Positions 1 to 63,035 of a DNA stretch of 63,035 nucleotides are shown here, one piece after another. Where the stretch lies: contig JBIKWQ010000008.1 of NCBI GenBank assembly GCA_044356215.1, forward strand, positions 1-63,035. Reading direction: 5' to 3'. Each line of letters opens with the position of its first letter. Within the stretch, counting starts at the first letter, position 1. Made by a program: the position numbers and the translations under genes. Source of the stretch: Bdellovibrionota bacterium (GTDB lineage Bacteria > Bdellovibrionota_C > UBA2361 > OMII01). The notes beneath the pieces are model-generated. The model was not told the origin of the DNA and did no database searches. It was given only the letters and a program-made list of their open reading frames with translations.

Positions 1-8
1 CAGGATTT

Positions 9-1664
9 TTGAATTTTTCGGAGCGCAACCCTGGCACCGTCAGGGTGAGCACCGAAAATTCAAAAGCCAAAGTGATTTTGAGCAGATGCGCCGTTTTCAG
101 ACCCGCAACTGCTCTTTTTAGGATTATCGCAGGTGATGGTCTTGTGTTTCGAGATCCAGAAACTGGGAAGGAATTTGGAGGGGTTGTTTTTAACTCCAAA
201 CGCGAGGGAAGAAAGATAGTGCTCTCGTTTTCGCGTGATTCCGATCTCTCCAAAAATACCAAGCCAGGATTTGAGGTTTATTTAAATTCATCACCCCGAA
301 CCGAAAAGGAGCTCGAGAGATCGTTTGCTGATAAGGGATCTTTTAAAAAGATACCTATCTCTGTCACAGTTCGTGGCGCCATAGGAGAGCCGCTTGAATT
401 AGAGGTTACCGATAGAGACGGCAATCTAGTCACTGTAAGTTCTAACGCCAACCTCGAAACCGCTCAGAAAGCGCCTCTAACAGAGGAGTCTCTTGCTGCT
501 GAGCTAGGAGCTTTGGGGGGAACTGTTTTTGTATTAGAGCGACTACAGATGAAGATCTCTGGAACGTGTTTTATTCACTCGAGAGAGCTAAAGGAATTAA
601 GGCGCGCGGTGACTGACCGATTAGCTAAAGCTAGAATCTCGCGAGAGCCGCAAGTTCTAGCGCGGATAGAGCCACAGCAACTCATAAAGAATAGTGATAA
701 AGAGCCAAAGCTTCACGCGAGTCCTAAATTAAATCTTCTTGTACGTGAGTTCTCGCAGTTATCGCTTTTAGCTGGCTTGCCGATCGATACTGTCTATCTC
801 GATTTTGAATTTGGTAAAGAATACGGCCCCGCTGTTGAACTGGTTCGTTCCTACGGATATCGCGCTGGTATCGCCACAACCAGGATCTTAAAGCCCGGGG
901 AGCTGGCACATCTAAAAGTTATAGAGAGGCTTAAGCCAGAATCGGTTCTAGTGCGAAATTTAGGAGCCCTTGAATACCTCCGCCGTAATAGCGAGATGCA
1001 GCTTGTTGGTGACTTTAGTTTAAATATCACTAACTCGCTCAGCGCTGACTGGTTCTTATCAAAGGGGCTTAAAAGGCTCTGTCCTAGTTACGATCTAAAT
1101 GGCGAGCAGTTAGTTGAGCTTTTAAAGGCAAGCGATCCTGGATGCTTTGAGGTAACTCTGCATCACTACATCCCAGCATTCCATATGGAGCACTGCGTCT
1201 TCGCGGCTTTTTTAAGTAACGGCTCAAGTTACCGCGATTGCGGGCGCCCATGTGAGAAGCATCGAGTGGAGCTACGGGATAATAAAGGCGCGCTGCATCC
1301 ACTAAAAGCTGACGCGGAGTGCCGCAACACTATGTTTAATGGAGTCCCACAGACAGCTCTTAAATTGATCCCATCGCTAACAGATTTAGGTGTGGCAACT
1401 TTCAGGGTCGAGGTGCTCTTCGACTCAGCGGAGGTTACGCGCAGAAAGGTGGAGATATACGCTGAGCTGTTAGCCGGAAAAACCGGGAGTGCTGAAGTTG
1501 TGAGGGAGCTTGGCGCGGTTGAGCGTTATGGAGTAACTGATGGGCAGCTATACGCCATTCGCGGTTATACTGATCGCAAAAAAGATTTCGTGCCACTTGA
1601 TAAATTAGCTAACTCAGCTGACCCGGGGTTGAAGCTGATAACTAGAAAAGGACCTTCCTTATGA
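9..1664 (+). CDS. U32 peptidase-family protein (RlhA-like RNA hydroxylase with DUF3656-like region); probably 5'-truncated by the window edge
   Basis: Motifs 'VGDFSLNITN', 'PSYDLN', 'HMEHCVF...CGRPCE', 'CRNTMFN' typical of the C-terminal part of long U32 proteins; the N-terminal U32 domain is absent, so the gene likely starts upstream. Confidence 0.85.
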   Translation: MNFSERNPGTVRVSTENSKAKVILSRCAVFRPATALFRIIAGDGLVFRDPETGKEFGGVVFNSKREGRKIVLSFSRDSDLSKNTKPGFEVYLNSSPRTEKELERSFADKGSFKKIPISVTVRGAIGEPLELEVTDRDGNLVTVSSNANLETAQKAPLTEESLAAELGALGGTVFVLERLQMKISGTCFIHSRELKELRRAVTDRLAKARISREPQVLARIEPQQLIKNSDKEPKLHASPKLNLLVREFSQLSLLAGLPIDTVYLDFEFGKEYGPAVELVRSYGYRAGIATTRILKPGELAHLKVIERLKPESVLVRNLGALEYLRRNSEMQLVGDFSLNITNSLSADWFLSKGLKRLCPSYDLNGEQLVELLKASDPGCFEVTLHHYIPAFHMEHCVFAAFLSNGSSYRDCGRPCEKHRVELRDNKGALHPLKADAECRNTMFNGVPQTALKLIPSLTDLGVATFRVEVLFDSAEVTRRKVEIYAELLAGKTGSAEVVRELGAVERYGVTDGQLYAIRGYTDRKKDFVPLDKLANSADPGLKLITRKGPSL

Positions 1665-2308
1665 GTGACCCATTCTCCAAAACACGCAAGGAATATCAAA
1701 AAGGTGCTTTAGATATAGATTCTGTCGCGGCGAATCCAGTCGATCAGTTTAAAGCTTGGTTTGAGCAAGCAAGCGCAAGTGAGACGCACGAGCCAAACGC
1801 CTGCGCGCTGGCGACAGTAGGAGAGGACCTACAACCATCAGTACGGATGGTCTTATTAAAAGGTTTTGATAGCGCTGGGTTTGTATTCTTCTCTAACTAT
1901 CAAAGCGCCAAGGGAAAGCAACTTGAATTTAACAATCGAGCGGCACTAGTTTTCTATTGGGCGAGCCTTGAGCGACAGGTGCGCTTAGAGGGGGTAGTGG
2001 AGCGTGTATCGGCCGCCGAGAGCGAGCAGTACTTTTACAGCAGGCCAAGGGACTCTCAATTTGGTGCAGCTGTTTCTGCGCAGAGTGAGGTAGCGGCGTC
2101 TCGACAAGAATTAGATGACGCGATGGCGCGACTAAGAGATAACGTGCAAGATGGCGCGGTACCAAAGCCGGCGCATTGGGGTGGATATCGTTTAGTTCCT
2201 CAGAAGTTTGAATTCTGGCAGGGACGAGAGAATAGATTGCACGACAGAATTCAGTACATAAGTGGTAGCGCTGATAACTCTTGGAGGATTGATCGACTGT
2301 GGCCGTAG
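1661..2308 (+). CDS. pdxH: pyridoxine/pyridoxamine 5'-phosphate oxidase
   Basis: 'PSVRMVLLKG', 'RQVRLEG', 'YFYSRPRDSQ', 'HWGGYRL', 'EFWQGRENRLHDRI'; ATGA overlap with the upstream gene. Confidence 0.97.
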   Translation: MSDPFSKTRKEYQKGALDIDSVAANPVDQFKAWFEQASASETHEPNACALATVGEDLQPSVRMVLLKGFDSAGFVFFSNYQSAKGKQLEFNNRAALVFYWASLERQVRLEGVVERVSAAESEQYFYSRPRDSQFGAAVSAQSEVAASRQELDDAMARLRDNVQDGAVPKPAHWGGYRLVPQKFEFWQGRENRLHDRIQYISGSADNSWRIDRLWP

Positions 2309-3186
2309 CTAGTATTTCCCCAAAGATTCTTTTATTAGGTGGTGGCTACACCCTAAACAGAGTTGCCGAGAGACTTCAGCCCGGAAGCTTTGTAATAACA
2401 TCGAGAAACGACGAGCAGCGCGCTAAGTGGGAAGCTCTGGGCTGGTATAGCATTAAGGTAGAGCTAGATGACCAAGAGTCCATAAAGCCCCTATTTGATA
2501 GGTATCCAGATATAGAAATCGTAGTGGACAGCGTTCCTCCGTTTAGGTCAGGTGGAGATGATATATCTAAAGCCGTAGCAGGGGTGAGAAACGTTGCTAA
2601 AGTTGTTACCTCAACGAAGGTGATGCGAATTATTTACCTAAGCACCACCGGAGTCTTTGGTACCCGGGATGGATCGTGGGTCGATGAGGCAACCACTCCA
2701 GCACCGTGGAATCCGCAGAGCGCGGCGCGGCTAGAGTCAGAGAAGATATATAATCAGGTCGCGTCGGAGAGTAGTGGTGCCATAACCGCGACATCGCTTA
2801 GACTTCCCGCTATCTATGGAGATGATCGTGGCGTAGCTATTTCGCTACGAGCAGGCACATATTCATTAGTTGGGGATGGCTCGCAGTGGACCAATCGGAT
2901 CCATGTTGAGGACTTAGCCAACATTATAGTTAGTTGTATTAGTTACGATGGTAAATTACCGCCGTTGTTTTGCGTTAATGATGACGCTCCGACTCAGGCG
3001 AGAGATGTAGTGAAGTATATCTGCGAACGAGATTCATTACCGTGGCCTAGATCGATATCAGAGCAGGAGGTGCTTAATCGAGGTGGATACACGATGCTCT
3101 CTAATCAGCGGGTGAGGAATAATTACCTGAAAGATTTTCTGGGGATAAAGCTGGGGTATCCGTCGTTTAGGGGGAGAGGGTCATAA
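2299..3186 (+). CDS. NAD-dependent epimerase/dehydratase (atypical SDR, YeeZ-like)
   Basis: 'LLLGGGY', 'YLSTTGVFG', 'RLPAIYG', 'NRIHVEDLA'. Confidence 0.85.
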   Translation: MAVASISPKILLLGGGYTLNRVAERLQPGSFVITSRNDEQRAKWEALGWYSIKVELDDQESIKPLFDRYPDIEIVVDSVPPFRSGGDDISKAVAGVRNVAKVVTSTKVMRIIYLSTTGVFGTRDGSWVDEATTPAPWNPQSAARLESEKIYNQVASESSGAITATSLRLPAIYGDDRGVAISLRAGTYSLVGDGSQWTNRIHVEDLANIIVSCISYDGKLPPLFCVNDDAPTQARDVVKYICERDSLPWPRSISEQEVLNRGGYTMLSNQRVRNNYLKDFLGIKLGYPSFRGRGS

Positions 3187-3223
3187 TCCGCGGAGCGTGG
3201 TAACTAAACGCTCCCTGAAGCGG

Positions 3224-3254
3224 AATATTTTTTACCGCAGGGGGCGCAGGGGAA
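3224..3254 (+). repeat. degenerate half-copy of the CACAGAG palindrome arm of the MITE family
   Basis: AATATTTTTTACCGCAGGGGGCGCAGGGGAA resembles ATTATTTTTTACCACAGAGGACGCAGAGGAC in the MITE copy at ~20657. Confidence 0.45.
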
Positions 3255-3315
3255 CCTGACTATTACCTATATTCTAGAAGATAAGTCTTCACAGATAGGG
3301 AACAAGATAACAAAT

Positions 3316-3693
3316 ACGTAAAAGCTCTTTTACGTCTCGCCGCTCTCTTTTACTCTTTGTAAAGAAATGATCAATTCGTCAATCCTAGACAGCTTTTACA
3401 AAGAGACCAGCGATAACAGCGAGGGCAAGGTATAAGCTGCGCTGTCAGTACCTCCCCCCTCTGGCCGTTCTCGCTGGCCTCTTTGTTTAAATGAAAACCT
3501 CGGCGGCTCCTTTTTGTACAAAGAGAGCGGCGAGAGAAAAGAGGGGGAGAGGAAAGGTGAAGTATAAAAGATGAGGACCATGCCCAGCAGGACTGAGCTA
3601 AATCCATTAAAGCAGACGGCAAAAATGTGAGGTGCGCAGCCCAACATATAGAAGCGGGGCCTGTGTAATTTACACTGCCATCAAAAATACACC
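3316..3693. other. highly structured intergenic region (candidate ncRNA or non-autonomous element)
   Basis: Perfect 16-bp inverted repeat 3335-3350/3520-3535 enclosing further stems (3353-3363/3395-3405; 3398-3413/3471-3486, 15/16), plus further hairpins to 3693. Confidence 0.45.
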
Positions 3694-3767
3694 TGTGTTT
3701 TTTCGCTACCGAGTCTTTTGTAGCATTTAGTTTGGGCTTACTTGGCGGGTTGGTCTAATCTCCGGCG

Positions 3768-4571
3768 TTACTTGCTACGGGTCTTTGCGTATTTCCTGGC
3801 ACTCCTCCACATTACCGAGAAGTTCTCCAGGAAGCTCCTGGCGATAGTTTTGTTCCAGATCATAATTGAGACGACCTCCTGACTAAAGAGGTCCATCGTT
3901 ACCAACTCAGATGTAATAATAGTTGAAGTAGGCGAGGTGATTCGGGAGTCTAAAACCTTAATAATTGTTCCGCGTTCACGTGATAAGCGCTCTTGGTATT
4001 CGCGAGTGATCGCGGCGCTTGGTATTATAAAGTGTTTGCGTACCTTCTTCGCCCGGCAGTATCTGGCGTATTCTAGATAGCGGTCACCCAACACTGAGTA
4101 GATATCGGAGTCACGCACAGAGGCAATCGCTCTGATCACACCATCTCCTCTCGCGGCTGAGTCAACGACCTGTATCAGGCGGCGAAAAAACTGCTCTTTC
4201 CCCTTGATTATATCAACGTGCAGGGTGTCTTGAGATGACTTGGCAAGTCCCTGAAGTATCGGCACTACCTTTTCAAGATCTCTCAGACGCTCCGCTTCGC
4301 GATCTAATAGCGTCTCCGGCCTAGCCGCGCTGAAGACCTTTCGTCCTCGGCTGGTAGCGTAGGATACGAAGCCAAGCTCCTCTAGTTCCGAGAGCGCTGC
4401 ATACACAAATTGTCGATGCAGCCGAGTACGCCTTACTATAGGCCCCGCGGTTGAAGGTCCGAGCGCTACTAGTTCTCGGTAAACCTTAGCCTGATATTTA
4501 GTGAAGCCAAATGACTCGAGGGCGCTGAGCTCTGAACCGTTAGAGTTTTTGTCAATAATCATTGACAACAA
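3768..4571 (-). CDS. TrmB-family transcriptional regulator
   Basis: N-terminal wHTH 'LESFGFTKYQAKVYRELVALGPSTAGPIVRRTRLHRQFVYAALSELEELGFV'; C-terminus ending 'FLENFSVMW'. Confidence 0.85.
   Translation of the reverse strand: MLSMIIDKNSNGSELSALESFGFTKYQAKVYRELVALGPSTAGPIVRRTRLHRQFVYAALSELEELGFVSYATSRGRKVFSAARPETLLDREAERLRDLEKVVPILQGLAKSSQDTLHVDIIKGKEQFFRRLIQVVDSAARGDGVIRAIASVRDSDIYSVLGDRYLEYARYCRAKKVRKHFIIPSAAITREYQERLSRERGTIIKVLDSRITSPTSTIITSELVTMDLFSQEVVSIMIWNKTIARSFLENFSVMWRSARKYAKTRSK
4549..4568. promoter_or_regulatory. palindrome TTGTCAAT-N4-ATTGACAA, candidate TrmB operator
   Basis: Perfect 8-bp inverted repeat at the junction of the divergent regulator and binding-protein genes. Confidence 0.5.
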
Positions 4572-4637
4572 TATAACATCATAACGTTGAGTAGGCAGCT
4601 TATTTATGACACCCTCATCCGAATGATAGGTGGAAAT

Positions 4638-5714
4638 ATGACCAAAAAAGCGCGTTTAACTGCCATTTCCCTAATTTTACTATCTTTCTCGCAGCCAAAG
4701 GCGTTAATAGGTGAGCCCCACCGGGTCTTCACCATAGGTGTTATAGTAGGTACAACGGGCATAGCCGCCGCGTCTGGGGTTAGTGTCAGAAACGGGATAG
4801 AACTCGCCGATAGGGATTGCGACCAAGGCGACCACGTTAGGTTTATCTTTGAAGACGATGGCTTTCAGGCAAAAACAGCTGTCAGCGCGGCCGATAAGCT
4901 AATTCATCGCGATAAAGTGGACGCCCTAATAACGTTTAGTGGCGCTACCTCGATGGCTGTGTCCGCTGTGGCAGATAGAAGGCGCGTGCCGATGATATCA
5001 GTGACAGCGCTTAGTGATGTTAGCGCGGGAAAGGATTTAGTTCGCACGATATTTATCCCACCTACTAAATTAGCGAGCATGATGTCTGAACTGATATCGC
5101 GATTGGATCCGCCAAGGGTCGCTTTAATTACCTCATCTCAAGAAGCGCTGTTGGGGATTCGTAAGGCTCTACTGACTTCTTTAGCTAATGATCCTTCCGC
5201 GCGACCGATAGTTTTCGATGAGGAGATCGCGCCGGGAGATGTGGATCTCTTTAGCTTAGTAACTCGTATGATTAGCCGAAAGCCGGAGGTGGTAATTAGT
5301 CTAACACTCCCTCCACAGTCAGCGACGCTAGCGAGGCTCCTTAAAAACCAGGGTTACTCGGGTCGTCTTGTTGTTGGGCCACCTACATATAATTTCTCAG
5401 AGATTAAGGCGGCCAATGGCGCGCTTACTGAGGCGTTGTTGATCGGCCCAAAGAGTGGGGTTAGTGATTCTTTCTTTAGGCGGTATCGTGAGCAGTACGG
5501 CGAGCCCAGCGTAGCTGAGGGAATGTATGGCTACGACGGGGCTAAATTCCTGATTGAAGCTGCCAAGAGCGGAGATATCGGGGAATTTCTTAAAAATTCA
5601 AGGATGATGAACGGCTCGGCAGGTTCGTATCAGATCAATGCTGATAATTTATTTGAGGTGCCAGCGGAGGTTAAAGTGATAACTCGGAATGGAGATGTGG
5701 CTACTTCTTGGTGA
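4638..5714 (+). CDS. periplasmic ABC substrate-binding protein, LivK/LivJ-like (PBP type 1)
   Basis: Signal peptide; 'IFEDDGFQAKTAVSAADKLI...VDALI', 'YGYDGA'; ATG 4638 with AGGTGG upstream preferred over TTG 4587. Confidence 0.85.
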   Translation: MTKKARLTAISLILLSFSQPKALIGEPHRVFTIGVIVGTTGIAAASGVSVRNGIELADRDCDQGDHVRFIFEDDGFQAKTAVSAADKLIHRDKVDALITFSGATSMAVSAVADRRRVPMISVTALSDVSAGKDLVRTIFIPPTKLASMMSELISRLDPPRVALITSSQEALLGIRKALLTSLANDPSARPIVFDEEIAPGDVDLFSLVTRMISRKPEVVISLTLPPQSATLARLLKNQGYSGRLVVGPPTYNFSEIKAANGALTEALLIGPKSGVSDSFFRRYREQYGEPSVAEGMYGYDGAKFLIEAAKSGDIGEFLKNSRMMNGSAGSYQINADNLFEVPAEVKVITRNGDVATSW

Positions 5715-5899
5715 AAATTCCCCCTCCGGCCCTGACCTTTAGCTCTTCTAACCCCCTAAAAGATCAGGGCTTATGAGAGTAGACAGATTACTAATCCCCG
5801 TTTTACTTGGGCTGTTTTGACTAGTAAAATACCGTAGTGCAAACTTATAGCAGCGGCTTGTATAAGCTAGCCAGCGCACGAATCTTTTAGAAGCAGTTT

Positions 5900-8827
5900 A
5901 TGGCAGTTAAATCAGTTCTCACCTCCTCGCCAGCAGTAGGTCCATCACAGGTTGAGCTTGGCAAACCACATGGAATACAGCGGTACCTGGAATCGCCGGT
6001 GTTTAAGCCTAAAAACTTTGATCTCCAAGTTGCTGCAGATATCAAACAGGTCGCGATATTTCAGGCGGCTCAGATCATCTCTGGCTTACAGCACTGGCAA
6101 AATAAGTTAGCTCCCGATCAGGATGTCAACCTTGTTTTTGCCACGGGCAAATCGCAGCTGATGGCGATAGCTGAAGTAATGCGAATAAAAGATAATTGGA
6201 GAAAACTTGATCAAAATGAGAAGGCACTGCTTCAGGGACTGGGTGTTGATTTTGATTCGCACTCAGATGAGCCCTTCAATCCGCATAGGATTCGTGCGTC
6301 CCATCTGGATACGATCTTTCCGCAGAGTCGCGAGGCGCTTCACTCATACGCGGTTCAGGTTAACGCTTTCTGTGATCGACTCGGTATCAGCAAAGATAAG
6401 AGGCTCCTCTGGTACGGTGATATAAAGGATCCAAAGGAGGCAAATAATCCCGCCGCATTACTAGATGCCGCTAAGAATCGCTTGCCGAGTGATGAGTACG
6501 AAAAAATTCTGGCTTCTATAAAGAAGGAAGGACTGCTTGTTGATAAGTTTAAGTCAGGCGAACTAGATCAAAGTCATTCCCAGTACGCATATCTTCAAGA
6601 TATGCAGAGCTATCTCAGGGCCTATGCGGATAATTTACGTCAATCCGGTGGTGGCCACATCATCCTCTTTGGAGTTGGCTCGGGCTATGAAGGGCAGGGA
6701 CATGTAGGGTTTGTTGAGGCAGAGCATCTTCAGCATGCGGACAATTTCTTGAATATGCCAGCTTTTATCGGATTAGCCAGCCACTCGGCGCTTGCTGGCA
6801 ATATAAAGGCAAATGGTGGGATTGATAACGCATTCACTTCAGAGGGTAATCAGACAGTAGGTGCGGCCACTCTATCATCTCAGGATTTTAGGTTTAACCC
6901 TGATGCAAAAATTATTCTAACCATTACGGGCGCTGGAAAGGGATCCACTACTCGTGCTTTTTGTGAGAATGATATCAGTGCCGAATATCCGGCTGGAGTC
7001 TTGAGCGGGATTGGGGCAAATGAAGAGAACGGTGGCAAGAGCGTAGTTATCGTTGGACCTAGCTGCGTCGATGACACGATATATGGCCAACTCCCAGAGC
7101 TTTTTGATCCCAATATTATCCAAATGAACGAAGAGGACCGGCCTAATTTCCTGACCAGGGCTCTGTTGGCGCATAACCTACGTAACCCAGATAACCAGAG
7201 AGATATCAGCTCTATTACCCGTAGTGATATAGTTGCCTTGGTATATCCCAATACAGATGATGCAAGAGCTAATAAGCTTCTAGAGAAGTTAGGGTCGCTT
7301 ATTCCGACCAGTGATTTAGAAGGGCGATCGGATGCGACCGATCCGTTTAAGATTGCTAAGGATGCGGTGGTTAGTAGAATTAAAAATTCTCTGGTCGACG
7401 TGGACAATTTTGCCGATTGGCTGGGGCTAGAGCAAGGTAACAGTGTGCTTCACAAAAGCCCGCACTTAGACGATGTAACTCTCGCTTTTGGCCCTGGTCC
7501 ACTAAAGGCTTTGGCAGAAGCGGGAGTCCGGCAACACGTAGTGACGGCTACCCCTGGTGACAGTGCTGTGGCGACAACATATGTACTCAACGTCCTGGAT
7601 GAGGTGGCTAAGATACCAGAGGACGAATTTAAAGAGATAGTCGCGGGTGCTCGGGATGCTCAAGGGGCTAACTCTCTTGAGAAAGGGTTCTTATGTGATC
7701 TCCGGATACTGCTAGAATCATCACAACCACCGGTCGTGGTAAACGATAATCACGTGGACTTTAGTTTCTGGGGGAAACTATCGCCGGAGGAGCAAAAGCT
7801 GCGAGCTAAATTAGCACTGCTCTCGTTGATTCGATACGGCCGGAGAACGGGCGAAGGATCTGTTCCGAAGCCGTACACAGATCAGCGGCATGTAGCCGCG
7901 CTGAGAGATGTCCTAGCTGTTCATTCCGAAGAATCTCCAGAGTGGACCTCACCAAAACAGCCGGAAATCCTGCGCTACGTGAAGGAGTGGATCCGAGTGG
8001 TAGAGGACCAGACAGCTTTTATGGCGTGTGAAGTCGCTTACGATGATTACCAACCGCCGATGCACCCGACCTGGTACACGGGAGGCGCGGAGCGAGAGCG
8101 CACGCTCAGTCAGGTTGATATCGAACAGATGAAAGAAGTGATCCTAAAAACTAAACCTAAAGTCATCGTCCTTAACGGAGAGGGCTTTATGGATCACGAA
8201 GCTCACTGCTTAACCGAGATGGCGACCCGTATCGCTCTAGAGCAGCTAGTCCAAGAGAATCAGCTTAAGTGGTCCTGCAAAGTAGTCCTGTATCGTGGTG
8301 TGTGGGACCGGACGGAGGTATCCGCATCGCCTGAGCAGATGCTTCTTAAAATGTCCCGGGAGAATCTCACCGGCGTAGATCTCCTCTTTCGCCGCCACTA
8401 CCGCTCGCAGGTTCCGGCTTTGGTTCCCGATGGAGGGTGTCCGAAAACTTTCTTTTCTGAGAGGGTAATCCAAAACGCCCGGAAATCCGCGGATTCATTG
8501 CGGCACATCCTCGGTGAACAGATATATAATGAGAATGTCGATATAGACTATGGTGTTTTAGCCTTTGACGTAGTTGATCTGACCGATGATAAGCACCGGT
8601 CGGATTTCGCGGCGAGGACGCGCGAGCTTGAAGATGAGCTCGAGCTAGTACGAGAGAGTATTGAACGCGGAGCTCTGAGTAGGGTTGTCGCCAAGACGCC
8701 AAGCGTTGATCTCGCGAGGCGTTGGAGAGAGATTGAGGAATTCAGCTATCGGGCAGGACTCCGCATAGACGCGATTTTCTCGGAAGATGAGATAAAGTTG
8801 ATGGCTGGCCATTCTCAAGCAGATTAG
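5900..8827 (+). CDS. divergent glucosamine-6-phosphate deaminase (NagB-like) fused to a PIG-L/LmbE deacetylase-like domain
   Basis: NagB-like 'VFATGKS', 'HLDTIFP', 'GGGHIILFGVG...GHVGFVE', 'GAGKG'; PIG-L-like 'SPHLDDV', 'DHEAH', 'LYRGVW', 'HYRSQ'. Confidence 0.7.
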   Translation: MAVKSVLTSSPAVGPSQVELGKPHGIQRYLESPVFKPKNFDLQVAADIKQVAIFQAAQIISGLQHWQNKLAPDQDVNLVFATGKSQLMAIAEVMRIKDNWRKLDQNEKALLQGLGVDFDSHSDEPFNPHRIRASHLDTIFPQSREALHSYAVQVNAFCDRLGISKDKRLLWYGDIKDPKEANNPAALLDAAKNRLPSDEYEKILASIKKEGLLVDKFKSGELDQSHSQYAYLQDMQSYLRAYADNLRQSGGGHIILFGVGSGYEGQGHVGFVEAEHLQHADNFLNMPAFIGLASHSALAGNIKANGGIDNAFTSEGNQTVGAATLSSQDFRFNPDAKIILTITGAGKGSTTRAFCENDISAEYPAGVLSGIGANEENGGKSVVIVGPSCVDDTIYGQLPELFDPNIIQMNEEDRPNFLTRALLAHNLRNPDNQRDISSITRSDIVALVYPNTDDARANKLLEKLGSLIPTSDLEGRSDATDPFKIAKDAVVSRIKNSLVDVDNFADWLGLEQGNSVLHKSPHLDDVTLAFGPGPLKALAEAGVRQHVVTATPGDSAVATTYVLNVLDEVAKIPEDEFKEIVAGARDAQGANSLEKGFLCDLRILLESSQPPVVVNDNHVDFSFWGKLSPEEQKLRAKLALLSLIRYGRRTGEGSVPKPYTDQRHVAALRDVLAVHSEESPEWTSPKQPEILRYVKEWIRVVEDQTAFMACEVAYDDYQPPMHPTWYTGGAERERTLSQVDIEQMKEVILKTKPKVIVLNGEGFMDHEAHCLTEMATRIALEQLVQENQLKWSCKVVLYRGVWDRTEVSASPEQMLLKMSRENLTGVDLLFRRHYRSQVPALVPDGGCPKTFFSERVIQNARKSADSLRHILGEQIYNENVDIDYGVLAFDVVDLTDDKHRSDFAARTRELEDELELVRESIERGALSRVVAKTPSVDLARRWREIEEFSYRAGLRIDAIFSEDEIKLMAGHSQAD

Positions 8828-8828
8828 T

Positions 8829-9182
8829 CTACCCGGCACGTTCAAGATACTCCATCATCAGCTGTTTTATCTTGGTCTGATATGGAGTCTTCTCTCGCTC
8901 GGCTTTGTAGCGAAACGCCTCTAGTAGTGGCTCAGGAATCTTTATGCTGATGAGCTTTGAGCGCTTTTGAGCTCGCGGATCTAACATCCGCTTGTAGTTC
9001 TCAATAAAATTCATCACCTCGGTCACATCATCAATATTAGGGGCGATGATCTGCTCGCGCTTGGCAAGCTGTAAGGGTTTCAGAGTAGGAGCCTGCTCGC
9101 GCGACTCTCGTGCTTGTCTTCCGTCCGATTTTATTTTGCTGGCCCTATTCTTATTTGAGCTATTTCCCTTTTTTTGTCTCAT
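8829..9182 (-). CDS. CopG/BrnA-like antitoxin (C-terminal ribbon-helix-helix)
   Basis: 'SKLISIKIPEPLLEAFRYKAEREKTPYQTKIKQLM' matches the BrnA/CopG-antitoxin pattern. Confidence 0.75.
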   Translation of the reverse strand: MRQKKGNSSNKNRASKIKSDGRQARESREQAPTLKPLQLAKREQIIAPNIDDVTEVMNFIENYKRMLDPRAQKRSKLISIKIPEPLLEAFRYKAEREKTPYQTKIKQLMMEYLERAG

Positions 9183-9645
9183 ATTCTCCCAGCATCTCTA
9201 GAACTTTAATATCCTCCAGGTCTTGTGGACGCCCGGATGCTCTTTTCATCTTAATCAGGTCCTCGCGGGCTAGAACCGAGATCTTACTCGTGCCGATATT
9301 CTTAGTAACGCGACTCATTCGCGCTAAATCATGAGTTATGATCACATCAATAACCTCAAATAGGTTACGTGGATTATAAAAGCTCCATGCTATGAGATTC
9401 CTCTCGCGAATGTACTCCTCGCGGAAGTTAAAGACCTCGCTCGCTTTTACCGGTATTCGAGAAGTAAGCCCTAGCCGTTCGAGACTTTGCTCTAATCGCC
9501 GGAATATCTCCGCTGAATGCTCGACTACAATGTCAATGTCGACCGTACCGCGAGGAGCTCCAAGTAAAGCCAGCGCCAGCCCGCCAACAACGGCGTAAGG
9601 CACCTTCGCTTGGTCCAGTTCTTTAGCTAGTTTCTCCAGAAGCAT
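9160..9645 (-). CDS. Pol-beta superfamily nucleotidyltransferase (DUF6036/AbiEii-like)
   Basis: 'YAVVGGLALALLGAPRGTVDIDIVV' and 'LIKMKRASGRPQDLEDI'; likely start ATG 9645. Confidence 0.8.
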   Translation of the reverse strand: MLLEKLAKELDQAKVPYAVVGGLALALLGAPRGTVDIDIVVEHSAEIFRRLEQSLERLGLTSRIPVKASEVFNFREEYIRERNLIAWSFYNPRNLFEVIDVIITHDLARMSRVTKNIGTSKISVLAREDLIKMKRASGRPQDLEDIKVLEMLGEYETKKGK

Positions 9646-9651
9646 AAGACT

Positions 9652-9670
9652 AGTATATACCAGTATATAC
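9652..9670. promoter_or_regulatory. tandem palindromic GTATATAC boxes with a -10-like TATACT; candidate RHH operator and leaderless promoter
   Basis: GTATATAC at 9653-9660 and 9663-9670; TATACT on the minus strand 6 nt before ATG 9645. Confidence 0.55.
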
Positions 9671-9854
9671 CAAGGCCGCAACGATCAATTTTCATAACTG
9701 TATATTTAGGCAAGCGAGGCAAAACCTCGCCTGCGCGAGTTTTTGCCGCTCTTCCTTAGCGATGCCATGACTGCAACGATCCAAAAAATCCAGTGAGTAG
9801 TGGCCAAATTTTTCCATCTTTCTAAACCCCAATCAAAGCGATTACCCTAGACAG

Positions 9855-11294
9855 ATGAGTTTATCATCTGCTTACCCTTATAAAACCTACGCTCGCAAAG
9901 AGACGCACCCGGCGCGAATCGGCGCGATCGCTCGTCTCTATGGAATAAACGCAGCCGAGGTCGATCGTTGCTCTGTATTTGAGATCGGATGTGGCGATGG
10001 AGGTAATATTATTCCGCTGGCGGCACGTTATAAGGAGAGTCGTTTCCTCGGAATTGATATTTCTGCTGAGCTAATCGAGAAAGGCCGAAAAGAGATCGAA
10101 GCGCTCGGTTTATCGAATATTGAGCTAATCAGTGGTGATATATCTGAGTACAAGCCGCCATCGGCCAGCTTCGATTATGTAATATGCCACGGAGTATATT
10201 CATGGGTCGCGCCGAGTGTGAGGCAGGCGATCTTAGATCGCTCAGTTGCCGCTCTTTCAGCTCAAGGGGTCTTTTTCTTAAGTTACAACACACTACCAGG
10301 ATGGCGCCAGCGCGGAGCGTTGCGAGACATTATGAGTGTCGGCGCGTCCTTTGTTGAGCATGACGGTGACGTCGCTAGGTTAGAGAACGCGATGGCTTTC
10401 CTGTCGCTTGTCGTCGAGCATACCAATTCAATTACCCCGTATGTAAGAGAGGCGGCAGAGAGGCTGAAAAATTCCGACCCATCATACATAGTTCAGGAAT
10501 TCCTGGGTGATTACAATAATCCATTTATGTTCACTGATTTTATGCGCGAGGCATCAGCGGCGGGACTGCAGTTCCTTTCGGAGGCGCGTGTAGTAATGAT
10601 GTCATCCGAGGATCTGAGTCCTGAGATTAACGAGGTTCTTAAGAGCCTAGATGAGGATCCAATCGCGCGCGAGCAGGTGATAGACATAGCTCGCAACAGG
10701 ATGTTTAGGGAGACCTTGCTCTGTCACGGTTCGGCGACTTTAAATCGAGGGCTGAGTAGCGCCGTATTTCAGGATCTCTATTTTATCGCCACGTATATCC
10801 CTTCAGGGTCGTCAACAAACGACGGTGAAATAGGATTCGTTGAGAGGTATAGTGGCAGAGAGAGCTCTGTTCAGGCGGGCGAATGCGCTAGCGCGCTAAA
10901 AGTAATAGCCGAGATCGGTCCGCGCGGAGCGAAGTTTGAGCAGATAGCCCAAGCAGTTCAGGCGACCAATAATGTATCCAGCGAGGACTGCTTTAGAGCT
11001 GTTTACACACTTTGGAAGACCGGCTGTGTTGACGCGTTAACAACACCTCTCTGCGGCCTTAATGAGTTGGCTGGTGTGAGTCCTGTCGCGCGGATGCAGG
11101 CAGTAAACAACACATTAGTCACCAGCGAGTTACACGAGTCGTTTAATTTATCCTCTGAAGAGCGGGCGGTGCTCGCACAGCTGATCGCCCCGATGAGCTT
11201 CTTAGCGTTAGAGACAGTGATGTTGGCTAGCTTTCCGCGTGAGAGAGTCGTGCGGATAATATCAGGATTGCGAGAAAAGGGGTTCTTTATCTAG
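9855..11294 (+). CDS. class I SAM-dependent methyltransferase with methyltransferase regulatory domain (protein-lysine-MTase-like)
   Basis: 'VFEIGCGDGGN', 'FDYVICHGVYSWV', 'SYNTLPGW', 'NRMFRETLLCH'. Confidence 0.85.
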   Translation: MSLSSAYPYKTYARKETHPARIGAIARLYGINAAEVDRCSVFEIGCGDGGNIIPLAARYKESRFLGIDISAELIEKGRKEIEALGLSNIELISGDISEYKPPSASFDYVICHGVYSWVAPSVRQAILDRSVAALSAQGVFFLSYNTLPGWRQRGALRDIMSVGASFVEHDGDVARLENAMAFLSLVVEHTNSITPYVREAAERLKNSDPSYIVQEFLGDYNNPFMFTDFMREASAAGLQFLSEARVVMMSSEDLSPEINEVLKSLDEDPIAREQVIDIARNRMFRETLLCHGSATLNRGLSSAVFQDLYFIATYIPSGSSTNDGEIGFVERYSGRESSVQAGECASALKVIAEIGPRGAKFEQIAQAVQATNNVSSEDCFRAVYTLWKTGCVDALTTPLCGLNELAGVSPVARMQAVNNTLVTSELHESFNLSSEERAVLAQLIAPMSFLALETVMLASFPRERVVRIISGLREKGFFI

Positions 11295-11298
11295 CTTT

Positions 11299-12261
11299 AT
11301 GAGTAGCAACTCCCAGAATTACGATGTTTCGCGAGACCACTCACTAGATCTCCTTCGTGGTGTAGCTGTAGCTGGGATGTTTTTCTTCAGCTTCGTGGCG
11401 ACGCTTTCCAGCTCTCTACCGATTCTATTGCTGCATAACATCCCCGGACGCTTTTTGCCTGGAGATCTGGTCTTGAGCCTCTTTCTCTTTACCAGCGGCA
11501 TCTCGCTGTCGTTGGTGAGGCGACGCTACGAGAGTTCATTCGATCGCGGTATGTGGCTTAAACTGATCAGCAGGCTATCGCGCATGGTAATAGTCTCGCT
11601 TTTTATTACTCCATTTTCTATCGGTGAGCCGTTTGGAATGGATGAGATGATGCTCAACTTAGTGCTAACAATTCCAGCACTTTTCATAATCGGCCTGGGT
11701 GAGGTTCTCAGCTTTAGCGTTATCGTTTTTATCTGGGGATTGGTCGCTGCTTTGGGTAAGTTTGGCCAACTGGTAGACCCAGCTGTCAGTTATCTAGGCG
11801 GCTATCCGCTATCTTTCGCGTGGTTGCCGATCGTTCTGGCGGGTTCTCTCGCCGCGCCACGGGTGTCGCTTAGTTCAGTTGTCAGATGCGCTATCTGGTT
11901 TGCCCTGTTTATCTTCTTCTATTTTCTCTCTGGCTCACCTGACAAGATGAACCTCGCCCCTTCATTTGGCGCGTTGAGCGCGCTGGCGGGTGAGTTGTGT
12001 TTGGTCACATTTAGGCGCCTTAACCTTCGTTTGCTGTGGCTTGAATATTTTGGAAGCAAGCCACTTAGGATGTGGGTTTTAATGTTCGTCTTGTTAGGTC
12101 CATTGCGTTTATACGCCGAGACAACTCTTCATGAGGCGCGCTTTAAATTCGGACCAGTGGAGGCTGTGCTGATGGCGCTGCTCTGGATGATCGCCTCGTA
12201 CGCGATCTCAAAATGGATCGATCGGTGGAAAAAAGTTAGCGCCTCCGAAGCTGCGCGATAA
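11299..12261 (+). CDS. membrane acyltransferase, heparan-alpha-glucosaminide N-acetyltransferase-like
   Basis: 'RDHSLDLLRGVAV', 'DLVLSLFLFTSGIS'; multiple TM segments. Confidence 0.65.
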   Translation: MSSNSQNYDVSRDHSLDLLRGVAVAGMFFFSFVATLSSSLPILLLHNIPGRFLPGDLVLSLFLFTSGISLSLVRRRYESSFDRGMWLKLISRLSRMVIVSLFITPFSIGEPFGMDEMMLNLVLTIPALFIIGLGEVLSFSVIVFIWGLVAALGKFGQLVDPAVSYLGGYPLSFAWLPIVLAGSLAAPRVSLSSVVRCAIWFALFIFFYFLSGSPDKMNLAPSFGALSALAGELCLVTFRRLNLRLLWLEYFGSKPLRMWVLMFVLLGPLRLYAETTLHEARFKFGPVEAVLMALLWMIASYAISKWIDRWKKVSASEAAR

Positions 12262-13069
12262 ATCCGATCCCTAATGTCAGTAGCGCCATAAATCCCCATT
12301 CGTATACATACCCCAGATGAATATCCGGTGGTGGGGTCGTATCAAAGTGGGGAAGGGGATATTCCAGATCCGGAGAATCCAGCCCGAAATTCTCGACATT
12401 TTTCTGGCCTGTTAGGGCAAGCACATCATTTCTTCCGGCGGAGCCCTCTTTGACTATGTGGTCAGGGAGAAGGGGATCTTGGGGATCGTTCATCACCTCC
12501 AGATAGATCGGCAAAACCGCGTAGGGTAGCTGTTTGGCGATAGCTTCAACGTTGACTCGGATCCATAGATCAACCCACGGCTTATCAAGACCGGAGGGTG
12601 GATCGTTGGGAGCGAATAATTTCGGCTCGCTTGGTATCTTTACCAGCCCGTAAAGCTCAACGTGTTGGGGGCGCTGGTAACGCTTGCGATACTCACGTTC
12701 GTGGCGGCCCAAAGGAATAAAACCACGGTCAACTAAGATATGAGTATCACTGGAATCTAATTTAAGAGGGGTGATGACATGGAAACCGGCGTGGTCTTTC
12801 TCTCCACGATTCCTTCTAACGATCACCTCACGTTCAAAATCAAAGCTCCCAGATATCTTGACCCGCCTCCAGGCTTGCTCGCGCCAGTTTGGCGACGAGT
12901 CTAAAAGCGGCTGAAGGTCGACAACTTCGCGCTCTAAGGTCGATCTGAGGGTAGTAATTAATTCCTGCTTCTGGATGTGTCTATCCCATTGCCAAATTGA
13001 GGCGCGAATCATACCGAGCGCTAGCGCCAGGCAAGTTACGGTAATCTTCCAGGAAAAATTAAAGAGCAT
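12236..13069 (-). CDS. SURF1-family cytochrome oxidase assembly protein
   Basis: 'WQWDR', 'GFHVITPL', 'LVDRGFIP', 'HLGYVYEW'. Confidence 0.9.
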   Translation of the reverse strand: MLFNFSWKITVTCLALALGMIRASIWQWDRHIQKQELITTLRSTLEREVVDLQPLLDSSPNWREQAWRRVKISGSFDFEREVIVRRNRGEKDHAGFHVITPLKLDSSDTHILVDRGFIPLGRHEREYRKRYQRPQHVELYGLVKIPSEPKLFAPNDPPSGLDKPWVDLWIRVNVEAIAKQLPYAVLPIYLEVMNDPQDPLLPDHIVKEGSAGRNDVLALTGQKNVENFGLDSPDLEYPLPHFDTTPPPDIHLGYVYEWGFMALLTLGIGFIAQLRRR

Positions 13070-13270
13070 GGTTGGGGTTATACGTTAAAGAACACTCAGG
13101 GTAGAAGAGGTAAAACCTTGCTGGCGCGATGTTTTACGTGACTTAGAACTATATGGTCCTAGGTGCTTGCATAACCTACTGAACTGGTTAATATTTTGGG
13201 GGTTTTACTGAATCCTCTACAAGGTGGTATCGTTACCGCTACGTAGTTTTTAAAGATTTGTTAGGCACTA

Positions 13271-14263
13271 GTGATGTTTCTCCTTGGTGTAACCACAGTT
13301 AGTCCAGAGGCAGCAGTTTCGGAGACGGATCTCAAGCGATTAATTCGTGGCGAGCCCTCTGATATAGCTAGGAATTTTTCGGGGGTGTCATCGCGACGTA
13401 TCTCACTTCCATTCGAATACATCACAGCAACCGGTAACAGCGATCTGTTAGAGGGATGGAAGGTAGCTACGATCTCGCCAACTGCACTTGGGGCTCAGGC
13501 GGTGCGTGAGTTGTTGAGCAAATCCGGGGTCTCTATCAAACAGGTTGGATTGATGTTGGGAGATACCGGCACGCCGTATCAGACCTGTCCATCAGAGGCG
13601 CAACGAATAATGGGTGAGTTTGGTGTCAAGGCTCCCGCCTTTGATTTGGTTGGGGGTATCGGCGCTATCCCGCACGTGCTCTTCGCGTTGTCTCGTTGGA
13701 GCGAGGATAGGTTGCCAGAGTATTTGGTGTACGTTTCTTCCAACACGCCTTCGCAGCAGATTAATTATCACAAAGACCCAGCATCGGCCGCGCTCTTCGG
13801 AGACGCGGCGACCGCGCTTTTAATTAGCAAAACCGGTGCTACTGCTGGAAAAAAGTTGCAAGTCGTCTACGCCAAGTTTAGCGCGGAGGATAGGCGTCGT
13901 TTGCCAGTGATAATAGAAGGGTCGGTAAAACTCAATCAGGATGAGCTTTTATCCGCCGATCAGTTGGCCAGCAACATCACCGCGGAGCTTGATGCGTTGC
14001 GACTATTTGACGCAAAGCTGATTGATAAAGCAGTGTTCATACCCCCACAGCTTTATGCCGCTAGAGCTGCCGAGATATTAACCAGCGTTGGAGTAGCCGG
14101 TGAGCGGATAGTATCTGGGGTAAACGATATAGGATTCTCAATCGGTGCCTCGCATGGAGTGGCGTTAGCTAAGGTGTGGGAGGAGATTAACCAGGAGAGA
14201 CCGGTAGTTTTAATGCACTGTGGTGATGGACAGCGCGGTAGCGTTGTTCTTGAGGCGTCTTAA
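13271..14263 (+). CDS. FabH/KAS III-fold protein lacking the catalytic triad
   Basis: 'ALFGDAATA' and overall parallel to the downstream paralog; Cys/His/Asn positions read 'GGIGA', 'IPPQL', 'IGFSIGAS'. Confidence 0.75.
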   Translation: MMFLLGVTTVSPEAAVSETDLKRLIRGEPSDIARNFSGVSSRRISLPFEYITATGNSDLLEGWKVATISPTALGAQAVRELLSKSGVSIKQVGLMLGDTGTPYQTCPSEAQRIMGEFGVKAPAFDLVGGIGAIPHVLFALSRWSEDRLPEYLVYVSSNTPSQQINYHKDPASAALFGDAATALLISKTGATAGKKLQVVYAKFSAEDRRRLPVIIEGSVKLNQDELLSADQLASNITAELDALRLFDAKLIDKAVFIPPQLYAARAAEILTSVGVAGERIVSGVNDIGFSIGASHGVALAKVWEEINQERPVVLMHCGDGQRGSVVLEAS

Positions 14264-14282
14264 ACTTAGTGGAGAGATAGAA

Positions 14283-15266
14283 GTGCTGAGCATTTTGGGC
14301 ATGGGAACGTGCCACCCAACTACATCGATCGACAATCACTTCCTTGAGGCGCTGGATGTTGGCACTAATGCGCAGTGGATCGAGGAGAAGATAGGTATTC
14401 TCGAGCGAGTCACAACGCTTCCAGTCGACTATATTAAGACCACCAGGAATCAGGATCCTCGAATGGCGCGTGAAGTCGCGTCCGCTACTCCAACAGACCT
14501 TGGAGCCAAAGCCGCTGAGGATGCTCTTAAAAATTCTGGAATAAAAGCCACCGATATCGGCATGATAATCGTCAATTGCTGCTCTCCGCACCAGACAGTG
14601 CCGGGCGAGGCAGTGAGAATCGCTGAACGATTGGGGATTAATGTCGAGGCTTTTGATGTTTATACAGCGTGCCCCGCTTTTGCTTTACACATCGATTTCC
14701 TGAGGAATTTTGACGCTTCTAAACTGCCAGAGTTTGTTTTGTGTGTTTCGACGGCGACGATGACGCATCATGTTAACTACAATGATCGCTCGGATGGGGC
14801 GATTTGGGGTGATGGAGCGGCGGCGTGGGTAGTTTCTTCCAAGCATTCGGGCAAATTGGAGATCCTTGATTCAACGTATACGGCTGATCCAACACGTTGC
14901 GCGGCTGTGGTAGTTGATAGTTACAGGTTCTTTCATCAAGATGGCAGAGCAGTGCGTGATTTTTCTGTGCGTCAGACCGTGAGGCTCGTAAAGGCGATTG
15001 AAGAGAGTTATCCGATCGATTGGTCTAGAGATATCTTTATTGGGCATCAGGCGAATCGGACGATGCTTGAACAGATTACCAATAATCGTGAGATACCACC
15101 GAGCAATCATTGGCATAATGTGACTTATCTCGGTAATCAAGCTGGGGCAGGCGCGCCCGCGTCGTTAAGTATGAATTGGAATTCTCTTCAGGCGGGACAG
15201 CATATAGTTGTAGCAGTAGTGGGTGCTGGACTTAGCTGGGGATCTATAGTGATGAGAGTGTCTTGA
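14283..15266 (+). CDS. 3-oxoacyl-ACP synthase III family protein
   Basis: 'TACPAF' (Cys), 'WGDGAAA', 'GHQAN' (His), 'LGNQAGA' (Asn), 'GAGLSWG'; GTG 14283 with GGAGAG upstream. Confidence 0.9.
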   Translation: MLSILGMGTCHPTTSIDNHFLEALDVGTNAQWIEEKIGILERVTTLPVDYIKTTRNQDPRMAREVASATPTDLGAKAAEDALKNSGIKATDIGMIIVNCCSPHQTVPGEAVRIAERLGINVEAFDVYTACPAFALHIDFLRNFDASKLPEFVLCVSTATMTHHVNYNDRSDGAIWGDGAAAWVVSSKHSGKLEILDSTYTADPTRCAAVVVDSYRFFHQDGRAVRDFSVRQTVRLVKAIEESYPIDWSRDIFIGHQANRTMLEQITNNREIPPSNHWHNVTYLGNQAGAGAPASLSMNWNSLQAGQHIVVAVVGAGLSWGSIVMRVS

Positions 15267-15277
15267 TCCTCGTGCTC

Positions 15278-16606
15278 TCATTCAGCTTCTCCCTTCAAGA
15301 TCAACCCCAACAATATCCAGATCATAATCGTCACTTCGCTATCGCCGAAGTTGTACTCTACTAATCCCGCGCATTGCCATGAGATTACAGCGCATCCAAG
15401 AGCCACATAAAGTGGCTTATTGCGATCTTTGAAGCAGGTTTTAACTATCGCTATGATCAGCCAGATAAAAACCGAGACACCTAGCCACCCTGTCTCGGCC
15501 GCGATATTCAGGAGATTGTTGTGAAAATGTTTTAGCTCGGGGGGGATTTCTGGGGAGAATTCGCGGAGAATTCCGCTGTTGTGGTAGCCGATTCCTAGGG
15601 GATATTCAGAGATAAGCTCCGCGCCGATCCTCCAAATAGTGCTCCTGCCACCAGCAATAGTGAAATGCTCATACGAATCAAGGATCCTATCTCTGATAGG
15701 AGTTATCAGGATCGCGGCGGAGATCGCCGCGATAGCCAGCGGGGCGATCAGTTTGCGTGAATAAAAACAAGCAAAGCAGCCAGCGCCGATGATAGTTCCC
15801 AACCACGGGCCGCGCTTTAGATTAACTAGCAAAGCGCAGATCATCAGGGGCATCGCCAGAGTCAGCGTTAATAGTGTCTCTCTCGTTGCTGAGTGTATCC
15901 GCTTAAGCTGAGTGGCGAGAAAAGCTACAGCTACGATAAGCGCGGCCACGAGAGGTAGGATCAAAGTTTTTGGTAGTCCAAGATCCGGGCTAAATCCGTT
16001 CGCCGTTAATAGTAAAGTGAAAACGATCGCGAAAGCTATCGCTCTAAAATCATCGGCGCGCGATGAGTCAAGGCGCCTAGCTGAATAGATCATGCCTAAA
16101 GCTAACGGTATAGTAATCGCTAGTTGCCCAGATTCGGTGACTTTACCAAGAAAAACTCGAGGCACAGCTCCGGAAAAAGCAGCCTCAAAAAACGAGTGGA
16201 GAGCAGCGATACTTTGACCGACGACAAGAGCGAAGCAAACAGGCTTAACTTCGGCCTTTGAGGCGAAGAGTGGGATAGTTAACGCGAAGAAGATGAGCGA
16301 GCTTAGCGCCCTAAAGCTGCGCCACGGCGCGATACCAACCGCCGCGGATAACACGCATAAAGAGAGAAATAAAATCAGTGGCGCCGCGATTCCGCGAGTC
16401 CTCTCCGGTATCGATCCTCTGAGCAGGGTCAGTCTGTTAGACCAAGCCCAAAGAACGATTAGGGGAGATAGAGCTATGTAAGCTAAAGATAGTTTAAGCG
16501 GGAGAAGAAACGCGACTGCTGATGTGCCGCGCTTAAGGATCCTCTCTATCTTTTCGCTGTAACTCTCTCCACTATTGCTCAACCGCGCCCTCTGATTCCG
16601 GTTCAT
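15278..16606 (-). CDS. O-antigen ligase (Wzy_C) family membrane protein
   Basis: Many TM helices; 'KRGPWLG', 'RSTIWR', 'PLGIG', 'HFHNNLL...ETGWLG'. Confidence 0.8.
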   Translation of the reverse strand: MNRNQRARLSNSGESYSEKIERILKRGTSAVAFLLPLKLSLAYIALSPLIVLWAWSNRLTLLRGSIPERTRGIAAPLILFLSLCVLSAAVGIAPWRSFRALSSLIFFALTIPLFASKAEVKPVCFALVVGQSIAALHSFFEAAFSGAVPRVFLGKVTESGQLAITIPLALGMIYSARRLDSSRADDFRAIAFAIVFTLLLTANGFSPDLGLPKTLILPLVAALIVAVAFLATQLKRIHSATRETLLTLTLAMPLMICALLVNLKRGPWLGTIIGAGCFACFYSRKLIAPLAIAAISAAILITPIRDRILDSYEHFTIAGGRSTIWRIGAELISEYPLGIGYHNSGILREFSPEIPPELKHFHNNLLNIAAETGWLGVSVFIWLIIAIVKTCFKDRNKPLYVALGCAVISWQCAGLVEYNFGDSEVTIMIWILLGLILKGEAE

Positions 16607-17657
16607 TTTCCTGCTGTGACATCTCAGCTTGAATCTGCTTCGCCAAATTAACAGCCTCTGGATTTCGGCTGTTAGCGATTACGTTATCAACGGTTTCCTT
16701 TATGCCGTCCTCATAGTTTACGTGATCTAGGACGTCCTTGACTAAAGCGCGATCCGATTCCGGGTTGTTTGAGTTCTCTAGCTGCTCAAAAAGGCTCTGA
16801 AGTCCTGGTAATCCAGCATTAACGAGGGACTTGGCCCACGCCGCGGAGTACTGGTCCCTCTTCTGAACTTGTTCCTGAACGAATGGTAGCGCCTCCTCAT
16901 CTGGAATAAACTCGCCTGGTCCGATTCCCACAGAATAATAAGCGTCAGAATCGTTACGGTCTTGAACGTGCTTGGCTAGGATCTCAGCGGCTTGCCTGGT
17001 TCCTTGGTTAGTGATCGCGGCTACAGATGCCTCACGAAGGGTGTCATTAGTTGTTGAGAGCTGCTCTCCCAGGACCTTTACGACGTCGTCCTTGCCGAGA
17101 GTTAGCTCTAGTGCCTCGGCGAATAGATCGGCCTCCGTGGCGTTTGGAGCGTTCTTAATGGCATCTACTAAGGTCTGAACATTCTCGGCTCTGCCGCTGA
17201 TAGCAAGAATCTCAGCCATGTAGCTCTTCTGATCTTGTGGGCTACTTGGATTCATGACGAAATCTTGAACAGATTTGTAGAACTCTGAGCACCATGAGCA
17301 ATCGGCGCTTGGTTCTGTGAATTGCTCTAAGATCGAGTCGTCGAAATCCTTAGCCCCCTTCATCGCCGCGGCTAGCGCGTCCGCCGCGTTAGCGTATGCC
17401 TCAGTGGCTGGCTTAATCTCTTCGATCTCCTCACCTGCTTGAGTTCCCTGGTTACTCATCGAATTAATGAGAGTATCACGCGGAGACCCTTGCGAAGCGG
17501 CGCCAGCATCTGGAGCCGGAGCGCCTTCTACATTTGAGCCGAGAGATGCTGACTGTGTTGGGCCGCCGCCGTTTTCGAGCGAGCTGTTGTTGTTATAAAA
17601 CCACAATCCGGCTCCAAGCGCGCCGATTACTACTAAAAGGGAGAGGACCTTCTTCAT
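16572..17657 (-). CDS. membrane-anchored HEAT-repeat-like helical protein
   Basis: N-terminal signal anchor, low-complexity linker, 'LREASVAAITNQG' HEAT-like helices, one CxxC (CSWC). Confidence 0.55.
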   Translation of the reverse strand: MKKVLSLLVVIGALGAGLWFYNNNSSLENGGGPTQSASLGSNVEGAPAPDAGAASQGSPRDTLINSMSNQGTQAGEEIEEIKPATEAYANAADALAAAMKGAKDFDDSILEQFTEPSADCSWCSEFYKSVQDFVMNPSSPQDQKSYMAEILAISGRAENVQTLVDAIKNAPNATEADLFAEALELTLGKDDVVKVLGEQLSTTNDTLREASVAAITNQGTRQAAEILAKHVQDRNDSDAYYSVGIGPGEFIPDEEALPFVQEQVQKRDQYSAAWAKSLVNAGLPGLQSLFEQLENSNNPESDRALVKDVLDHVNYEDGIKETVDNVIANSRNPEAVNLAKQIQAEMSQQENEPESEGAVEQ

Positions 17658-17840
17658 GCGTTATCCTTGAGTAAGCACCTGCTTAAAAATTTAATTCCCG
17701 ATGAGTTTACGACACTTGTTAGCTTTGCGCACCCATCACCGTAGGCGTGACCTAAGTTAGGCTCGTCTGAAATAGAAATATAGTGCGAATAGCTTTATTA
17801 AGTCTAGTCTCTTCAGGTTGTTACCATCGGAAGAATCGCC

Positions 17841-18914
17841 CTATAGAGGCCTAAAATCCGTCTTTGGGGTGATTGAACTAATAAACTGAGCCAGGATCTT
17901 GATGGCGTACTCCAAATCCTTATAGCTGCAAACCTCAACTGGTGTATGCATATACCTGTTAGGGATTCCTAAAGCTCCAGTGGCGACACCGGACCGCGTC
18001 GTTTGGATTGAGTTAGCGTCATTTCCCAGAGGGCGGGTGGCTGGCGCTATCTGAAAAGGGGCGCGAGATTTCTTCGAAGCCGCTTTTAGCATCTTTTCAA
18101 CAACTGAATTAATGTTCGGCCCACTTGATATCGTTGGTCCGGCTCCTAGCAGACACGGAATCATCTTAGGGTTCTCGTTCCCAGGGTTATCGCTAGAGTG
18201 CGCTACATCAATAGCGATGCCTACCTGCGGATCCACTCCGAAGGCTGAAGTAACGGAGCCTCTTAGTCCGATCTCTTCCTGAACTGTACTTACAGCGAAT
18301 ACCCCCACAGAATTGTTCTTTAAAGCTCTCTTGTTTTTAGCGCAGAGACGCAGCGTCTCTAGAGCCACAAAGAGCCCAACCTTGTCATCTAAGCCTGGAG
18401 AGGAGAAGAGATTGTTGCCCAGCTCTGTAACACCTAGCTCAAAAGTTATTACATCCCCGAGCTTGACTAACTTCTCAGCTTCGCGCTTTCCTCGAGCGCC
18501 GATATCGATCCAGATCTTTTCGATGTCGTTCTTTGTTTTATCGCGCTCGTCGGTGGATTGCATATGGATCGGCTTTCTCCCGATAATCCCGCGAATAGGG
18601 CCATTTTCGGTGTGTACGGTAACCTTTGACGCGTGCAGCGCCCCGACATCGATCCCCCCAATCGGAGAGACGTATAGAAAGCCCTCGCTTGAGATGAACC
18701 GCGTCATTAAACCGATCTGGTCGCAGTGGCCAGCCAGCATGATCCGCCTTTCGGCTTTGGGATTAATCGCCATAATCACGTTGCCGTGAAGATCTGTATC
18801 GATCGTGTCGGCGAAACTTTTCATCCTTTCGCGGATGATTCTCTGGATCGGTTGTTCCGCCCCTGTTGGGGACGGAGTGAGAAGGAGTTGGTGTAGAAAA
18901 TCTTTTGATTCCAT
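17841..18914 (-). CDS. M42-family aminopeptidase
   Basis: 'PSPTGAE', 'AGHCDQIG', 'LDDKVG', 'TVQEEIGLRG', 'IAIDVAH', 'RYMHTPVE'; start reassigned to ATG 18914. Confidence 0.92.
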   Translation of the reverse strand: MESKDFLHQLLLTPSPTGAEQPIQRIIRERMKSFADTIDTDLHGNVIMAINPKAERRIMLAGHCDQIGLMTRFISSEGFLYVSPIGGIDVGALHASKVTVHTENGPIRGIIGRKPIHMQSTDERDKTKNDIEKIWIDIGARGKREAEKLVKLGDVITFELGVTELGNNLFSSPGLDDKVGLFVALETLRLCAKNKRALKNNSVGVFAVSTVQEEIGLRGSVTSAFGVDPQVGIAIDVAHSSDNPGNENPKMIPCLLGAGPTISSGPNINSVVEKMLKAASKKSRAPFQIAPATRPLGNDANSIQTTRSGVATGALGIPNRYMHTPVEVCSYKDLEYAIKILAQFISSITPKTDFRPL

Positions 18915-18984
18915 TCTTTTTAGGTCTATTTCAGCTATCGTTATAATATGTGATGCTACGACAGAGAAAAAGGCGCAGACAATC

Positions 18985-20649
18985 ATGGTGTTACTTACCG
19001 CGAGTCAAACGCGGAGATTAAAAGAGCTCGATGTAGAGCTACTACAGAAATTTGAGGGGAGATATCCGCATTTAAAACGCCGTTGCGATTGGAGGAGCTC
19101 GCAGGTTAGAGAGTTGGTCACCTCTTATGGGTTGGACCTCTCCGGGTTAGCGAAGATAGAGGCGGTCGCGCGAAAGAAGGGCCTTTTTGATATTCGGATA
19201 GAGAGGCGCAGGTGGCTCGATTCAGATGGGGAGCGGAGAACCTTCACGCTGGCTAGAGCCACGAGCACGGATATGTATCCGATGGGTACTAATTATTGGG
19301 TTCGTGATAACGCGATTATCGGAGCTAGGCTGATAAGATCCGCAGATCGCAGTGAGCGAAAGAAGGGAAAAGAGCTCCTTATCTCGTGCCTTAGCTTTAT
19401 GTCATCAGTGGCGCAACTAAAGCGCTTCGAGAAGGTCATCAGATCGCAAGAAAAGAGTTTTATCGATAACTGCGACAATTGGCCGCACATCTTCGCCGCA
19501 GTAGCGGATAATCTAAACACAGCGCGCGATGAGGGATGGTCACATAAACAGGACGCCTGGCAGATCTTGGCATGGAACGTCCTTGAAGAGTTAGAGCATG
19601 GTCGAATAAAGCTCTCGGAGCTAACCGTTAAAAATAAGCGATTTTTAGGGCTAATTGTGCCGTTTTTAGCGAAGGTGTCGTTCTGGAACTGTGAGAACAG
19701 TGGCTCCTGGGAAGAGATCGCGGCAGTTAGAACATCAGTGAGAGCTTGGGATCACAGATTGATAGTAAGGATAGCCCAACTTTCGAATGACAAGGGTTTT
19801 GAATTCCTAAATTCGTCATACGCGCGATACAAAAGATATCTCACGCCCAAACTTCATAAATTCGATCTGAGAGGCGCCGTACATTCTCTGAGTAAAGAGG
19901 TGTCACGGGTGATCTTAAGGGATCTTCCGTTTGAGAGTCCGATGTACCCACGTAAGGACGCCCGATTCAGGGAGGAAGACGCCTCATTGATCTATCTGTT
20001 ACAGATGGATTACATCCCTTTCTTGGCGGAGCGATTGGGTAAAGATCGCAAGTGGGAGAGGAAGCTTGAGGAGCGAATACTCGCAGGCGTGTTTAAACTG
20101 CAAGACGATCGTAGCGGCGGGATATACCGTTATAAGCGGGATACTTACCAGCGTGTGAGTTTCTTTCGGCATTTAACGGCGGCTAAGTTAGTCGCGGTTT
20201 ACGGCGTGCCGTCAGGTGACGCGAGCGGCAATTTCGCTTATCGGCATCACTTAGTACCGAAGGGACGCCAAGCGGCGTGGACGCACCCGCTATGGCAGTT
20301 AGCGGCCTGGTCAGCGAGGCGTTTTATAGCGACTAAGGACAAAAGCTATAAGAAGTTACATAACGAGCTCTTCATTACGGGATTAAAGTTAATTACCGGA
20401 AGAGATGATGGAAGCTTTGATATAGATCAGAGAGGAAAAACGCGGATAATCAAGATCCCCGCGTGGCGAATGCCCGAGTGCTATATCGCTGATACAACTA
20501 ATTCCGGGGTCGAGATGGTATTCCCATCGCCGCATACACCCTTAAATTGGGCTACAGCAGAGATGATGGACGCGTTTTGGGCTCGTCGAGATCTGCTAAT
20601 CTCGGATTTGACAGGGCGTCGCAGTGTTTTTGGTAAGCTGCTGGGATGA
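18985..20649 (+). CDS. GH15-like / phosphorylase-kinase alpha-beta-like six-hairpin protein
   Basis: 'YWVRDN', 'HKQDA', 'SGSWEE', 'GIYRYKRDTY', 'PECY', 'PLNWATA'; start reassigned to ATG 18985. Confidence 0.7.
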   Translation: MVLLTASQTRRLKELDVELLQKFEGRYPHLKRRCDWRSSQVRELVTSYGLDLSGLAKIEAVARKKGLFDIRIERRRWLDSDGERRTFTLARATSTDMYPMGTNYWVRDNAIIGARLIRSADRSERKKGKELLISCLSFMSSVAQLKRFEKVIRSQEKSFIDNCDNWPHIFAAVADNLNTARDEGWSHKQDAWQILAWNVLEELEHGRIKLSELTVKNKRFLGLIVPFLAKVSFWNCENSGSWEEIAAVRTSVRAWDHRLIVRIAQLSNDKGFEFLNSSYARYKRYLTPKLHKFDLRGAVHSLSKEVSRVILRDLPFESPMYPRKDARFREEDASLIYLLQMDYIPFLAERLGKDRKWERKLEERILAGVFKLQDDRSGGIYRYKRDTYQRVSFFRHLTAAKLVAVYGVPSGDASGNFAYRHHLVPKGRQAAWTHPLWQLAAWSARRFIATKDKSYKKLHNELFITGLKLITGRDDGSFDIDQRGKTRIIKIPAWRMPECYIADTTNSGVEMVFPSPHTPLNWATAEMMDAFWARRDLLISDLTGRRSVFGKLLG

Positions 20650-20775
20650 TTAGTAAATTATTTTTTACCACAGAGGACGCAGAGGACACAGAGAAAAACC
20701 CCATAAGTGCCCATAAAATGGCTGTTCTCTGTGTCCTCTGCGTCCTCTGTGGTGATAAAGAACTGCGACGCACTA
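20612..20775 (+). mobile_element. MITE copy 1 (164 bp)
   Basis: Ends CAGGGCGTCGCAGT / ACTGCGACGCACTA; 9-bp direct repeat CGGATTTGA at 20603-20611 and 20776-20784; internal perfect 29-bp arms 20667-20695/20725-20753. Confidence 0.9.
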
Positions 20776-20841
20776 CGGATTTGAAAAGTGCTGACTAATA
20801 GTTAAGAATACAGAGCAAGTTTCTGGGAGTATGGAGCAGTT

Positions 20842-22353
20842 ATGACAACAGATCATGGACAGGTAAACGAAGTTGAAGAGGCGATTGATCACGTAGCCGA
20901 GCGAGCGAATCGCCTAGCCAAACTAGAGAACTTTAAGAAGGCGGGGATCCACCCATACCCAGCGCGCTTTGAGAAGGCCCTTGATATAGAGCAGGTCTTA
21001 ACGCGTAGCGAGACCGAGCCGGTGGCGACCGCTGGAAGGATCATGTTGTTTCGACAGATGGGAAGCATCACCTTCGCGCATATCCAGGATTTCACCGGCC
21101 GGATGCAAGTGGTTTTTAAGAAGGATCTCTTGGGAGAGGAGCTCTATAAGCTGGTTACCAAGAACCACGATCTAGGCGATTTTATCGGTGTAGAGGGGAC
21201 GATCTTCACCACTAAAACTGGAGAGAAGTCGGTGCTTGTTCAGACCTGGACATTTCTGGGCAAGGCTTTGTTGCCACCCCCGGGAAAATTTCATGGATTA
21301 AAAGACCGAGAGGTGCTGCACCGTAAGCGTTATCTCGATCTAATGACGAATCAGGATACACGAGCGCGCTTCGCGTTTCGATCTAATTTCATCAGAGCGA
21401 TGCGTGAGTTTTATTGGCGACAGGGTTTCCACGAGGTGGAGACATCGACTCTTATGCATCATGCCACCGGCGCGGCTGCTCGTCCTTATCACACACATAA
21501 TAACGCGTTAGATATAGATCTCGTTCTTCGTATCTCGCATGAGCTCCCGCTTAAGGAACTCGTAGTTGGTGGATTCGAGCGGGTATTTGAGCTTGGGAAG
21601 GCGTTTAGAAATGAGGGACACGATCCATCTCATCTCCCGGAGCACACACACCTTGAGCACTACGCAGCGTACTGGAGCTTTGAGGATAATATCCGTTTTA
21701 CAGAGAGTATGTTCGATTACCTCTTCGAGACCCTCAAGTTACCGAAGATTCTAGCCCTCAAAGATCGTGATGGCAAGGAGCATCAGGTTGATTGGAGCAC
21801 GCCGTGGCCCAGGGTTAACTATATTGAGTTAATCAAGACTGACACTGGGATCGATGTGATGAGTTATTCATCCGCTGATACGCTACGTGCGGATATTAAG
21901 GCGCGTGGGATCGAGTTTGAGGGGATGCGTGAGATGGGGCTGACCTCATTGATCGATAATCTCTACAAGAAGGTGAGTCGTCCGAAATTGATTCAACCGA
22001 CGATACTCTTTAACTATCCGAAGATCCTGCAGCCGCTAGCTCGTGTAAACGATCAGAGCGCTGATTTAGTCGATCAGTTTCAGCTAGTAGTGAATGGATG
22101 GGAGATCGTAAAAGCTTACTCAGAGTTGGTTGATCCGATTGATCAGCGAGAGCGCTTCGTGCAACAGGCCGAGCAACGTCAAGCTGGCGATGATGAGGCG
22201 ATGGATATGGATGAGGGATACCTTACGGCGATGGAGCACGGCATGCCACCGATCAGCGGCTGGGGTATGGGAGTAGATCGAGTTCTAGCTCTTCTCACAG
22301 GCCAAGATAACCTGCGTGATGTCGTGCTCTTCCCACTGATGCGACCTGAGTGA
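20842..22353 (+). CDS. lysS: lysine--tRNA ligase (class II)
   Basis: 'RKRYLDL', 'GAAARPYHTHNNAL', 'GGFERVFELGKAFRNEG', 'HGMPPISGWGMGVDR', 'VVLFPLMRPE'. Confidence 0.97.
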   Translation: MTTDHGQVNEVEEAIDHVAERANRLAKLENFKKAGIHPYPARFEKALDIEQVLTRSETEPVATAGRIMLFRQMGSITFAHIQDFTGRMQVVFKKDLLGEELYKLVTKNHDLGDFIGVEGTIFTTKTGEKSVLVQTWTFLGKALLPPPGKFHGLKDREVLHRKRYLDLMTNQDTRARFAFRSNFIRAMREFYWRQGFHEVETSTLMHHATGAAARPYHTHNNALDIDLVLRISHELPLKELVVGGFERVFELGKAFRNEGHDPSHLPEHTHLEHYAAYWSFEDNIRFTESMFDYLFETLKLPKILALKDRDGKEHQVDWSTPWPRVNYIELIKTDTGIDVMSYSSADTLRADIKARGIEFEGMREMGLTSLIDNLYKKVSRPKLIQPTILFNYPKILQPLARVNDQSADLVDQFQLVVNGWEIVKAYSELVDPIDQRERFVQQAEQRQAGDDEAMDMDEGYLTAMEHGMPPISGWGMGVDRVLALLTGQDNLRDVVLFPLMRPE

Positions 22354-24692
22354 TGGTTAGTGATATGACTCACCAAAAGGTTTCCGTTGATTCTTTGCCA
22401 CCGGTGTTGTTTTTTCTGGTGCGTAAAGGCGGCGCTTCAGCGCAATCCGGTGAGTACCGCTCGGATCTTAGCTGGGGTGAGTTTGATAGTTTAAAAGTTA
22501 GAGCAATTCAGGATCTGTACTTCGATCCACGCGCGTCAAAGCGGGTGATCTACGCGTTCACAGCCGAGCCGCCACACGGAGAGCAGGTAACTGTGATTTC
22601 ATTGCCGACGCAGTTGGCTTTGGAGCAGGTGTTTTCGCACATCTCTGAACCGGTTGATTTGGTCCTAAATCCTCGTGATAACTGCCCACACGCGGCGATC
22701 CCACAGAGTGGCCTTGATTTCTCGGTTCCAGGGGATTTTGAGGCGAGCGTGGAGTTAAAGCGCGAAGAGCTTCCAGCGCTGATCGGAGGAATGATCGCTC
22801 AAAGTAAGGGCGATCGATTAGCCGCGTGTCAGGCGGCGCTTAAGCGGGGATCTTATTTCGAGTGCTATTACCTGGCTAATCGTGAGCGTTTAATAAATCC
22901 GAGTGAAAAATCACCGTGGTTTTACGAACTATTCGCTTACAGCTTTTTCGGTTCGGCGAATGAGGCGCTAAATCTTTACGAGAGTTATCCAGGGCAGGGG
23001 GGATCAGATCCCCTCTCACAACTTCTCGCCGCCAGATACCGCCTATTACTAAAACAGCTTAATGAGGCGCGCACGATACTGCACACCCTTTCGTTTAACG
23101 CCGATTGGGGAGCTTTAGCGTCGTGTGAATTGGCTCGATCTTACCTGATTGATAAACAATTCTCGCGCGCTTTGGATGCGGCGAACGCGGCGCTTAAGCA
23201 TGACCCAGACCTCCGAGAAGCTTACATCTTAAGAGGCTCCGCCACCCGAGGTATCTCGTATGAAGCCGGAGAGGTTGAGAGCTTAAAGGAGTCATACGGT
23301 GATTTTGAGCGAGTCGCCAAACTAGGAGGATATGGGGCGGCGGAGGCGATCTATCACGCGGGGACTATTCTTGCTCGGCTAGGGGCGCTAAGTGACGCGG
23401 AGAACGCCTTTAGACAATCGCTTTTTCAGAGAGATCGTGTCACAGCCAGGGACGCGCTAATCAGGATCCTCTGCGCGCAAGGGAAGGGAGCGACTGCTAA
23501 CGCGGAATTAAAGGCGTTAGAGAGGCTTGTACCAAACTACGGAGCTAAGCTTAGAGCTGAGGTAGGCGCGTCTTTGACTGACCAGGATAGTTCTCCTAAG
23601 GGCGCGGATCCTGAATCGAGATCGACGAGCGGGTCAATGGGCTCCACAACGCAGGTGCGCGAGTGCTCTGAGCTTTGGTCAGAGGATTTAAATGGAGCGA
23701 TTAGCACGGCGATAGAGCTACTTAAAGTTTGGGATGTTCCATTAAGCGGTTCTATTGCTAATTTCGCCCTCTTAGATGATCTAATCAATTATTTCGCTCC
23801 AGATGGTGATTTCCCGAAAAGTGGGCGGTTTTCTGAGCTTTCAAAGGTCGGGTCGGATGTCACGGCACGCGCCTTGGCGTTGCACTTAGGAGATCTCTTG
23901 GCGCGCAGAGGTGGTGGGGAGTTAGCGTTTGCTGAGTCAGGTTCTAAGGATCTAGTTCTGCTGCGAAACGGGGTAACTATACCTCTGGAGGGGTTTGTCA
24001 GGGATCGCGTTCTGCTAGGGGCTAGTGGAGATAATTTCTCGTCATTGGAGTCATTGGCTCTCGAATTAATTTTACCTGATTCTAATAAGCCAGATAATCA
24101 AGTTAACTCCTGGTGGCAGGAGGCGACTGATGCGCGACAGGCTCAATTTAACGCCGAGGTTGTGTGGGTTACTGATAAATTAAAAGATTTTGGGGTGAAG
24201 CTCGATGGTTCTCTGGGGGATCTAGAGACGCTTGACCGCTGGATCGATGGAGTATTTGAGCCCGGTGGCACTTTAAAGAATTCCCGAGCAGTAGCGGAGG
24301 AGGAGCTGCAGTTAGATAGACTGGTAACCGCGGTCGGTTTACTCCTCGGCGATAGGACCAAGAGGGCCTTAGCCGCTAACTGGTATGATCACGAAAAGCC
24401 CGAGGGGATCTCGCTATGGAACAGGGCACTTGGCAGGCTGTTTCCCGTAGCCAAAGCTCAACGTAGAATATATCTCGCATCGGCGGCTGATTTTTCCGCG
24501 AAATTTGGGGGGCTGGCTTGGTCAGTGGCTGTCGCCGCGGCTACCGAAGGGGTGCGGAGTGGAAAGTTAGCGGGACATGAGGCGGTTAAGGGCGCGTTGC
24601 TTGAGTTGCTGCCTAGCATGGGGGAATTTCCAGAAACAGAGTTGTCAGGTGTCGTGGATTCGTTATTAATAGGGGCGAGTCTGCGCTCTTGA
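22350..24692 (+). CDS. TPR-repeat protein with two C-terminal DUF3806-like repeats
   Basis: TPR-like helices 'ALDAANAALKHDPDLREAYILRG'; repeats 'LSGSIANFALLDDLI..LGDLL' and 'LDGSLGDLETLDRWI..LGDRT'. Confidence 0.55.
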   Translation: MMVSDMTHQKVSVDSLPPVLFFLVRKGGASAQSGEYRSDLSWGEFDSLKVRAIQDLYFDPRASKRVIYAFTAEPPHGEQVTVISLPTQLALEQVFSHISEPVDLVLNPRDNCPHAAIPQSGLDFSVPGDFEASVELKREELPALIGGMIAQSKGDRLAACQAALKRGSYFECYYLANRERLINPSEKSPWFYELFAYSFFGSANEALNLYESYPGQGGSDPLSQLLAARYRLLLKQLNEARTILHTLSFNADWGALASCELARSYLIDKQFSRALDAANAALKHDPDLREAYILRGSATRGISYEAGEVESLKESYGDFERVAKLGGYGAAEAIYHAGTILARLGALSDAENAFRQSLFQRDRVTARDALIRILCAQGKGATANAELKALERLVPNYGAKLRAEVGASLTDQDSSPKGADPESRSTSGSMGSTTQVRECSELWSEDLNGAISTAIELLKVWDVPLSGSIANFALLDDLINYFAPDGDFPKSGRFSELSKVGSDVTARALALHLGDLLARRGGGELAFAESGSKDLVLLRNGVTIPLEGFVRDRVLLGASGDNFSSLESLALELILPDSNKPDNQVNSWWQEATDARQAQFNAEVVWVTDKLKDFGVKLDGSLGDLETLDRWIDGVFEPGGTLKNSRAVAEEELQLDRLVTAVGLLLGDRTKRALAANWYDHEKPEGISLWNRALGRLFPVAKAQRRIYLASAADFSAKFGGLAWSVAVAAATEGVRSGKLAGHEAVKGALLELLPSMGEFPETELSGVVDSLLIGASLRS

Positions 24693-24737
24693 AAAACGAA
24701 GCCAGAGTGCGCAAAAGATAAGCCTTAACAATTTTAG

Positions 24738-25493
24738 GTGCGAACGATGATTGAAGTTAACAATCTATCTAAATCTTACGGGGATTATAAAGCGGTTTCA
24801 GACGTTACTTTCTCCGCCACAAAGGGGCAGATAGTTGGATTTCTTGGGCCAAACGGAGCGGGAAAGACCACCACTATCAGGATGCTCGCTACCTACCTTC
24901 CACCATCGGCTGGTAAGGCGACGATAGCGGGGTTCGATGTCGTTTCTCAAGCCGATGAGGTTCGTAAGCGGATCGGTTATCTCCCAGAGAATCCCCCACT
25001 CTATCCTGAGATGACGGTGCGTGAATACTTGAAGTTTATCGCCGAGATAAAAGGTGTCCCGCGCGTTGAGATGAGGGATCGGATCGATAGTGTCATGGAG
25101 CGGTGTTTTGTCGCTGATGTGAGAAATAAGCTCTGTCAGCACCTTTCACGTGGATATAGGCAACGAGTCGGGTTGGCGCAGGCTATTATCCATGAGCCAA
25201 GCGTAATTATTCTTGATGAGCCAACAAGTGGACTCGATCCGAAACAGATTATCGAGATCCGTCAACTCATCCGATCGCTAGGCGAGTCGCACACAGTTTT
25301 ACTCAGCACCCACATACTCCCAGAGGTGTCGATGGTGTGTAACAAGGTGGTGATAATCAATCGAGGTCGAGTTGTAATCGAGAGCATGCTGAACCAGCTA
25401 ACTCGCGAGAAAGATCTTGAACAGATATTCCTTGAGAGCGTAAGCCGCGAGGATGATATTGAATCACGTGGAGAGATTAGCCTCGCTTCTTAG
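24738..25493 (+). CDS. ABC transporter ATP-binding protein (GldA-like)
   Basis: Walker A 'GPNGAGKTT', 'LSRGYRQRVGLAQA', 'ILDEPTSGLDP', 'LSTHILPEV'. Confidence 0.95.
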   Translation: MRTMIEVNNLSKSYGDYKAVSDVTFSATKGQIVGFLGPNGAGKTTTIRMLATYLPPSAGKATIAGFDVVSQADEVRKRIGYLPENPPLYPEMTVREYLKFIAEIKGVPRVEMRDRIDSVMERCFVADVRNKLCQHLSRGYRQRVGLAQAIIHEPSVIILDEPTSGLDPKQIIEIRQLIRSLGESHTVLLSTHILPEVSMVCNKVVIINRGRVVIESMLNQLTREKDLEQIFLESVSREDDIESRGEISLAS

Positions 25494-25535
25494 TTTTGTG
25501 TCGCGTATTCTTGTTTGAGATTTAAGGTGTAATTT

Positions 25536-26309
25536 ATGCGAAATATCTTAGCGATCTGTAAGCGTGAGCTGCTTTCGTTTTTTGTGTCGCCGATAGCCTA
25601 CTTTGTTATCACTGGCTTCGCGCTCTTAGTTGGGTTCTTCTTCTTCAATTACCTGGCGTTCTTCGCTCGAGAGTTTGAGATGTCGCAGATGATGGCGTTT
25701 AGAGGACGTGGAGAGCTCCCTAATTTGAATCAACTCGTAGTTGAGGGATTGTTTCAAACTATGGTGGTGATCCTGGTTTTTCTGATTCCGCTGCTGACTA
25801 TGAGGATCATCGCCGAGGAGAAGAGGCGTGGAACCTTTGAGTTGTTGATCACTTCACCCGTGTCAGTCACGGAGTTAGTGCTAGGGAAATTTTTGAGCTT
25901 AGCGGTGGTGATAGTGGTTATGCTGGGAATTAGCTTCGTATTTCCGCTGCTTTTAATGGTCTATGGAAATCCAGAAGTTCCACCGATAATTTCAGGATTC
26001 TTCGGTGTGGTGTTGTGCGCTCTCGGTTTCGCTAGTATCGGAATGGCCGTCTCGTCATTCACTGAAAATCAGATCGTCGCTGGTGTTAGTAGCATGGTAG
26101 TTTTGCTCCTGCTTTATGTAATTCAGGCTCCAGCGGAGTCTTTAGGTGGCACATCAGCGGAGGTTCTGCGTTACCTCTCGCCGATCGATCAGGTGCAGCA
26201 GTTTTTACGTGGGGTGATCTCCCTTAAGTCAGTGACGTATTTCGTTAGCTTGATTTTATTAGGGATCTTTTTGTCGCAGCGCGCGCTAGAGGCGCATCGC
26301 TGGAGGTAG
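25536..26309 (+). CDS. ABC-2 permease (GldF-like)
   Basis: 'RELLSFFVSPIAY', 'AEEKRRGTFELLITSP', 'TENQIVA'. Confidence 0.9.
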   Translation: MRNILAICKRELLSFFVSPIAYFVITGFALLVGFFFFNYLAFFAREFEMSQMMAFRGRGELPNLNQLVVEGLFQTMVVILVFLIPLLTMRIIAEEKRRGTFELLITSPVSVTELVLGKFLSLAVVIVVMLGISFVFPLLLMVYGNPEVPPIISGFFGVVLCALGFASIGMAVSSFTENQIVAGVSSMVVLLLLYVIQAPAESLGGTSAEVLRYLSPIDQVQQFLRGVISLKSVTYFVSLILLGIFLSQRALEAHRWR

Positions 26310-26342
26310 TTAGCTTAAGGTTTGATGTAGAGGAGAAGATAT

Positions 26343-27959
26343 ATGGAGACAGCTCTTCGTTTTTGTGGGTATATCGGCGCTACGCTGATCTTATTCGGTG
26401 TCTTGGGCGCGGTTTTGGTTGGCTCTTTTGTATCGCAGCCGATACTCCTTTTGCACATAGTATTAGGGGTGCTCTGCCTAGTGGCTTGGGGTCTGACCTC
26501 AGGTTTGACCAGCTTGAGCAAGGCTAAAGGGGCGTTGACTGGAAGAACCGCTCGTTTTGGTGCTCACGCGGTTGCTTATTCCGTTGTCGCCGCCGGACTT
26601 CTGATTGTCGCGAATATCTTTATCGCGCTGAATGAGAAGCGTTGGGACCTAACAGAGCAAGGAGTGTATAGCCTCTCACCGAAATCGGTGAAGATCGTAG
26701 CGGGTCTGCAAAAGCCGCTTAAATTAATAGCGTTAAAGGCCCCGCAAGCGCACAACGAAGAACAGACACGTGAGTTATTTCAGCTATACAAGTACGCTAA
26801 TGATAAGCGGGTGAGCTTTGATATCATCGATCCACGGGTTAAGCCGGTCGAGGTTGATTCGATGGGGATGAAAGCCGGAAATCTGCTCTATGTTGAGTAC
26901 GGAGAGGGCGACACTAAGGCGGTAAATCGTTTGAATCAGATCGATGAGCAATCGATCACTAATGCTGTTATTAAACTCTCTAGGGGAGAGTCGAAGAAGC
27001 TTTATTACGTTCAAGGTCACGGAGAACCATCTCTTGAATCACAAGACGTTGGTGGGATGAAGGAGTTCGCTGACGCGTTAGAGGATGAGCATATAAAGAT
27101 AGAGGGGCTATTATTGGCGCAAACCGGAAGTGTGCCAACGGACGCGGCGGCGGTGGTTCTAGCCGCGCCATCAAAGTCAATCCCTCAATCAGAGCGTGAC
27201 GCGCTGATTAAGTATGCTAAAGATGGTGGTCGTCTGGTGCTATTCGCGAATCCAGAGGATCGTCAGTCAGATGATGTTCGAACGATAGCGAAGGAGTTCG
27301 GGATAACGGTCGGTGATGATGTGATTCTCGATCAGCAGCTTAGATTGTTCGCTGGACCTCAGTTAGCGGTGCAGTTTCTGGCGCAGCAGTTTTCAGCTCA
27401 TCCGATCACAACTGGAATGACCAACGCCGAGCCGTTGGTGTTCACATTCGCTTCTAGTGTAGTAGCTCCTGCGTCACCTGAGGCGGGCTCTACCTACGTA
27501 GAGTTGGTCAAATCGGGAAATAACTCGTGGGGGGAGAAGAACCTGACAGCGCTCTTTGATCCGGCAGGAGCTAATGCATCTCTAGATCCAGATGATTTGA
27601 AGGGTCCGGTTTCGATCGCGGTGGCGATGGAGCGTCAGATTAAAGCTGCTGATAAATCGAAGGTTGACGAGCCAAGCTTCTCGACGATGAGTCGGGTGGT
27701 TGTTTTCGGGGATGTAACGTGGGCTCAGAACGGCAACCTCTCAGCGATGGGTAATCGTGATATGGCGCTTAACTCCATAAATTGGACGGTCGGTGAAGAG
27801 GGCGGAGTAGCGATCGGACCTAAGAGCATCAGGGCGTCTGCCGCTCCGATACCGCAGGCCACCTTTAATGTTATTTTGGCGCTGAGCTTCCTTGGACCAG
27901 AGTTGATTCTTCTCTTTGGCCTCTTTGTTTGGTGGAGACGCCGGGCGAGCTTAGCTTAG
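26343..27959 (+). CDS. ABC auxiliary component (GldG-like)
   Basis: 'WDLTEQGVYSLS', 'YYVQGHGE', 'GNRDMALNSINW', C-terminal TM with 'WWRRR'. Confidence 0.88.
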   Translation: METALRFCGYIGATLILFGVLGAVLVGSFVSQPILLLHIVLGVLCLVAWGLTSGLTSLSKAKGALTGRTARFGAHAVAYSVVAAGLLIVANIFIALNEKRWDLTEQGVYSLSPKSVKIVAGLQKPLKLIALKAPQAHNEEQTRELFQLYKYANDKRVSFDIIDPRVKPVEVDSMGMKAGNLLYVEYGEGDTKAVNRLNQIDEQSITNAVIKLSRGESKKLYYVQGHGEPSLESQDVGGMKEFADALEDEHIKIEGLLLAQTGSVPTDAAAVVLAAPSKSIPQSERDALIKYAKDGGRLVLFANPEDRQSDDVRTIAKEFGITVGDDVILDQQLRLFAGPQLAVQFLAQQFSAHPITTGMTNAEPLVFTFASSVVAPASPEAGSTYVELVKSGNNSWGEKNLTALFDPAGANASLDPDDLKGPVSIAVAMERQIKAADKSKVDEPSFSTMSRVVVFGDVTWAQNGNLSAMGNRDMALNSINWTVGEEGGVAIGPKSIRASAAPIPQATFNVILALSFLGPELILLFGLFVWWRRRASLA

Positions 27960-27985
27960 CTGAATAGTGAACTGGAGGATGCGCG

Positions 27986-29425
27986 ATGAATCTTAAGAAG
28001 ACCTTACTTCTAACCGCGATACTCGCGGCTTCGGTGCTTTACTTAGTGAAGGTGACGCTCCCTCAGAGGGAACAAAAGGCGGCGGAGGGGAGAGCTTTCG
28101 CCGATTTCGACGAATCTAAATTGTCCAGCATCGACCTAAACCTCAGGGCTCTCGATGGCAGCACTGAGAGTTATTCGCTTGATCGCGGCGGTGTTGTGCC
28201 GAGTGAGCTTAATGATAACCTTGATTGGACTATGCGCGGGACCCAGGGAGCTGTCCTTGATGGTAACGTTGTGCGTGAGCTTATCAAGGGTGTAAAGGAT
28301 CTCGTGGTTGAGGAGGCGATCTCTGATCGTGATCTTAATCCGGATCTAAGTGTCTATGGATTGGACAAGCCGGTCTTAACGGTGGTCGCGAGTCAAGGTG
28401 TTGAACTCTCTCGCGAGATCGCTTTCGGTAAGCGCAGCGAATACCTCTCAAAGAGGTACGCCAAGGTTTCCGGTCGTTCAGGTGTTTTTCTTGTCGCCGA
28501 CGCCGCCTTCGCTCCTTTAAGCAAGAGTCGCAAAGATATTAGATCGAAAAATCCTATCCGCTTTAATGTCGCTGATATAAGAGAGGCTTTGCTAACTTCA
28601 TCGCAGGGGCGCATTAAGGTATCGCAACCAGTGGTCGGAGAGTGGAAGATCGTCGAACCCAAGGAGCTTCCGGCTTCAAAGGATAGTGTGGACGCGCTCT
28701 TTAACGCTTTAAAGGGTGTTACCGTGAGCGATTTTATCGATCTTAAAGATCTTGATCTCGGGCAGTATGGATTCAAATCACCGAGAGCCAATATCCACAT
28801 TCAGCTTCGCGAGGGGCTAGCGGTAAATCAGATCGCTTTCTCTCTCGCTAACGCCAACGCAGGAAAAGATGGTCCAGGTGACCTGTTCCTGCAGATGAGT
28901 GGTGTGGATACTCTCTTTAAGTTGGCGTCTGACCCATCAGCTTCTCTGGTGAAACGAGTTAATGATCTCCGCGAGACTGATATTTTGGGAGTGAAGGTCT
29001 CTGATCTAGATAATATAGTTTCTGAGGGAAGTGGCGTTACAGCGACGACGTTAGCTACAGCGGGTTTAGTGTGGACGGTAAACGGTAAAGATAGTGATCC
29101 GATCTTTATGGAGCAGTACTTAAAAGACCTAGTTGCTCTTAAAGCGGTGGATTTCCCTGAGTCTGTTCCCGCTGATGCTTTTGAGCCTCCTTTCTTAAAG
29201 CTCATTCTCACCCACAAGGGTTCTGACAAGAAGGTAACGACCCTTACGGTGGGTAAAGAGGTAACACCTGGAGCGAGCGACGTGACGCGTTATGTTAAAT
29301 CATCGCGGTCCGAGACGGTTTATGCCATTCGCGATGTAGAGGCGAAGAGGTTGGTGCCGCATGAGGAGGCTCTGGTGGCTAAGGCAACGCCAGCGCCGTC
29401 CGTGGCGGCAGCGGAGCGTAAATAA
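27986..29425 (+). CDS. DUF4340-like periplasmic protein (repeated domains)
   Basis: Signal anchor; repeated 'YGLDKP'/'YGFKSP' units; typical position after a GldG-like gene. Confidence 0.75.
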   Translation: MNLKKTLLLTAILAASVLYLVKVTLPQREQKAAEGRAFADFDESKLSSIDLNLRALDGSTESYSLDRGGVVPSELNDNLDWTMRGTQGAVLDGNVVRELIKGVKDLVVEEAISDRDLNPDLSVYGLDKPVLTVVASQGVELSREIAFGKRSEYLSKRYAKVSGRSGVFLVADAAFAPLSKSRKDIRSKNPIRFNVADIREALLTSSQGRIKVSQPVVGEWKIVEPKELPASKDSVDALFNALKGVTVSDFIDLKDLDLGQYGFKSPRANIHIQLREGLAVNQIAFSLANANAGKDGPGDLFLQMSGVDTLFKLASDPSASLVKRVNDLRETDILGVKVSDLDNIVSEGSGVTATTLATAGLVWTVNGKDSDPIFMEQYLKDLVALKAVDFPESVPADAFEPPFLKLILTHKGSDKKVTTLTVGKEVTPGASDVTRYVKSSRSETVYAIRDVEAKRLVPHEEALVAKATPAPSVAAAERK

Positions 29426-29586
29426 AGCTCGGGAAAAGTGAAAACCACCGAGCGACACAGAAGAGTTGTAGGCTCAATAGTGATCTAAAACCGACAGATT
29501 CCGACACGGTTTGATTAGGGGCCAAATTTGCCATATCTTATGTTATCTGACGGCAAGGCCTAAGCACCTTTATTTTTGGAGCTTTG

Positions 29587-29751
29587 ATGAGCGACGAAGT
29601 TGTTGATAATGAAGAGACGAGAGCGGAGCTTCTTGAGGAGCTAAATCGACTGAACCACGAGATCCGTCGTCGACTGCTAGCCCTGGTTGAGCATCCAGAT
29701 ATATCGGATGATTTTAAGAATAACGCCGTGGTTAAAGAGTGGGTGAAATGA
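29587..29751 (+). CDS. small hypothetical protein (54 aa), absent from the ORF track
   Basis: ATG 29587 with GGAG upstream; MSDEVVDNEETRAELLEELNRL...EWVK*; stop overlaps the next ATG (ATGA, 29748). Confidence 0.55.
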   Translation: MSDEVVDNEETRAELLEELNRLNHEIRRRLLALVEHPDISDDFKNNAVVKEWVK

Positions 29752-30785
29752 ATTCTGTCGCTGTACAGAACGTAGTTAAGGATTTGAAGGCTATCCTGCA
29801 GCCTGTAATCGACTCAACGGATCATACTGAATTTGAATTTAATAATGCTGCCGCTCATCTCTGTTATATTGAGGGGACACTGTTCGGAGAGGGCGTAGAT
29901 TACTCGGGAAACCCTATGGGAGAACGAGTCTCCAGCGTGATCACAGCATTAGAACAGAGACTCACTAGCCAGTTGGAAGCTTGTTCGATATGTAATCCAA
30001 ATGAGTATTGCGATGTCGACCAGTTAAGCGAGTTGGTAGGAAATGCTCAAAAAATTGTAGAAACATCAAGTAGATTAGGCCCCCTTCTCGGCGCGCTGGC
30101 GAATTGGCTTAAATTACCGGCTACAAGAGCGGTGCAAAAAGAAGTTCATGGCCTAATCGATGCGGTGACAGATATTGATCGTCAAATTCTCGATCTTAGC
30201 TTTGAGAAGGGGAGCCTTGATAAACAGGGTAGCGCCAAGAAGCAGGGCTCGGAGGAACGGAGCACGATCATTAACGTGCTACTTAAGGTGCACGAATCTT
30301 TTAAGTCAATCAAAGATCGACCCAACATAGCCGATGCCCTCTGCGAGTATATTCTGAGCGCTACCACGATTGAGAACGAGCGCTTTTTCGCTAGGGAGTT
30401 GCTCTTCCATTTTAGAAAGCATCACGGGAAAGATGCTGCTAGGGTCGAGTTTATCGATCGGTGCTGTAATGTCGCTGAATTACTTGTGACGCTTGAGAAG
30501 TATGTCCCGGCTGACGAGGTCACGGAAATCGAGAATAAATTAGACCTGCCGACGAGGGATCCGCGCTGTTGGCTTGCGGTGCTTGATAATCTCGTTCACG
30601 GGTCTCTGGATGGTGAAAATACTTCCCTGGTGGTTAGGGCGTTGAAATTTAATCACTTGTTCAGTGCCATTCGTGAGAGTCGAGATGTGAAAGCGAAGTT
30701 AGAGGACCTAGGGTTACAGGTAGATTCGCTCAAGGCATTGCAGGTTCACAATAAGCTGACGCTGCAGGACACTCCAGTCTATTAG
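29748..30785 (+). CDS. hypothetical alpha-helical protein
   Basis: Long ORF, no recognised motif. Confidence 0.6.
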   Translation: MNSVAVQNVVKDLKAILQPVIDSTDHTEFEFNNAAAHLCYIEGTLFGEGVDYSGNPMGERVSSVITALEQRLTSQLEACSICNPNEYCDVDQLSELVGNAQKIVETSSRLGPLLGALANWLKLPATRAVQKEVHGLIDAVTDIDRQILDLSFEKGSLDKQGSAKKQGSEERSTIINVLLKVHESFKSIKDRPNIADALCEYILSATTIENERFFARELLFHFRKHHGKDAARVEFIDRCCNVAELLVTLEKYVPADEVTEIENKLDLPTRDPRCWLAVLDNLVHGSLDGENTSLVVRALKFNHLFSAIRESRDVKAKLEDLGLQVDSLKALQVHNKLTLQDTPVY

Positions 30786-30818
30786 CTGTTCGCTCAGCTT
30801 GTTTTCGTTTGTGCAGAT

Positions 30819-31247
30819 ATGATGTTAACGAGCTACTCACCAAATACCCAGGAATTCAGTTTCGCCTTGACGGGTAGATGGGAAGCAGCCCTCAAATCTA
30901 AGGGACACTCTGCAACTAGGCGTGAACTAGAACAGTTTGTCAGAGGCTTAGAAAATTTAGGGTTTGTATTACAGACGCCGATGCCAGATGGTTACGACTA
31001 TGGCAATGGTGATCTCGCGTTTACTGCAAAACGAACTATCTGCGGGAATTTAATGGAAGTTGAGCTTCTCTATAAATTCGACGCGGATGGGGATCCTATA
31101 GGTCGGTGGAGGCTTGCCGCATATCAGTCTCTTGAGCGCGGCATTAGGGCAGTTAATGCGGTTAATGTAAAAGAAGCTCTAAATGCTGAGCTGGAAAAGT
31201 TTTTTGACTTTTACCGGGATTTGCAGAATGCCGCAATCCGTCGGTGA
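30819..31247 (+). CDS. hypothetical protein
   Basis: 142-aa ORF co-oriented with the preceding orphan. Confidence 0.55.
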   Translation: MMLTSYSPNTQEFSFALTGRWEAALKSKGHSATRRELEQFVRGLENLGFVLQTPMPDGYDYGNGDLAFTAKRTICGNLMEVELLYKFDADGDPIGRWRLAAYQSLERGIRAVNAVNVKEALNAELEKFFDFYRDLQNAAIRR

Positions 31248-31371
31248 CATTGCCCGCAAAATGCTAATCAGGGGTTGAGTGACCGGGGCGTGCCAGGCGA
31301 GTAAGGTAGCCCCCCCCCATTTTTTCTCTTGTCCCGTTTACGAACTCTCGCTGCTGGAATACCCTTAGGGG

Positions 31372-33819
31372 GTGATAAAGAAGTTATTTCTCTTAATACT
31401 TACAGTATCGGTTTCAGCCGGCTGTGTCGCGGCGCTCTTTGGGGCTTGGGGATATTTTTATCTTATCCGCGATCTTCCACGTCTGGCGCGCATTGAGGAT
31501 TATCAGCCTCCGGCTGTTTCGCGAGTACTGGCTAAAGATGGCACACTTATCGCCGAGTTCTTCTCTGAGAAGCGGTACCCCGTAAAGCTCTCTGAGGTCC
31601 CTGACCGGGTGCGCAAAGCGTTTCTCGCCGCGGAAGACGCGTCGTTTTATAGCCACCACGGTATTGACCCGGTAAGTATCGCCCGCGCGGTTTATAAAAA
31701 CATGCAGAGCGGCAACGCGAAGCAAGGAGCCTCGACGATCACTCAACAAGTTGTAAAGAACCTCCTACTAACGCCAGAGAAGAGTCTGGTGCGAAAGGGC
31801 AAGGAGGCGATCCTCTCTTATCGACTTGAGCGCCGGTTCTCGAAGGATGAGATATTTGAGATATATCTTAATCAGATATTCTTCGGTAATGGGGCCTATG
31901 GAATTAAAGCGGCGGGACGGATCTACTTTCACAAGGAGCTTCCAGAGCTAACTATCGCGGAGGCGGCGATGTTAGCTGGTCTCCCAAAGGCCCCAAGCAG
32001 TTATTCCCCCCTGCGAAACCCGGAGAAGGCGAAGCAGCGGCGCTCAATGGTGCTGATCCAGATGCGCCAATCCGGATTTATATCGGAGCAGGAGATGCAG
32101 GCCGCCGAGCGCGAGCCCGTAGTTGTGCATCCGGCTTCTCAACAGAATATCTTCGCCTCTCCATACTACGTAGGGGAGATACGTCGAGTCTTCGCGGAAA
32201 AGTGGAAAGATCTCGATCTCGATACTGGGGGCCTGGAGATCGTCACCGCCGTTGATCCAAAAGCGGATCAGATGGCTCTTAAAGCTTTGCGAGTTGGACT
32301 CCGTGAGGTAGATAAGCGGCGCGGCTGGCGTGGTCCCGCGGGTAATATGTCACGCGAGGATTATTTAAAGCGCTTCCGGGATCTCGTGTTTGAGGAGGAT
32401 TCCCCGTTACCAGCGCTCTTCCTCTCAAGCTCAAAGGGGATCGCGCGACTACAGGTTGGTAATAAAGATTATCAACTCGATCTCAATGAGGCCGGCTGGG
32501 CTAAGAAGTTTTTGACCGCCGATGAGGAGGCGCGTTTTGGAGATCCGGCGAGCGCCCTTAAATCAGGCGATCTGATCGAAGTATCGTTTAGACAGGATCC
32601 GAAGCAAGCGGCCGCGGCTGATGGAAAGAGGCCACTTAAGTTGTTCCTCGATCAAACACCTCAAGTTGAGGGAGCGGTGGTTTTAATTGATCCGCTATCT
32701 GGCGAGGTTCGCTCGATGATAGGTGGATACGATTACAACCACAGCCAATTTAATCGTGTGACGCAATCTTTAAGACAACCTGGCTCATCATTTAAGCCGA
32801 TAGTGTATCTGGCCGCTGTTGATAAGTTCTCCTACACCCCATCAACGATAGTTAGGGATATACCGCGGTCGTTTCGAGTTGGTGATACAGTTTGGACCCC
32901 GGCTAACTTCGATGAGAAGTTCCTTGGGCCGATAACATTAAGAACAGCGCTGGAGAAATCACGGAATCTGGTTTCCGCTGATATCGTTTCGCGGATAGGA
33001 GTTGATGCCGCTATTGAGTACGCGCGACTCCTTGGAATAGTGAGTCCGCTTGGAAGAAACCTCTCACTATCTCTAGGAAGTAGTGAGGTTAGCCCATTAG
33101 AGATCACCCGTTCATACGGTGTTTTCCCGGCGAAGGGGATCCTCTTTGATTCAGTTTTCGTCACTAAGATCACCGATCGTTTTGGTAAGGTGCTCTATGA
33201 CTATGAGGCTGAGAAGCCCGGGCAGGCGAAGCGAGTAATCAACGAGAGCAGCGCTTTTATCATGGCGCACATGATGAAAGGTGTGATCGACCACGGAACT
33301 GGGTATAAAATTAAAGAGCTTGGGCGCCCCGTAGCTGGCAAAACGGGTACATCAAACGATCAGATGGACGCTTGGTTTGTTGGCTACACCCCTCGTTGGG
33401 TGTGTGGTGTTTGGGTTGGGTTTGATCAGAAGAAGGCGATCGGTCCGAAAGAAACTGGTGGTGTAGTATCAGCGCCGATCTGGTTAAATTTTATGCGTGA
33501 TTTCTTAAATTACGAGAAAGCTGAGAGCGCTAACGAACTAGAGCGTGAGGCGCGAGCTGAGGCCGCGCGGCTTGGAATCGAGTATCGTCCTCCAAAGAGC
33601 GATGAGCAGCTTGATTTCGCGGTGCCAGAGGGTGTTGAGCCGTATTGGGTATCAAAGAGCAGCGGAGCGAAAACGACTCAGGGCGCCCCCGGAGCGATAC
33701 TTGAGTATTTCGCGAAGGGAACTGAGCCCGATGATTATCCGGAGGTGTCTCTGGATGCCGACTCGGAGGAGGAAGAGGGGGAGGATAGCGCTTCTTATTT
33801 GGAGTCGGCGGAGTTGTAA
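31372..33819 (+). CDS. mrcA: penicillin-binding protein 1A (class A PBP)
   Basis: Glycosyltransferase 'AAEDASFY', 'GASTITQQVVKN', 'YLNQIFFG'; transpeptidase 'QPGSSFKP', 'SRN', 'GKTGT'. Confidence 0.95.
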   Translation: MIKKLFLLILTVSVSAGCVAALFGAWGYFYLIRDLPRLARIEDYQPPAVSRVLAKDGTLIAEFFSEKRYPVKLSEVPDRVRKAFLAAEDASFYSHHGIDPVSIARAVYKNMQSGNAKQGASTITQQVVKNLLLTPEKSLVRKGKEAILSYRLERRFSKDEIFEIYLNQIFFGNGAYGIKAAGRIYFHKELPELTIAEAAMLAGLPKAPSSYSPLRNPEKAKQRRSMVLIQMRQSGFISEQEMQAAEREPVVVHPASQQNIFASPYYVGEIRRVFAEKWKDLDLDTGGLEIVTAVDPKADQMALKALRVGLREVDKRRGWRGPAGNMSREDYLKRFRDLVFEEDSPLPALFLSSSKGIARLQVGNKDYQLDLNEAGWAKKFLTADEEARFGDPASALKSGDLIEVSFRQDPKQAAAADGKRPLKLFLDQTPQVEGAVVLIDPLSGEVRSMIGGYDYNHSQFNRVTQSLRQPGSSFKPIVYLAAVDKFSYTPSTIVRDIPRSFRVGDTVWTPANFDEKFLGPITLRTALEKSRNLVSADIVSRIGVDAAIEYARLLGIVSPLGRNLSLSLGSSEVSPLEITRSYGVFPAKGILFDSVFVTKITDRFGKVLYDYEAEKPGQAKRVINESSAFIMAHMMKGVIDHGTGYKIKELGRPVAGKTGTSNDQMDAWFVGYTPRWVCGVWVGFDQKKAIGPKETGGVVSAPIWLNFMRDFLNYEKAESANELEREARAEAARLGIEYRPPKSDEQLDFAVPEGVEPYWVSKSSGAKTTQGAPGAILEYFAKGTEPDDYPEVSLDADSEEEEGEDSASYLESAEL

Positions 33820-33821
33820 CC

Positions 33822-34463
33822 CTACCTCCCACCCTCCCGAACAAAGACAGTGACTTTTTTTATCTTATCCCTAGCCCGGAGCTGTTGCAGGACGTTCCTT
33901 CCGCCTACCAACTTGCCGAAGATCGTATAACGGCCATCCATGTGCGGAGCTTCGTCCAATAAAATATGAAACTGACTACCGTTCGAGCGGCGCTCGGGAT
34001 TCACTAGCCGCTTCTTCTTTGAATACGCATCCGGCTTGCGGGCCATGCCGAGAATTCCAAACTTGTGGTTGCGAGAGCTAAACTCAGCGGGAAGCGAATA
34101 GCCAGGACCGCCAAAGCCCGTACCCTTGGGGTCGCCGCCCTGTATCAGGTACCCAGGCTGAAAGAGGTGAAAGGAGAGCCCAGCATAGAATCCCTTGTCG
34201 GCCAGGTATTTAAAGCTAGCCACATGCCACGGGGCCTCCTCAGGGAGGAGCTCAAAATAAAGCGGCCCCCGCGAGGTCTCTATAACCGCGCTGCGTAGCT
34301 TTAACAGCTCAGGTCGCAAAGGCAGCGAGAAAGGGGGCTCATCATCACAGAGGGCGACTTTGATATGCAAACAGATACACGCCGCTACAAGCATTGCTCG
34401 TAGCAATCCCCTGATCGACAACCGCCTGTGCGGAGGGCTATCTGGCTTTAGCTTGGTACTCAT
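33822..34463 (-). CDS. cyclophilin-type peptidyl-prolyl isomerase
   Basis: 'IQGGDPKGTGFGGPGY', 'GMAR', 'SNGSQF', 'HMDGRYTIFG'. Confidence 0.92.
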   Translation of the reverse strand: MSTKLKPDSPPHRRLSIRGLLRAMLVAACICLHIKVALCDDEPPFSLPLRPELLKLRSAVIETSRGPLYFELLPEEAPWHVASFKYLADKGFYAGLSFHLFQPGYLIQGGDPKGTGFGGPGYSLPAEFSSRNHKFGILGMARKPDAYSKKKRLVNPERRSNGSQFHILLDEAPHMDGRYTIFGKLVGGRNVLQQLRARDKIKKVTVFVREGGR

Positions 34464-34611
34464 TAATCCTCAGGATAATCGATGATCTTGGCTTTGCCGA
34501 GGAGAAAATATACAGGAGCGAGGCTGCGCGAGCGGAACCCGTCTCTTTCCACCTTGGCAAAAAGCCCCGAGCAGGGAAGACTAGGGGGAAATTAATGAAC
34601 TCAAAGCTTCA

Positions 34612-36663
34612 ATGTCGCGATCTAAAACCCGGTCACCGCTCCTCTTTGCTATCCGCTTAGCCCGAGTCCTCGGGGCTGTGATCTTATTTACGCACGTTGC
34701 CACCCAGGTCACGCCCGCTCACGGAGAGCCAAATAAGGTCCCTGATAGCGGAAACAAGCTCGACGTTGTTCTGATGCTCGATTCTTCAGGAAGCATGCTT
34801 AAAACCGACCCCAAAGGGCTGCGGTATGAGGGCGCTAAGATACTCTGCTCATTTCTGACCGAGAGCGATCGTTTGGGTATAGTGCAGTTCTCTGGTGACG
34901 CCAAGGTCGCCCAGGAGCTTCAGTATTTCTCCCCGTCAAAGACCGATGAGATCCTGGGGCGTATTAAGGCAATTCCGAATGAGGGGCTCTTTACCGATAT
35001 CGCGCAGGGGGTCAAGGTTGCCGCCGAGATGCTCGACAAAGAGCCGCGAACTGATACGCAGCGTTTGATAGTGCTTCTATCGGATGGCAAGAGTGAGCCT
35101 GATCCAGCGGTCAGCCCAGCTTTCGCGCGCACACTGCAGTTGATTCATGAGATCCTGCCGGACATAAAGTCGCGTGAGGCTAAGATCTTCACACTCGCTC
35201 TAAGCGCGGAGGCTGATCGTGGTTTTCTGGCTGAAATCGCCACCGCTACCGATGGATTGTCGTGGTATACGCAAACTCCAGAGGAGATTCATACCTCCTT
35301 TGGCGAACTTTTTTTAGCCGTAAAGCGACCGCAGGTGGTCTCTCAGACCGGACGCGGGTTCTCAATCGATTCCGATGTCGACGAGGCGACTTTTTATATC
35401 AACCACGAGCCAGAGGCTAGGCTATCTCTTATCTCACCTAAAGACGAATCGATGACAGCCGAGAAACACCCCGATTACGTCACCTGGTTTACTGGACAAA
35501 ACTTCGATGTAATCACCGTAAAAGAGCCGGATTTGGGGGACTGGAGGGTTGTTGGCTCAACTCTTGAGGACGGCTTCGCCACGGTGCTAACCGATCTTAA
35601 GCTGCTGACTGATTGGCCGTTGGTTGTTCGCGCGGGGGACGAGCCGCTGGTGAAGGCGCGGTTATACGAGGAGAATAAGCCGATCACCCTGCCTGAGATG
35701 GGGGGTGTTGTTAAGTTTGGCTTTCAGATTATCCCAACAGATAAGGTCTCTAAGCCGATTATGCAGGAGGCGCTCTACGACGATGGAACCCACGGCGATG
35801 TGGTCGCGCAGGATGGAATCTACTCATCAGCGACTGGGGCGATCGCCACAGGGGCGTATAAGCTCGTAGTGGTAGCTAAAGGCCCAACATTTCAACGGAG
35901 TCAGCAGATCCCCTTTACCGTTCGTCCGCGCCTTGTGACTTTGGAGTTGCGTCATCCAAGCGAGGTATTTAAAGAGGAGCTTCAACCAGCGGAGAATTCA
36001 GGTGATGAAACGAGTGAGTTCGTCGTTTCAGTAAGCAAGGAATCGGCTGCTTTTAAATCTTTTGATGTCTTGCTGGTCGCGTTGACGGAAGATCGTGAGA
36101 GAATTGACCTAACGCTTAAACGTGTCTCGCCCAGCGCACATGAGTACACCGCCTTAGCCGATCAGCTTCCAAAAGATGGGCGCTACAAAGTTAAAGCGGT
36201 TCTAACTGGCCGAGATAAAAAAGGTGAGAGAATTGAGGCCGAAAGCTCGGTAATCTCGATTAATTTTAAATCGAGAACGCCACGAGATGAAGCCGAGATC
36301 GGCCACGCCCGCCGCAAGCATGGTGAGTCCGAGAAGAAACCGGCGGAATCAGGGGAATTTCCGCTAAAATCTATACTTGTGGTAACAGCGCTTAATCTAA
36401 TCGGATTCGGCGCCGCCTTTAAATTATTGAAAAAGAGAGCCAAGACCGGTACCGCGGGCAGACAGAGATATCTTCCGCCAGCGCAGATTTTGGAGGCGAT
36501 TGAGGTTCTTGAGCAGCGAGCACTGGCGAAATCTATGTCTCTCGATGATTCGATCTTTAAGTTAATCGAGTCGGCTGGAGTTCTCGATGGAGAGAACGAT
36601 CCAGTGGCGGCGCAGGGCCAGGGCGAGGCGGCGAGTAGCGAATCTGGCGAGGGGGCGGTTTAG
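34612..36663 (+). CDS. exported vWA-domain protein with choice-of-anchor-X-like motif and C-terminal TM
   Basis: MIDAS 'LDSSGSM', 'VLLSDG'; 'LYDDGTHGDVVAQDGIYS'; TM near the C-terminus. Confidence 0.85.
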   Translation: MSRSKTRSPLLFAIRLARVLGAVILFTHVATQVTPAHGEPNKVPDSGNKLDVVLMLDSSGSMLKTDPKGLRYEGAKILCSFLTESDRLGIVQFSGDAKVAQELQYFSPSKTDEILGRIKAIPNEGLFTDIAQGVKVAAEMLDKEPRTDTQRLIVLLSDGKSEPDPAVSPAFARTLQLIHEILPDIKSREAKIFTLALSAEADRGFLAEIATATDGLSWYTQTPEEIHTSFGELFLAVKRPQVVSQTGRGFSIDSDVDEATFYINHEPEARLSLISPKDESMTAEKHPDYVTWFTGQNFDVITVKEPDLGDWRVVGSTLEDGFATVLTDLKLLTDWPLVVRAGDEPLVKARLYEENKPITLPEMGGVVKFGFQIIPTDKVSKPIMQEALYDDGTHGDVVAQDGIYSSATGAIATGAYKLVVVAKGPTFQRSQQIPFTVRPRLVTLELRHPSEVFKEELQPAENSGDETSEFVVSVSKESAAFKSFDVLLVALTEDRERIDLTLKRVSPSAHEYTALADQLPKDGRYKVKAVLTGRDKKGERIEAESSVISINFKSRTPRDEAEIGHARRKHGESEKKPAESGEFPLKSILVVTALNLIGFGAAFKLLKKRAKTGTAGRQRYLPPAQILEAIEVLEQRALAKSMSLDDSIFKLIESAGVLDGENDPVAAQGQGEAASSESGEGAV

Positions 36664-36665
36664 TT

Positions 36666-37334
36666 ATGTGGCTAACAGTCCTATTACTGGCTTTGATTCA
36701 ATCTGGATTAATTGCGCTCTTTATATTTAACCGCGCCCGCCACGCCAACGACGATGTGGTCGCGCAGTTTGAGTTGATTAAGGACGAGGTTCAGCAGAAG
36801 CGCGATCTGTGGGCGAAGGTTGAAGCGGTACAGGGTGAGATAGCTGAGGATGGTGACTTTAAGAGAGCCGCGCGCGATTTTATCGGAGCGCGTGAGTCGC
36901 TTAAGGTAGAGCGGGGCCGAGTTACGTTGACGCAGGCTGAGATCGAGGCGCTTGAGGTCCGTATGCGTGAGCTTGAGGAGATCGGCCGCGAGTTAGAGGC
37001 GAGCCAGACTGAGACGAAAGAGGAGTTAAAGATCCTGCGCCGCAAAGAGGACGATATGCGTGACAAGAACAACTTGTTACGCGGGCAGATAGCTGATTCA
37101 TTAGCCAAGATGGATCTGCTGATTGAGGAGATCGAGCTCACGGCGCAGATGCAGAACCAGGTGGCTGCGATGAAGTCCGAACTCCTCCGGTCTGAAGAGA
37201 AGATCCAGACGATGCTCAATCAGATCCAGGACACAAACGAGCAATATTTCAATTTAAAACGGCGATATGACGCGCTCGATGTGGAGTACGCCCAGCTCTA
37301 TCAGCAGCTGACGGAGCAGTCGAGTAAGGGGTAA
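36666..37334 (+). CDS. membrane-anchored coiled-coil protein
   Basis: N-terminal TM followed by E/L/Q/K-rich heptads; starts 2 bp after the vWA gene. Confidence 0.75.
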   Translation: MWLTVLLLALIQSGLIALFIFNRARHANDDVVAQFELIKDEVQQKRDLWAKVEAVQGEIAEDGDFKRAARDFIGARESLKVERGRVTLTQAEIEALEVRMRELEEIGRELEASQTETKEELKILRRKEDDMRDKNNLLRGQIADSLAKMDLLIEEIELTAQMQNQVAAMKSELLRSEEKIQTMLNQIQDTNEQYFNLKRRYDALDVEYAQLYQQLTEQSSKG

Positions 37335-37400
37335 TTGGGGGGCGTTCGCTATTGCCCACAAGTAGTGTTTGAGAGGGGAGGAGAGCAGACAATTGTGTTT

Positions 37401-37700
37401 TCCTCCCTATCCGTAACATCTAGAGTGGAACCACAGAGGAACGCAGAGGGGGAGATGTTGCTTCATCTTGGGCCGGTAGAATCTTTGGGTCCTAGCCTCT
37501 GTGATACTCTGTGTACCTCTGTGGTTTCTCCCCTATCCGTAACATCTAGGATTGAACCACAGAGGAACACAGAGGAACGCAGAGGGGGGATGTTGCTTCA
37601 TCTTGGGCCGGTAGAATCTTTGGGTCCTAGCCTCTGTGATACTCTGTGTACCTCTGTGGGTTCTCCCCTATCCGTAACATCTAGGATTGAACCACAGAGG
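37401..37700. repeat. tandem array 1 of ~126-135 bp hairpin unit (~2.3 copies)
   Basis: CCCTATCCGTAACATCTAG linker at 37405, 37531, 37666; arms AACCACAGAGGAAC(A/G)CAGAG ... CTCTGTGTACCTCTGTGG. Confidence 0.92.
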
Positions 37701-37867
37701 GACCTCTTTGTAAAAAGTAGTTCCGATAATCTTTTGTGCTTTTGCCCACCTACACCATTTTCATCCTCCTTAACTGCTCTTTTTAGGTTCAAACTGATTC
37801 ATTACGCATCATATTGCCGATAAGAGAGCATAACCCTCATAAGGGGTAGCCTAGACTCAGATACTTT

Positions 37868-39049
37868 ATGCTTCGACTGGTGGTGTGTTCAGCGCTGTTT
37901 TTGCTCTCCCTCTCGGGGCCGCTAGCGGCTCAGGAGGAATCGGAGGCGGCTGCCCCAAATCCAGCTAACGATCTACGTGGCTTCTGGAACACCGATGATG
38001 CCAGAGATTGGACCCGTGCCGTTCGACCGAACTCATCGCGCGAGGTGGTGTATCACGACTATCCGGTGATGCTCGACAAGGTCAAAGAGGACACTAAGGC
38101 AGAGGAGGCGCGCCGGGCCGCCGAAGCTAAGATCCCAGTTATCAAAGAGGACCTAAGCCAAGGGGGAAAACCCGCAAAATCCCCGGAAAATAGCGAGTTT
38201 TCACCTAAGGAAGACCCGCAGAAGCAGGAGCCTAATCAACCACGAGTCTCAGCCACCCCTTTGTCACGTGAGCAGATTTTGGCTAAGTTTGGGTCGCCTG
38301 ATGAGCCGCAGGTAATTCGGGCGCAGAAGGACGCACCACCAGCGATGCAGGGTTTGTTTGAGGCGTTGAACAGCAACGACAAGCAGCTTGCCTTCCAATA
38401 CGCCATGGCATTGGCGCGCAGGCAGGTTGAGATGCAGAAGATGGTCGGCAAGGCGACCGACTATCAGATTTTGGCGATGGAGGCGATCGGGATCAGACCA
38501 GCTAACCCCATGCCGGATGACGGCGAGCCGATCGACCCGAGTCTGGCTGAGGTCAAGGAGTACTATCAGGAGGCGCGCCAGAAGGAGCTTAAGAAATTGG
38601 CGCCTGGGGTGGATGTAAATCTTGAGCAATATGAGGTAGATAGCTCCAAAAAGCCGGCTCGCGAGAACGTGCGACAGGCGATCCCAGCGGACCCGAACGG
38701 AAACGTTAAGATATTGATTTTCTTAGATGAAACCAATGCGGAGGCGGCTAAGATCGCAGAAAGGATAAAACCCCTAAGGAATCGCTATGCAGGGGACGCC
38801 AAGTTCGCGCTTTTTGGGCTAACTAAGCGAACTTACGAGCTTTCTGGCCTAAAGAAGCGGGCTGCTGAGATCTCCTTTCCATTTCCGCTAGTTAGTGGTG
38901 AAGCACTTGCGCTTGACCTGCGGATAAGGGGTTATCCCACAACTGTCTTTGTCGCTGCCAGCACAAAGGAGACTTACCGGGTTGATGGGGTTCCGAGTGT
39001 GGAAGAGATGGATAAGACGATACGAATTATGCGCGGGGGACAGCAGTAA
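37868..39049 (+). CDS. exported protein with C-terminal thioredoxin-like fold lacking CxxC (TraF/TrbB-like)
   Basis: Signal peptide; 'KILIFLD', 'LRIRGYPTTVFV' cis-Pro motif; first gene of an operon ending in a traG-like gene. Confidence 0.5.
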   Translation: MLRLVVCSALFLLSLSGPLAAQEESEAAAPNPANDLRGFWNTDDARDWTRAVRPNSSREVVYHDYPVMLDKVKEDTKAEEARRAAEAKIPVIKEDLSQGGKPAKSPENSEFSPKEDPQKQEPNQPRVSATPLSREQILAKFGSPDEPQVIRAQKDAPPAMQGLFEALNSNDKQLAFQYAMALARRQVEMQKMVGKATDYQILAMEAIGIRPANPMPDDGEPIDPSLAEVKEYYQEARQKELKKLAPGVDVNLEQYEVDSSKKPARENVRQAIPADPNGNVKILIFLDETNAEAAKIAERIKPLRNRYAGDAKFALFGLTKRTYELSGLKKRAAEISFPFPLVSGEALALDLRIRGYPTTVFVAASTKETYRVDGVPSVEEMDKTIRIMRGGQQ

Positions 39050-39051
39050 AG

Positions 39052-40785
39052 ATGACTCTTCTAAAGAACAGATCTTTAGGTTTGGCTGTGATTAACTTCG
39101 GCGCGAAGACACTAAAACTCTGCCTGGCTGTGATGGTTTGCGGGTTGATGATTGGGGTTGGGGGGGTGGTTGGGGAGCCAAGCGTGCCGAATCCAAGTGC
39201 GGCCGTGTCCGCGGGAGGATCGAATGGGCAGACAGGAACCGTGGCTGAGGGCGATGATTCGGATAACGCTGGTAATCCTTTTGATAAACCTCGCAACGAG
39301 ACTGAGGTGAATTTCCGAGGAGTTGAGGGGGAGCGTGCAATGGCAGACTCCAAGGATGCGCGCAAGATGATGCACTCGCTTATAACTTCACAATTCACAA
39401 CCTTTTTTCAGACCATAACGATGGTGGAGAACGCTGCCGCATTCGGTCTCGCTAACGGATTCAATGCATCTTCAAATCTGATGCAATCGATCTACAGCAG
39501 TGCCACCCTCAACCATCAATTAAGGGGGAGACCTGAAACGATTCAGCAATTGGAGTTTCAAAACAGAATCTATGATAAGTTGGAGGAGGATAAGAAGCAC
39601 CCAAACGCATGGGCGCTGGGCATAATGCGGGCAACGGGGGATAGTTTTCAGCGAGCTGACGATGATAAAAGGTTTTTTATCCCCGAAGATTTAGTGGCCG
39701 CAGAAGATCCAAAGCTGCAAACGATCAGCGCAGGCGAAGCAATTACACTAGAAGAAGGTAAAGATAAACGCGAAGACACAGAAACCCTCAAACTAGCAGA
39801 AACCCTGCTCGCGGATGTAACGCCTGCAGCTGGCGAATCTAACCCAGCTCCAGGCACAAAAGATTACGCACTCGCTTACTTGGGCGAAATTGAGTACACA
39901 AAAAAGGCAACTGGACCTAAAATAATTTCGACAACGAAGGCAGTTGCGGCAAAAAAAGTTGGTCAAAAAGAGGTTGCGGAAGCTGCTGGTACAACAACGA
40001 CGGTAGACATCCGTGGCTTAGAACTCCGCACCGCGGAGCTTCAGAAAAAGATTTGGGACGCCTTTAGCGTTGAACTCTTGAAAAAATACTGCGAATTCAA
40101 GACTCAGGACGAGAACTACAGACAGGATCCATTCAACAAAAGTTTGCCGTCGAAAAAAGTTACTCCGGAGATCCTAGAGAAGGCGTCTTCAAAGACCATC
40201 AAGCTAACGATTAACCTAGTTGATCAGATATTTAAGGTCTATGCATCGCAAAGGCCGGCTGATCCTAGCAAGCCAACTACGATCAATTGTAATGTTTTCA
40301 AAAATCATCAAGAGGCGATGCCAATGAAGTATGAGGAGCTGGGAGAAGGGAAGGGGCCGGATTGTATCGGTGCACCTAAGAGCTGCAACCAGAACAAGTG
40401 GCTTTTCCGGCTGACTCAGATGCTTGCAAAGGATCGTGCAATAAGTGAATTCAAGTTAACCTACGAGAAGCTTATTAATGGCGCGTTGTCGCAAAATCCG
40501 ATCTTTCTGGTGAAGGTCCATGAGTATATGTGCGCGAGCCTAAAAGCCGAGGGAGGAGCGGCTTCCGATCTCAGTATGTGCGATCCGGCGGTATGGCTTG
40601 AAGCTCTAGCTGTAGAGAATCGCCAAAAGTGGGTGCGTCAAGTCGAAGAATTCGCTAAATGGGCCCAAAATATCGGTGGCGCCTCAAATCTCGGATTCGC
40701 TGGTTCTAATTCTATAGCGCAGGCCGGAGGTAATGTAGAGGGTATGTCTTCTCCTCCAGCCGGCGGTGGAGGAGGTTCAGAATAG
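39052..40785 (+). CDS. exported Cys-containing protein in the TraH position
   Basis: N-terminal hydrophobic segment, several C-terminal Cys; lies between the thioredoxin-like and TraG-like genes; no diagnostic motif. Confidence 0.4.
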   Translation: MTLLKNRSLGLAVINFGAKTLKLCLAVMVCGLMIGVGGVVGEPSVPNPSAAVSAGGSNGQTGTVAEGDDSDNAGNPFDKPRNETEVNFRGVEGERAMADSKDARKMMHSLITSQFTTFFQTITMVENAAAFGLANGFNASSNLMQSIYSSATLNHQLRGRPETIQQLEFQNRIYDKLEEDKKHPNAWALGIMRATGDSFQRADDDKRFFIPEDLVAAEDPKLQTISAGEAITLEEGKDKREDTETLKLAETLLADVTPAAGESNPAPGTKDYALAYLGEIEYTKKATGPKIISTTKAVAAKKVGQKEVAEAAGTTTTVDIRGLELRTAELQKKIWDAFSVELLKKYCEFKTQDENYRQDPFNKSLPSKKVTPEILEKASSKTIKLTINLVDQIFKVYASQRPADPSKPTTINCNVFKNHQEAMPMKYEELGEGKGPDCIGAPKSCNQNKWLFRLTQMLAKDRAISEFKLTYEKLINGALSQNPIFLVKVHEYMCASLKAEGGAASDLSMCDPAVWLEALAVENRQKWVRQVEEFAKWAQNIGGASNLGFAGSNSIAQAGGNVEGMSSPPAGGGGGSE

Positions 40786-40790
40786 TAAAT

Positions 40791-43700
40791 ATGCTCGAGA
40801 CAGTTATTAACCTCTGCCTAAACCAAGTTGTGAGCATTCTGGCGCTCCTTCTGGAGCTCTCTATCTCGGGGTTAAGCTTCACGGTGCAAGAGTGCTCTTG
40901 GGAGAGCTGTCCGGGAAGCGCGTATAACTCAATCACGGCGGCGTGGGCTAATATCGGTTACATGACGCACGCTGATTTCGTGCACTTTGTTTGGAACACT
41001 AAATTCGGTGTTTGGGCGGCGGTGCTGTATGTTCTCGGCGCCACGGGCGCCTTGATCTCAGTCTCGATCAATCAACCACCACGGACCTATATGTGGTTCT
41101 TTATCGGTCCAGCGATCTACTCATTCTTGGTTGGAACTCCGACCACAGTTCAGGGGGTTGCTTGGCGCGTGGCGGGGCAAGATATGGGTATGGAATCGGT
41201 CTGGCGCGATGCCGAGACCGGACTAGCGAATACGTCGCTAGTTAATGACCTCGGTATAGAGGTTTACCGTAATCGGGGGCCAAGTGGTGAATATCAGGTC
41301 GCTTGGATGATGGTTTTTCTGGATGGGATTTTCAGCGAAGCGACTAATAACCTGATCAGTTGGGTGGGAATTCAACGGAGAGAGGGAGATGGTGGTGTCG
41401 ACACCAATCGTTTCAAGAAGGAGGATGGTGGAGCTGGGGGTGAGGATCTCGGAACAGGTGCGCAGGCTGAAAGGGAGCCGTGGTTCCTCTTGGCTAACTC
41501 AAAATGGGGGATGATCGAGAATATAGTCGGAGCGACAGCGCGCGATCCAGATGTGCGCGATGCCTTGGTAACCTTTCTCGCTTCTGAGTGCGGAGATCAA
41601 TTTAAGCGGGGAGTTCACTCGGGGTACTACTCAGCGGCCTCACAGTCGCGTGGAGCGACGACAGTTAAGACAGTCTTCATCGGGCAGGACGGTGGCGGGG
41701 CGAGTGGAGAGGACGGTGATGAGCAGTCTGGGAAAAACTATCAGGACTTCGTCAGGGGGATGGATACAGAGGCGATCCCCACTCCAAGGTCGATAATCAG
41801 ATTGTTTAACAGCCCGGGAACCAACGGTTCGTTTCGTAACTTTAGCCCTATTTTTAGTGACGAGAAGATCTATAGCCGTTACTCTGAGATCCTCTGCTCC
41901 GAGTATTTATACACCATTATTCAAGCGATGCGTTGGGAAGCCGGTCACGCGTACCACCAACTTGTAAGGAGCTTCCCTGATGGATTCCAGAGCGAGGAAT
42001 CCGCCCTATCGACCCTCTACTACGGCTGGAATCTGCGTAAAAACGAAAGCAGTGTGATGATCAAGGGTGAGGAGATCAAATCATACACCAGGCACCTTAT
42101 CTTAGCGCACTTAGTCCGTAACGAATTGATGTACGCGCCACAGATAACTGAGAGTGGTCAGCGGTTCGCTCCATCCGAGCAGGTGCTTAACTTCTCGGAA
42201 TCTTATGTCCGCACGCAGGGCTCGCGGGCGAAGTACGGAGAGCTCTATAACTGGGCAGTTATGATGCCGCAAGTTCAGGGGATCCTGACCTATCTGGTAT
42301 TAATCGGATATCCATTCGCCGCGATGTTGATGGTTATCCCTGGATATTGGAAAGCATTCTTTACCTGGATCTCGTTCTTCGCGTGGGTGAAGTTGTGGGA
42401 TGTTGGGTTCGCGATAGTCCACACATTAGAGCGCAGCGTTTGGGCGATGATCGGAAACCACAGCGCGATGGCGAAGGTAGGTCGCAGGTTGATCGTAGCG
42501 GCGGAGAAGGGAAATTCAGATGTTAACGTGACATGTCCAGAAGATGGTGGGATGGGGATACCTGGAAAATTATCGCAACTCTGCGCGGTACCAGAAGTGA
42601 AATCAGCGGGTGGTGACCAGAATCAAATTGACGCGTGGTACACACTCGACCAGATCTTAGTGGTCGCGGGAAGTTTAGATCTCGATTTATCCAACGGATA
42701 TTACATCTACATCATGGCGGCGCTTTACTTCGCGGTGCCGACGGTGACAGGACAGTTAGTATTAGGAGCGAAGGCCAGCTTAGGTGGAATAGCGACGCAG
42801 GCGATGGGCCAGTCAGCGGGAGAGGCCGGAGGCGCTTCGAAGTCTGGAACCGTTGGAGAGGGTACGAACCGGCTGATGACGAACCAGGCATCGATGAACC
42901 AAGCCGCAATGGCCAAGAGTTACAGACAGTCAGGCTTAGCGCTAAGGAGCTTAGAGGCTCAGAACGCCGCCAGTGATATGGATGTGTTGGGGGCGGAGAT
43001 TGGGATTAATAAGGGGGCGGCGGGAGCTGCTGCGGATGCGATCAAAGCCACGATGGGATCGAATGAGGCCTTTGGTGGCGCACAGCAAGCGATTGCGCAA
43101 AATCGGGAGTTTGCCGTAGCGCCAGCTAAGAGGGCGATAGGGAAGATGAGAGACGCCATTATGGGTCGCTCTAAGGGCCAGATCCAGGCTCAATCGGGCG
43201 TGTCATTATCTTCTGGGGTGGATAGCGGAGGAGATGATGATTCGGCATCTTCTGAGGGGGATAGCGGAGGAAATGATGATTCTCCATCGTCTATAAAGGC
43301 AGGAGATCCGCCGCAATTAAAGGGCTTGAGAAACTCTATTAAAGGAAGAAATAAAGCTAGAAGAAGCAATAATGGGGGAACTGGCGGCAGAGTCTTAGAT
43401 GGAGTGAATGACGCAGCGAACCTTGGATTAGCTATTTTTGGGCAGGCTACCGACGGCAAGCTAGCGCAGACGGCCCTATCCAACCTATTTGCCCAGCAAT
43501 ACGCCGCGGCACTCGGCTATGGCTCGGCCTACGGTCTCGATGCTGGGATGCAGAAAAGTGGGCTCGATCTATATAAATCGGGAATGCAGGCCTACGGCCA
43601 GAACTTGCAACGCGAGGCGGATTTTGAGGCTAACATGGCCGCCTGGGATGCCAGGAACGCCTTCGCCACACATATCTCTGGAACTGCCGGAGTTGCAGGT

Positions 43701-44141
43701 ATAAACCCAGGAAGCCTTGCGCCAGGCGCTAAGCCAACGGATATGGGTGGACTCGCGGCGTCCGGCGCCCTTGGATCGAAGGCACGAGAGGCCTCCTACT
43801 ATTCTATGTTCGGATATAACGACGGGATCAGGCAGATGTTCGCCCGTAGCCGAGGTAAGGGTGGTCAGGCGTATATGAATCATTTTAACCCATTTGGAAG
43901 TGTCTTCGAGTATGAGGGCGCAATGATAGCAGCTGGTATCGCTGATTTTATGAAGACTGGTGCTTACTTAACACCTCAACCGTGGCAGGAAATGAAAGAA
44001 GGTACTCAGAGAATAACTAGCGGAGAAGATGTCGCAAGGACAAACCAGGTGATAGAACAAATTCAACAACAAGTAGTCCAGCAGGGACAGAATAACAATC
44101 AAAATGTGCCAACAAACAACGATCGAGGGGAACAAAAATAA
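40791..44141 (+). CDS. TraG-like (F-type T4SS mating-pair stabilisation) membrane protein
   Basis: 1116 aa; TraG_N-like 'MPQVQGILTYLVLIGYPFAAML...FFTWISFFAWVKLWDVGFAIV'; N-terminal TMs, periplasmic Cys, long Gly/Ala/Ser-rich C-terminus. Confidence 0.65.
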   Translation: MLETVINLCLNQVVSILALLLELSISGLSFTVQECSWESCPGSAYNSITAAWANIGYMTHADFVHFVWNTKFGVWAAVLYVLGATGALISVSINQPPRTYMWFFIGPAIYSFLVGTPTTVQGVAWRVAGQDMGMESVWRDAETGLANTSLVNDLGIEVYRNRGPSGEYQVAWMMVFLDGIFSEATNNLISWVGIQRREGDGGVDTNRFKKEDGGAGGEDLGTGAQAEREPWFLLANSKWGMIENIVGATARDPDVRDALVTFLASECGDQFKRGVHSGYYSAASQSRGATTVKTVFIGQDGGGASGEDGDEQSGKNYQDFVRGMDTEAIPTPRSIIRLFNSPGTNGSFRNFSPIFSDEKIYSRYSEILCSEYLYTIIQAMRWEAGHAYHQLVRSFPDGFQSEESALSTLYYGWNLRKNESSVMIKGEEIKSYTRHLILAHLVRNELMYAPQITESGQRFAPSEQVLNFSESYVRTQGSRAKYGELYNWAVMMPQVQGILTYLVLIGYPFAAMLMVIPGYWKAFFTWISFFAWVKLWDVGFAIVHTLERSVWAMIGNHSAMAKVGRRLIVAAEKGNSDVNVTCPEDGGMGIPGKLSQLCAVPEVKSAGGDQNQIDAWYTLDQILVVAGSLDLDLSNGYYIYIMAALYFAVPTVTGQLVLGAKASLGGIATQAMGQSAGEAGGASKSGTVGEGTNRLMTNQASMNQAAMAKSYRQSGLALRSLEAQNAASDMDVLGAEIGINKGAAGAAADAIKATMGSNEAFGGAQQAIAQNREFAVAPAKRAIGKMRDAIMGRSKGQIQAQSGVSLSSGVDSGGDDDSASSEGDSGGNDDSPSSIKAGDPPQLKGLRNSIKGRNKARRSNNGGTGGRVLDGVNDAANLGLAIFGQATDGKLAQTALSNLFAQQYAAALGYGSAYGLDAGMQKSGLDLYKSGMQAYGQNLQREADFEANMAAWDARNAFATHISGTAGVAGINPGSLAPGAKPTDMGGLAASGALGSKAREASYYSMFGYNDGIRQMFARSRGKGGQAYMNHFNPFGSVFEYEGAMIAAGIADFMKTGAYLTPQPWQEMKEGTQRITSGEDVARTNQVIEQIQQQVVQQGQNNNQNVPTNNDRGEQK
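43208..43285 (+). repeat. in-frame 39-bp tandem duplication inside the traG-like gene
   Basis: ATCTTCTGGGGTGGATAGCGGAGGAGATGATGATTCGGC / ATCTTCTGAGGGGGATAGCGGAGGAAATGATGATTCTCC. Confidence 0.85.
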
Positions 44142-44423
44142 AAAACGACGGTAGCCGGAATAAATGAAACTGCTCACCCGAAAAAGGCACCCCAGACTGG
44201 GGGTGACTAGAGAGAAGATCCGTCAGAACAGCTTATTTAGCGCTGCAATTACTGCCGGTCAGTAGTTGCGAATAAATTAACCTATTTAATTTGATCAGTC
44301 ATAACCACCAACTTCCCCCTCCCCCCAACAACATCTTTAAGATACGATTTACCCCTCAGCACTATCCCCGATAAGGCGGCAGTTTCTGAGCTTATCGACT
44401 AGGGGCTTTCTGGTATCTCGATC

Positions 44424-45113
44424 ATGTCTACGATTAAACTTTTAGGGTCGGTCTTCTCAGTAACAGGTAGAGGGGTGGTACGTGGCGGCCGCGCTGTATT
44501 TTGCGGAGCTGCGCTTTATACCGTGACCCTCTGCTTATCTGGCTGCGAATACGAGTGGCGAGAAGATCGCGGCGACGCAGCGCCGTATCAGGTCTCTAAG
44601 TCGGAGGAAGCTGCCGAGCAGGAAGCCCCGCTTAAGCAGGTGCGGGTCGAGCCAGTTCAGACGGAATTTAAGCCCGTTATAGCCCCGGGCCGAGATATAT
44701 CCGGACAAGCCGAGCTGCCACCTAAGGCTCGTAAGATTAACTTAAGTGAGTTGGGAGAGAGCGGGGCGTTGATGGTATCAGCGAACGCGCCAACTGGTGA
44801 TCTAGGATTATCTTTTGATGAGCGTGAGGATACCTTGTCCAAGTCAGAAGGGGTTAATCCTTACAGGATAACTTTTGAGTTTAAAGATACCAAAACGATA
44901 AAGGCCATCAGGGTTCTCTCGACCTATTCAGATTATAGCTGGGCCTTCGCGGCAGAAGGGTCAGAGAGGTTGCTGGTCGATACAGTGATCGACGGAGCTT
45001 GGTCAACAATGACCTGGCCCGAGGGCCTTAAGGTAAAGCGCTTCTATGTCGAGGTCTTAAGAAAACAACGCGACAACTACGTGCATGTTAATGAGGTTGA
45101 GGTGTATGAGTGA
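44424..45113 (+). CDS. lipoprotein with discoidin/galactose-binding-like C-terminal domain
   Basis: Lipobox 'LSGC'; C-terminal 'VHVNEVEVYE'. Confidence 0.6.
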   Translation: MSTIKLLGSVFSVTGRGVVRGGRAVFCGAALYTVTLCLSGCEYEWREDRGDAAPYQVSKSEEAAEQEAPLKQVRVEPVQTEFKPVIAPGRDISGQAELPPKARKINLSELGESGALMVSANAPTGDLGLSFDEREDTLSKSEGVNPYRITFEFKDTKTIKAIRVLSTYSDYSWAFAAEGSERLLVDTVIDGAWSTMTWPEGLKVKRFYVEVLRKQRDNYVHVNEVEVYE

Positions 45114-45119
45114 GGTTGA

Positions 45120-46982
45120 TTATTTCGCTAGCTGCAGTAACCCTGTTGCCTTTTCGCCCATCCAAAAAATGTAGGAAGGAACCTGCGGCAAGTAGGGAAG
45201 AGCAGCAACACAAGCTAATACGTAGGACGTGCCTTGAGCTAGCCCAATACAGCCATTTACCCAGCCGGTCCATCTTTCGAGTAGTCGGTTAGAGCACTCA
45301 TTACCCCTTTCGTCGCGGTGCAAGGCATCGCTGTAGTAGCCAATAGCCTCCTCCATATTTTTCTTGGCGTTATTGTAAGTGGTGTCATCTTTAGGTCTGA
45401 CCAAGTTCCCCCATTTTCCTAATAAATCACACAGTGGACTGGCAAGGTGAGTTCTGAGGAGATAGTCCGGCTGGTTGCTTTGATTGCCTCTGTCTCGTCG
45501 ATTCAGGGTCACTACATCGTCGCCGAGGGTTTTCATCAGCTTTAATGCCACTATGCAGGATATAAGCAAGTCATCCGGATTGTTCGCGGTACCCCCGGCG
45601 CTTTGCATCAGGAAGTTCCATGCATCCTTCACATTATTCTCAGTCCTCAAATCTTTTCGAGAGATCCATATTGAGGCTCCTAGAGTGCCAAATAGTTTGG
45701 CATGAAATGATGAGAGTATGCTCGCCACGGGTGCCGGAAGAGAGCTTACAGCAAAAACACCTAAAGATAATGCCGCAACGGACCATGCTTTAAGAATAGA
45801 AGCCGATGGTGAATTTAAACTTTTATCGATTACTTTCGGAGCTCCGCCTGCATTAGCTGACTCGTACGAGACCTTTATAGATCGGGAAGTAAGAGCCAAG
45901 CTTTTCAGGTCAACATGCCCCAGATAGTGGATATTTAAAAGCGCAAGATCAGGATCTAGATTCTCAAGATGCTGTTGAATCTCGCTAATACCCAGACTCG
46001 ATTTTACAGCTCCAGACTTAAGAGCTTGTGGAGCCTTCTCGTCAGCGAGGTACTTGAAGCGATGGAACTGTTGCTGCATATCTGCCACGGAAGTGAGCAG
46101 GCCCCGAATCTCATCTTGTGATGTTGAATCAAGCGCGGAAAAAGATCCATTTTTCCCCGCATAATTATACCTAATTTTTGCGCCGATCTCCTTTCTAAGT
46201 TTCGGGGCAATTTCCGAACCCGGATCGCACAGACCACGTAAAATACTCGCGGCCAAGAGGACACGTTCTAGGTAAACATTTTGGAAGTTCGCCATATGGT
46301 CGCTATCTATTGGCAAAGTTCCCTGATGATTCTCGAGGTCGAGGGAATATTTATGCAGTGATGAACTAATCTCCTTGGCGAGAGAGGTAGCATTAGTGAC
46401 CTGCGTTTGATCAATAGAGAGTCCACTCTGAACCTTCTGGGCAATCTCAGCGAGGTCTTCCATTTTTGTTCTTAAGACGTCGTCGTCTATACAGTCGGCG
46501 AGGTGGTTGGTCAGCTTCTGATCTTGCTGTTGTTGCGGCAGCAGCTGTTGCTGAGTCTGCTGCTGCGGCTGTGGCAACGGTTGTGGTTGTTGCTGTTGCT
46601 GTGGTTGTTGAGTCCCACTTCCTAGGGAAGAATTGAGACTACCAATCGCCCCTGCTATTTGTGAGCTAGACTGAGCGATGGAATTTTTAATTTCTTTTAA
46701 TTCGCGCACAATACTGCTTCCTAGTCCGCTATCGGTCTCCGCGGGGAATTTCTCACGTAGCTCTTGTGGGAAACCTGCTCCGACAAGTATGCTACTGCAT
46801 TGAGAATTTAGGTGTTGAGAGCTAGTGACTATTATGCTTTTTTGCAGGTTAGTGAGACTCTCCGCATTGCTAGCGCTGGTTGATGCGTCTGTCGTGGAAG
46901 AACTGTGATAAAGCTCAGGAGAATTCGTGTTGTTGACATTATTTGTGTCCGGCGCCTTCCCGTCGCTCCTTTTGATTCCCAT
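45120..46982 (-). CDS. orphan protein with Ser/Asn-rich N-terminus, poly-Q/P tract and hydrophobic hairpins
   Basis: 620-aa ORF; 'QQPQQQQQPQPLPQPQQQTQQQLLPQQQQ'; two C-terminal hydrophobic regions. Confidence 0.7.
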   Translation of the reverse strand: MGIKRSDGKAPDTNNVNNTNSPELYHSSSTTDASTSASNAESLTNLQKSIIVTSSQHLNSQCSSILVGAGFPQELREKFPAETDSGLGSSIVRELKEIKNSIAQSSSQIAGAIGSLNSSLGSGTQQPQQQQQPQPLPQPQQQTQQQLLPQQQQDQKLTNHLADCIDDDVLRTKMEDLAEIAQKVQSGLSIDQTQVTNATSLAKEISSSLHKYSLDLENHQGTLPIDSDHMANFQNVYLERVLLAASILRGLCDPGSEIAPKLRKEIGAKIRYNYAGKNGSFSALDSTSQDEIRGLLTSVADMQQQFHRFKYLADEKAPQALKSGAVKSSLGISEIQQHLENLDPDLALLNIHYLGHVDLKSLALTSRSIKVSYESANAGGAPKVIDKSLNSPSASILKAWSVAALSLGVFAVSSLPAPVASILSSFHAKLFGTLGASIWISRKDLRTENNVKDAWNFLMQSAGGTANNPDDLLISCIVALKLMKTLGDDVVTLNRRDRGNQSNQPDYLLRTHLASPLCDLLGKWGNLVRPKDDTTYNNAKKNMEEAIGYYSDALHRDERGNECSNRLLERWTGWVNGCIGLAQGTSYVLACVAALPYLPQVPSYIFWMGEKATGLLQLAK

Positions 46983-47577
46983 TTCCTAAACTCCCAATTC
47001 GACCCCGTTGTCTTTAAGCAATTCAGTTTCGGCGCCGTTTTTTAGTGGAGACGATCGGTTTCTGAGCCATCATCTCACCACTTTCGTGTTTCATCAGGAG
47101 TTATGCAGTTTTCTGGTCTATGTGTTGCATGAAAATAATAGTCGTAGGTTGAAAAATTCCGACATCGGCACGAAGGGTCGAGGCGAAACTTGCCCCTTTC
47201 CATTAGGCTGGCTAACTGCCTGATATTACTGTGAATATCTCAATGGCGGTGAGCTCGACTCGACTGACTTAGGCGAGTCGTGCCAGGGTTGCGCGCCGAA
47301 AATTTCAAAATCTCTTGTGCTTTTAACCAGCTGCACCATTTTGGTCCTCCTTAACTGCCGCTTTTAGGATTATATATCCTGCCAGCAGGAGCATGTTTCA
47401 AGAGAGCAAAACTCATAAAATATGAATAATTGCAATAGGATAGCTATATACCTCGGTGCCGCGGACAGGGCTGAAAATGACTAATTTAGTTTTTTAGGCA
47501 ATTCTAAGTCACACCTGAGAATTATTCGAGCATAACTATTTCAGTGGTGCGACAGCTTTTTTGTTGATGGTAGATTT

Positions 47578-49419
47578 ATGACAGATTTTCTAACGCCTCA
47601 ATCGGCAACCCCGAGCCAAAACCCTGCGATTGGAACCGATTCAGAAAATAATCCTCTGAAGGCCACTAAAGGACCGAGCATGGCACAGTGCGCGACTGCC
47701 TCATCAATCTCCCTTGGAAAATCGCTCGGCCAGGCATCCTCCTTTTCAGGCGTCGACTGGTATCGATCATCAGAGCTTTCATTTAAGGAAGTGATAGAAG
47801 GGCAGCGGTTGACCCCAGATCAAGAACAGAAACTTAAAGATATTTGGACTCAGGCGCGTACCGCGGATGACAAGAATGTTGGAGTCTACCTCAAGAGTTT
47901 AATCCCCGACCTCCTTGAAGAAAGAGCCGAGGGTCTCAATTCACTTCATGAATTGGCGACTGGAAAGATGATTATCGAAGGCCAAATCTCTGAGATGAGG
48001 CGTAAGGAGTTCTTGGCCGAGTGGGTGGCAACCGCGGCGGATCGTGTGTTACGTCTACAGGGCCACACAGACTTCTGTACCAATACGGACCAGGCAAAGC
48101 ACGAATTTTCAGTGGTTGAGTGGATGAAATTGGGGAATGGGCTTTACTTGAAGGGTGAGTGCACCCAGCCTAATGGCCGACAGATGTTTTTGGGTCATGG
48201 CGCTACCTTAGAAGAGAGGCTGGAGGACGTCAGAGAGCGAGCGATGCCCTATATCACCATGAAGACCGGCATGGGATTTAATGATAATGAGCAGCCTAAG
48301 GAGCTAATGCGACGAATGGGATGTGCACAACCCAATCCATTGGTAACTCTGGCCCTGTTGGAGCTGAAGGAGCAGAACTCAGCCGGAGCCAATCTGGGTG
48401 GCGGCCAGGAGGAGCATGAGTGGAGTCTCTCCGCTTCTGAGTTTGGAGATTATGAGACTTATGTAGCGAGAAAGGACGCTCGGATCCCGCTCAACAAGCA
48501 CGGCCTTGCGGTTCGGCCAGGGGAGGGGAGCACCACTTCAGTCACGCCGCTGGATTATGTAGGCCTTGATCTTGATCGCCAGTGGAAAGATCTGCAAGTA
48601 GTTCGACCTAAGACTGCAGAGGATACCGTCGCTATGTTCAGTGACTTGGCGAAGCAGAGGCAGTTACTTGATGAAAACAAGCGTCTTATTGGTACTCAGG
48701 TTGTCACTCGTTGGGGCGACCCTCAGCACGACCCCAACAAACAGAGTGAACATGGGTACCATCATACGACTGTCGTCAATAAAATCACCGATGAGAGGGG
48801 CGAGCCCTTTTATATCCTGCTAAATCCGGCTGGCGATTATATCAATCGACAAACAGGCTCAACATACAAATATGGTACTCAGCTGGGAGACACTAAGGGC
48901 AGTGGCATGAAGTGGACCCAATTAAGCCACGGATTAGTCCAGGTATCAGCAAAAGATTTCGAGGCTAATTTCGAGCGAGTTACAGTCCCGCTTATGCATG
49001 AGAAGAGTTCGTATTATGAGGGGAAAAAGGGCTTAATACTGACCAAAACTGGATTAAAAGAGTTAGAGTCGGGAGCTAATATCGGCAAAGAGATCCGTAT
49101 ACCTGGAACACCACCGCCTGTACCTGTAGGGGACGTGTTCATCATGCACGAGATTAAACTAGCTGATCCCAGCCCTAGTACGGGATCTCAGGTATCGTCG
49201 CTGGGTAAAGTTCTTGATGCGGTTCTACTTGCGCAGGTTAGCGCGAACAAGCGCATCGGGTACTTGGTGGTAAATCCGCAAGCTTATAATTCAGGATCAA
49301 CCGACCAATACGAGAGGCACCTAAAATTAGTGTCGAAATATGAGCCTTTCGCAGAGAGATCTGAGAGGCGGAGAAAGCGCAAAGAACAAGAAGAGCAGAA
49401 TCTTTCAATACCTATCTAA
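47578..49419 (+). CDS. orphan protein, putative papain/calpain-like cysteine protease
   Basis: 'LQGHTDFC' ... 'GYHHTTVVN' ... 'YILLNPAG' give Cys-His-Asn order; S/T/P-rich N-terminus. Confidence 0.45.
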   Translation: MTDFLTPQSATPSQNPAIGTDSENNPLKATKGPSMAQCATASSISLGKSLGQASSFSGVDWYRSSELSFKEVIEGQRLTPDQEQKLKDIWTQARTADDKNVGVYLKSLIPDLLEERAEGLNSLHELATGKMIIEGQISEMRRKEFLAEWVATAADRVLRLQGHTDFCTNTDQAKHEFSVVEWMKLGNGLYLKGECTQPNGRQMFLGHGATLEERLEDVRERAMPYITMKTGMGFNDNEQPKELMRRMGCAQPNPLVTLALLELKEQNSAGANLGGGQEEHEWSLSASEFGDYETYVARKDARIPLNKHGLAVRPGEGSTTSVTPLDYVGLDLDRQWKDLQVVRPKTAEDTVAMFSDLAKQRQLLDENKRLIGTQVVTRWGDPQHDPNKQSEHGYHHTTVVNKITDERGEPFYILLNPAGDYINRQTGSTYKYGTQLGDTKGSGMKWTQLSHGLVQVSAKDFEANFERVTVPLMHEKSSYYEGKKGLILTKTGLKELESGANIGKEIRIPGTPPPVPVGDVFIMHEIKLADPSPSTGSQVSSLGKVLDAVLLAQVSANKRIGYLVVNPQAYNSGSTDQYERHLKLVSKYEPFAERSERRRKRKEQEEQNLSIPI

Positions 49420-49498
49420 CGAAGCATGCTATGGCCTCCACAATCTTTTCGGTCGTATCGCGTGGCGGCATCGCATACCCTGCATGCACTTCTTTTCT

Positions 49499-50611
49499 CT
49501 ACCCAACAACCCTCAAACCAACCGATCTAAAGCTTGTATACTTAGTGCTTAGAACCTCGATGTAACATCGATCGGACGATCGATGAATTATCTCGGCTCC
49601 ATACAAGATCGGTCCACTCGGTGAATCGCGCCTCATCGGTAAGATTCCTGAATCGATCGCCTTAATATCTGCCATCACGATCCGCTGACTCGGCCACGAT
49701 CTGTTCCAGGAGTTTATAAAGCGCTGAATCTCGCTCTCCATTACCTGGGGTTTTTGGGGGGAATCTAAGTGAGGACTTGAACACGGATAATACCATGTGC
49801 CGATAGTGGTGAATTCCCCGCGCGGAACCGCGAAAAAAAGTCGCCCATCGTCACTCTGAGTAGCGGTGGCATAAGTGGGATCGATTAGACGATTGATCGT
49901 TACATTAAATCCTATGCACCAATCAGGTCGTGTCCCGCGTAGCGACTCAGGGATCTCAACCGAACTTAACCACGGACCGAGCGTGTTGACCACTCTCTCG
50001 GCTAACAACGATTGACCTGTGCTTGTGGTGACAACAAAACCATGAGCGCCCCGCTCAATCCGCGTAACCATAGTGGATTCTCGTATCTCTCCACCTTTGG
50101 TTGTTATCTCCGTGGCGGCACACTTGGCTAATCCCTGTGGATCCGTCATTACAAGGTCGTGCCAACAGAGGGCTCCGTTTGGGGCGTAATCGCTCAAGGT
50201 GGGTGATAGCTCCGCTAAAAGCTCCTTGGAGTTTAATACCCTGGGTGGGTTTAACTTTGAGCGAGCGGCGCGCATAGTGGCACCGTAAAGGATCGCCGCC
50301 ACGCTTACTGGAATCCTACTCTTTAATCCAAAGCGGGTAAGGGGCATTAGACAAGCTAGTGGTTTTACGTATTGGGAGTAGTCAGTGGCGACAGATGTCT
50401 GATCTCCCAGCGATCGGAAGACGCGAGGCAGATCAAACTTCTGCAGGTAACGAAATCCTCCGTGGATAATGCGTAGCGTATTATCTGATGTAGCCGAAGC
50501 TATCTCGCGAGCCTCAAGAATAACGGGCCGCTGCCCAGATCGAGCCGCGGCCAACCCAACGCCCAACCCAGATATTCCGCCGCCAATAATGATGATGCTC
50601 TTTTTGTTCAA
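49499..50611 (-). CDS. FAD-dependent oxidoreductase, glycerol-3-phosphate dehydrogenase-like
   Basis: 'IIIIGGGISG', 'SATSDNTLRIIHGGFRYL', 'VVNTLGPW', 'KYTSFR'; start reassigned to TTG 50611 because the upstream extension is largely MITE sequence. Confidence 0.8.
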   Translation of the reverse strand: MNKKSIIIIGGGISGLGVGLAAARSGQRPVILEAREIASATSDNTLRIIHGGFRYLQKFDLPRVFRSLGDQTSVATDYSQYVKPLACLMPLTRFGLKSRIPVSVAAILYGATMRAARSKLNPPRVLNSKELLAELSPTLSDYAPNGALCWHDLVMTDPQGLAKCAATEITTKGGEIRESTMVTRIERGAHGFVVTTSTGQSLLAERVVNTLGPWLSSVEIPESLRGTRPDWCIGFNVTINRLIDPTYATATQSDDGRLFFAVPRGEFTTIGTWYYPCSSPHLDSPQKPQVMESEIQRFINSWNRSWPSQRIVMADIKAIDSGILPMRRDSPSGPILYGAEIIHRSSDRCYIEVLSTKYTSFRSVGLRVVG

Positions 50612-50626
50612 GGCTTTACGTTTTTG

Positions 50627-50788
50627 GGGGGCTTTGCAGTTTTTTATCACCACAGAGGACGCAGAGGACACAGAGAACGGCCATTTTATGGGCAATTAAG
50701 GGGTTTTCTCTGTGTCCTCTGCGTCCTCTGTGGTAAAAATATTTTACTAATTGCCTCAGCAACTTACCACAAACACTGCGACGCCCTG
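50627..50788 (-). mobile_element. MITE copy 2 (162 bp, reverse orientation)
   Basis: Reverse complement of copy 1; end ACTGCGACGCCCTG; ACGTTTTTG at 50618-50626 and 50789-50797. Confidence 0.9.
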
Positions 50789-50895
50789 ACGTTTTTGGGG
50801 GTGAGGCTATGTAGAACGTGTTGCGACCAATTTTATCCTGTGACACTAACTTTCTGGCGAGGAGATCCGCAAGATCTTTGCGAGCTTTTTTACTT

Positions 50896-51231
50896 CTACG
50901 CCGCCAAAACTCGCACCTCCGCTCGCTTGGCTGAGCGAGACTTGGGTTTCACTGTAATCTCGATGTCACAACCTAAGGCGTTTAGGAAACGGAAGAGGCG
51001 GTCGGTGGAAAATCCATCTAGCTGTCCGCGCAAAAGATGTGAAACCTTCGGCTGGTCTATTCCGAGCAGCTCGGCTGCTCGTGCTTGAGTCAACCTTCGC
51101 TTCTTAATCATCTCTGAGATGCGGAAAACCAGACCTGATTTCGCGTGCAATTCCTCCGCGTCGGCAAGTCCAAGATCGGCAAAGACATTGGTTCTGCTTT
51201 CGCGTATTTTCGATGGGGCTTTCTTAGACAT
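50896..51231 (-). CDS. HigA-like XRE antitoxin (HTH_37-like)
   Basis: 'NVFADLGL', 'LTQARAAELLGIDQPKVSHL', 'FSTDRL'; start ATG 51231. Confidence 0.9.
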   Translation of the reverse strand: MSKKAPSKIRESRTNVFADLGLADAEELHAKSGLVFRISEMIKKRRLTQARAAELLGIDQPKVSHLLRGQLDGFSTDRLFRFLNALGCDIEITVKPKSRSAKRAEVRVLAA

Positions 51232-51613
51232 TTTTGGGCCTCCTAAGTTGTTCGAGTTTCCACCAGTTATAATCAATCTCGGCGTTCTTCAGTCTTTTCT
51301 TAATCAGTTCAATCTCGTGCTTTGGAGTTGAGATCCCGATCTTCGACTTCTTACTAAACACATGGAGCACATAGACAACCCCGCTAAACCTAACTGTATA
51401 TATTCCTCTGAAGGTATCCCCTAAGTGATCTTTTACGACCTCAACTATCCCTGCGTCGCTAAAGCCCCGTAAAGGTTTGGCGTCAGGGTGCTTACCACCA
51501 CGTTGAGCCTGATCGATTGCAAATCCAAACGCTTTTCGGACCTCGCTCGGCAGATCCCGCAGATCTTTATAGCTTGATCCAATCCATCTGACGGGTTTCA
51601 CTTCCTCTTCCAT
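51224..51613 (-). CDS. RelE/HigB-like toxin (Gp49-like)
   Basis: 'WIGSSYKDL', 'AKPLRGF', 'VYVLHVFSKKSK', 'TPKHEIELIKKRL'; toxin-first order. Confidence 0.9.
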   Translation of the reverse strand: MEEEVKPVRWIGSSYKDLRDLPSEVRKAFGFAIDQAQRGGKHPDAKPLRGFSDAGIVEVVKDHLGDTFRGIYTVRFSGVVYVLHVFSKKSKIGISTPKHEIELIKKRLKNAEIDYNWWKLEQLRRPKNV

Positions 51614-51756
51614 AATATGCCATTTTTAGTATAAATGCTCGTGTTTTCTATCTCTCGATCAGTGATGTGAGTGTTTGTAGGTGCTTAGACATGTTTTTGC
51701 CTTCAGGTAATTCGAATTCGGCTAGCTACGAGTATGCTTTTGAGTCCGCGACTGTG

Positions 51757-51810
51757 GCAGAAACACGCTTCTGGCTGGAGTGCCTTAGAGTTATCGTGCA
51801 AAGAGGTTAA
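51757..51810 (+). pseudogene. possible fragment of a four-helix-bundle (IVS/Avd-like) gene
   Basis: 'AETRFWLECL' within a 39-aa ORF (51691-51810) resembles the 'ET.YWL' motif. Confidence 0.35.
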
Positions 51811-51838
51811 ATGTTTCTGAATGCTCAGCGAGTACACC

Positions 51839-51933
51839 CAGAGGACACAGAGAAAACCCCATAATTGCCCATAAAATAGCCGTTCTCTGTCTCCTCTGCG
51901 TCCTCAGTGGTGATAAAGAACTGCGCCGCCCCA
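51839..51933 (+). mobile_element. MITE copy 4, 5'-truncated
   Basis: CAGAGGACACAGAGAAAACCCCATAATTGCCCATAAAATAGCCGTTCTCTG...GGTGATAAAGAACTGCGCCGCCCCA matches the right part of copy 1. Confidence 0.85.
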
Positions 51934-52007
51934 GGCCGCAAAAATGGGCCACGACTGGCTTTGCATATTATGTTAAGATCCTGTCGTTGTTTTTATTAAT
52001 GTAAATT

Positions 52008-53210
52008 ATGTCGAAGAACTCTATAACTTTAGCCGATATCGAGAACGCGCGCGCTAGGCTGGCGCCTTATCTTCAGATGACTTCGGTGACAACTGCGCCT
52101 GGTTTATCCGAGGAATTTAGCCGGAATATTTATTGTAAGTGGGATAACAAGCTTAGAACCGGAGCTTTTAAGGAGCGAGGCGCGCTTAATTTCCTGCTCA
52201 GTTTAGATAAGAGCGCTTTGGCTCGCGGAGTTTGCGCCGCTAGCGCCGGAAATCACGCTTTGGCGTTAAGTCTTCACTCTAATCGGCTTGGTGTACCGTG
52301 TCACTTGGTTATGCCTGTCTCGGCGCCACTGGTTAAAGTTGAGTCGTGCCGGCGTTTGGGGGCGAAGATAACTCAGGTGCCCACTTTATACGAAGCTTTA
52401 GAGCTCGCCGCCAAATGGCCCGAGCAGCACGGATATACTTACATCCCTCCGTTCGATCACGAGTTGGTAATAGCGGGGCAGGGGGTATCTGGACTTGAGA
52501 TATTAGAGCAGTGCGACGATTTCGATTCGATCGTGATCCCGATCGGAGGAGGCGGTTACGCCGCGGGAGTGGCTACCGCTGTGAAGGCGAAGAGGCCTGA
52601 TGTGTTTATCTTAGGTGTCTGCTCTCAATGGGCTCTTAACGCGCGTAATAATAAACCGCAGCCGGGTGGGTTCATTCCGATGACGATCGCCGATGGTATC
52701 GCTGTTAAATCGATCGGGAGTGTAACGGGGCCGATAATTGACGCCAAAGTTGATAAGGTTGTCGCGGTGAGTGAGGAGTCGATCGCTAAAGCGTTGGTGA
52801 TGGTGCTTGAGCTCGAGCACGCGGTTATTGAGGGGGCAGCGGCCGCGAGTATAGCGGGGTTGTTAGAGGGACACCTCCCAGATCGTTACCGCAAGCCGAT
52901 GGTTTTCATGTGTGGAAGTAACATCGACACGAATATCCTGTCGCGCTTGATCGAGTACAATATGGCTGAGCGTGGTCGGTTGCTGAGAGTCAGGATCACC
53001 TTGCCGGATAGGCCAGGTATGTTACGTCAGATATCGGGGATTATCGCTTCGCTTGGAGCGAATGTGTTGCAGGTGATGCACGATAGATCTTACGCCAAGG
53101 CGCCGGGACACGTAGATATCACTGTGATGATGGAGGTGCGCAGTCGCGAGCACGCCAAAGAGATAGTCGATAGCTTGGTCGCTGATGGTCTGCCGACTGA
53201 GGTGATGTAG
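52008..53210 (+). CDS. ilvA: threonine ammonia-lyase, ~400-aa form with single ACT domain
   Basis: 'RTGAFKERGA', 'ASAGNHA', 'IAGQG', 'PIGGGG', 'TIADGIAV', 'LPDRPGML'. Confidence 0.92.
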   Translation: MSKNSITLADIENARARLAPYLQMTSVTTAPGLSEEFSRNIYCKWDNKLRTGAFKERGALNFLLSLDKSALARGVCAASAGNHALALSLHSNRLGVPCHLVMPVSAPLVKVESCRRLGAKITQVPTLYEALELAAKWPEQHGYTYIPPFDHELVIAGQGVSGLEILEQCDDFDSIVIPIGGGGYAAGVATAVKAKRPDVFILGVCSQWALNARNNKPQPGGFIPMTIADGIAVKSIGSVTGPIIDAKVDKVVAVSEESIAKALVMVLELEHAVIEGAAAASIAGLLEGHLPDRYRKPMVFMCGSNIDTNILSRLIEYNMAERGRLLRVRITLPDRPGMLRQISGIIASLGANVLQVMHDRSYAKAPGHVDITVMMEVRSREHAKEIVDSLVADGLPTEVM

Positions 53211-53239
53211 TTATCGTGGCTGAGGTTTCGCAGCGCAAA

Positions 53240-53731
53240 TCACTCCCGACCCCTCGGTGGCATCGGTTCCTCAGGTAATCCGAGCAACATTCGGAAGCGG
53301 TGCCTTAAATAGACCTCCATCGAATCGACGACACCATTACACTTAATCAACGTATCGATCGTGTTAGCTACAGCGCGCTTGGTCGCTGGGTCGAGGTGGT
53401 CCTTTAGCAAACTAGCCTCAGCCGAGCTGCTACGCATGCTCGCTAGGGCACTGCGCGCTTTAGCGATTAATCCAGAGGCGGTTTCATCCGAGATCTTAAA
53501 GATCGATTTTAGGCCGGTGATGATCACGGAGCGCTCAAAACGATCAACCATGTGATCAGATGAGGCGACCTCAACCAGCACTATCGCTGTCGCTAACTGG
53601 ACATCGATATTCCTGCCTCCCTTAGTAGGCTTCTGATTCTTCAGCGCCTTTAGCTGATCGAGAAGGCTCTCTGGTTGAACGTTAGATAAATTGTTGGGGT
53701 TATTACCGCCACGACTTCCTGTGTTGCTCAT
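53240..53731 (-). CDS. TerB-family (tellurite-resistance-like) protein
   Basis: 'LATAIVLVEVASSDHMVDRFE' ... 'NGVVDSMEVYL...LLGL'; start ATG 53731. Confidence 0.75.
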   Translation of the reverse strand: MSNTGSRGGNNPNNLSNVQPESLLDQLKALKNQKPTKGGRNIDVQLATAIVLVEVASSDHMVDRFERSVIITGLKSIFKISDETASGLIAKARSALASMRSSSAEASLLKDHLDPATKRAVANTIDTLIKCNGVVDSMEVYLRHRFRMLLGLPEEPMPPRGRE

Positions 53732-53783
53732 GGATCGATAATACTGGTTATGTGGGGCCAAAACAAACCCTCTTCACTTCTGC

Positions 53784-53945
53784 TAGGCCGCCGCAATTCT
53801 TTATCACCACAGAGGACGCAGAGGACACAGAGAACGGCCATTTTATGGGCAATTATGGGGTTTTCTCTGTGTCCTCTGCGTCCTCTGTGGTAAAAATATT
53901 TCACTAATTATCCCAGCAGCTTACCAAAAACACTGCGACCCTCTT
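53784..53945 (-). mobile_element. MITE copy 3 (162 bp, reverse orientation)
   Basis: Ends TAGGCCGCCGCAAT / ACTGCGACCCTCTT; CACTTCTGC at 53775-53783 and 53946-53954. Confidence 0.9.
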
Positions 53946-54742
53946 CACTTCTGCTGTCGCTGAAATGTGAGGGTATGAACAACCCGTTCTAACTCAGGTA
54001 ATCCTGGCACCCCAACAGGGGCTAAAATCCTGTAGATACAGTGTGTTTCATCATCAATAAAAGGAAATCTTACCTGCCCAACACCCTGATTCGGCTTCTT
54101 CATCGTGCTTGCCGCCGCTACGGTCGTCCAAGGATTAAGACCAGCGCAGTCTCGGTACTGAACAACAAAGGGGACATCGGCCAGTTTTCGGGCATCTGAT
54201 AGGACGGTGACTTTGGCTACGCAGGTAAGCCCACTAGGGACTCGGTTTGCCTGTCGGATAATGAGCCTGTTCTCAAAGTATATATCGCATCGACCCACGA
54301 TAGCCGCGCCTACCTCGAGGGTCGCAGCGTCTATCTGAGTGAGCAGCGGATTAACCGTTAGTCTGATCGAAACGGTTCCTCCGTCTTCCGGAATATCGAC
54401 ATTCACGTGAGCCACACCGGTTTCCGATGATATCTCCAAAGTTATCTGGCCGGCTACAGGAGCTGTAGTTAGTTGGAACTCTCCGGAAGGCGATGTTGTG
54501 TCTTCGCTACCACTCTCTAAGATCCTAATGCTGATATCACTGACCGGTTCTCCGGATTGATCGACAACCGCGCCCTGAACAAGAACGATCGGCTCTGTTC
54601 CCGTACCTGTTCCCGCCGAGCCACCACCGCACCCCATCAGAGCTAGCACGATTACAAGAGCTAAAGAGAAGAACCCGAGCATGATCCCACTTCCACCTGT
54701 GGCGCTATCTGCTTTCATCGCTGACCTCCAGGTTGTCTTCAT
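53945..54742 (-). CDS. lipoprotein with carboxypeptidase-regulatory-like (beta-sandwich) domain
   Basis: 'LMGCGGGSAGTG' lipobox; 'VQGAVVDQSGEPVSD...TTSPSGEF'. Confidence 0.7.
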   Translation of the reverse strand: MKTTWRSAMKADSATGGSGIMLGFFSLALVIVLALMGCGGGSAGTGTGTEPIVLVQGAVVDQSGEPVSDISIRILESGSEDTTSPSGEFQLTTAPVAGQITLEISSETGVAHVNVDIPEDGGTVSIRLTVNPLLTQIDAATLEVGAAIVGRCDIYFENRLIIRQANRVPSGLTCVAKVTVLSDARKLADVPFVVQYRDCAGLNPWTTVAAASTMKKPNQGVGQVRFPFIDDETHCIYRILAPVGVPGLPELERVVHTLTFQRQQK

Positions 54743-55574
54743 CTTGTGGTAGTTCGCAGAGACTAAACGAACCTAGTGTGACCTTCGCGCCCCCAGCTTC
54801 GGAATAACGCGCTGGATTTAGATCTTTATCGAGTGAGCCGATGTATTCACGCGCCTCAGCATGCAGAGCCGCGCCTTTTTTAAGGAGCCACTCGCGGATC
54901 GCTGGAACCTCATTCACCGACACGTTGTCGAAGTGAGTGGAGATGTGCAGATTCGGGATCGGTGTGGATTTCGTTATATTGCGATCAACTCCTTCAACGA
55001 GTGTTTGAAGATCCCTCTCAAGTAGGGTGTAGGCGTCATCGACATCACCTGAGATCTGGTAAGAATTCCACAGGAGCCTTAACTCGCTACCTTTGCGCTC
55101 AACCAGACCTAGTCGCTCTAATTCAAATAAAACCGTACTCGGATTGAGATCGGAGCTGATTCCCTTGACCAGCTCAGCGAAGTCGCTTTGCGAACCCTCA
55201 AAAGAGAGCGCACGTGGTTTGGCGTCGCGAGAAAATCTCTCACCAGATCCCCAGGCTCCGATAACTCTTGTAAGTAGATCTAGGTGCTGTTCTGACTCGT
55301 TAATTGGAGATGATATCCGTTGCACATCACGGCGTTGCAGCCCGGTCATAACGCTAAGTTTGCTGATAGTTAGGTCCTGCTTGGCGCGCCGTAGCTCCGC
55401 GCGAGCCTCCTCGATCAAAAGAGATTTCAGTTCATCGACGATAGCGCGCACCTTTATCCCTCGCCGCAGGCCGAACCGCACCGCGGGACGGAGCAGGTTT
55501 CTTAAGATTGATGCGGAACTATTTTTAATGGGCATTTTGCACAGAGGGCGAGTTGATGCGATAAACTGTTCCAT
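54705..55574 (-). CDS. DUF6502-like DNA-binding protein
   Basis: 'LLRPAVR', 'ISKLSVMTGLQRRDV', 'RVIGAW', 'FAELV...VLFELERLG'. Confidence 0.75.
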   Translation of the reverse strand: MEQFIASTRPLCKMPIKNSSASILRNLLRPAVRFGLRRGIKVRAIVDELKSLLIEEARAELRRAKQDLTISKLSVMTGLQRRDVQRISSPINESEQHLDLLTRVIGAWGSGERFSRDAKPRALSFEGSQSDFAELVKGISSDLNPSTVLFELERLGLVERKGSELRLLWNSYQISGDVDDAYTLLERDLQTLVEGVDRNITKSTPIPNLHISTHFDNVSVNEVPAIREWLLKKGAALHAEAREYIGSLDKDLNPARYSEAGGAKVTLGSFSLCELPQDEDNLEVSDESR

Positions 55575-55644
55575 AAATATAACTTTATTTCGATTTTAGC
55601 AATGGGGAAAAAGCCCATGAATAAGTGCTGTTGAGGAATTAGGA

Positions 55645-56102
55645 AGGGAGTATAATTTAATCCTGAGCTGGCAGACTCTTTGGGCCCTAGCCTCTGTGAT
55701 ACTCTGTTTACCTCTGTGGTTTCCTCCCTATCCGTAACATCTAGGATTGAACCACAGAGGAACACAGAGGAGGGAATATGATTTAACCCTGGGCCGGCAG
55801 AATTTTGGGTTCTGACCTCTGTGATACTCTGTGTACCTCTGTGGTTTCCCCCCTATCCGTAACATCTAGGATTGAACCACAGAGGAACACAGAGGAGGGA
55901 ATATGATTTAACCCTGGGCCGGCAGAATTTTGGGTCCTGACCTCTGTGATACTCTGTGTACCTCTGTGGTTTCCTCCCTATCCGTAACATCTAGGATTGA
56001 ACCACAGAGGAACACAGAGGAGGGATGTTGCTTAATCTTGGGCCGGCAGAATTTTGGGTTCTGACCTCTGTGATACTCTGTGTACCTCTGTGGTTTCCTC
56101 CC
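55645..56102. repeat. tandem array 2 of 125-bp hairpin unit (~3.6 copies)
   Basis: CCCTATCCGTAACATCTAGGATTGAACCACAGAGG at 55726, 55851, 55976; same family as 37401-37700. Confidence 0.95.
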
Positions 56103-56294
56103 GTTCATTAGTATTGAGGACCAAGGGTGAATCCTTAAATAGGGGACTATCCCCCAAAACTCTTGGCTACGGCCAACGGGATTAGCTTCGCAAAGCCGTC
56201 GTTTAAAAGGAGCTAATGTTATTGCGACAACATTTGCTGAGTATTTAAAAACAGTCTAATATCCCCACCTAACTACCTAAAAGAGGGACCCCCG

Positions 56295-57230
56295 ATGCAG
56301 AAAAACGCCTCGATATACATAGCTGGGCACAGAGGATTAGTTGGCAGTAATTTAAAGCAGCTCTTTGAGCAGCGCGGGTATTCAAAGATCCTAGCGCCGG
56401 CCAGGAGCGAGCTGGACCTGCTTGATCAGCAGGCTGTTGTGAAGTTCTTTGAGCAGGAGCGTCCTGAATACGCGATCATCTGCGCTGCCAAGGTAGGCGG
56501 AATCTTGTTTAACAATCAGTATCAGGCAGATTTTCTCTACGAGAATGTTCTTCTGGCGGCGAATGTTGTTCACGCCGCGCATTTAAGCGGTGTAAAGAAA
56601 CTCCTATTCCTCGGAAGCTCGTGCATCTATCCGCGACAGGCAACGCAGCCGATTCGGGAGGAGAGCCTTTTAACTGGCCCACTTGAGCCGACCAACGAGG
56701 GGTACGCTTTGGCGAAGATCGTTGGCTTAAAGTTGTGTGAGAAGTATCGCAACCAGTATGGGCGGAATTTTATCTCAGCGATGCCGACCAACCTTTACGG
56801 CCCGGGAGACAACTTTCATCCGGACCACTCGCACGTGATACCAGGGATGATGCGGCGGTTTCATGAGGCCAAGATTAACGATGCCAAGCAAGTTACGATC
56901 TGGGGCAGTGGGAGTCCGATGCGGGAGTTCCTGTACATCACCGATCTCGCCGAAGCGCTATTCCTTTTGATGGAGCGCTATGAGGAAGCGGAGACGATAA
57001 ATGTTGGAACGGGCCAGGATGTATCGATCTCAGAGCTCGCCGTTTTGATGAAAGAGGTCACCGGGTTTCAGGGAGAGATCGTCTATGACCGTTCAAAGCC
57101 TGATGGAATGATGCGAAAAGTTTTGGATGTTTCGCGTATCAATAGCCTCGGATGGAAACCGAGAATCTCGCTGAAAGAGGGGCTTAACAAGACTTACTCT
57201 TGGGCGGTGGAGAATGGAGTGTTTGGGTAA
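56295..57230 (+). CDS. fcl: GDP-L-fucose synthase
   Basis: 'AGHRGLVGS', 'AAKVGGI', 'LGSSCIYP', 'LEPTNEGYALAK', 'MPTNLYGPGDNF'. Confidence 0.96.
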   Translation: MQKNASIYIAGHRGLVGSNLKQLFEQRGYSKILAPARSELDLLDQQAVVKFFEQERPEYAIICAAKVGGILFNNQYQADFLYENVLLAANVVHAAHLSGVKKLLFLGSSCIYPRQATQPIREESLLTGPLEPTNEGYALAKIVGLKLCEKYRNQYGRNFISAMPTNLYGPGDNFHPDHSHVIPGMMRRFHEAKINDAKQVTIWGSGSPMREFLYITDLAEALFLLMERYEEAETINVGTGQDVSISELAVLMKEVTGFQGEIVYDRSKPDGMMRKVLDVSRINSLGWKPRISLKEGLNKTYSWAVENGVFG

Positions 57231-58410
57231 ACACCTCCTCTAAACTATCTGCAGCCATCTTCCATGTAAATCGCTCGGCGCGCTTAACGCAGGCGGTGCT
57301 CATTTTTGGATAATCGGGTTCTCGTTCGATAAGCCATTTCATCGCGGACGCGATCGCTTCGGGGCTCGCGCCATGACAGAGGTAACCGGTCTCCTCGTGT
57401 AATACAGTCTCCGCCGGTCCGCCCCCACGCATCGCTATCACCGGAGTTCCACACGCCATCGCCTCTACCGGGGTAAGACCAAAGGGCTCCTCCTCGGCAG
57501 CGTGAATCAATCCATAACTAGTTCTTAGTTGTTCAATCATCTCGGGATCGGAAACAGTTTGAAGAAACGTAACGCGCTTAACTAGATTTAAATCCGCGGT
57601 GAGCGAGACAAGGGAATCGTACTCTTCGCCCCTGCCGATAACTGTCAGGGTTACGCGCTCATCTGAGATACTCGTTAAGGCTCGAATTATCTTATCGATG
57701 TTCTTAAACTTAGTTAGACGGGCGCAGGTGATGAATTTAAAGTTAGTTTTCTGGGTTTCTGGTGATGGCGAGAAGCGTACTGTGTCGACTCCTGGGTAAC
57801 ATATCCCTAACTTTTCACCTCGGTAATTATACGCCGCGAGCGCTAAAGACTTAGAGAACTCAGAGTTGGCGAAAACAAAATCTGTGTGGCGCGCGAGATG
57901 GGTATCAACCGCTTTTAGAATTGGGTTGAGAGCTCTGGCTCCGATGCCCGCGGCGTTCATTGGAAGCGCGCTAATCCATTTCTTAGAATGGATAAAAGCT
58001 GAGGGCTCCTGGCACATCCAGATATGACGCAGAGATTCTTTACGTAGAAGCTTCGCCCCAAACCCCCACCAATTAGCCGGAAAAACCTGAGAGAAAACGA
58101 TATCGGGGTTAATATCGTCAATTAATTTGAGTGTCTTGTTGAAAAGAATCGGCAGATTTGGCCAGTACCAGATCGAGCTAGATAGCGGTCCTCCGAGATC
58201 GTGAAATGTGATCTCATTATAAAAATCAGAGACGATCTGCGGGGAGTTCCTGATGCTCGCTATATGCACTTTCCAGCCACGTCGAGCAAGTTCACGCCCT
58301 GTTTCTAAAGCGTGACGTCCGGCTCCTCCAGGTAAGGTAAAGTGCGGATGTAGGTAGAGTACAGTGCGACTCAATCTTTCCTCCGCGAGTGATCCCTTGT
58401 GGTCGCCCAC
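57184..58410 (-). CDS. GT4 glycosyltransferase (ALG2-like N-terminus)
   Basis: 'HPHFTLPGGA', 'EEPFGLTPVEAMACGTPVIA...GGPAETV'. Confidence 0.9.
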   Translation of the reverse strand: MGDHKGSLAEERLSRTVLYLHPHFTLPGGAGRHALETGRELARRGWKVHIASIRNSPQIVSDFYNEITFHDLGGPLSSSIWYWPNLPILFNKTLKLIDDINPDIVFSQVFPANWWGFGAKLLRKESLRHIWMCQEPSAFIHSKKWISALPMNAAGIGARALNPILKAVDTHLARHTDFVFANSEFSKSLALAAYNYRGEKLGICYPGVDTVRFSPSPETQKTNFKFITCARLTKFKNIDKIIRALTSISDERVTLTVIGRGEEYDSLVSLTADLNLVKRVTFLQTVSDPEMIEQLRTSYGLIHAAEEEPFGLTPVEAMACGTPVIAMRGGGPAETVLHEETGYLCHGASPEAIASAMKWLIEREPDYPKMSTACVKRAERFTWKMAADSLEEVFTQTLHSPPPKSKSC

Positions 58411-59543
58411 AGGGCTATCAATGTCTGAGTTGTAAGAACAGCGACCGCTGTGCTGGTCAGGTCTGAGATGCTAGGTGATTTAAGGGAAGCTAGCAGAATG
58501 GCCTGTAATATAAATGGAATCGCTAACACAGCGCAGAGTCTCCAACTGCATGATAGTAAAAGACGCTGGACGAGAAAGTAAGAAATAACATGAAGCGCGA
58601 TCGCCGCGAGAGCTAACGCTAAGTTTGGAGTTACGTGGAGATATTTATCTCCCAGTAATAATGGAAAGAGGAACGGATGAACTATCCAGAGGATCGCCGC
58701 TAGACCAAAAGCTAGTGAGCTTAAGATCGTTAGGGTCTTGATCATAGAAACGCTCTCTTTAGCGGTGGCGACGTTTTCGCTATCCCGCTGCAGAGACGCG
58801 CTGTAAACGATCGTCAATGCTGGGCTCGCTAGTAACATAACGCTTCTGGCGTATGTCATCAGCGCCGCGTAATCGGCTGAGATATCGGTGAACAAAGCCT
58901 GAACGATCGGCTGATCGACGGAGAATGGGAGCGATAAGAGGAAGAACCCAATAATAAGCCTCCAGTTGGTGTCCCAGCTTGTCTCCCCGCTCTTCTTTAA
59001 GTGAACGGATAAGAGATATGGAGCGCACAGGACAGTAATTAGAAAATAGATAAGATATGAGATGGTGGCCCCAGTAAAGGCGGCTCCTACCGAGATTAAC
59101 GCGCCTAAGGTTACGACGCGCGCCACTCCCGCGACGCATAGCACTGCTCCCGAGGCGACCATCCGGTGTAGGCCATAGAGGATCCCAAGTACCCACGATT
59201 GCGCGACGAACGCCACTGGGATTAAGAGATAAATTAATAGAGCATCTAGACCGGATGTAACTATCGAAGCGCAGGCGCAGATGCTAATCACGATCGCCGC
59301 GCATACAGCTATGTAACTGCGTGACCTTAAAGCTAGGAGTTCTAAGCCGCGGTGGATCGACACTCGCTGCGCGATCTCGTTAATCATCGGATTTAAGGCC
59401 GCTGATATAATCGCCAAGGCGGCGGAGAGGGTAGCGAATCTGGCGAAATCACTTGGTGACGCTAGGTGAGCGACGATTACTCCGGCGATGATATTAAGCG
59501 CGTTAGCGCCCTGGGCAAGTCCCCAGGCTAAGAGCGACTGCAT
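58371..59543 (-). CDS. Wzx-like oligosaccharide flippase
   Basis: About 11-12 TM segments, 'LLLGDKY'; operonic with GT4. Confidence 0.6.
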   Translation of the reverse strand: MQSLLAWGLAQGANALNIIAGVIVAHLASPSDFARFATLSAALAIISAALNPMINEIAQRVSIHRGLELLALRSRSYIAVCAAIVISICACASIVTSGLDALLIYLLIPVAFVAQSWVLGILYGLHRMVASGAVLCVAGVARVVTLGALISVGAAFTGATISYLIYFLITVLCAPYLLSVHLKKSGETSWDTNWRLIIGFFLLSLPFSVDQPIVQALFTDISADYAALMTYARSVMLLASPALTIVYSASLQRDSENVATAKESVSMIKTLTILSSLAFGLAAILWIVHPFLFPLLLGDKYLHVTPNLALALAAIALHVISYFLVQRLLLSCSWRLCAVLAIPFILQAILLASLKSPSISDLTSTAVAVLTTQTLIALWATTRDHSRRKD

Positions 59544-59686
59544 AGGTGGGATACTATTACGTACAGCACTGTTACATGTAAATCCTATTTAGGGATTAAA
59601 CCCCGATAAACGTAAGCCATAGACGTCGATGAAATACGATTCTATACTCCCCACAAATCCTATGTAATGAGTCTTAATTTCAAACC

Positions 59687-60943
59687 ATGCAGCATTTCCA
59701 CTCGGTAAGTATCCTCGTCTCGATAGCGGCGTTCTGTGCTTGGTGTAATCACCGTTTTATTAAATTACCGGCGGCTATCGGGGTGATGGCGGTTAGTTTG
59801 ATCCTATCAATTGGTAGCATCTTTCTTGGAAGAGTGGGGCTTGTCGACACAACTAGGGTCGCTGATTTTGTTAATAGCTTTAATTTTCACGATCTAGTCC
59901 TTCACGCCATGCTCGGGCTGCTACTATTTGCTGGTGGTATGAGCGTTAATCTTCAGGAGCTCAAGACGCAGAAAGGCGTTGTGATGGCGCTCTCGAGTCT
60001 GGGGGTAGTTATAGGAGCTACGATCACGGGATCCGTATTTTGGTTGGGAGCCAAGTTAATCGGACTTGAGTTACCCTTTGTTTTCGCTCTTTTGCTGGGC
60101 GCGATAGTTTCGCCAACTGATGCCGTGGCGATCTTGGGAATCATGCGTAAGGTAGGTGTTCCTCGTAGCTTGGAATTAAAGCTAGTTGGGGAGTCCCTGT
60201 TTAATGATGGAATAGGTGTAGTTGTCTTTTTGGCTGTATCATCACTAGCTTTTGGTGGCGGGATGGGGGTTGGCGACGTTGTTACGACTCTCTTTGTTGA
60301 GGTGGTTGGTGGAGCCGCACTTGGATTGGGGCTTGGTTGGGCCGCTTATCAGGTTATTAAATCAGTCGACCAGTATGTGGTCGAGATCCTCGTTACTCTG
60401 GCTCTGGCAATGGGTGGATACTCTTTGGCGGAAGCTGTGCACGTTTCAGCTCCTATCTGTGTAGTTGTCGCGGGTTTGATTATCGGTAACCAGGGGCGTG
60501 AGCTAGCGATGTCACACGACACCCGGGAGCACTTGGATACCTTTTGGGAGTTAGTCGATGAGCTCTTAAACGTTGTGCTCTTTGTCTTAGTTGGATTGGA
60601 GGTTCTGATCCTTAACTTGTCAGGTCAACAGCTCTTGGCGGGTCTCGTAGCTGTGTGCGCGATGCTTATCAGCCGCTTTATCAGCGTAGGCTCAACTATC
60701 ACTATCATGCGACAGTTCCGCGATTTTAGCCCTCATGTGGTAAAGATATTAACCTGGGGCGGATTGCGAGGAGGTATCTCGGTGGCGTTAGCTCTCTCGT
60801 TGCCTGATAGCGAGACTCGTGATCTCTTAGTTGTCTGTACTTATGTAGCTGTGCTTTTCTCGGTTCTGGTGCAAGGTGTAACATTACCGGCGCTTTTACG
60901 TTATGCTACAAAAACCGAGCAAGCGCCCTGTAAAACTCACTAG
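59687..60943 (+). CDS. CPA1 Na+/H+ antiporter (NhaP-like)
   Basis: 'SPTDAVA', 'GESLFNDG', 'FWELVDE', 'WGGLRGGISVALALSLP'. Confidence 0.93.
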   Translation: MQHFHSVSILVSIAAFCAWCNHRFIKLPAAIGVMAVSLILSIGSIFLGRVGLVDTTRVADFVNSFNFHDLVLHAMLGLLLFAGGMSVNLQELKTQKGVVMALSSLGVVIGATITGSVFWLGAKLIGLELPFVFALLLGAIVSPTDAVAILGIMRKVGVPRSLELKLVGESLFNDGIGVVVFLAVSSLAFGGGMGVGDVVTTLFVEVVGGAALGLGLGWAAYQVIKSVDQYVVEILVTLALAMGGYSLAEAVHVSAPICVVVAGLIIGNQGRELAMSHDTREHLDTFWELVDELLNVVLFVLVGLEVLILNLSGQQLLAGLVAVCAMLISRFISVGSTITIMRQFRDFSPHVVKILTWGGLRGGISVALALSLPDSETRDLLVVCTYVAVLFSVLVQGVTLPALLRYATKTEQAPCKTH

Positions 60944-61102
60944 GCTTAAAGCTTTCGGGGCGCTCGATCGTCAAGCTTTAGAACTAAAATTCGGGAGGGG
61001 GGGATCGGTAAATTTTGTTTAGCATAAAACAAGCGGGTCTAGTATTACACCAAATAGCGCGCGGGGTAAAATAGGAGATACGGATGCTTGGCAAAACGGG
61101 GC

Positions 61103-62977
61103 TTACTCAAGGATAAATTTGAAGCCTCGACCAATATAGAAAGGTGTCCCAGGTCTGACGATAGTTGGCTTATCAAGTAAGTGATAAAATCCGGCGGAGT
61201 CGGGGATAAAACATGGGCAGTATGGGGTCTCGCCGATGGTGCCAGAGATTAATAGGTCTCCGCTAGATTGTCTCTCGATTTTAATCGCGTGATTGCCTAA
61301 ATCACTAAGGGCTTTATTTCTGTCTGAACGCTCGCTGTCTTCATTTTTTGATAGAGCAAAAACTAGTTCATCCGCGGTAGTTGGTTTCGGATCTCGACCG
61401 ATAACCAAGGCTTTTCCTACTGTGACCTGTTTCATCATTTCACTGAAGTTTTGTTGTTCCTCCGAAGTTTGAAATCCTTTAACGATTCTGATAGCGGGTG
61501 GTCGTTCTTCCCTGTAGCTATTCAGATAAAACTTTGATATGGACACACCCTGCTCGTAAAAGAATAGCGCTACGTCAGCTTCATGTGAAAAGCTAGATTT
61601 ATCTTCGGGGTGTGTGAGCAAGGCAGCTTTCCGAGATACCCCTCGCTGCAAATAGTCCTGTAAAGCGTGCGTATACTCCTCGGCAAATATGAGTGATATC
61701 TCCTTTGCCCATTTATCGAGAAGATTTTTTTCTTTTTCATTGCGCGGAGCTAATCCATCCTGAAGAACTCCAACACTCGGATATACCTTCTTCTCTAGGT
61801 GTAAAAACCAGGAGCAAGAGCCTACCAGCCGGACGTGTGTTCTGATTTCTTCTAGAGATATTCTAGAGAGCCAAAAATGATTATTCTCCTCAAAGCTATA
61901 GCCCAAAGTCTCAAGTATCCTCGAATCCCTGAAGTGCTCGAGAGAGTCTTTGTATCTTCCCTGTTTAATAAGATCTAGCCCGCTTGTTATGTGTTTCTCC
62001 AGCAGATTGGCCAGTAGCACATCACGTGGTTGCCCACCAAATGTCGCGTTAGGACGATCGAATTGCAGAGCTACTTCGGAGAAATCGCATTGGGAGTCCC
62101 GGTGATTGAAATCTATGAGAAGAGAATCGTTTGGCCGACTATATTGAGAAGCACATTCATCGACGAGTTTGGAGATTTGTTCTCCAGACATCGATAAATC
62201 TTTCATTTCCCCGTAGATTTCGTCGACTTGATGTAGAACATTCGTATTGGAGTACGGAAGCTTTACTATTCCGAGGTGTCCTAAGTTAATTTCGGCCCCC
62301 GAACTGAGCTCTTGCGGTGAGTTGAGTAGCGACTCATTGCGGCCTTCTTGATAGCGGAAGGAAAGCTCTTTTGTCGTTGGTATCCCTAGCTTCACATGAA
62401 GAACGTATTCTCCATCATTTGTATCGATCCAGCTAACAGTTAGGTGGACCCGACTTACTGAATTGACGCATCTAGCAATATTTATTCTTCCAAATGAACG
62501 CAGTTCACCAGGTCGAAATTCAAGCAGTGTTTTTTGAGCTGGATCGGGAGAGATGGGAGGATTGTTTCGGTCAGGCACCTTAATTTTAAGTTCAGACAGA
62601 TAGATTACTTGGCCACTTGAAAGAAATGAATCGTACTTAAGCTCAGTTAGGACTTGGCTATTCTTATCTACCACATATGTTAAATTACGCGGTGGAATTC
62701 CGGGAAATACTTCAAACGAGTCTTCCCCAAGTCTTTTAAAGGAAACGAGGGGTTCACTTTCTCCTTGAATAAAACGATTCTTTTCCGAAAATATTTGACC
62801 TTTGTCATCAATGAAAATAACCGCGTCTACAGCTAGATTTCTAAGAGCATCTGTAATGTGCTGAGCGATCTCTTTAGAGGCGCCAAGCCGAGATTGATTA
62901 TTAGTTATAGGGTAGATAGTCAAAAAATAAGCAACACCTGGATTAGATTTTGAATCTAGGTAGTTATGGAAAACCAA
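61103..62977 (-). CDS. orphan protein with FHA-like domains and an EExxH metallopeptidase-like motif
   Basis: 'FGR...SVSRVH' and 'VIGRDP' FHA-like; 'FAEEYTHALQ' followed by 'HEADVA'. Confidence 0.45.
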   Translation of the reverse strand: MVFHNYLDSKSNPGVAYFLTIYPITNNQSRLGASKEIAQHITDALRNLAVDAVIFIDDKGQIFSEKNRFIQGESEPLVSFKRLGEDSFEVFPGIPPRNLTYVVDKNSQVLTELKYDSFLSSGQVIYLSELKIKVPDRNNPPISPDPAQKTLLEFRPGELRSFGRINIARCVNSVSRVHLTVSWIDTNDGEYVLHVKLGIPTTKELSFRYQEGRNESLLNSPQELSSGAEINLGHLGIVKLPYSNTNVLHQVDEIYGEMKDLSMSGEQISKLVDECASQYSRPNDSLLIDFNHRDSQCDFSEVALQFDRPNATFGGQPRDVLLANLLEKHITSGLDLIKQGRYKDSLEHFRDSRILETLGYSFEENNHFWLSRISLEEIRTHVRLVGSCSWFLHLEKKVYPSVGVLQDGLAPRNEKEKNLLDKWAKEISLIFAEEYTHALQDYLQRGVSRKAALLTHPEDKSSFSHEADVALFFYEQGVSISKFYLNSYREERPPAIRIVKGFQTSEEQQNFSEMMKQVTVGKALVIGRDPKPTTADELVFALSKNEDSERSDRNKALSDLGNHAIKIERQSSGDLLISGTIGETPYCPCFIPDSAGFYHLLDKPTIVRPGTPFYIGRGFKFILE

Positions 62978-63035
62978 AGAAAGAGACGTAAGCTCAGTCT
63001 AATGACGCGTGAAACTATTTATTCGATGAGAAGGC

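Follow-up and report, generated by a model that had tools for sequence, protein, structure and literature searches.

F-type systems for type IV secretion (T4SSs) are the textbook conjugation devices of plasmids and of integrative and conjugative elements (ICEs), and the host-owned T4SSs known to inject effectors are of the P-type, as in the Rickettsiales vir homologue (rvh) system and in Xanthomonas, or of the I-type, as in Dot/Icm. Assembly of the F pilus requires TraU, TraN, TrbC and TraH. The F TraF protein has no redox-active CxxC motif, unlike TrbB/DsbC; TraG_N and VirB6 are regarded as equivalent subunits, and the C-terminal part of F TraG has a proposed role in mating-pair stabilisation. 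The order traF-(trbB)-traH-traG is found in all four reference plasmids that possess these genes (F-like, Legionella, sphingomonad and Delftia), traF-traH-traG genes also belong to the SXT/R391 and IncA/C systems, and in SXT/R391 a traFHG block lies apart from traLEKBV and traC. Two MOBH plasmids lack traF, traH and traG in the 41–42 kb around traC. The gonococcal genetic island (GGI) is horizontally acquired, present in part of the population and relaxase-dependent.

Three described systems are of particular relevance here. According to the available parts of the respective sources, the GGI codes for an F-like T4SS with traF, traH and traG that secretes single-stranded DNA (PMC4207684); in the case of the traN_S/traH_S/traG_S genes of Salmonella genomic island 1 (SGI1), the TraH and TraG proteins work together as a specific pair (PMC5389848); and the rvh system features five tandem, large and divergent VirB6-class paralogues of 674–1154 aa (PMC2653234).

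We analysed a three-gene locus, hereafter the triad, with genes A, B and C, in a window comprising the whole 63,035-nucleotide stretch of DNA. It comes from a lineage of uncultured lake bacteria related to Bdellovibrio and appears to supply the TraF-like and TraG-like parts of an F-like machine that is permanent in their chromosome. Like the traF-traH-traG segment of the MPF_F systems, the triad consists of tightly packed genes for a thioredoxin-fold TraF-type protein, a mid-sized exported protein and a large TraG_N protein with a long C-terminal extension, and the same genome further codes for TraC, TraB, TraK, TraE, TraV and a TraD-type coupling protein. It differs from the MPF_F systems in three respects. 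First, profile searches of the genome recovered no relaxase, TraN, TraU, TrbC or recognisable TraH. Second, the triad and the core are chromosomal, single-copy and inherited across the phylum. Third, the sequences are far below the family cut-offs, with C being unmatched by tblastn at E ≤ 0.001 among 72,556 plasmids. We estimate a probability of about two in three that the triad is the accessory module of a host-owned F-like T4SS that is split, has no recognisable relaxase and is passed on vertically.

Structure and surroundings of the triad locus

Gene A (37868..39049; 393 aa, exported, apparently TraF-like), gene B (39052..40785; 577 aa, exported or membrane-anchored, cysteine-bearing and in the TraH position) and gene C (40791..44141; 1116 aa, a polytopic TraG_N-family membrane protein) are all on the plus strand, with a gap of 2 bp between A and B and of 5 bp between B and C. 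When the coordinates were rechecked, the tight spacing, the protein lengths and the gaps given in the preliminary description proved exact. The three genes lie in ordinary chromosomal DNA, and they are not chance open reading frames (ORFs), since family members of A, B and C were found in 99, 72 and 111, respectively, of 124 related genomes.

Between an upstream VWA operon and the triad stands a dispersed intergenic repeat (37335..37867) made up of two 135-bp units (2.0 copies with 96% matches by TRF). By blastn, at least 15 contigs of the genome carry copies of it, and the window itself has a further array (55657–56102). The 162-aa "ORF" inside the repeat is probably not a gene. The VWA and coiled-coil genes (34612–37334) were considered as part of the triad operon and rejected, because they are absent beside the triad in related loci and the dispersed repeat intervenes. 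Downstream, a GC-rich hairpin (44188..44205), 47 bp 3' of the stop codon of C, might mark where the transcription unit ends. In the pattern scan it was recovered on the minus strand only, and the counts of promoter- and terminator-like sites over positions 37300–44450 were no higher than in shuffled sequences.

Affinities of the three proteins

The protein A begins with a signal-peptide-like segment, followed by a helical region (residues about 134–244) and, in the AF2 model, by a thioredoxin domain (residues 275–390) predicted with a pLDDT above 94; the best Foldseek matches of this model are TlpA/ResA-type thioredoxins (E = 5e-6). As its sole cysteine is residue 7, A is devoid of a CxxC motif, and the motif is missing from all 38 members of its family. 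These features are in line with the exported thioredoxin-fold protein without CxxC that had been proposed. Among the references, CxxC is present in 5/5 TrbB/DsbC sequences and 2/4 TraF sequences, and hence its absence does not define the TraF family. In hhalign comparisons with 11 F-type families, A scored best with TraF (25.8%, E = 7e-4 over 94 columns, with a reference of four plasmid TraF sequences and an alignment confined to the thioredoxin domain), the runner-up being TrbB/DsbC (3.4%). A matches neither PF13728 nor the NCBIfam TraF models (TIGR02739/02740), and the one match to PF13728 across the genome (E = 0.06) is a protein other than A. We regard A as TraF-like with moderate support; it might function, like F TraF, as a redox-inactive thioredoxin-fold assembly factor.

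The protein C shows a match to PF07916 (TraG_N) over residues about 469–546 (42195..42428, plus strand; model positions 307–383), with E = 5.4e-5 and a score of 22.8 bits that stays under the cut-off of 36.1. This corresponds to the TraG_N-like transmembrane segment of the preliminary description. While hmmscan with C alone returned no TraG_N match at E ≤ 0.01, 12 of the 35 members of its family match PF07916 at that threshold, with a best E of 2.4e-6. Moreover, paralogues within the phylum that are detected by the C profile with E of 1e-25 to 1e-35 score 41.1 and 41.3 bits against PF07916 (cut-off 36.1), and they thus place C in TraG_N by transitivity rather than by its own sequence alone; an HMM built on four TraG sequences from plasmids matches such paralogues at about 1e-5. 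Against the same 11 F-type families, C gave a probability of 26.4% with TraG and at most 0.8% with the other 10, aligning columns 487–540 to columns 335–389 of the plasmid TraG, i.e., the same segment as the PF07916 match. The protein-language-model (Atlas) features likewise have a score of 0.95 to TraG_N clusters, which make up 29 of 30 matches. We hence consider C solidly TraG-like, as a member of TraG_N by transitivity.

The transmembrane core of C is the part that is conserved in paralogues from other orders. Hydropathy peaks are seen at residues 5–31, 73–91 and 495–516, with more hydrophobic stretches to about 665, and residues about 670–1116 constitute an Ala/Gly/Ser/Gln-rich C-terminal extension. 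C has no match to PF04610 (TrbL/VirB6). This family is absent from the genome, which supports C as its VirB6-class subunit because there is no other candidate. The profile matches of A to TraF and of C to TraG are both short, with about 26% probability against reference alignments of four sequences.

The protein B has a hydrophobic segment at its N-terminus and eight cysteines, six of them beyond this segment, in agreement with the exported, cysteine-bearing 577-aa protein described earlier; C347 and C413 are invariant in the 69 sequences of the family. A profile search of 1.84 billion representatives yielded 93 relatives. Judged by sequence, B is a fast-evolving, lineage-restricted family with no detectable TraH homology.

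It is conceivable, though doubtful, that B is a true TraH orthologue that has diverged extremely, which would turn the operon into an ordinary traF-traH-traG set. B is flanked by TraF-like and TraG-like genes, and it is exported, cysteine-bearing and similar in size to the four TraH references (about 460–500 aa). Furthermore, B and C duplicate as a pair in some relatives (L002, L003 and G100), which recalls the specific TraH–TraG pairing of SGI1 reported in the available part of PMC5389848. However, PF06122 (TraH) matches neither B nor any other protein of its genome, nor any of 33 relatives taken from the 93, and it has no match above cut-off in any of the 124 genomes; the NCBIfam TraH model is likewise unmatched in all 69 members of the B family. 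The hhalign probability is 0.9% against the four-sequence TraH reference. Finally, a G-C-G-G-I-D block near the N-terminus is present in 4/4 TraH references (defined from the alignment of these four sequences rather than curated), whereas GCGG is found in 0/69 members of the B family.

Other comparisons of B gave similarly low values: the best hhalign probability with all 11 F-type families was 1.2%, and those with the TraW and TrbC references were 0.1–0.3%. The nearest Atlas feature clusters include the "TraW-like" PF28212 on 13–45% of members, with scores of 0.81–0.83, below the lead threshold. The AF2 model of B (pLDDT 76.8, pTM 0.71) is matched by no solved fold: Foldseek found nothing in the PDB at E ≤ 0.001, and among 48,161 chains compared with VIA-align the best Z was 4.9, which is in the range of common helical arrangements. 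A complex prediction with alignments for A 130–393 and B 75–545 (score 0.05, mark 0.32) speaks neither for nor against binding. We favour the reading that B would occupy the TraH slot without being a recognisable TraH, possibly as a disulphide-bonded periplasmic partner specific to its cognate C. Thus, from the TraF, TraH and TraG identities put forward in the preliminary description, and from the profile and structure comparisons it suggested, the thioredoxin fold of A (with moderate support for TraF) and the TraG affinity of C (solid) emerge well, but TraH is left without support beyond position, as the preliminary description had itself cautioned, with neither TraH similarity nor a Foldseek match for B. 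A weak TraH match (19.1 bits) at a locus of one relative (L016 in G083) was dropped as not being a B homologue, since no triad or neighbourhood protein matches that locus.

A second locus with the F-type core and its distribution in the phylum

The triad had been described as isolated, which is true of its locus but not of the genome, another contig of which (C120) bears an F-type core comprising an SXT-TraD-like coupling ATPase, TraE, TraK, TraB, TraV and TraC. The coupling ATPase is accompanied by a 681-aa partner, then by two small proteins and then by TraE/K/B/V/C, with an SH3 protein and an M23 peptidase after TraC. The TraC protein scores 56–59 bits to PF11130 (cut-off 28.1) and E = 8e-61 to TIGR02746, and the matches to TrbI/TraB (56.5 bits, cut-off 35), TraE (25.8 bits, cut-off 24.8) and TraG-D_C (24 bits, cut-off 22) are also above their thresholds; the coupling protein further matches SXT_TraD at 8e-17, and TraB is recovered at 1e-12. 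TraK and TraV are below their own cut-offs, yet they are in the canonical order.

In this genome, rated 96% complete, nothing significant was found for the relaxase families PF07514, PF08751 and PF03432 (MOBH, MOBF and MOBP/Q), nor was there a significant match for TraU, TraN or TrbC (PF06834, PF06986 and PF09673). As TraU, TraN, TrbC and TraH were not found, the machine may operate in quite another way than that of F. In one relative (G051), the genes directly upstream of the core operon are one resembling TraU (28.4 bits, cut-off 26.5) and one resembling TraG_N.

We then compared 124 species genomes of the phylum. TraC was found in 121 of them, including 73/73 of those of high quality, as a single copy; the proteins are 56–94% identical, and identity declines with taxonomic rank. 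C-like genes (111/124), the A family (99/124) and the B family (72/124) are mostly side by side, with B located between A and C; among the C matches listed, A and C are on one contig in at least 71 of the 99 genomes with A. This synteny, which the preliminary description had proposed to check in related genomes, extends to the neighbouring D229 and DAO oxidoreductase genes, which adjoin the triad again in related loci. The split of the triad and the core into two loci is real, and the two are also on separate contigs in relatives with assemblies of just three and five contigs (G011 and G057). As both loci are near-universal in the phylum, their co-occurrence is of itself little informative. 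Taken as a whole, the comparisons support vertical inheritance of both loci over nearly the whole phylum. The earlier suggestion of a chromosomally scattered, domesticated F-type apparatus is supported by the core on another contig, the absence of the three relaxase families and the phylum-wide presence of both loci.

An alternative would be that the triad belongs to a functional or decaying conjugative element of the SXT/IncA/C type, either an ICE or a plasmid that has integrated, whose relaxase and integrase have diverged too far to be recognised; such an element would still transfer DNA from cell to cell, or export chromosomal DNA as does the gonococcal island. We consider this very improbable. 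It could accommodate the SXT-TraD-like coupling protein beside the 681-aa protein, which could be an unrecognised relaxase, and the MOBH-type reference plasmids with tra genes in several separate blocks; the relaxase search, moreover, covered three families only. Nevertheless, a mobile element would be patchy, and the lineage-wide presence counts against it: TraC is a single-copy gene in 121/124 species, with an identity that tracks taxonomy. The triad is also syntenic with chromosomal neighbours, and the GC content is flat along the locus. In line with the preliminary description, the Pfam scan of 43 window ORFs (14 + 29) revealed no relaxase, VirB4/TraC, coupling-protein, integrase or transposase families, and there are no tRNA genes in the window. 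Of the tblastn searches against the 72,556 plasmids, that with C gave no match at E ≤ 0.001, and that with B gave nine weak matches at E ≤ 10, none of them on a tra gene. The GGI, as presented in the available part of PMC4207684, resembles the present system in using an F-like T4SS for something other than plasmid conjugation, and differs from it in that the triad system is lineage-wide and yielded none of the relaxase families searched. DNA export by a fixed machine would overlap with the reading of a host-owned T4SS.

Possible roles of the triad and likeness to other systems

Under the reading of a host-owned F-like T4SS, A, B and C would form one operon whose products make up an accessory module, located in the periplasm and the inner membrane, for a machine divided over at least two chromosomal sites. 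C would provide the polytopic TraG_N (VirB6-class) inner-membrane subunit that is absent from the core locus; its conserved N-terminal two thirds might build the channel or pilus base, and its variable, low-complexity C-terminal third might reach into the periplasm or towards the target cell, much like the role put forward for that part of F TraG. No relaxase is recognisable and the lineage has the machine as a fixed trait. Most probably, therefore, it works for the cell's own ends and not for plasmid transfer, potentially by handing protein (or DNA) to prey or host cells on contact or by attaching through a pilus. What the data show are the gene structure, the fold of A, the place of C in TraG_N, the second locus, and the distribution and synteny over the phylum; we infer the physical assembly of the triad with the core, and in the same way the role of B, the substrate and the target.

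Alternatively, though we deem it unlikely, the triad could be a module of the cell envelope that has nothing to do with type IV secretion, made up of a periplasmic thioredoxin-like protein, a secreted protein rich in cysteine and a large membrane protein in which no more than the membrane core of an ancestral TraG_N type survives. Such a module would now function by itself, for instance in adhesion, in the handling of surface proteins or in envelope biogenesis. This would sit well with the lack of Tra homology in B, with the distance of the triad from the core and with the subthreshold similarities of A and C, both of which, in the window's own versions, are below the curated cut-off of every Tra family. 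It would also sit well with a relative (G058; a single contig, rated 82% complete) that has an intact A-B-C but no match to TraC or the coupling protein, and with the five tandem TraG_N paralogues away from the core in other orders, which could signal a new function. However, TraG_N and TraF-type proteins are, to our knowledge, known solely as parts of T4SSs, and the gene order of the triad copies traF-traH-traG. Further, the T4SS core of the genome is without another VirB6-class subunit, and in the above-mentioned G051 the TraG_N-like and TraU-like genes are joined to the core operon.

The five-gene tandem TraG_N arrays of the other orders (697–1156 aa and 614–1147 aa) resemble the VirB6-class array of rvh, which, per the available part of PMC2653234, is also a host-owned T4SS distributed over several chromosomal islets and vertically inherited. 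The difference is that rvh is a P-type (VirB/D4) system of obligate intracellular alphaproteobacteria, whereas the triad system is F-type and belongs to free-living lake bacteria. In SGI1, the genes for mating-pore subunits are apart from the rest of the T4SS into which their products plug, and the TraH–TraG pairing resembles the co-duplicating B–C pairs (PMC5389848, available part). In contrast, SGI1 is a mobilisable island that remodels the machine of a helper plasmid, while the triad and the core belong to one chromosome and one lineage, and B cannot be recognised as a TraH.

More tentatively, the F-type machine of this phylum-rank lake lineage might be a permanent organelle assembled from chromosomal islets, with the triad islet as its target-facing end. 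It is a similarly speculative proposal that the variable C-terminus of the TraG_N/VirB6-class translocon protein and the fast-evolving B, as a replacement of TraH, diversify by way of B–C pairs and five-gene arrays so as to recognise or penetrate different prey or host envelopes. If this picture as a whole were right, the system would be the F-type equivalent of the Rickettsiales rvh and the first T4SS of its type devoted to attacking other bacteria or to epibiosis. More generally, an F-like machine that is a core trait of 121/124 species, split into islets, without a recognisable relaxase and with expanding TraG_N proteins would carry T4SS domestication over to the F class. It would likewise serve as a natural experiment showing which F-specific parts are dispensable, with TraU, TraN, TrbC and TraH gone or replaced and the TraF-like and TraG_N proteins retained. 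A literature search, whose coverage is incomplete such that prior publication is possible, found no description of a system of this kind. The triad points to contact-dependent cell interactions in abundant uncultured lake bacteria; no RNA runs are among the sequencing runs listed as containing the locus, which are 20 runs of lake or freshwater DNA.

The triad and its chromosomal surroundings

The triad comprises three ORFs on the + strand, namely A (37868-39049, 393 aa), B (39052-40785, 577 aa) and C (40791-44141, 1116 aa), which are separated by gaps of only 2 bp (A/B) and 5 bp (B/C). Rechecking of the ORF coordinates showed the lengths and tight spacing in the preliminary description to be exact, and the ORF, hydropathy, Cys, tRNA, Pfam and GC checks found its account of the triad correct in every checkable detail. 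Its claim that no relaxase, VirB4, coupling protein, integrase or tRNA lies nearby also holds: a tRNA search recovered no tRNA genes in the window, and a Pfam scan of 43 of its ORFs gave no match to relaxase, integrase, transposase, VirB4 or coupling-protein families. The GC content is flat across the locus, and the neighbours are ordinary chromosomal genes coding for a class II aminoacyl-tRNA synthetase, PBP1A, a cyclophilin, a PNP oxidase, SURF1 and a PALP/ACT enzyme.

The 533 bp directly upstream of A (37335-37867) are a short tandem array, between genes, of a dispersed 135-bp repeat, copies of which were detected by blastn on at least 15 of the genome's contigs, with a second array in the window at 55657-56102. 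A 162-aa ORF at 37335-37823 is probably not a gene, its sequence being this repeat read in frame. Further upstream lies a two-gene unit (34612-37334) that is not kept beside the triad in related loci. Its first gene codes for an exported 683-aa VWA protein that is membrane-anchored at its C-terminus and has segments resembling TIGR03503 and choice-of-anchor-X, and its second for a membrane-anchored 222-aa coiled-coil protein. Downstream of C are D229 (44424-45113), a probable lipoprotein with an LSGC lipobox-like motif and a weak APC10/discoidin-like match, and a gene for an FAD-dependent (DAO) oxidoreductase (49499-50695). Both adjoin the triad in four related loci (L002, L003, L007 and L008), with D229 also present in L006, and together they serve as a marker of the conserved chromosomal context. 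Two orphans without a family match are also found here. One, of 620 aa (45120-46982, - strand), has a hydrophobic segment and a tract rich in Gln and Pro. The other, of 613 aa (47578-49419, + strand), has weak relatives in L004 and L006, where they follow the triad on its downstream side.

Family relationships of A, C and B

A begins with a signal-peptide-like segment, and its sole Cys is residue 7. As a single sequence, it produced a sub-threshold Thioredoxin_2 match in Pfam (E 0.005) and no match in NCBIfam. A word-based search recovered 75 relatives, and an alignment of 38 rows (the window protein, 34 relatives and three ORFs of related loci) yielded an AlphaFold2 model that has a confident thioredoxin domain at residues 275-390 (pLDDT above 94) and helices at about 134-244, the linkers being disordered. 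The top PDB matches in Foldseek are TlpA/ResA/DsbE-type thioredoxins (E 5e-6 and below), and CxxC is absent from all 38 members, bearing out the earlier view of an exported thioredoxin-fold protein lacking this motif. In hhalign comparisons with small alignments of 11 F-type families from six annotated plasmids, TraF ranked first (25.8%, E 7e-4), with 94 aligned columns falling on the thioredoxin domain, followed by TrbB/DsbC (3.4%) and TraW (1.5%). Thus, given the thioredoxin fold, the lack of CxxC and TraF as the best of the 11 families, A has the architecture of the F TraF together with a weak but specific TraF profile signal. The TraF label has moderate support from fold and best family match; A does not match the curated TraF profiles (Pfam, NCBIfam and genome search).

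C shows hydropathy peaks at residues 5-31, 73-91 and 495-516, and Ala, Gly, Ser and Gln abound in its last 450 residues, with the C-terminal third being its least conserved part. While hmmscan against Pfam and NCBIfam gave no match, a six-frame genome search with PF07916 (TraG_N) matched residues ~469-546 (E 5.4e-5) at 22.8 bits, below the cut-off of 36.1. Among the candidates scored, 172 proteins belong to the C family at E<=0.001, many with a precomputed PF07916 label. In an alignment of 35 rows (the window protein, 30 relatives and four locus ORFs), 12 matched TraG_N, the best at E 2.4e-6, and none matched a different family. Among the 11 F-type families, hhalign recovered TraG alone (26.4%; next best 0.8%), the alignment falling on the same transmembrane segment as the PF07916 match. 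The C profile also detects paralogues in other orders of the phylum (E 1e-24 to 1e-35), and two of these exceed the Pfam TraG_N cut-off, with 41.1 and 41.3 bits. Finally, protein-language-model features of residues 1-700 cluster with TraG_N at 0.95 (29/30 matches). From the family rows, hhalign, these above-cut-off paralogues and the features, we file C as a probable divergent TraG_N-family protein, by transitivity and independent methods rather than by the window sequence's own score, in agreement with the TraG_N-like TM segment noticed earlier.

B, described earlier as exported and Cys-bearing, indeed contains eight Cys and a hydrophobic segment at its N-terminus. A word-based search found only three proteins, and a profile of eight sequences recovered 93 at E<=0.001 from 1.84 billion representatives; the family is small and restricted. 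Neither TraH nor any other T4SS family was matched by the 33 relatives scanned with Pfam or the 69 aligned members scanned with NCBIfam. PF06122 (TraH) has no match in the source genome and none above the cut-off in the 124 phylum genomes; the one weak match among these is not a B homologue. In hhalign, the 69-row B alignment reached 0.9% against four plasmid TraH sequences, and its best match among the 11 F-type families was TraU (1.2%). The GCGGID block is common to all four TraH references, and GCGG occurs in 0/69 B members. A reasonably confident AlphaFold2 model (pLDDT 76.8, pTM 0.71) had no PDB match at E<=0.001 in Foldseek. Profiles, hhalign and the GCGG block all fail to support the TraH label. 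Within the limits of a four-sequence TraH reference and no TraH structure, B therefore holds the position of TraH but cannot be shown to be one. B evolves fast: its identity between loci is 17-24%, against 48-57% for C. It is conceivable, if rather doubtful, that B is a hyper-diverged TraH, a question nested within the reading of the triad as a T4SS accessory module and not competing with it.

A core locus apart from the triad and its distribution

The same genome codes for an F-type core on contig C120, where PF11130 (TraC) matches above its cut-off. One strand carries 120- and 131-aa ORFs, TraE, TraK, TraB, TraV, a 163-aa ORF and TraC (913 aa), followed by two small ORFs, an SH3-domain protein and an M23 peptidase (the last two at 12605-14180). 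TraC matches the F-type equivalog TIGR02746 (E 8e-61) well above the VirB4, TrbE and MPF_G model scores. The SH3/M23 pair may provide the cell-wall-opening enzyme of the machine; in F-like plasmids, a lytic transglycosylase is encoded elsewhere in the tra region. The divergent arm codes for a 681-aa protein (2291-4336, - strand) and, in the same orientation, a 702-aa coupling protein (best model SXT_TraD). Profile searches of the source genome (96% complete) found no TraH, TraU, TraN, TrbC or TrbL/VirB6, so that C alone is left to be the polytopic VirB6-class subunit; nor did they find the relaxase families TraI_2 (MOBH), TrwC (MOBF) or Relaxase (MOBP/Q).

We then surveyed 124 species genomes of the phylum from 36 families, 73 of them high-quality; related public MAGs are of lake origin. 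TraC is found as a single copy in 121/124 (73/73 high-quality), with identities of 83-94% within the genus, ~65-74% within the order and 56-65% beyond, and of the three genomes in which TraC was not matched, two have the coupling protein. The C profile matches 111/124 genomes (70/73 high-quality), that of A 99/124 (61/73), and that of B 72/124 (44/73), almost all in the window's own order. Among the C matches listed, C shares a contig with A in at least 71 of the 99 A-bearing genomes, the assemblies being fragmented, and B lies between them wherever seen. The synteny across relatives is likewise kept: the A-B-C order recurs in seven related loci, often with D229 and the DAO oxidoreductase. In the near-closed assemblies G011 and G057, the triad and TraC are on different contigs or far apart; hence, their separation is not an assembly artefact. 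In three genomes of one genus, B matches contain one or two in-frame stops (TAA/TAG; G091:C15 59609-61312, G076:C116 2556-4274 and G100:C64 15486-17105), which could be sequencing errors, decaying B copies or misjoined frames.

Judged from these sequence comparisons, the pattern is that of chromosomal genes passed on vertically and does not fit a mobile element. The chromosomally scattered F-type apparatus proposed earlier is thus upheld, with both parts near phylum-wide, rather than patchily distributed ICE genes with a relaxase. The 681-aa protein occupies the same place beside the coupling protein as the relaxase does relative to traD in MOBH plasmids; it has no family match in Pfam or NCBIfam and is kept at 33% identity in G051, a genome of another family. 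Weighing this position against the distribution and the relaxase searches, we consider it improbable that the triad is part of a cryptic mobile or DNA-exporting element.

The triad as a proposed accessory module of a domesticated T4SS

The evidence best supports reading A, B and C as the accessory module of a split F-like T4SS that belongs to the host and lacks a relaxase. In this machine, C would act as the membrane subunit of the TraG_N/VirB6 class and A as an assembly factor resembling TraF but without redox activity, with B as a lineage-specific periplasmic partner filling the TraH slot. As the system has no recognisable relaxase, is fixed in the lineage and shows diversifying TraG_N and B parts, we infer a role in contact-dependent delivery or attachment. 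The triad is real and the system is probably a domesticated T4SS, as the preliminary description had largely right, the TraH label apart. A full-text search of incomplete coverage found no paper that treats an F-type T4SS as a core feature of this lineage.

Several observations count against the accessory-module reading. First, every sequence link of the window's own A, B and C is weak. Second, the co-occurrence of triad and core is uninformative, both being near-universal. Third, TraU, TraN and TrbC are absent from the source genome in the profile searches. Fourth, the single-contig genome G058 (2.3 Mb, rated 82% complete) has an intact A-B-C (G058:C1 148416-154052) and no TraC or coupling-protein match; either the genome extends beyond this contig or the triad can persist without the core. 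That the triad is an envelope module independent of any T4SS is nevertheless unlikely, though less so than a cryptic mobile or DNA-exporting element, given a block in G051 (L024, G051:C17 11105-16251, - strand). The block lies directly upstream of the core operon, between it and the coupling-protein operon, and holds a gene similar to TraU (28.4 bits; cut-off 26.5), two genes with no assigned family and a 705-aa TraG_N-like paralogue, thereby physically tying the TraG_N family to the T4SS in this lineage. An ordinary A-B-C triad is also present in G051, on another contig.

B and C are doubled as a unit (A-B-C-B'-C') in L002, L003 and G100, which suggests that they may be a cognate pair. An SGI1 study reports specific pairing of true TraH and TraG (PMC5389848), whereas here the jointly duplicated B is not a demonstrable TraH. 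In other orders of the phylum, we found arrays of five tandem TraG_N paralogues, of 697-1156 aa in L025 (G014:C2, 43-17781) and 614-1147 aa in L026 (G011:C1, 616-14089). Ahead of the former array lie a single A-like gene with a thioredoxin fold and a 785-aa gene that the B profile picks up faintly (E 8.6e-5). These arrays resemble the tandem large VirB6-class paralogues that mark the Rickettsiales rvh system, itself a scattered and vertically inherited T4SS (PMC2653234).
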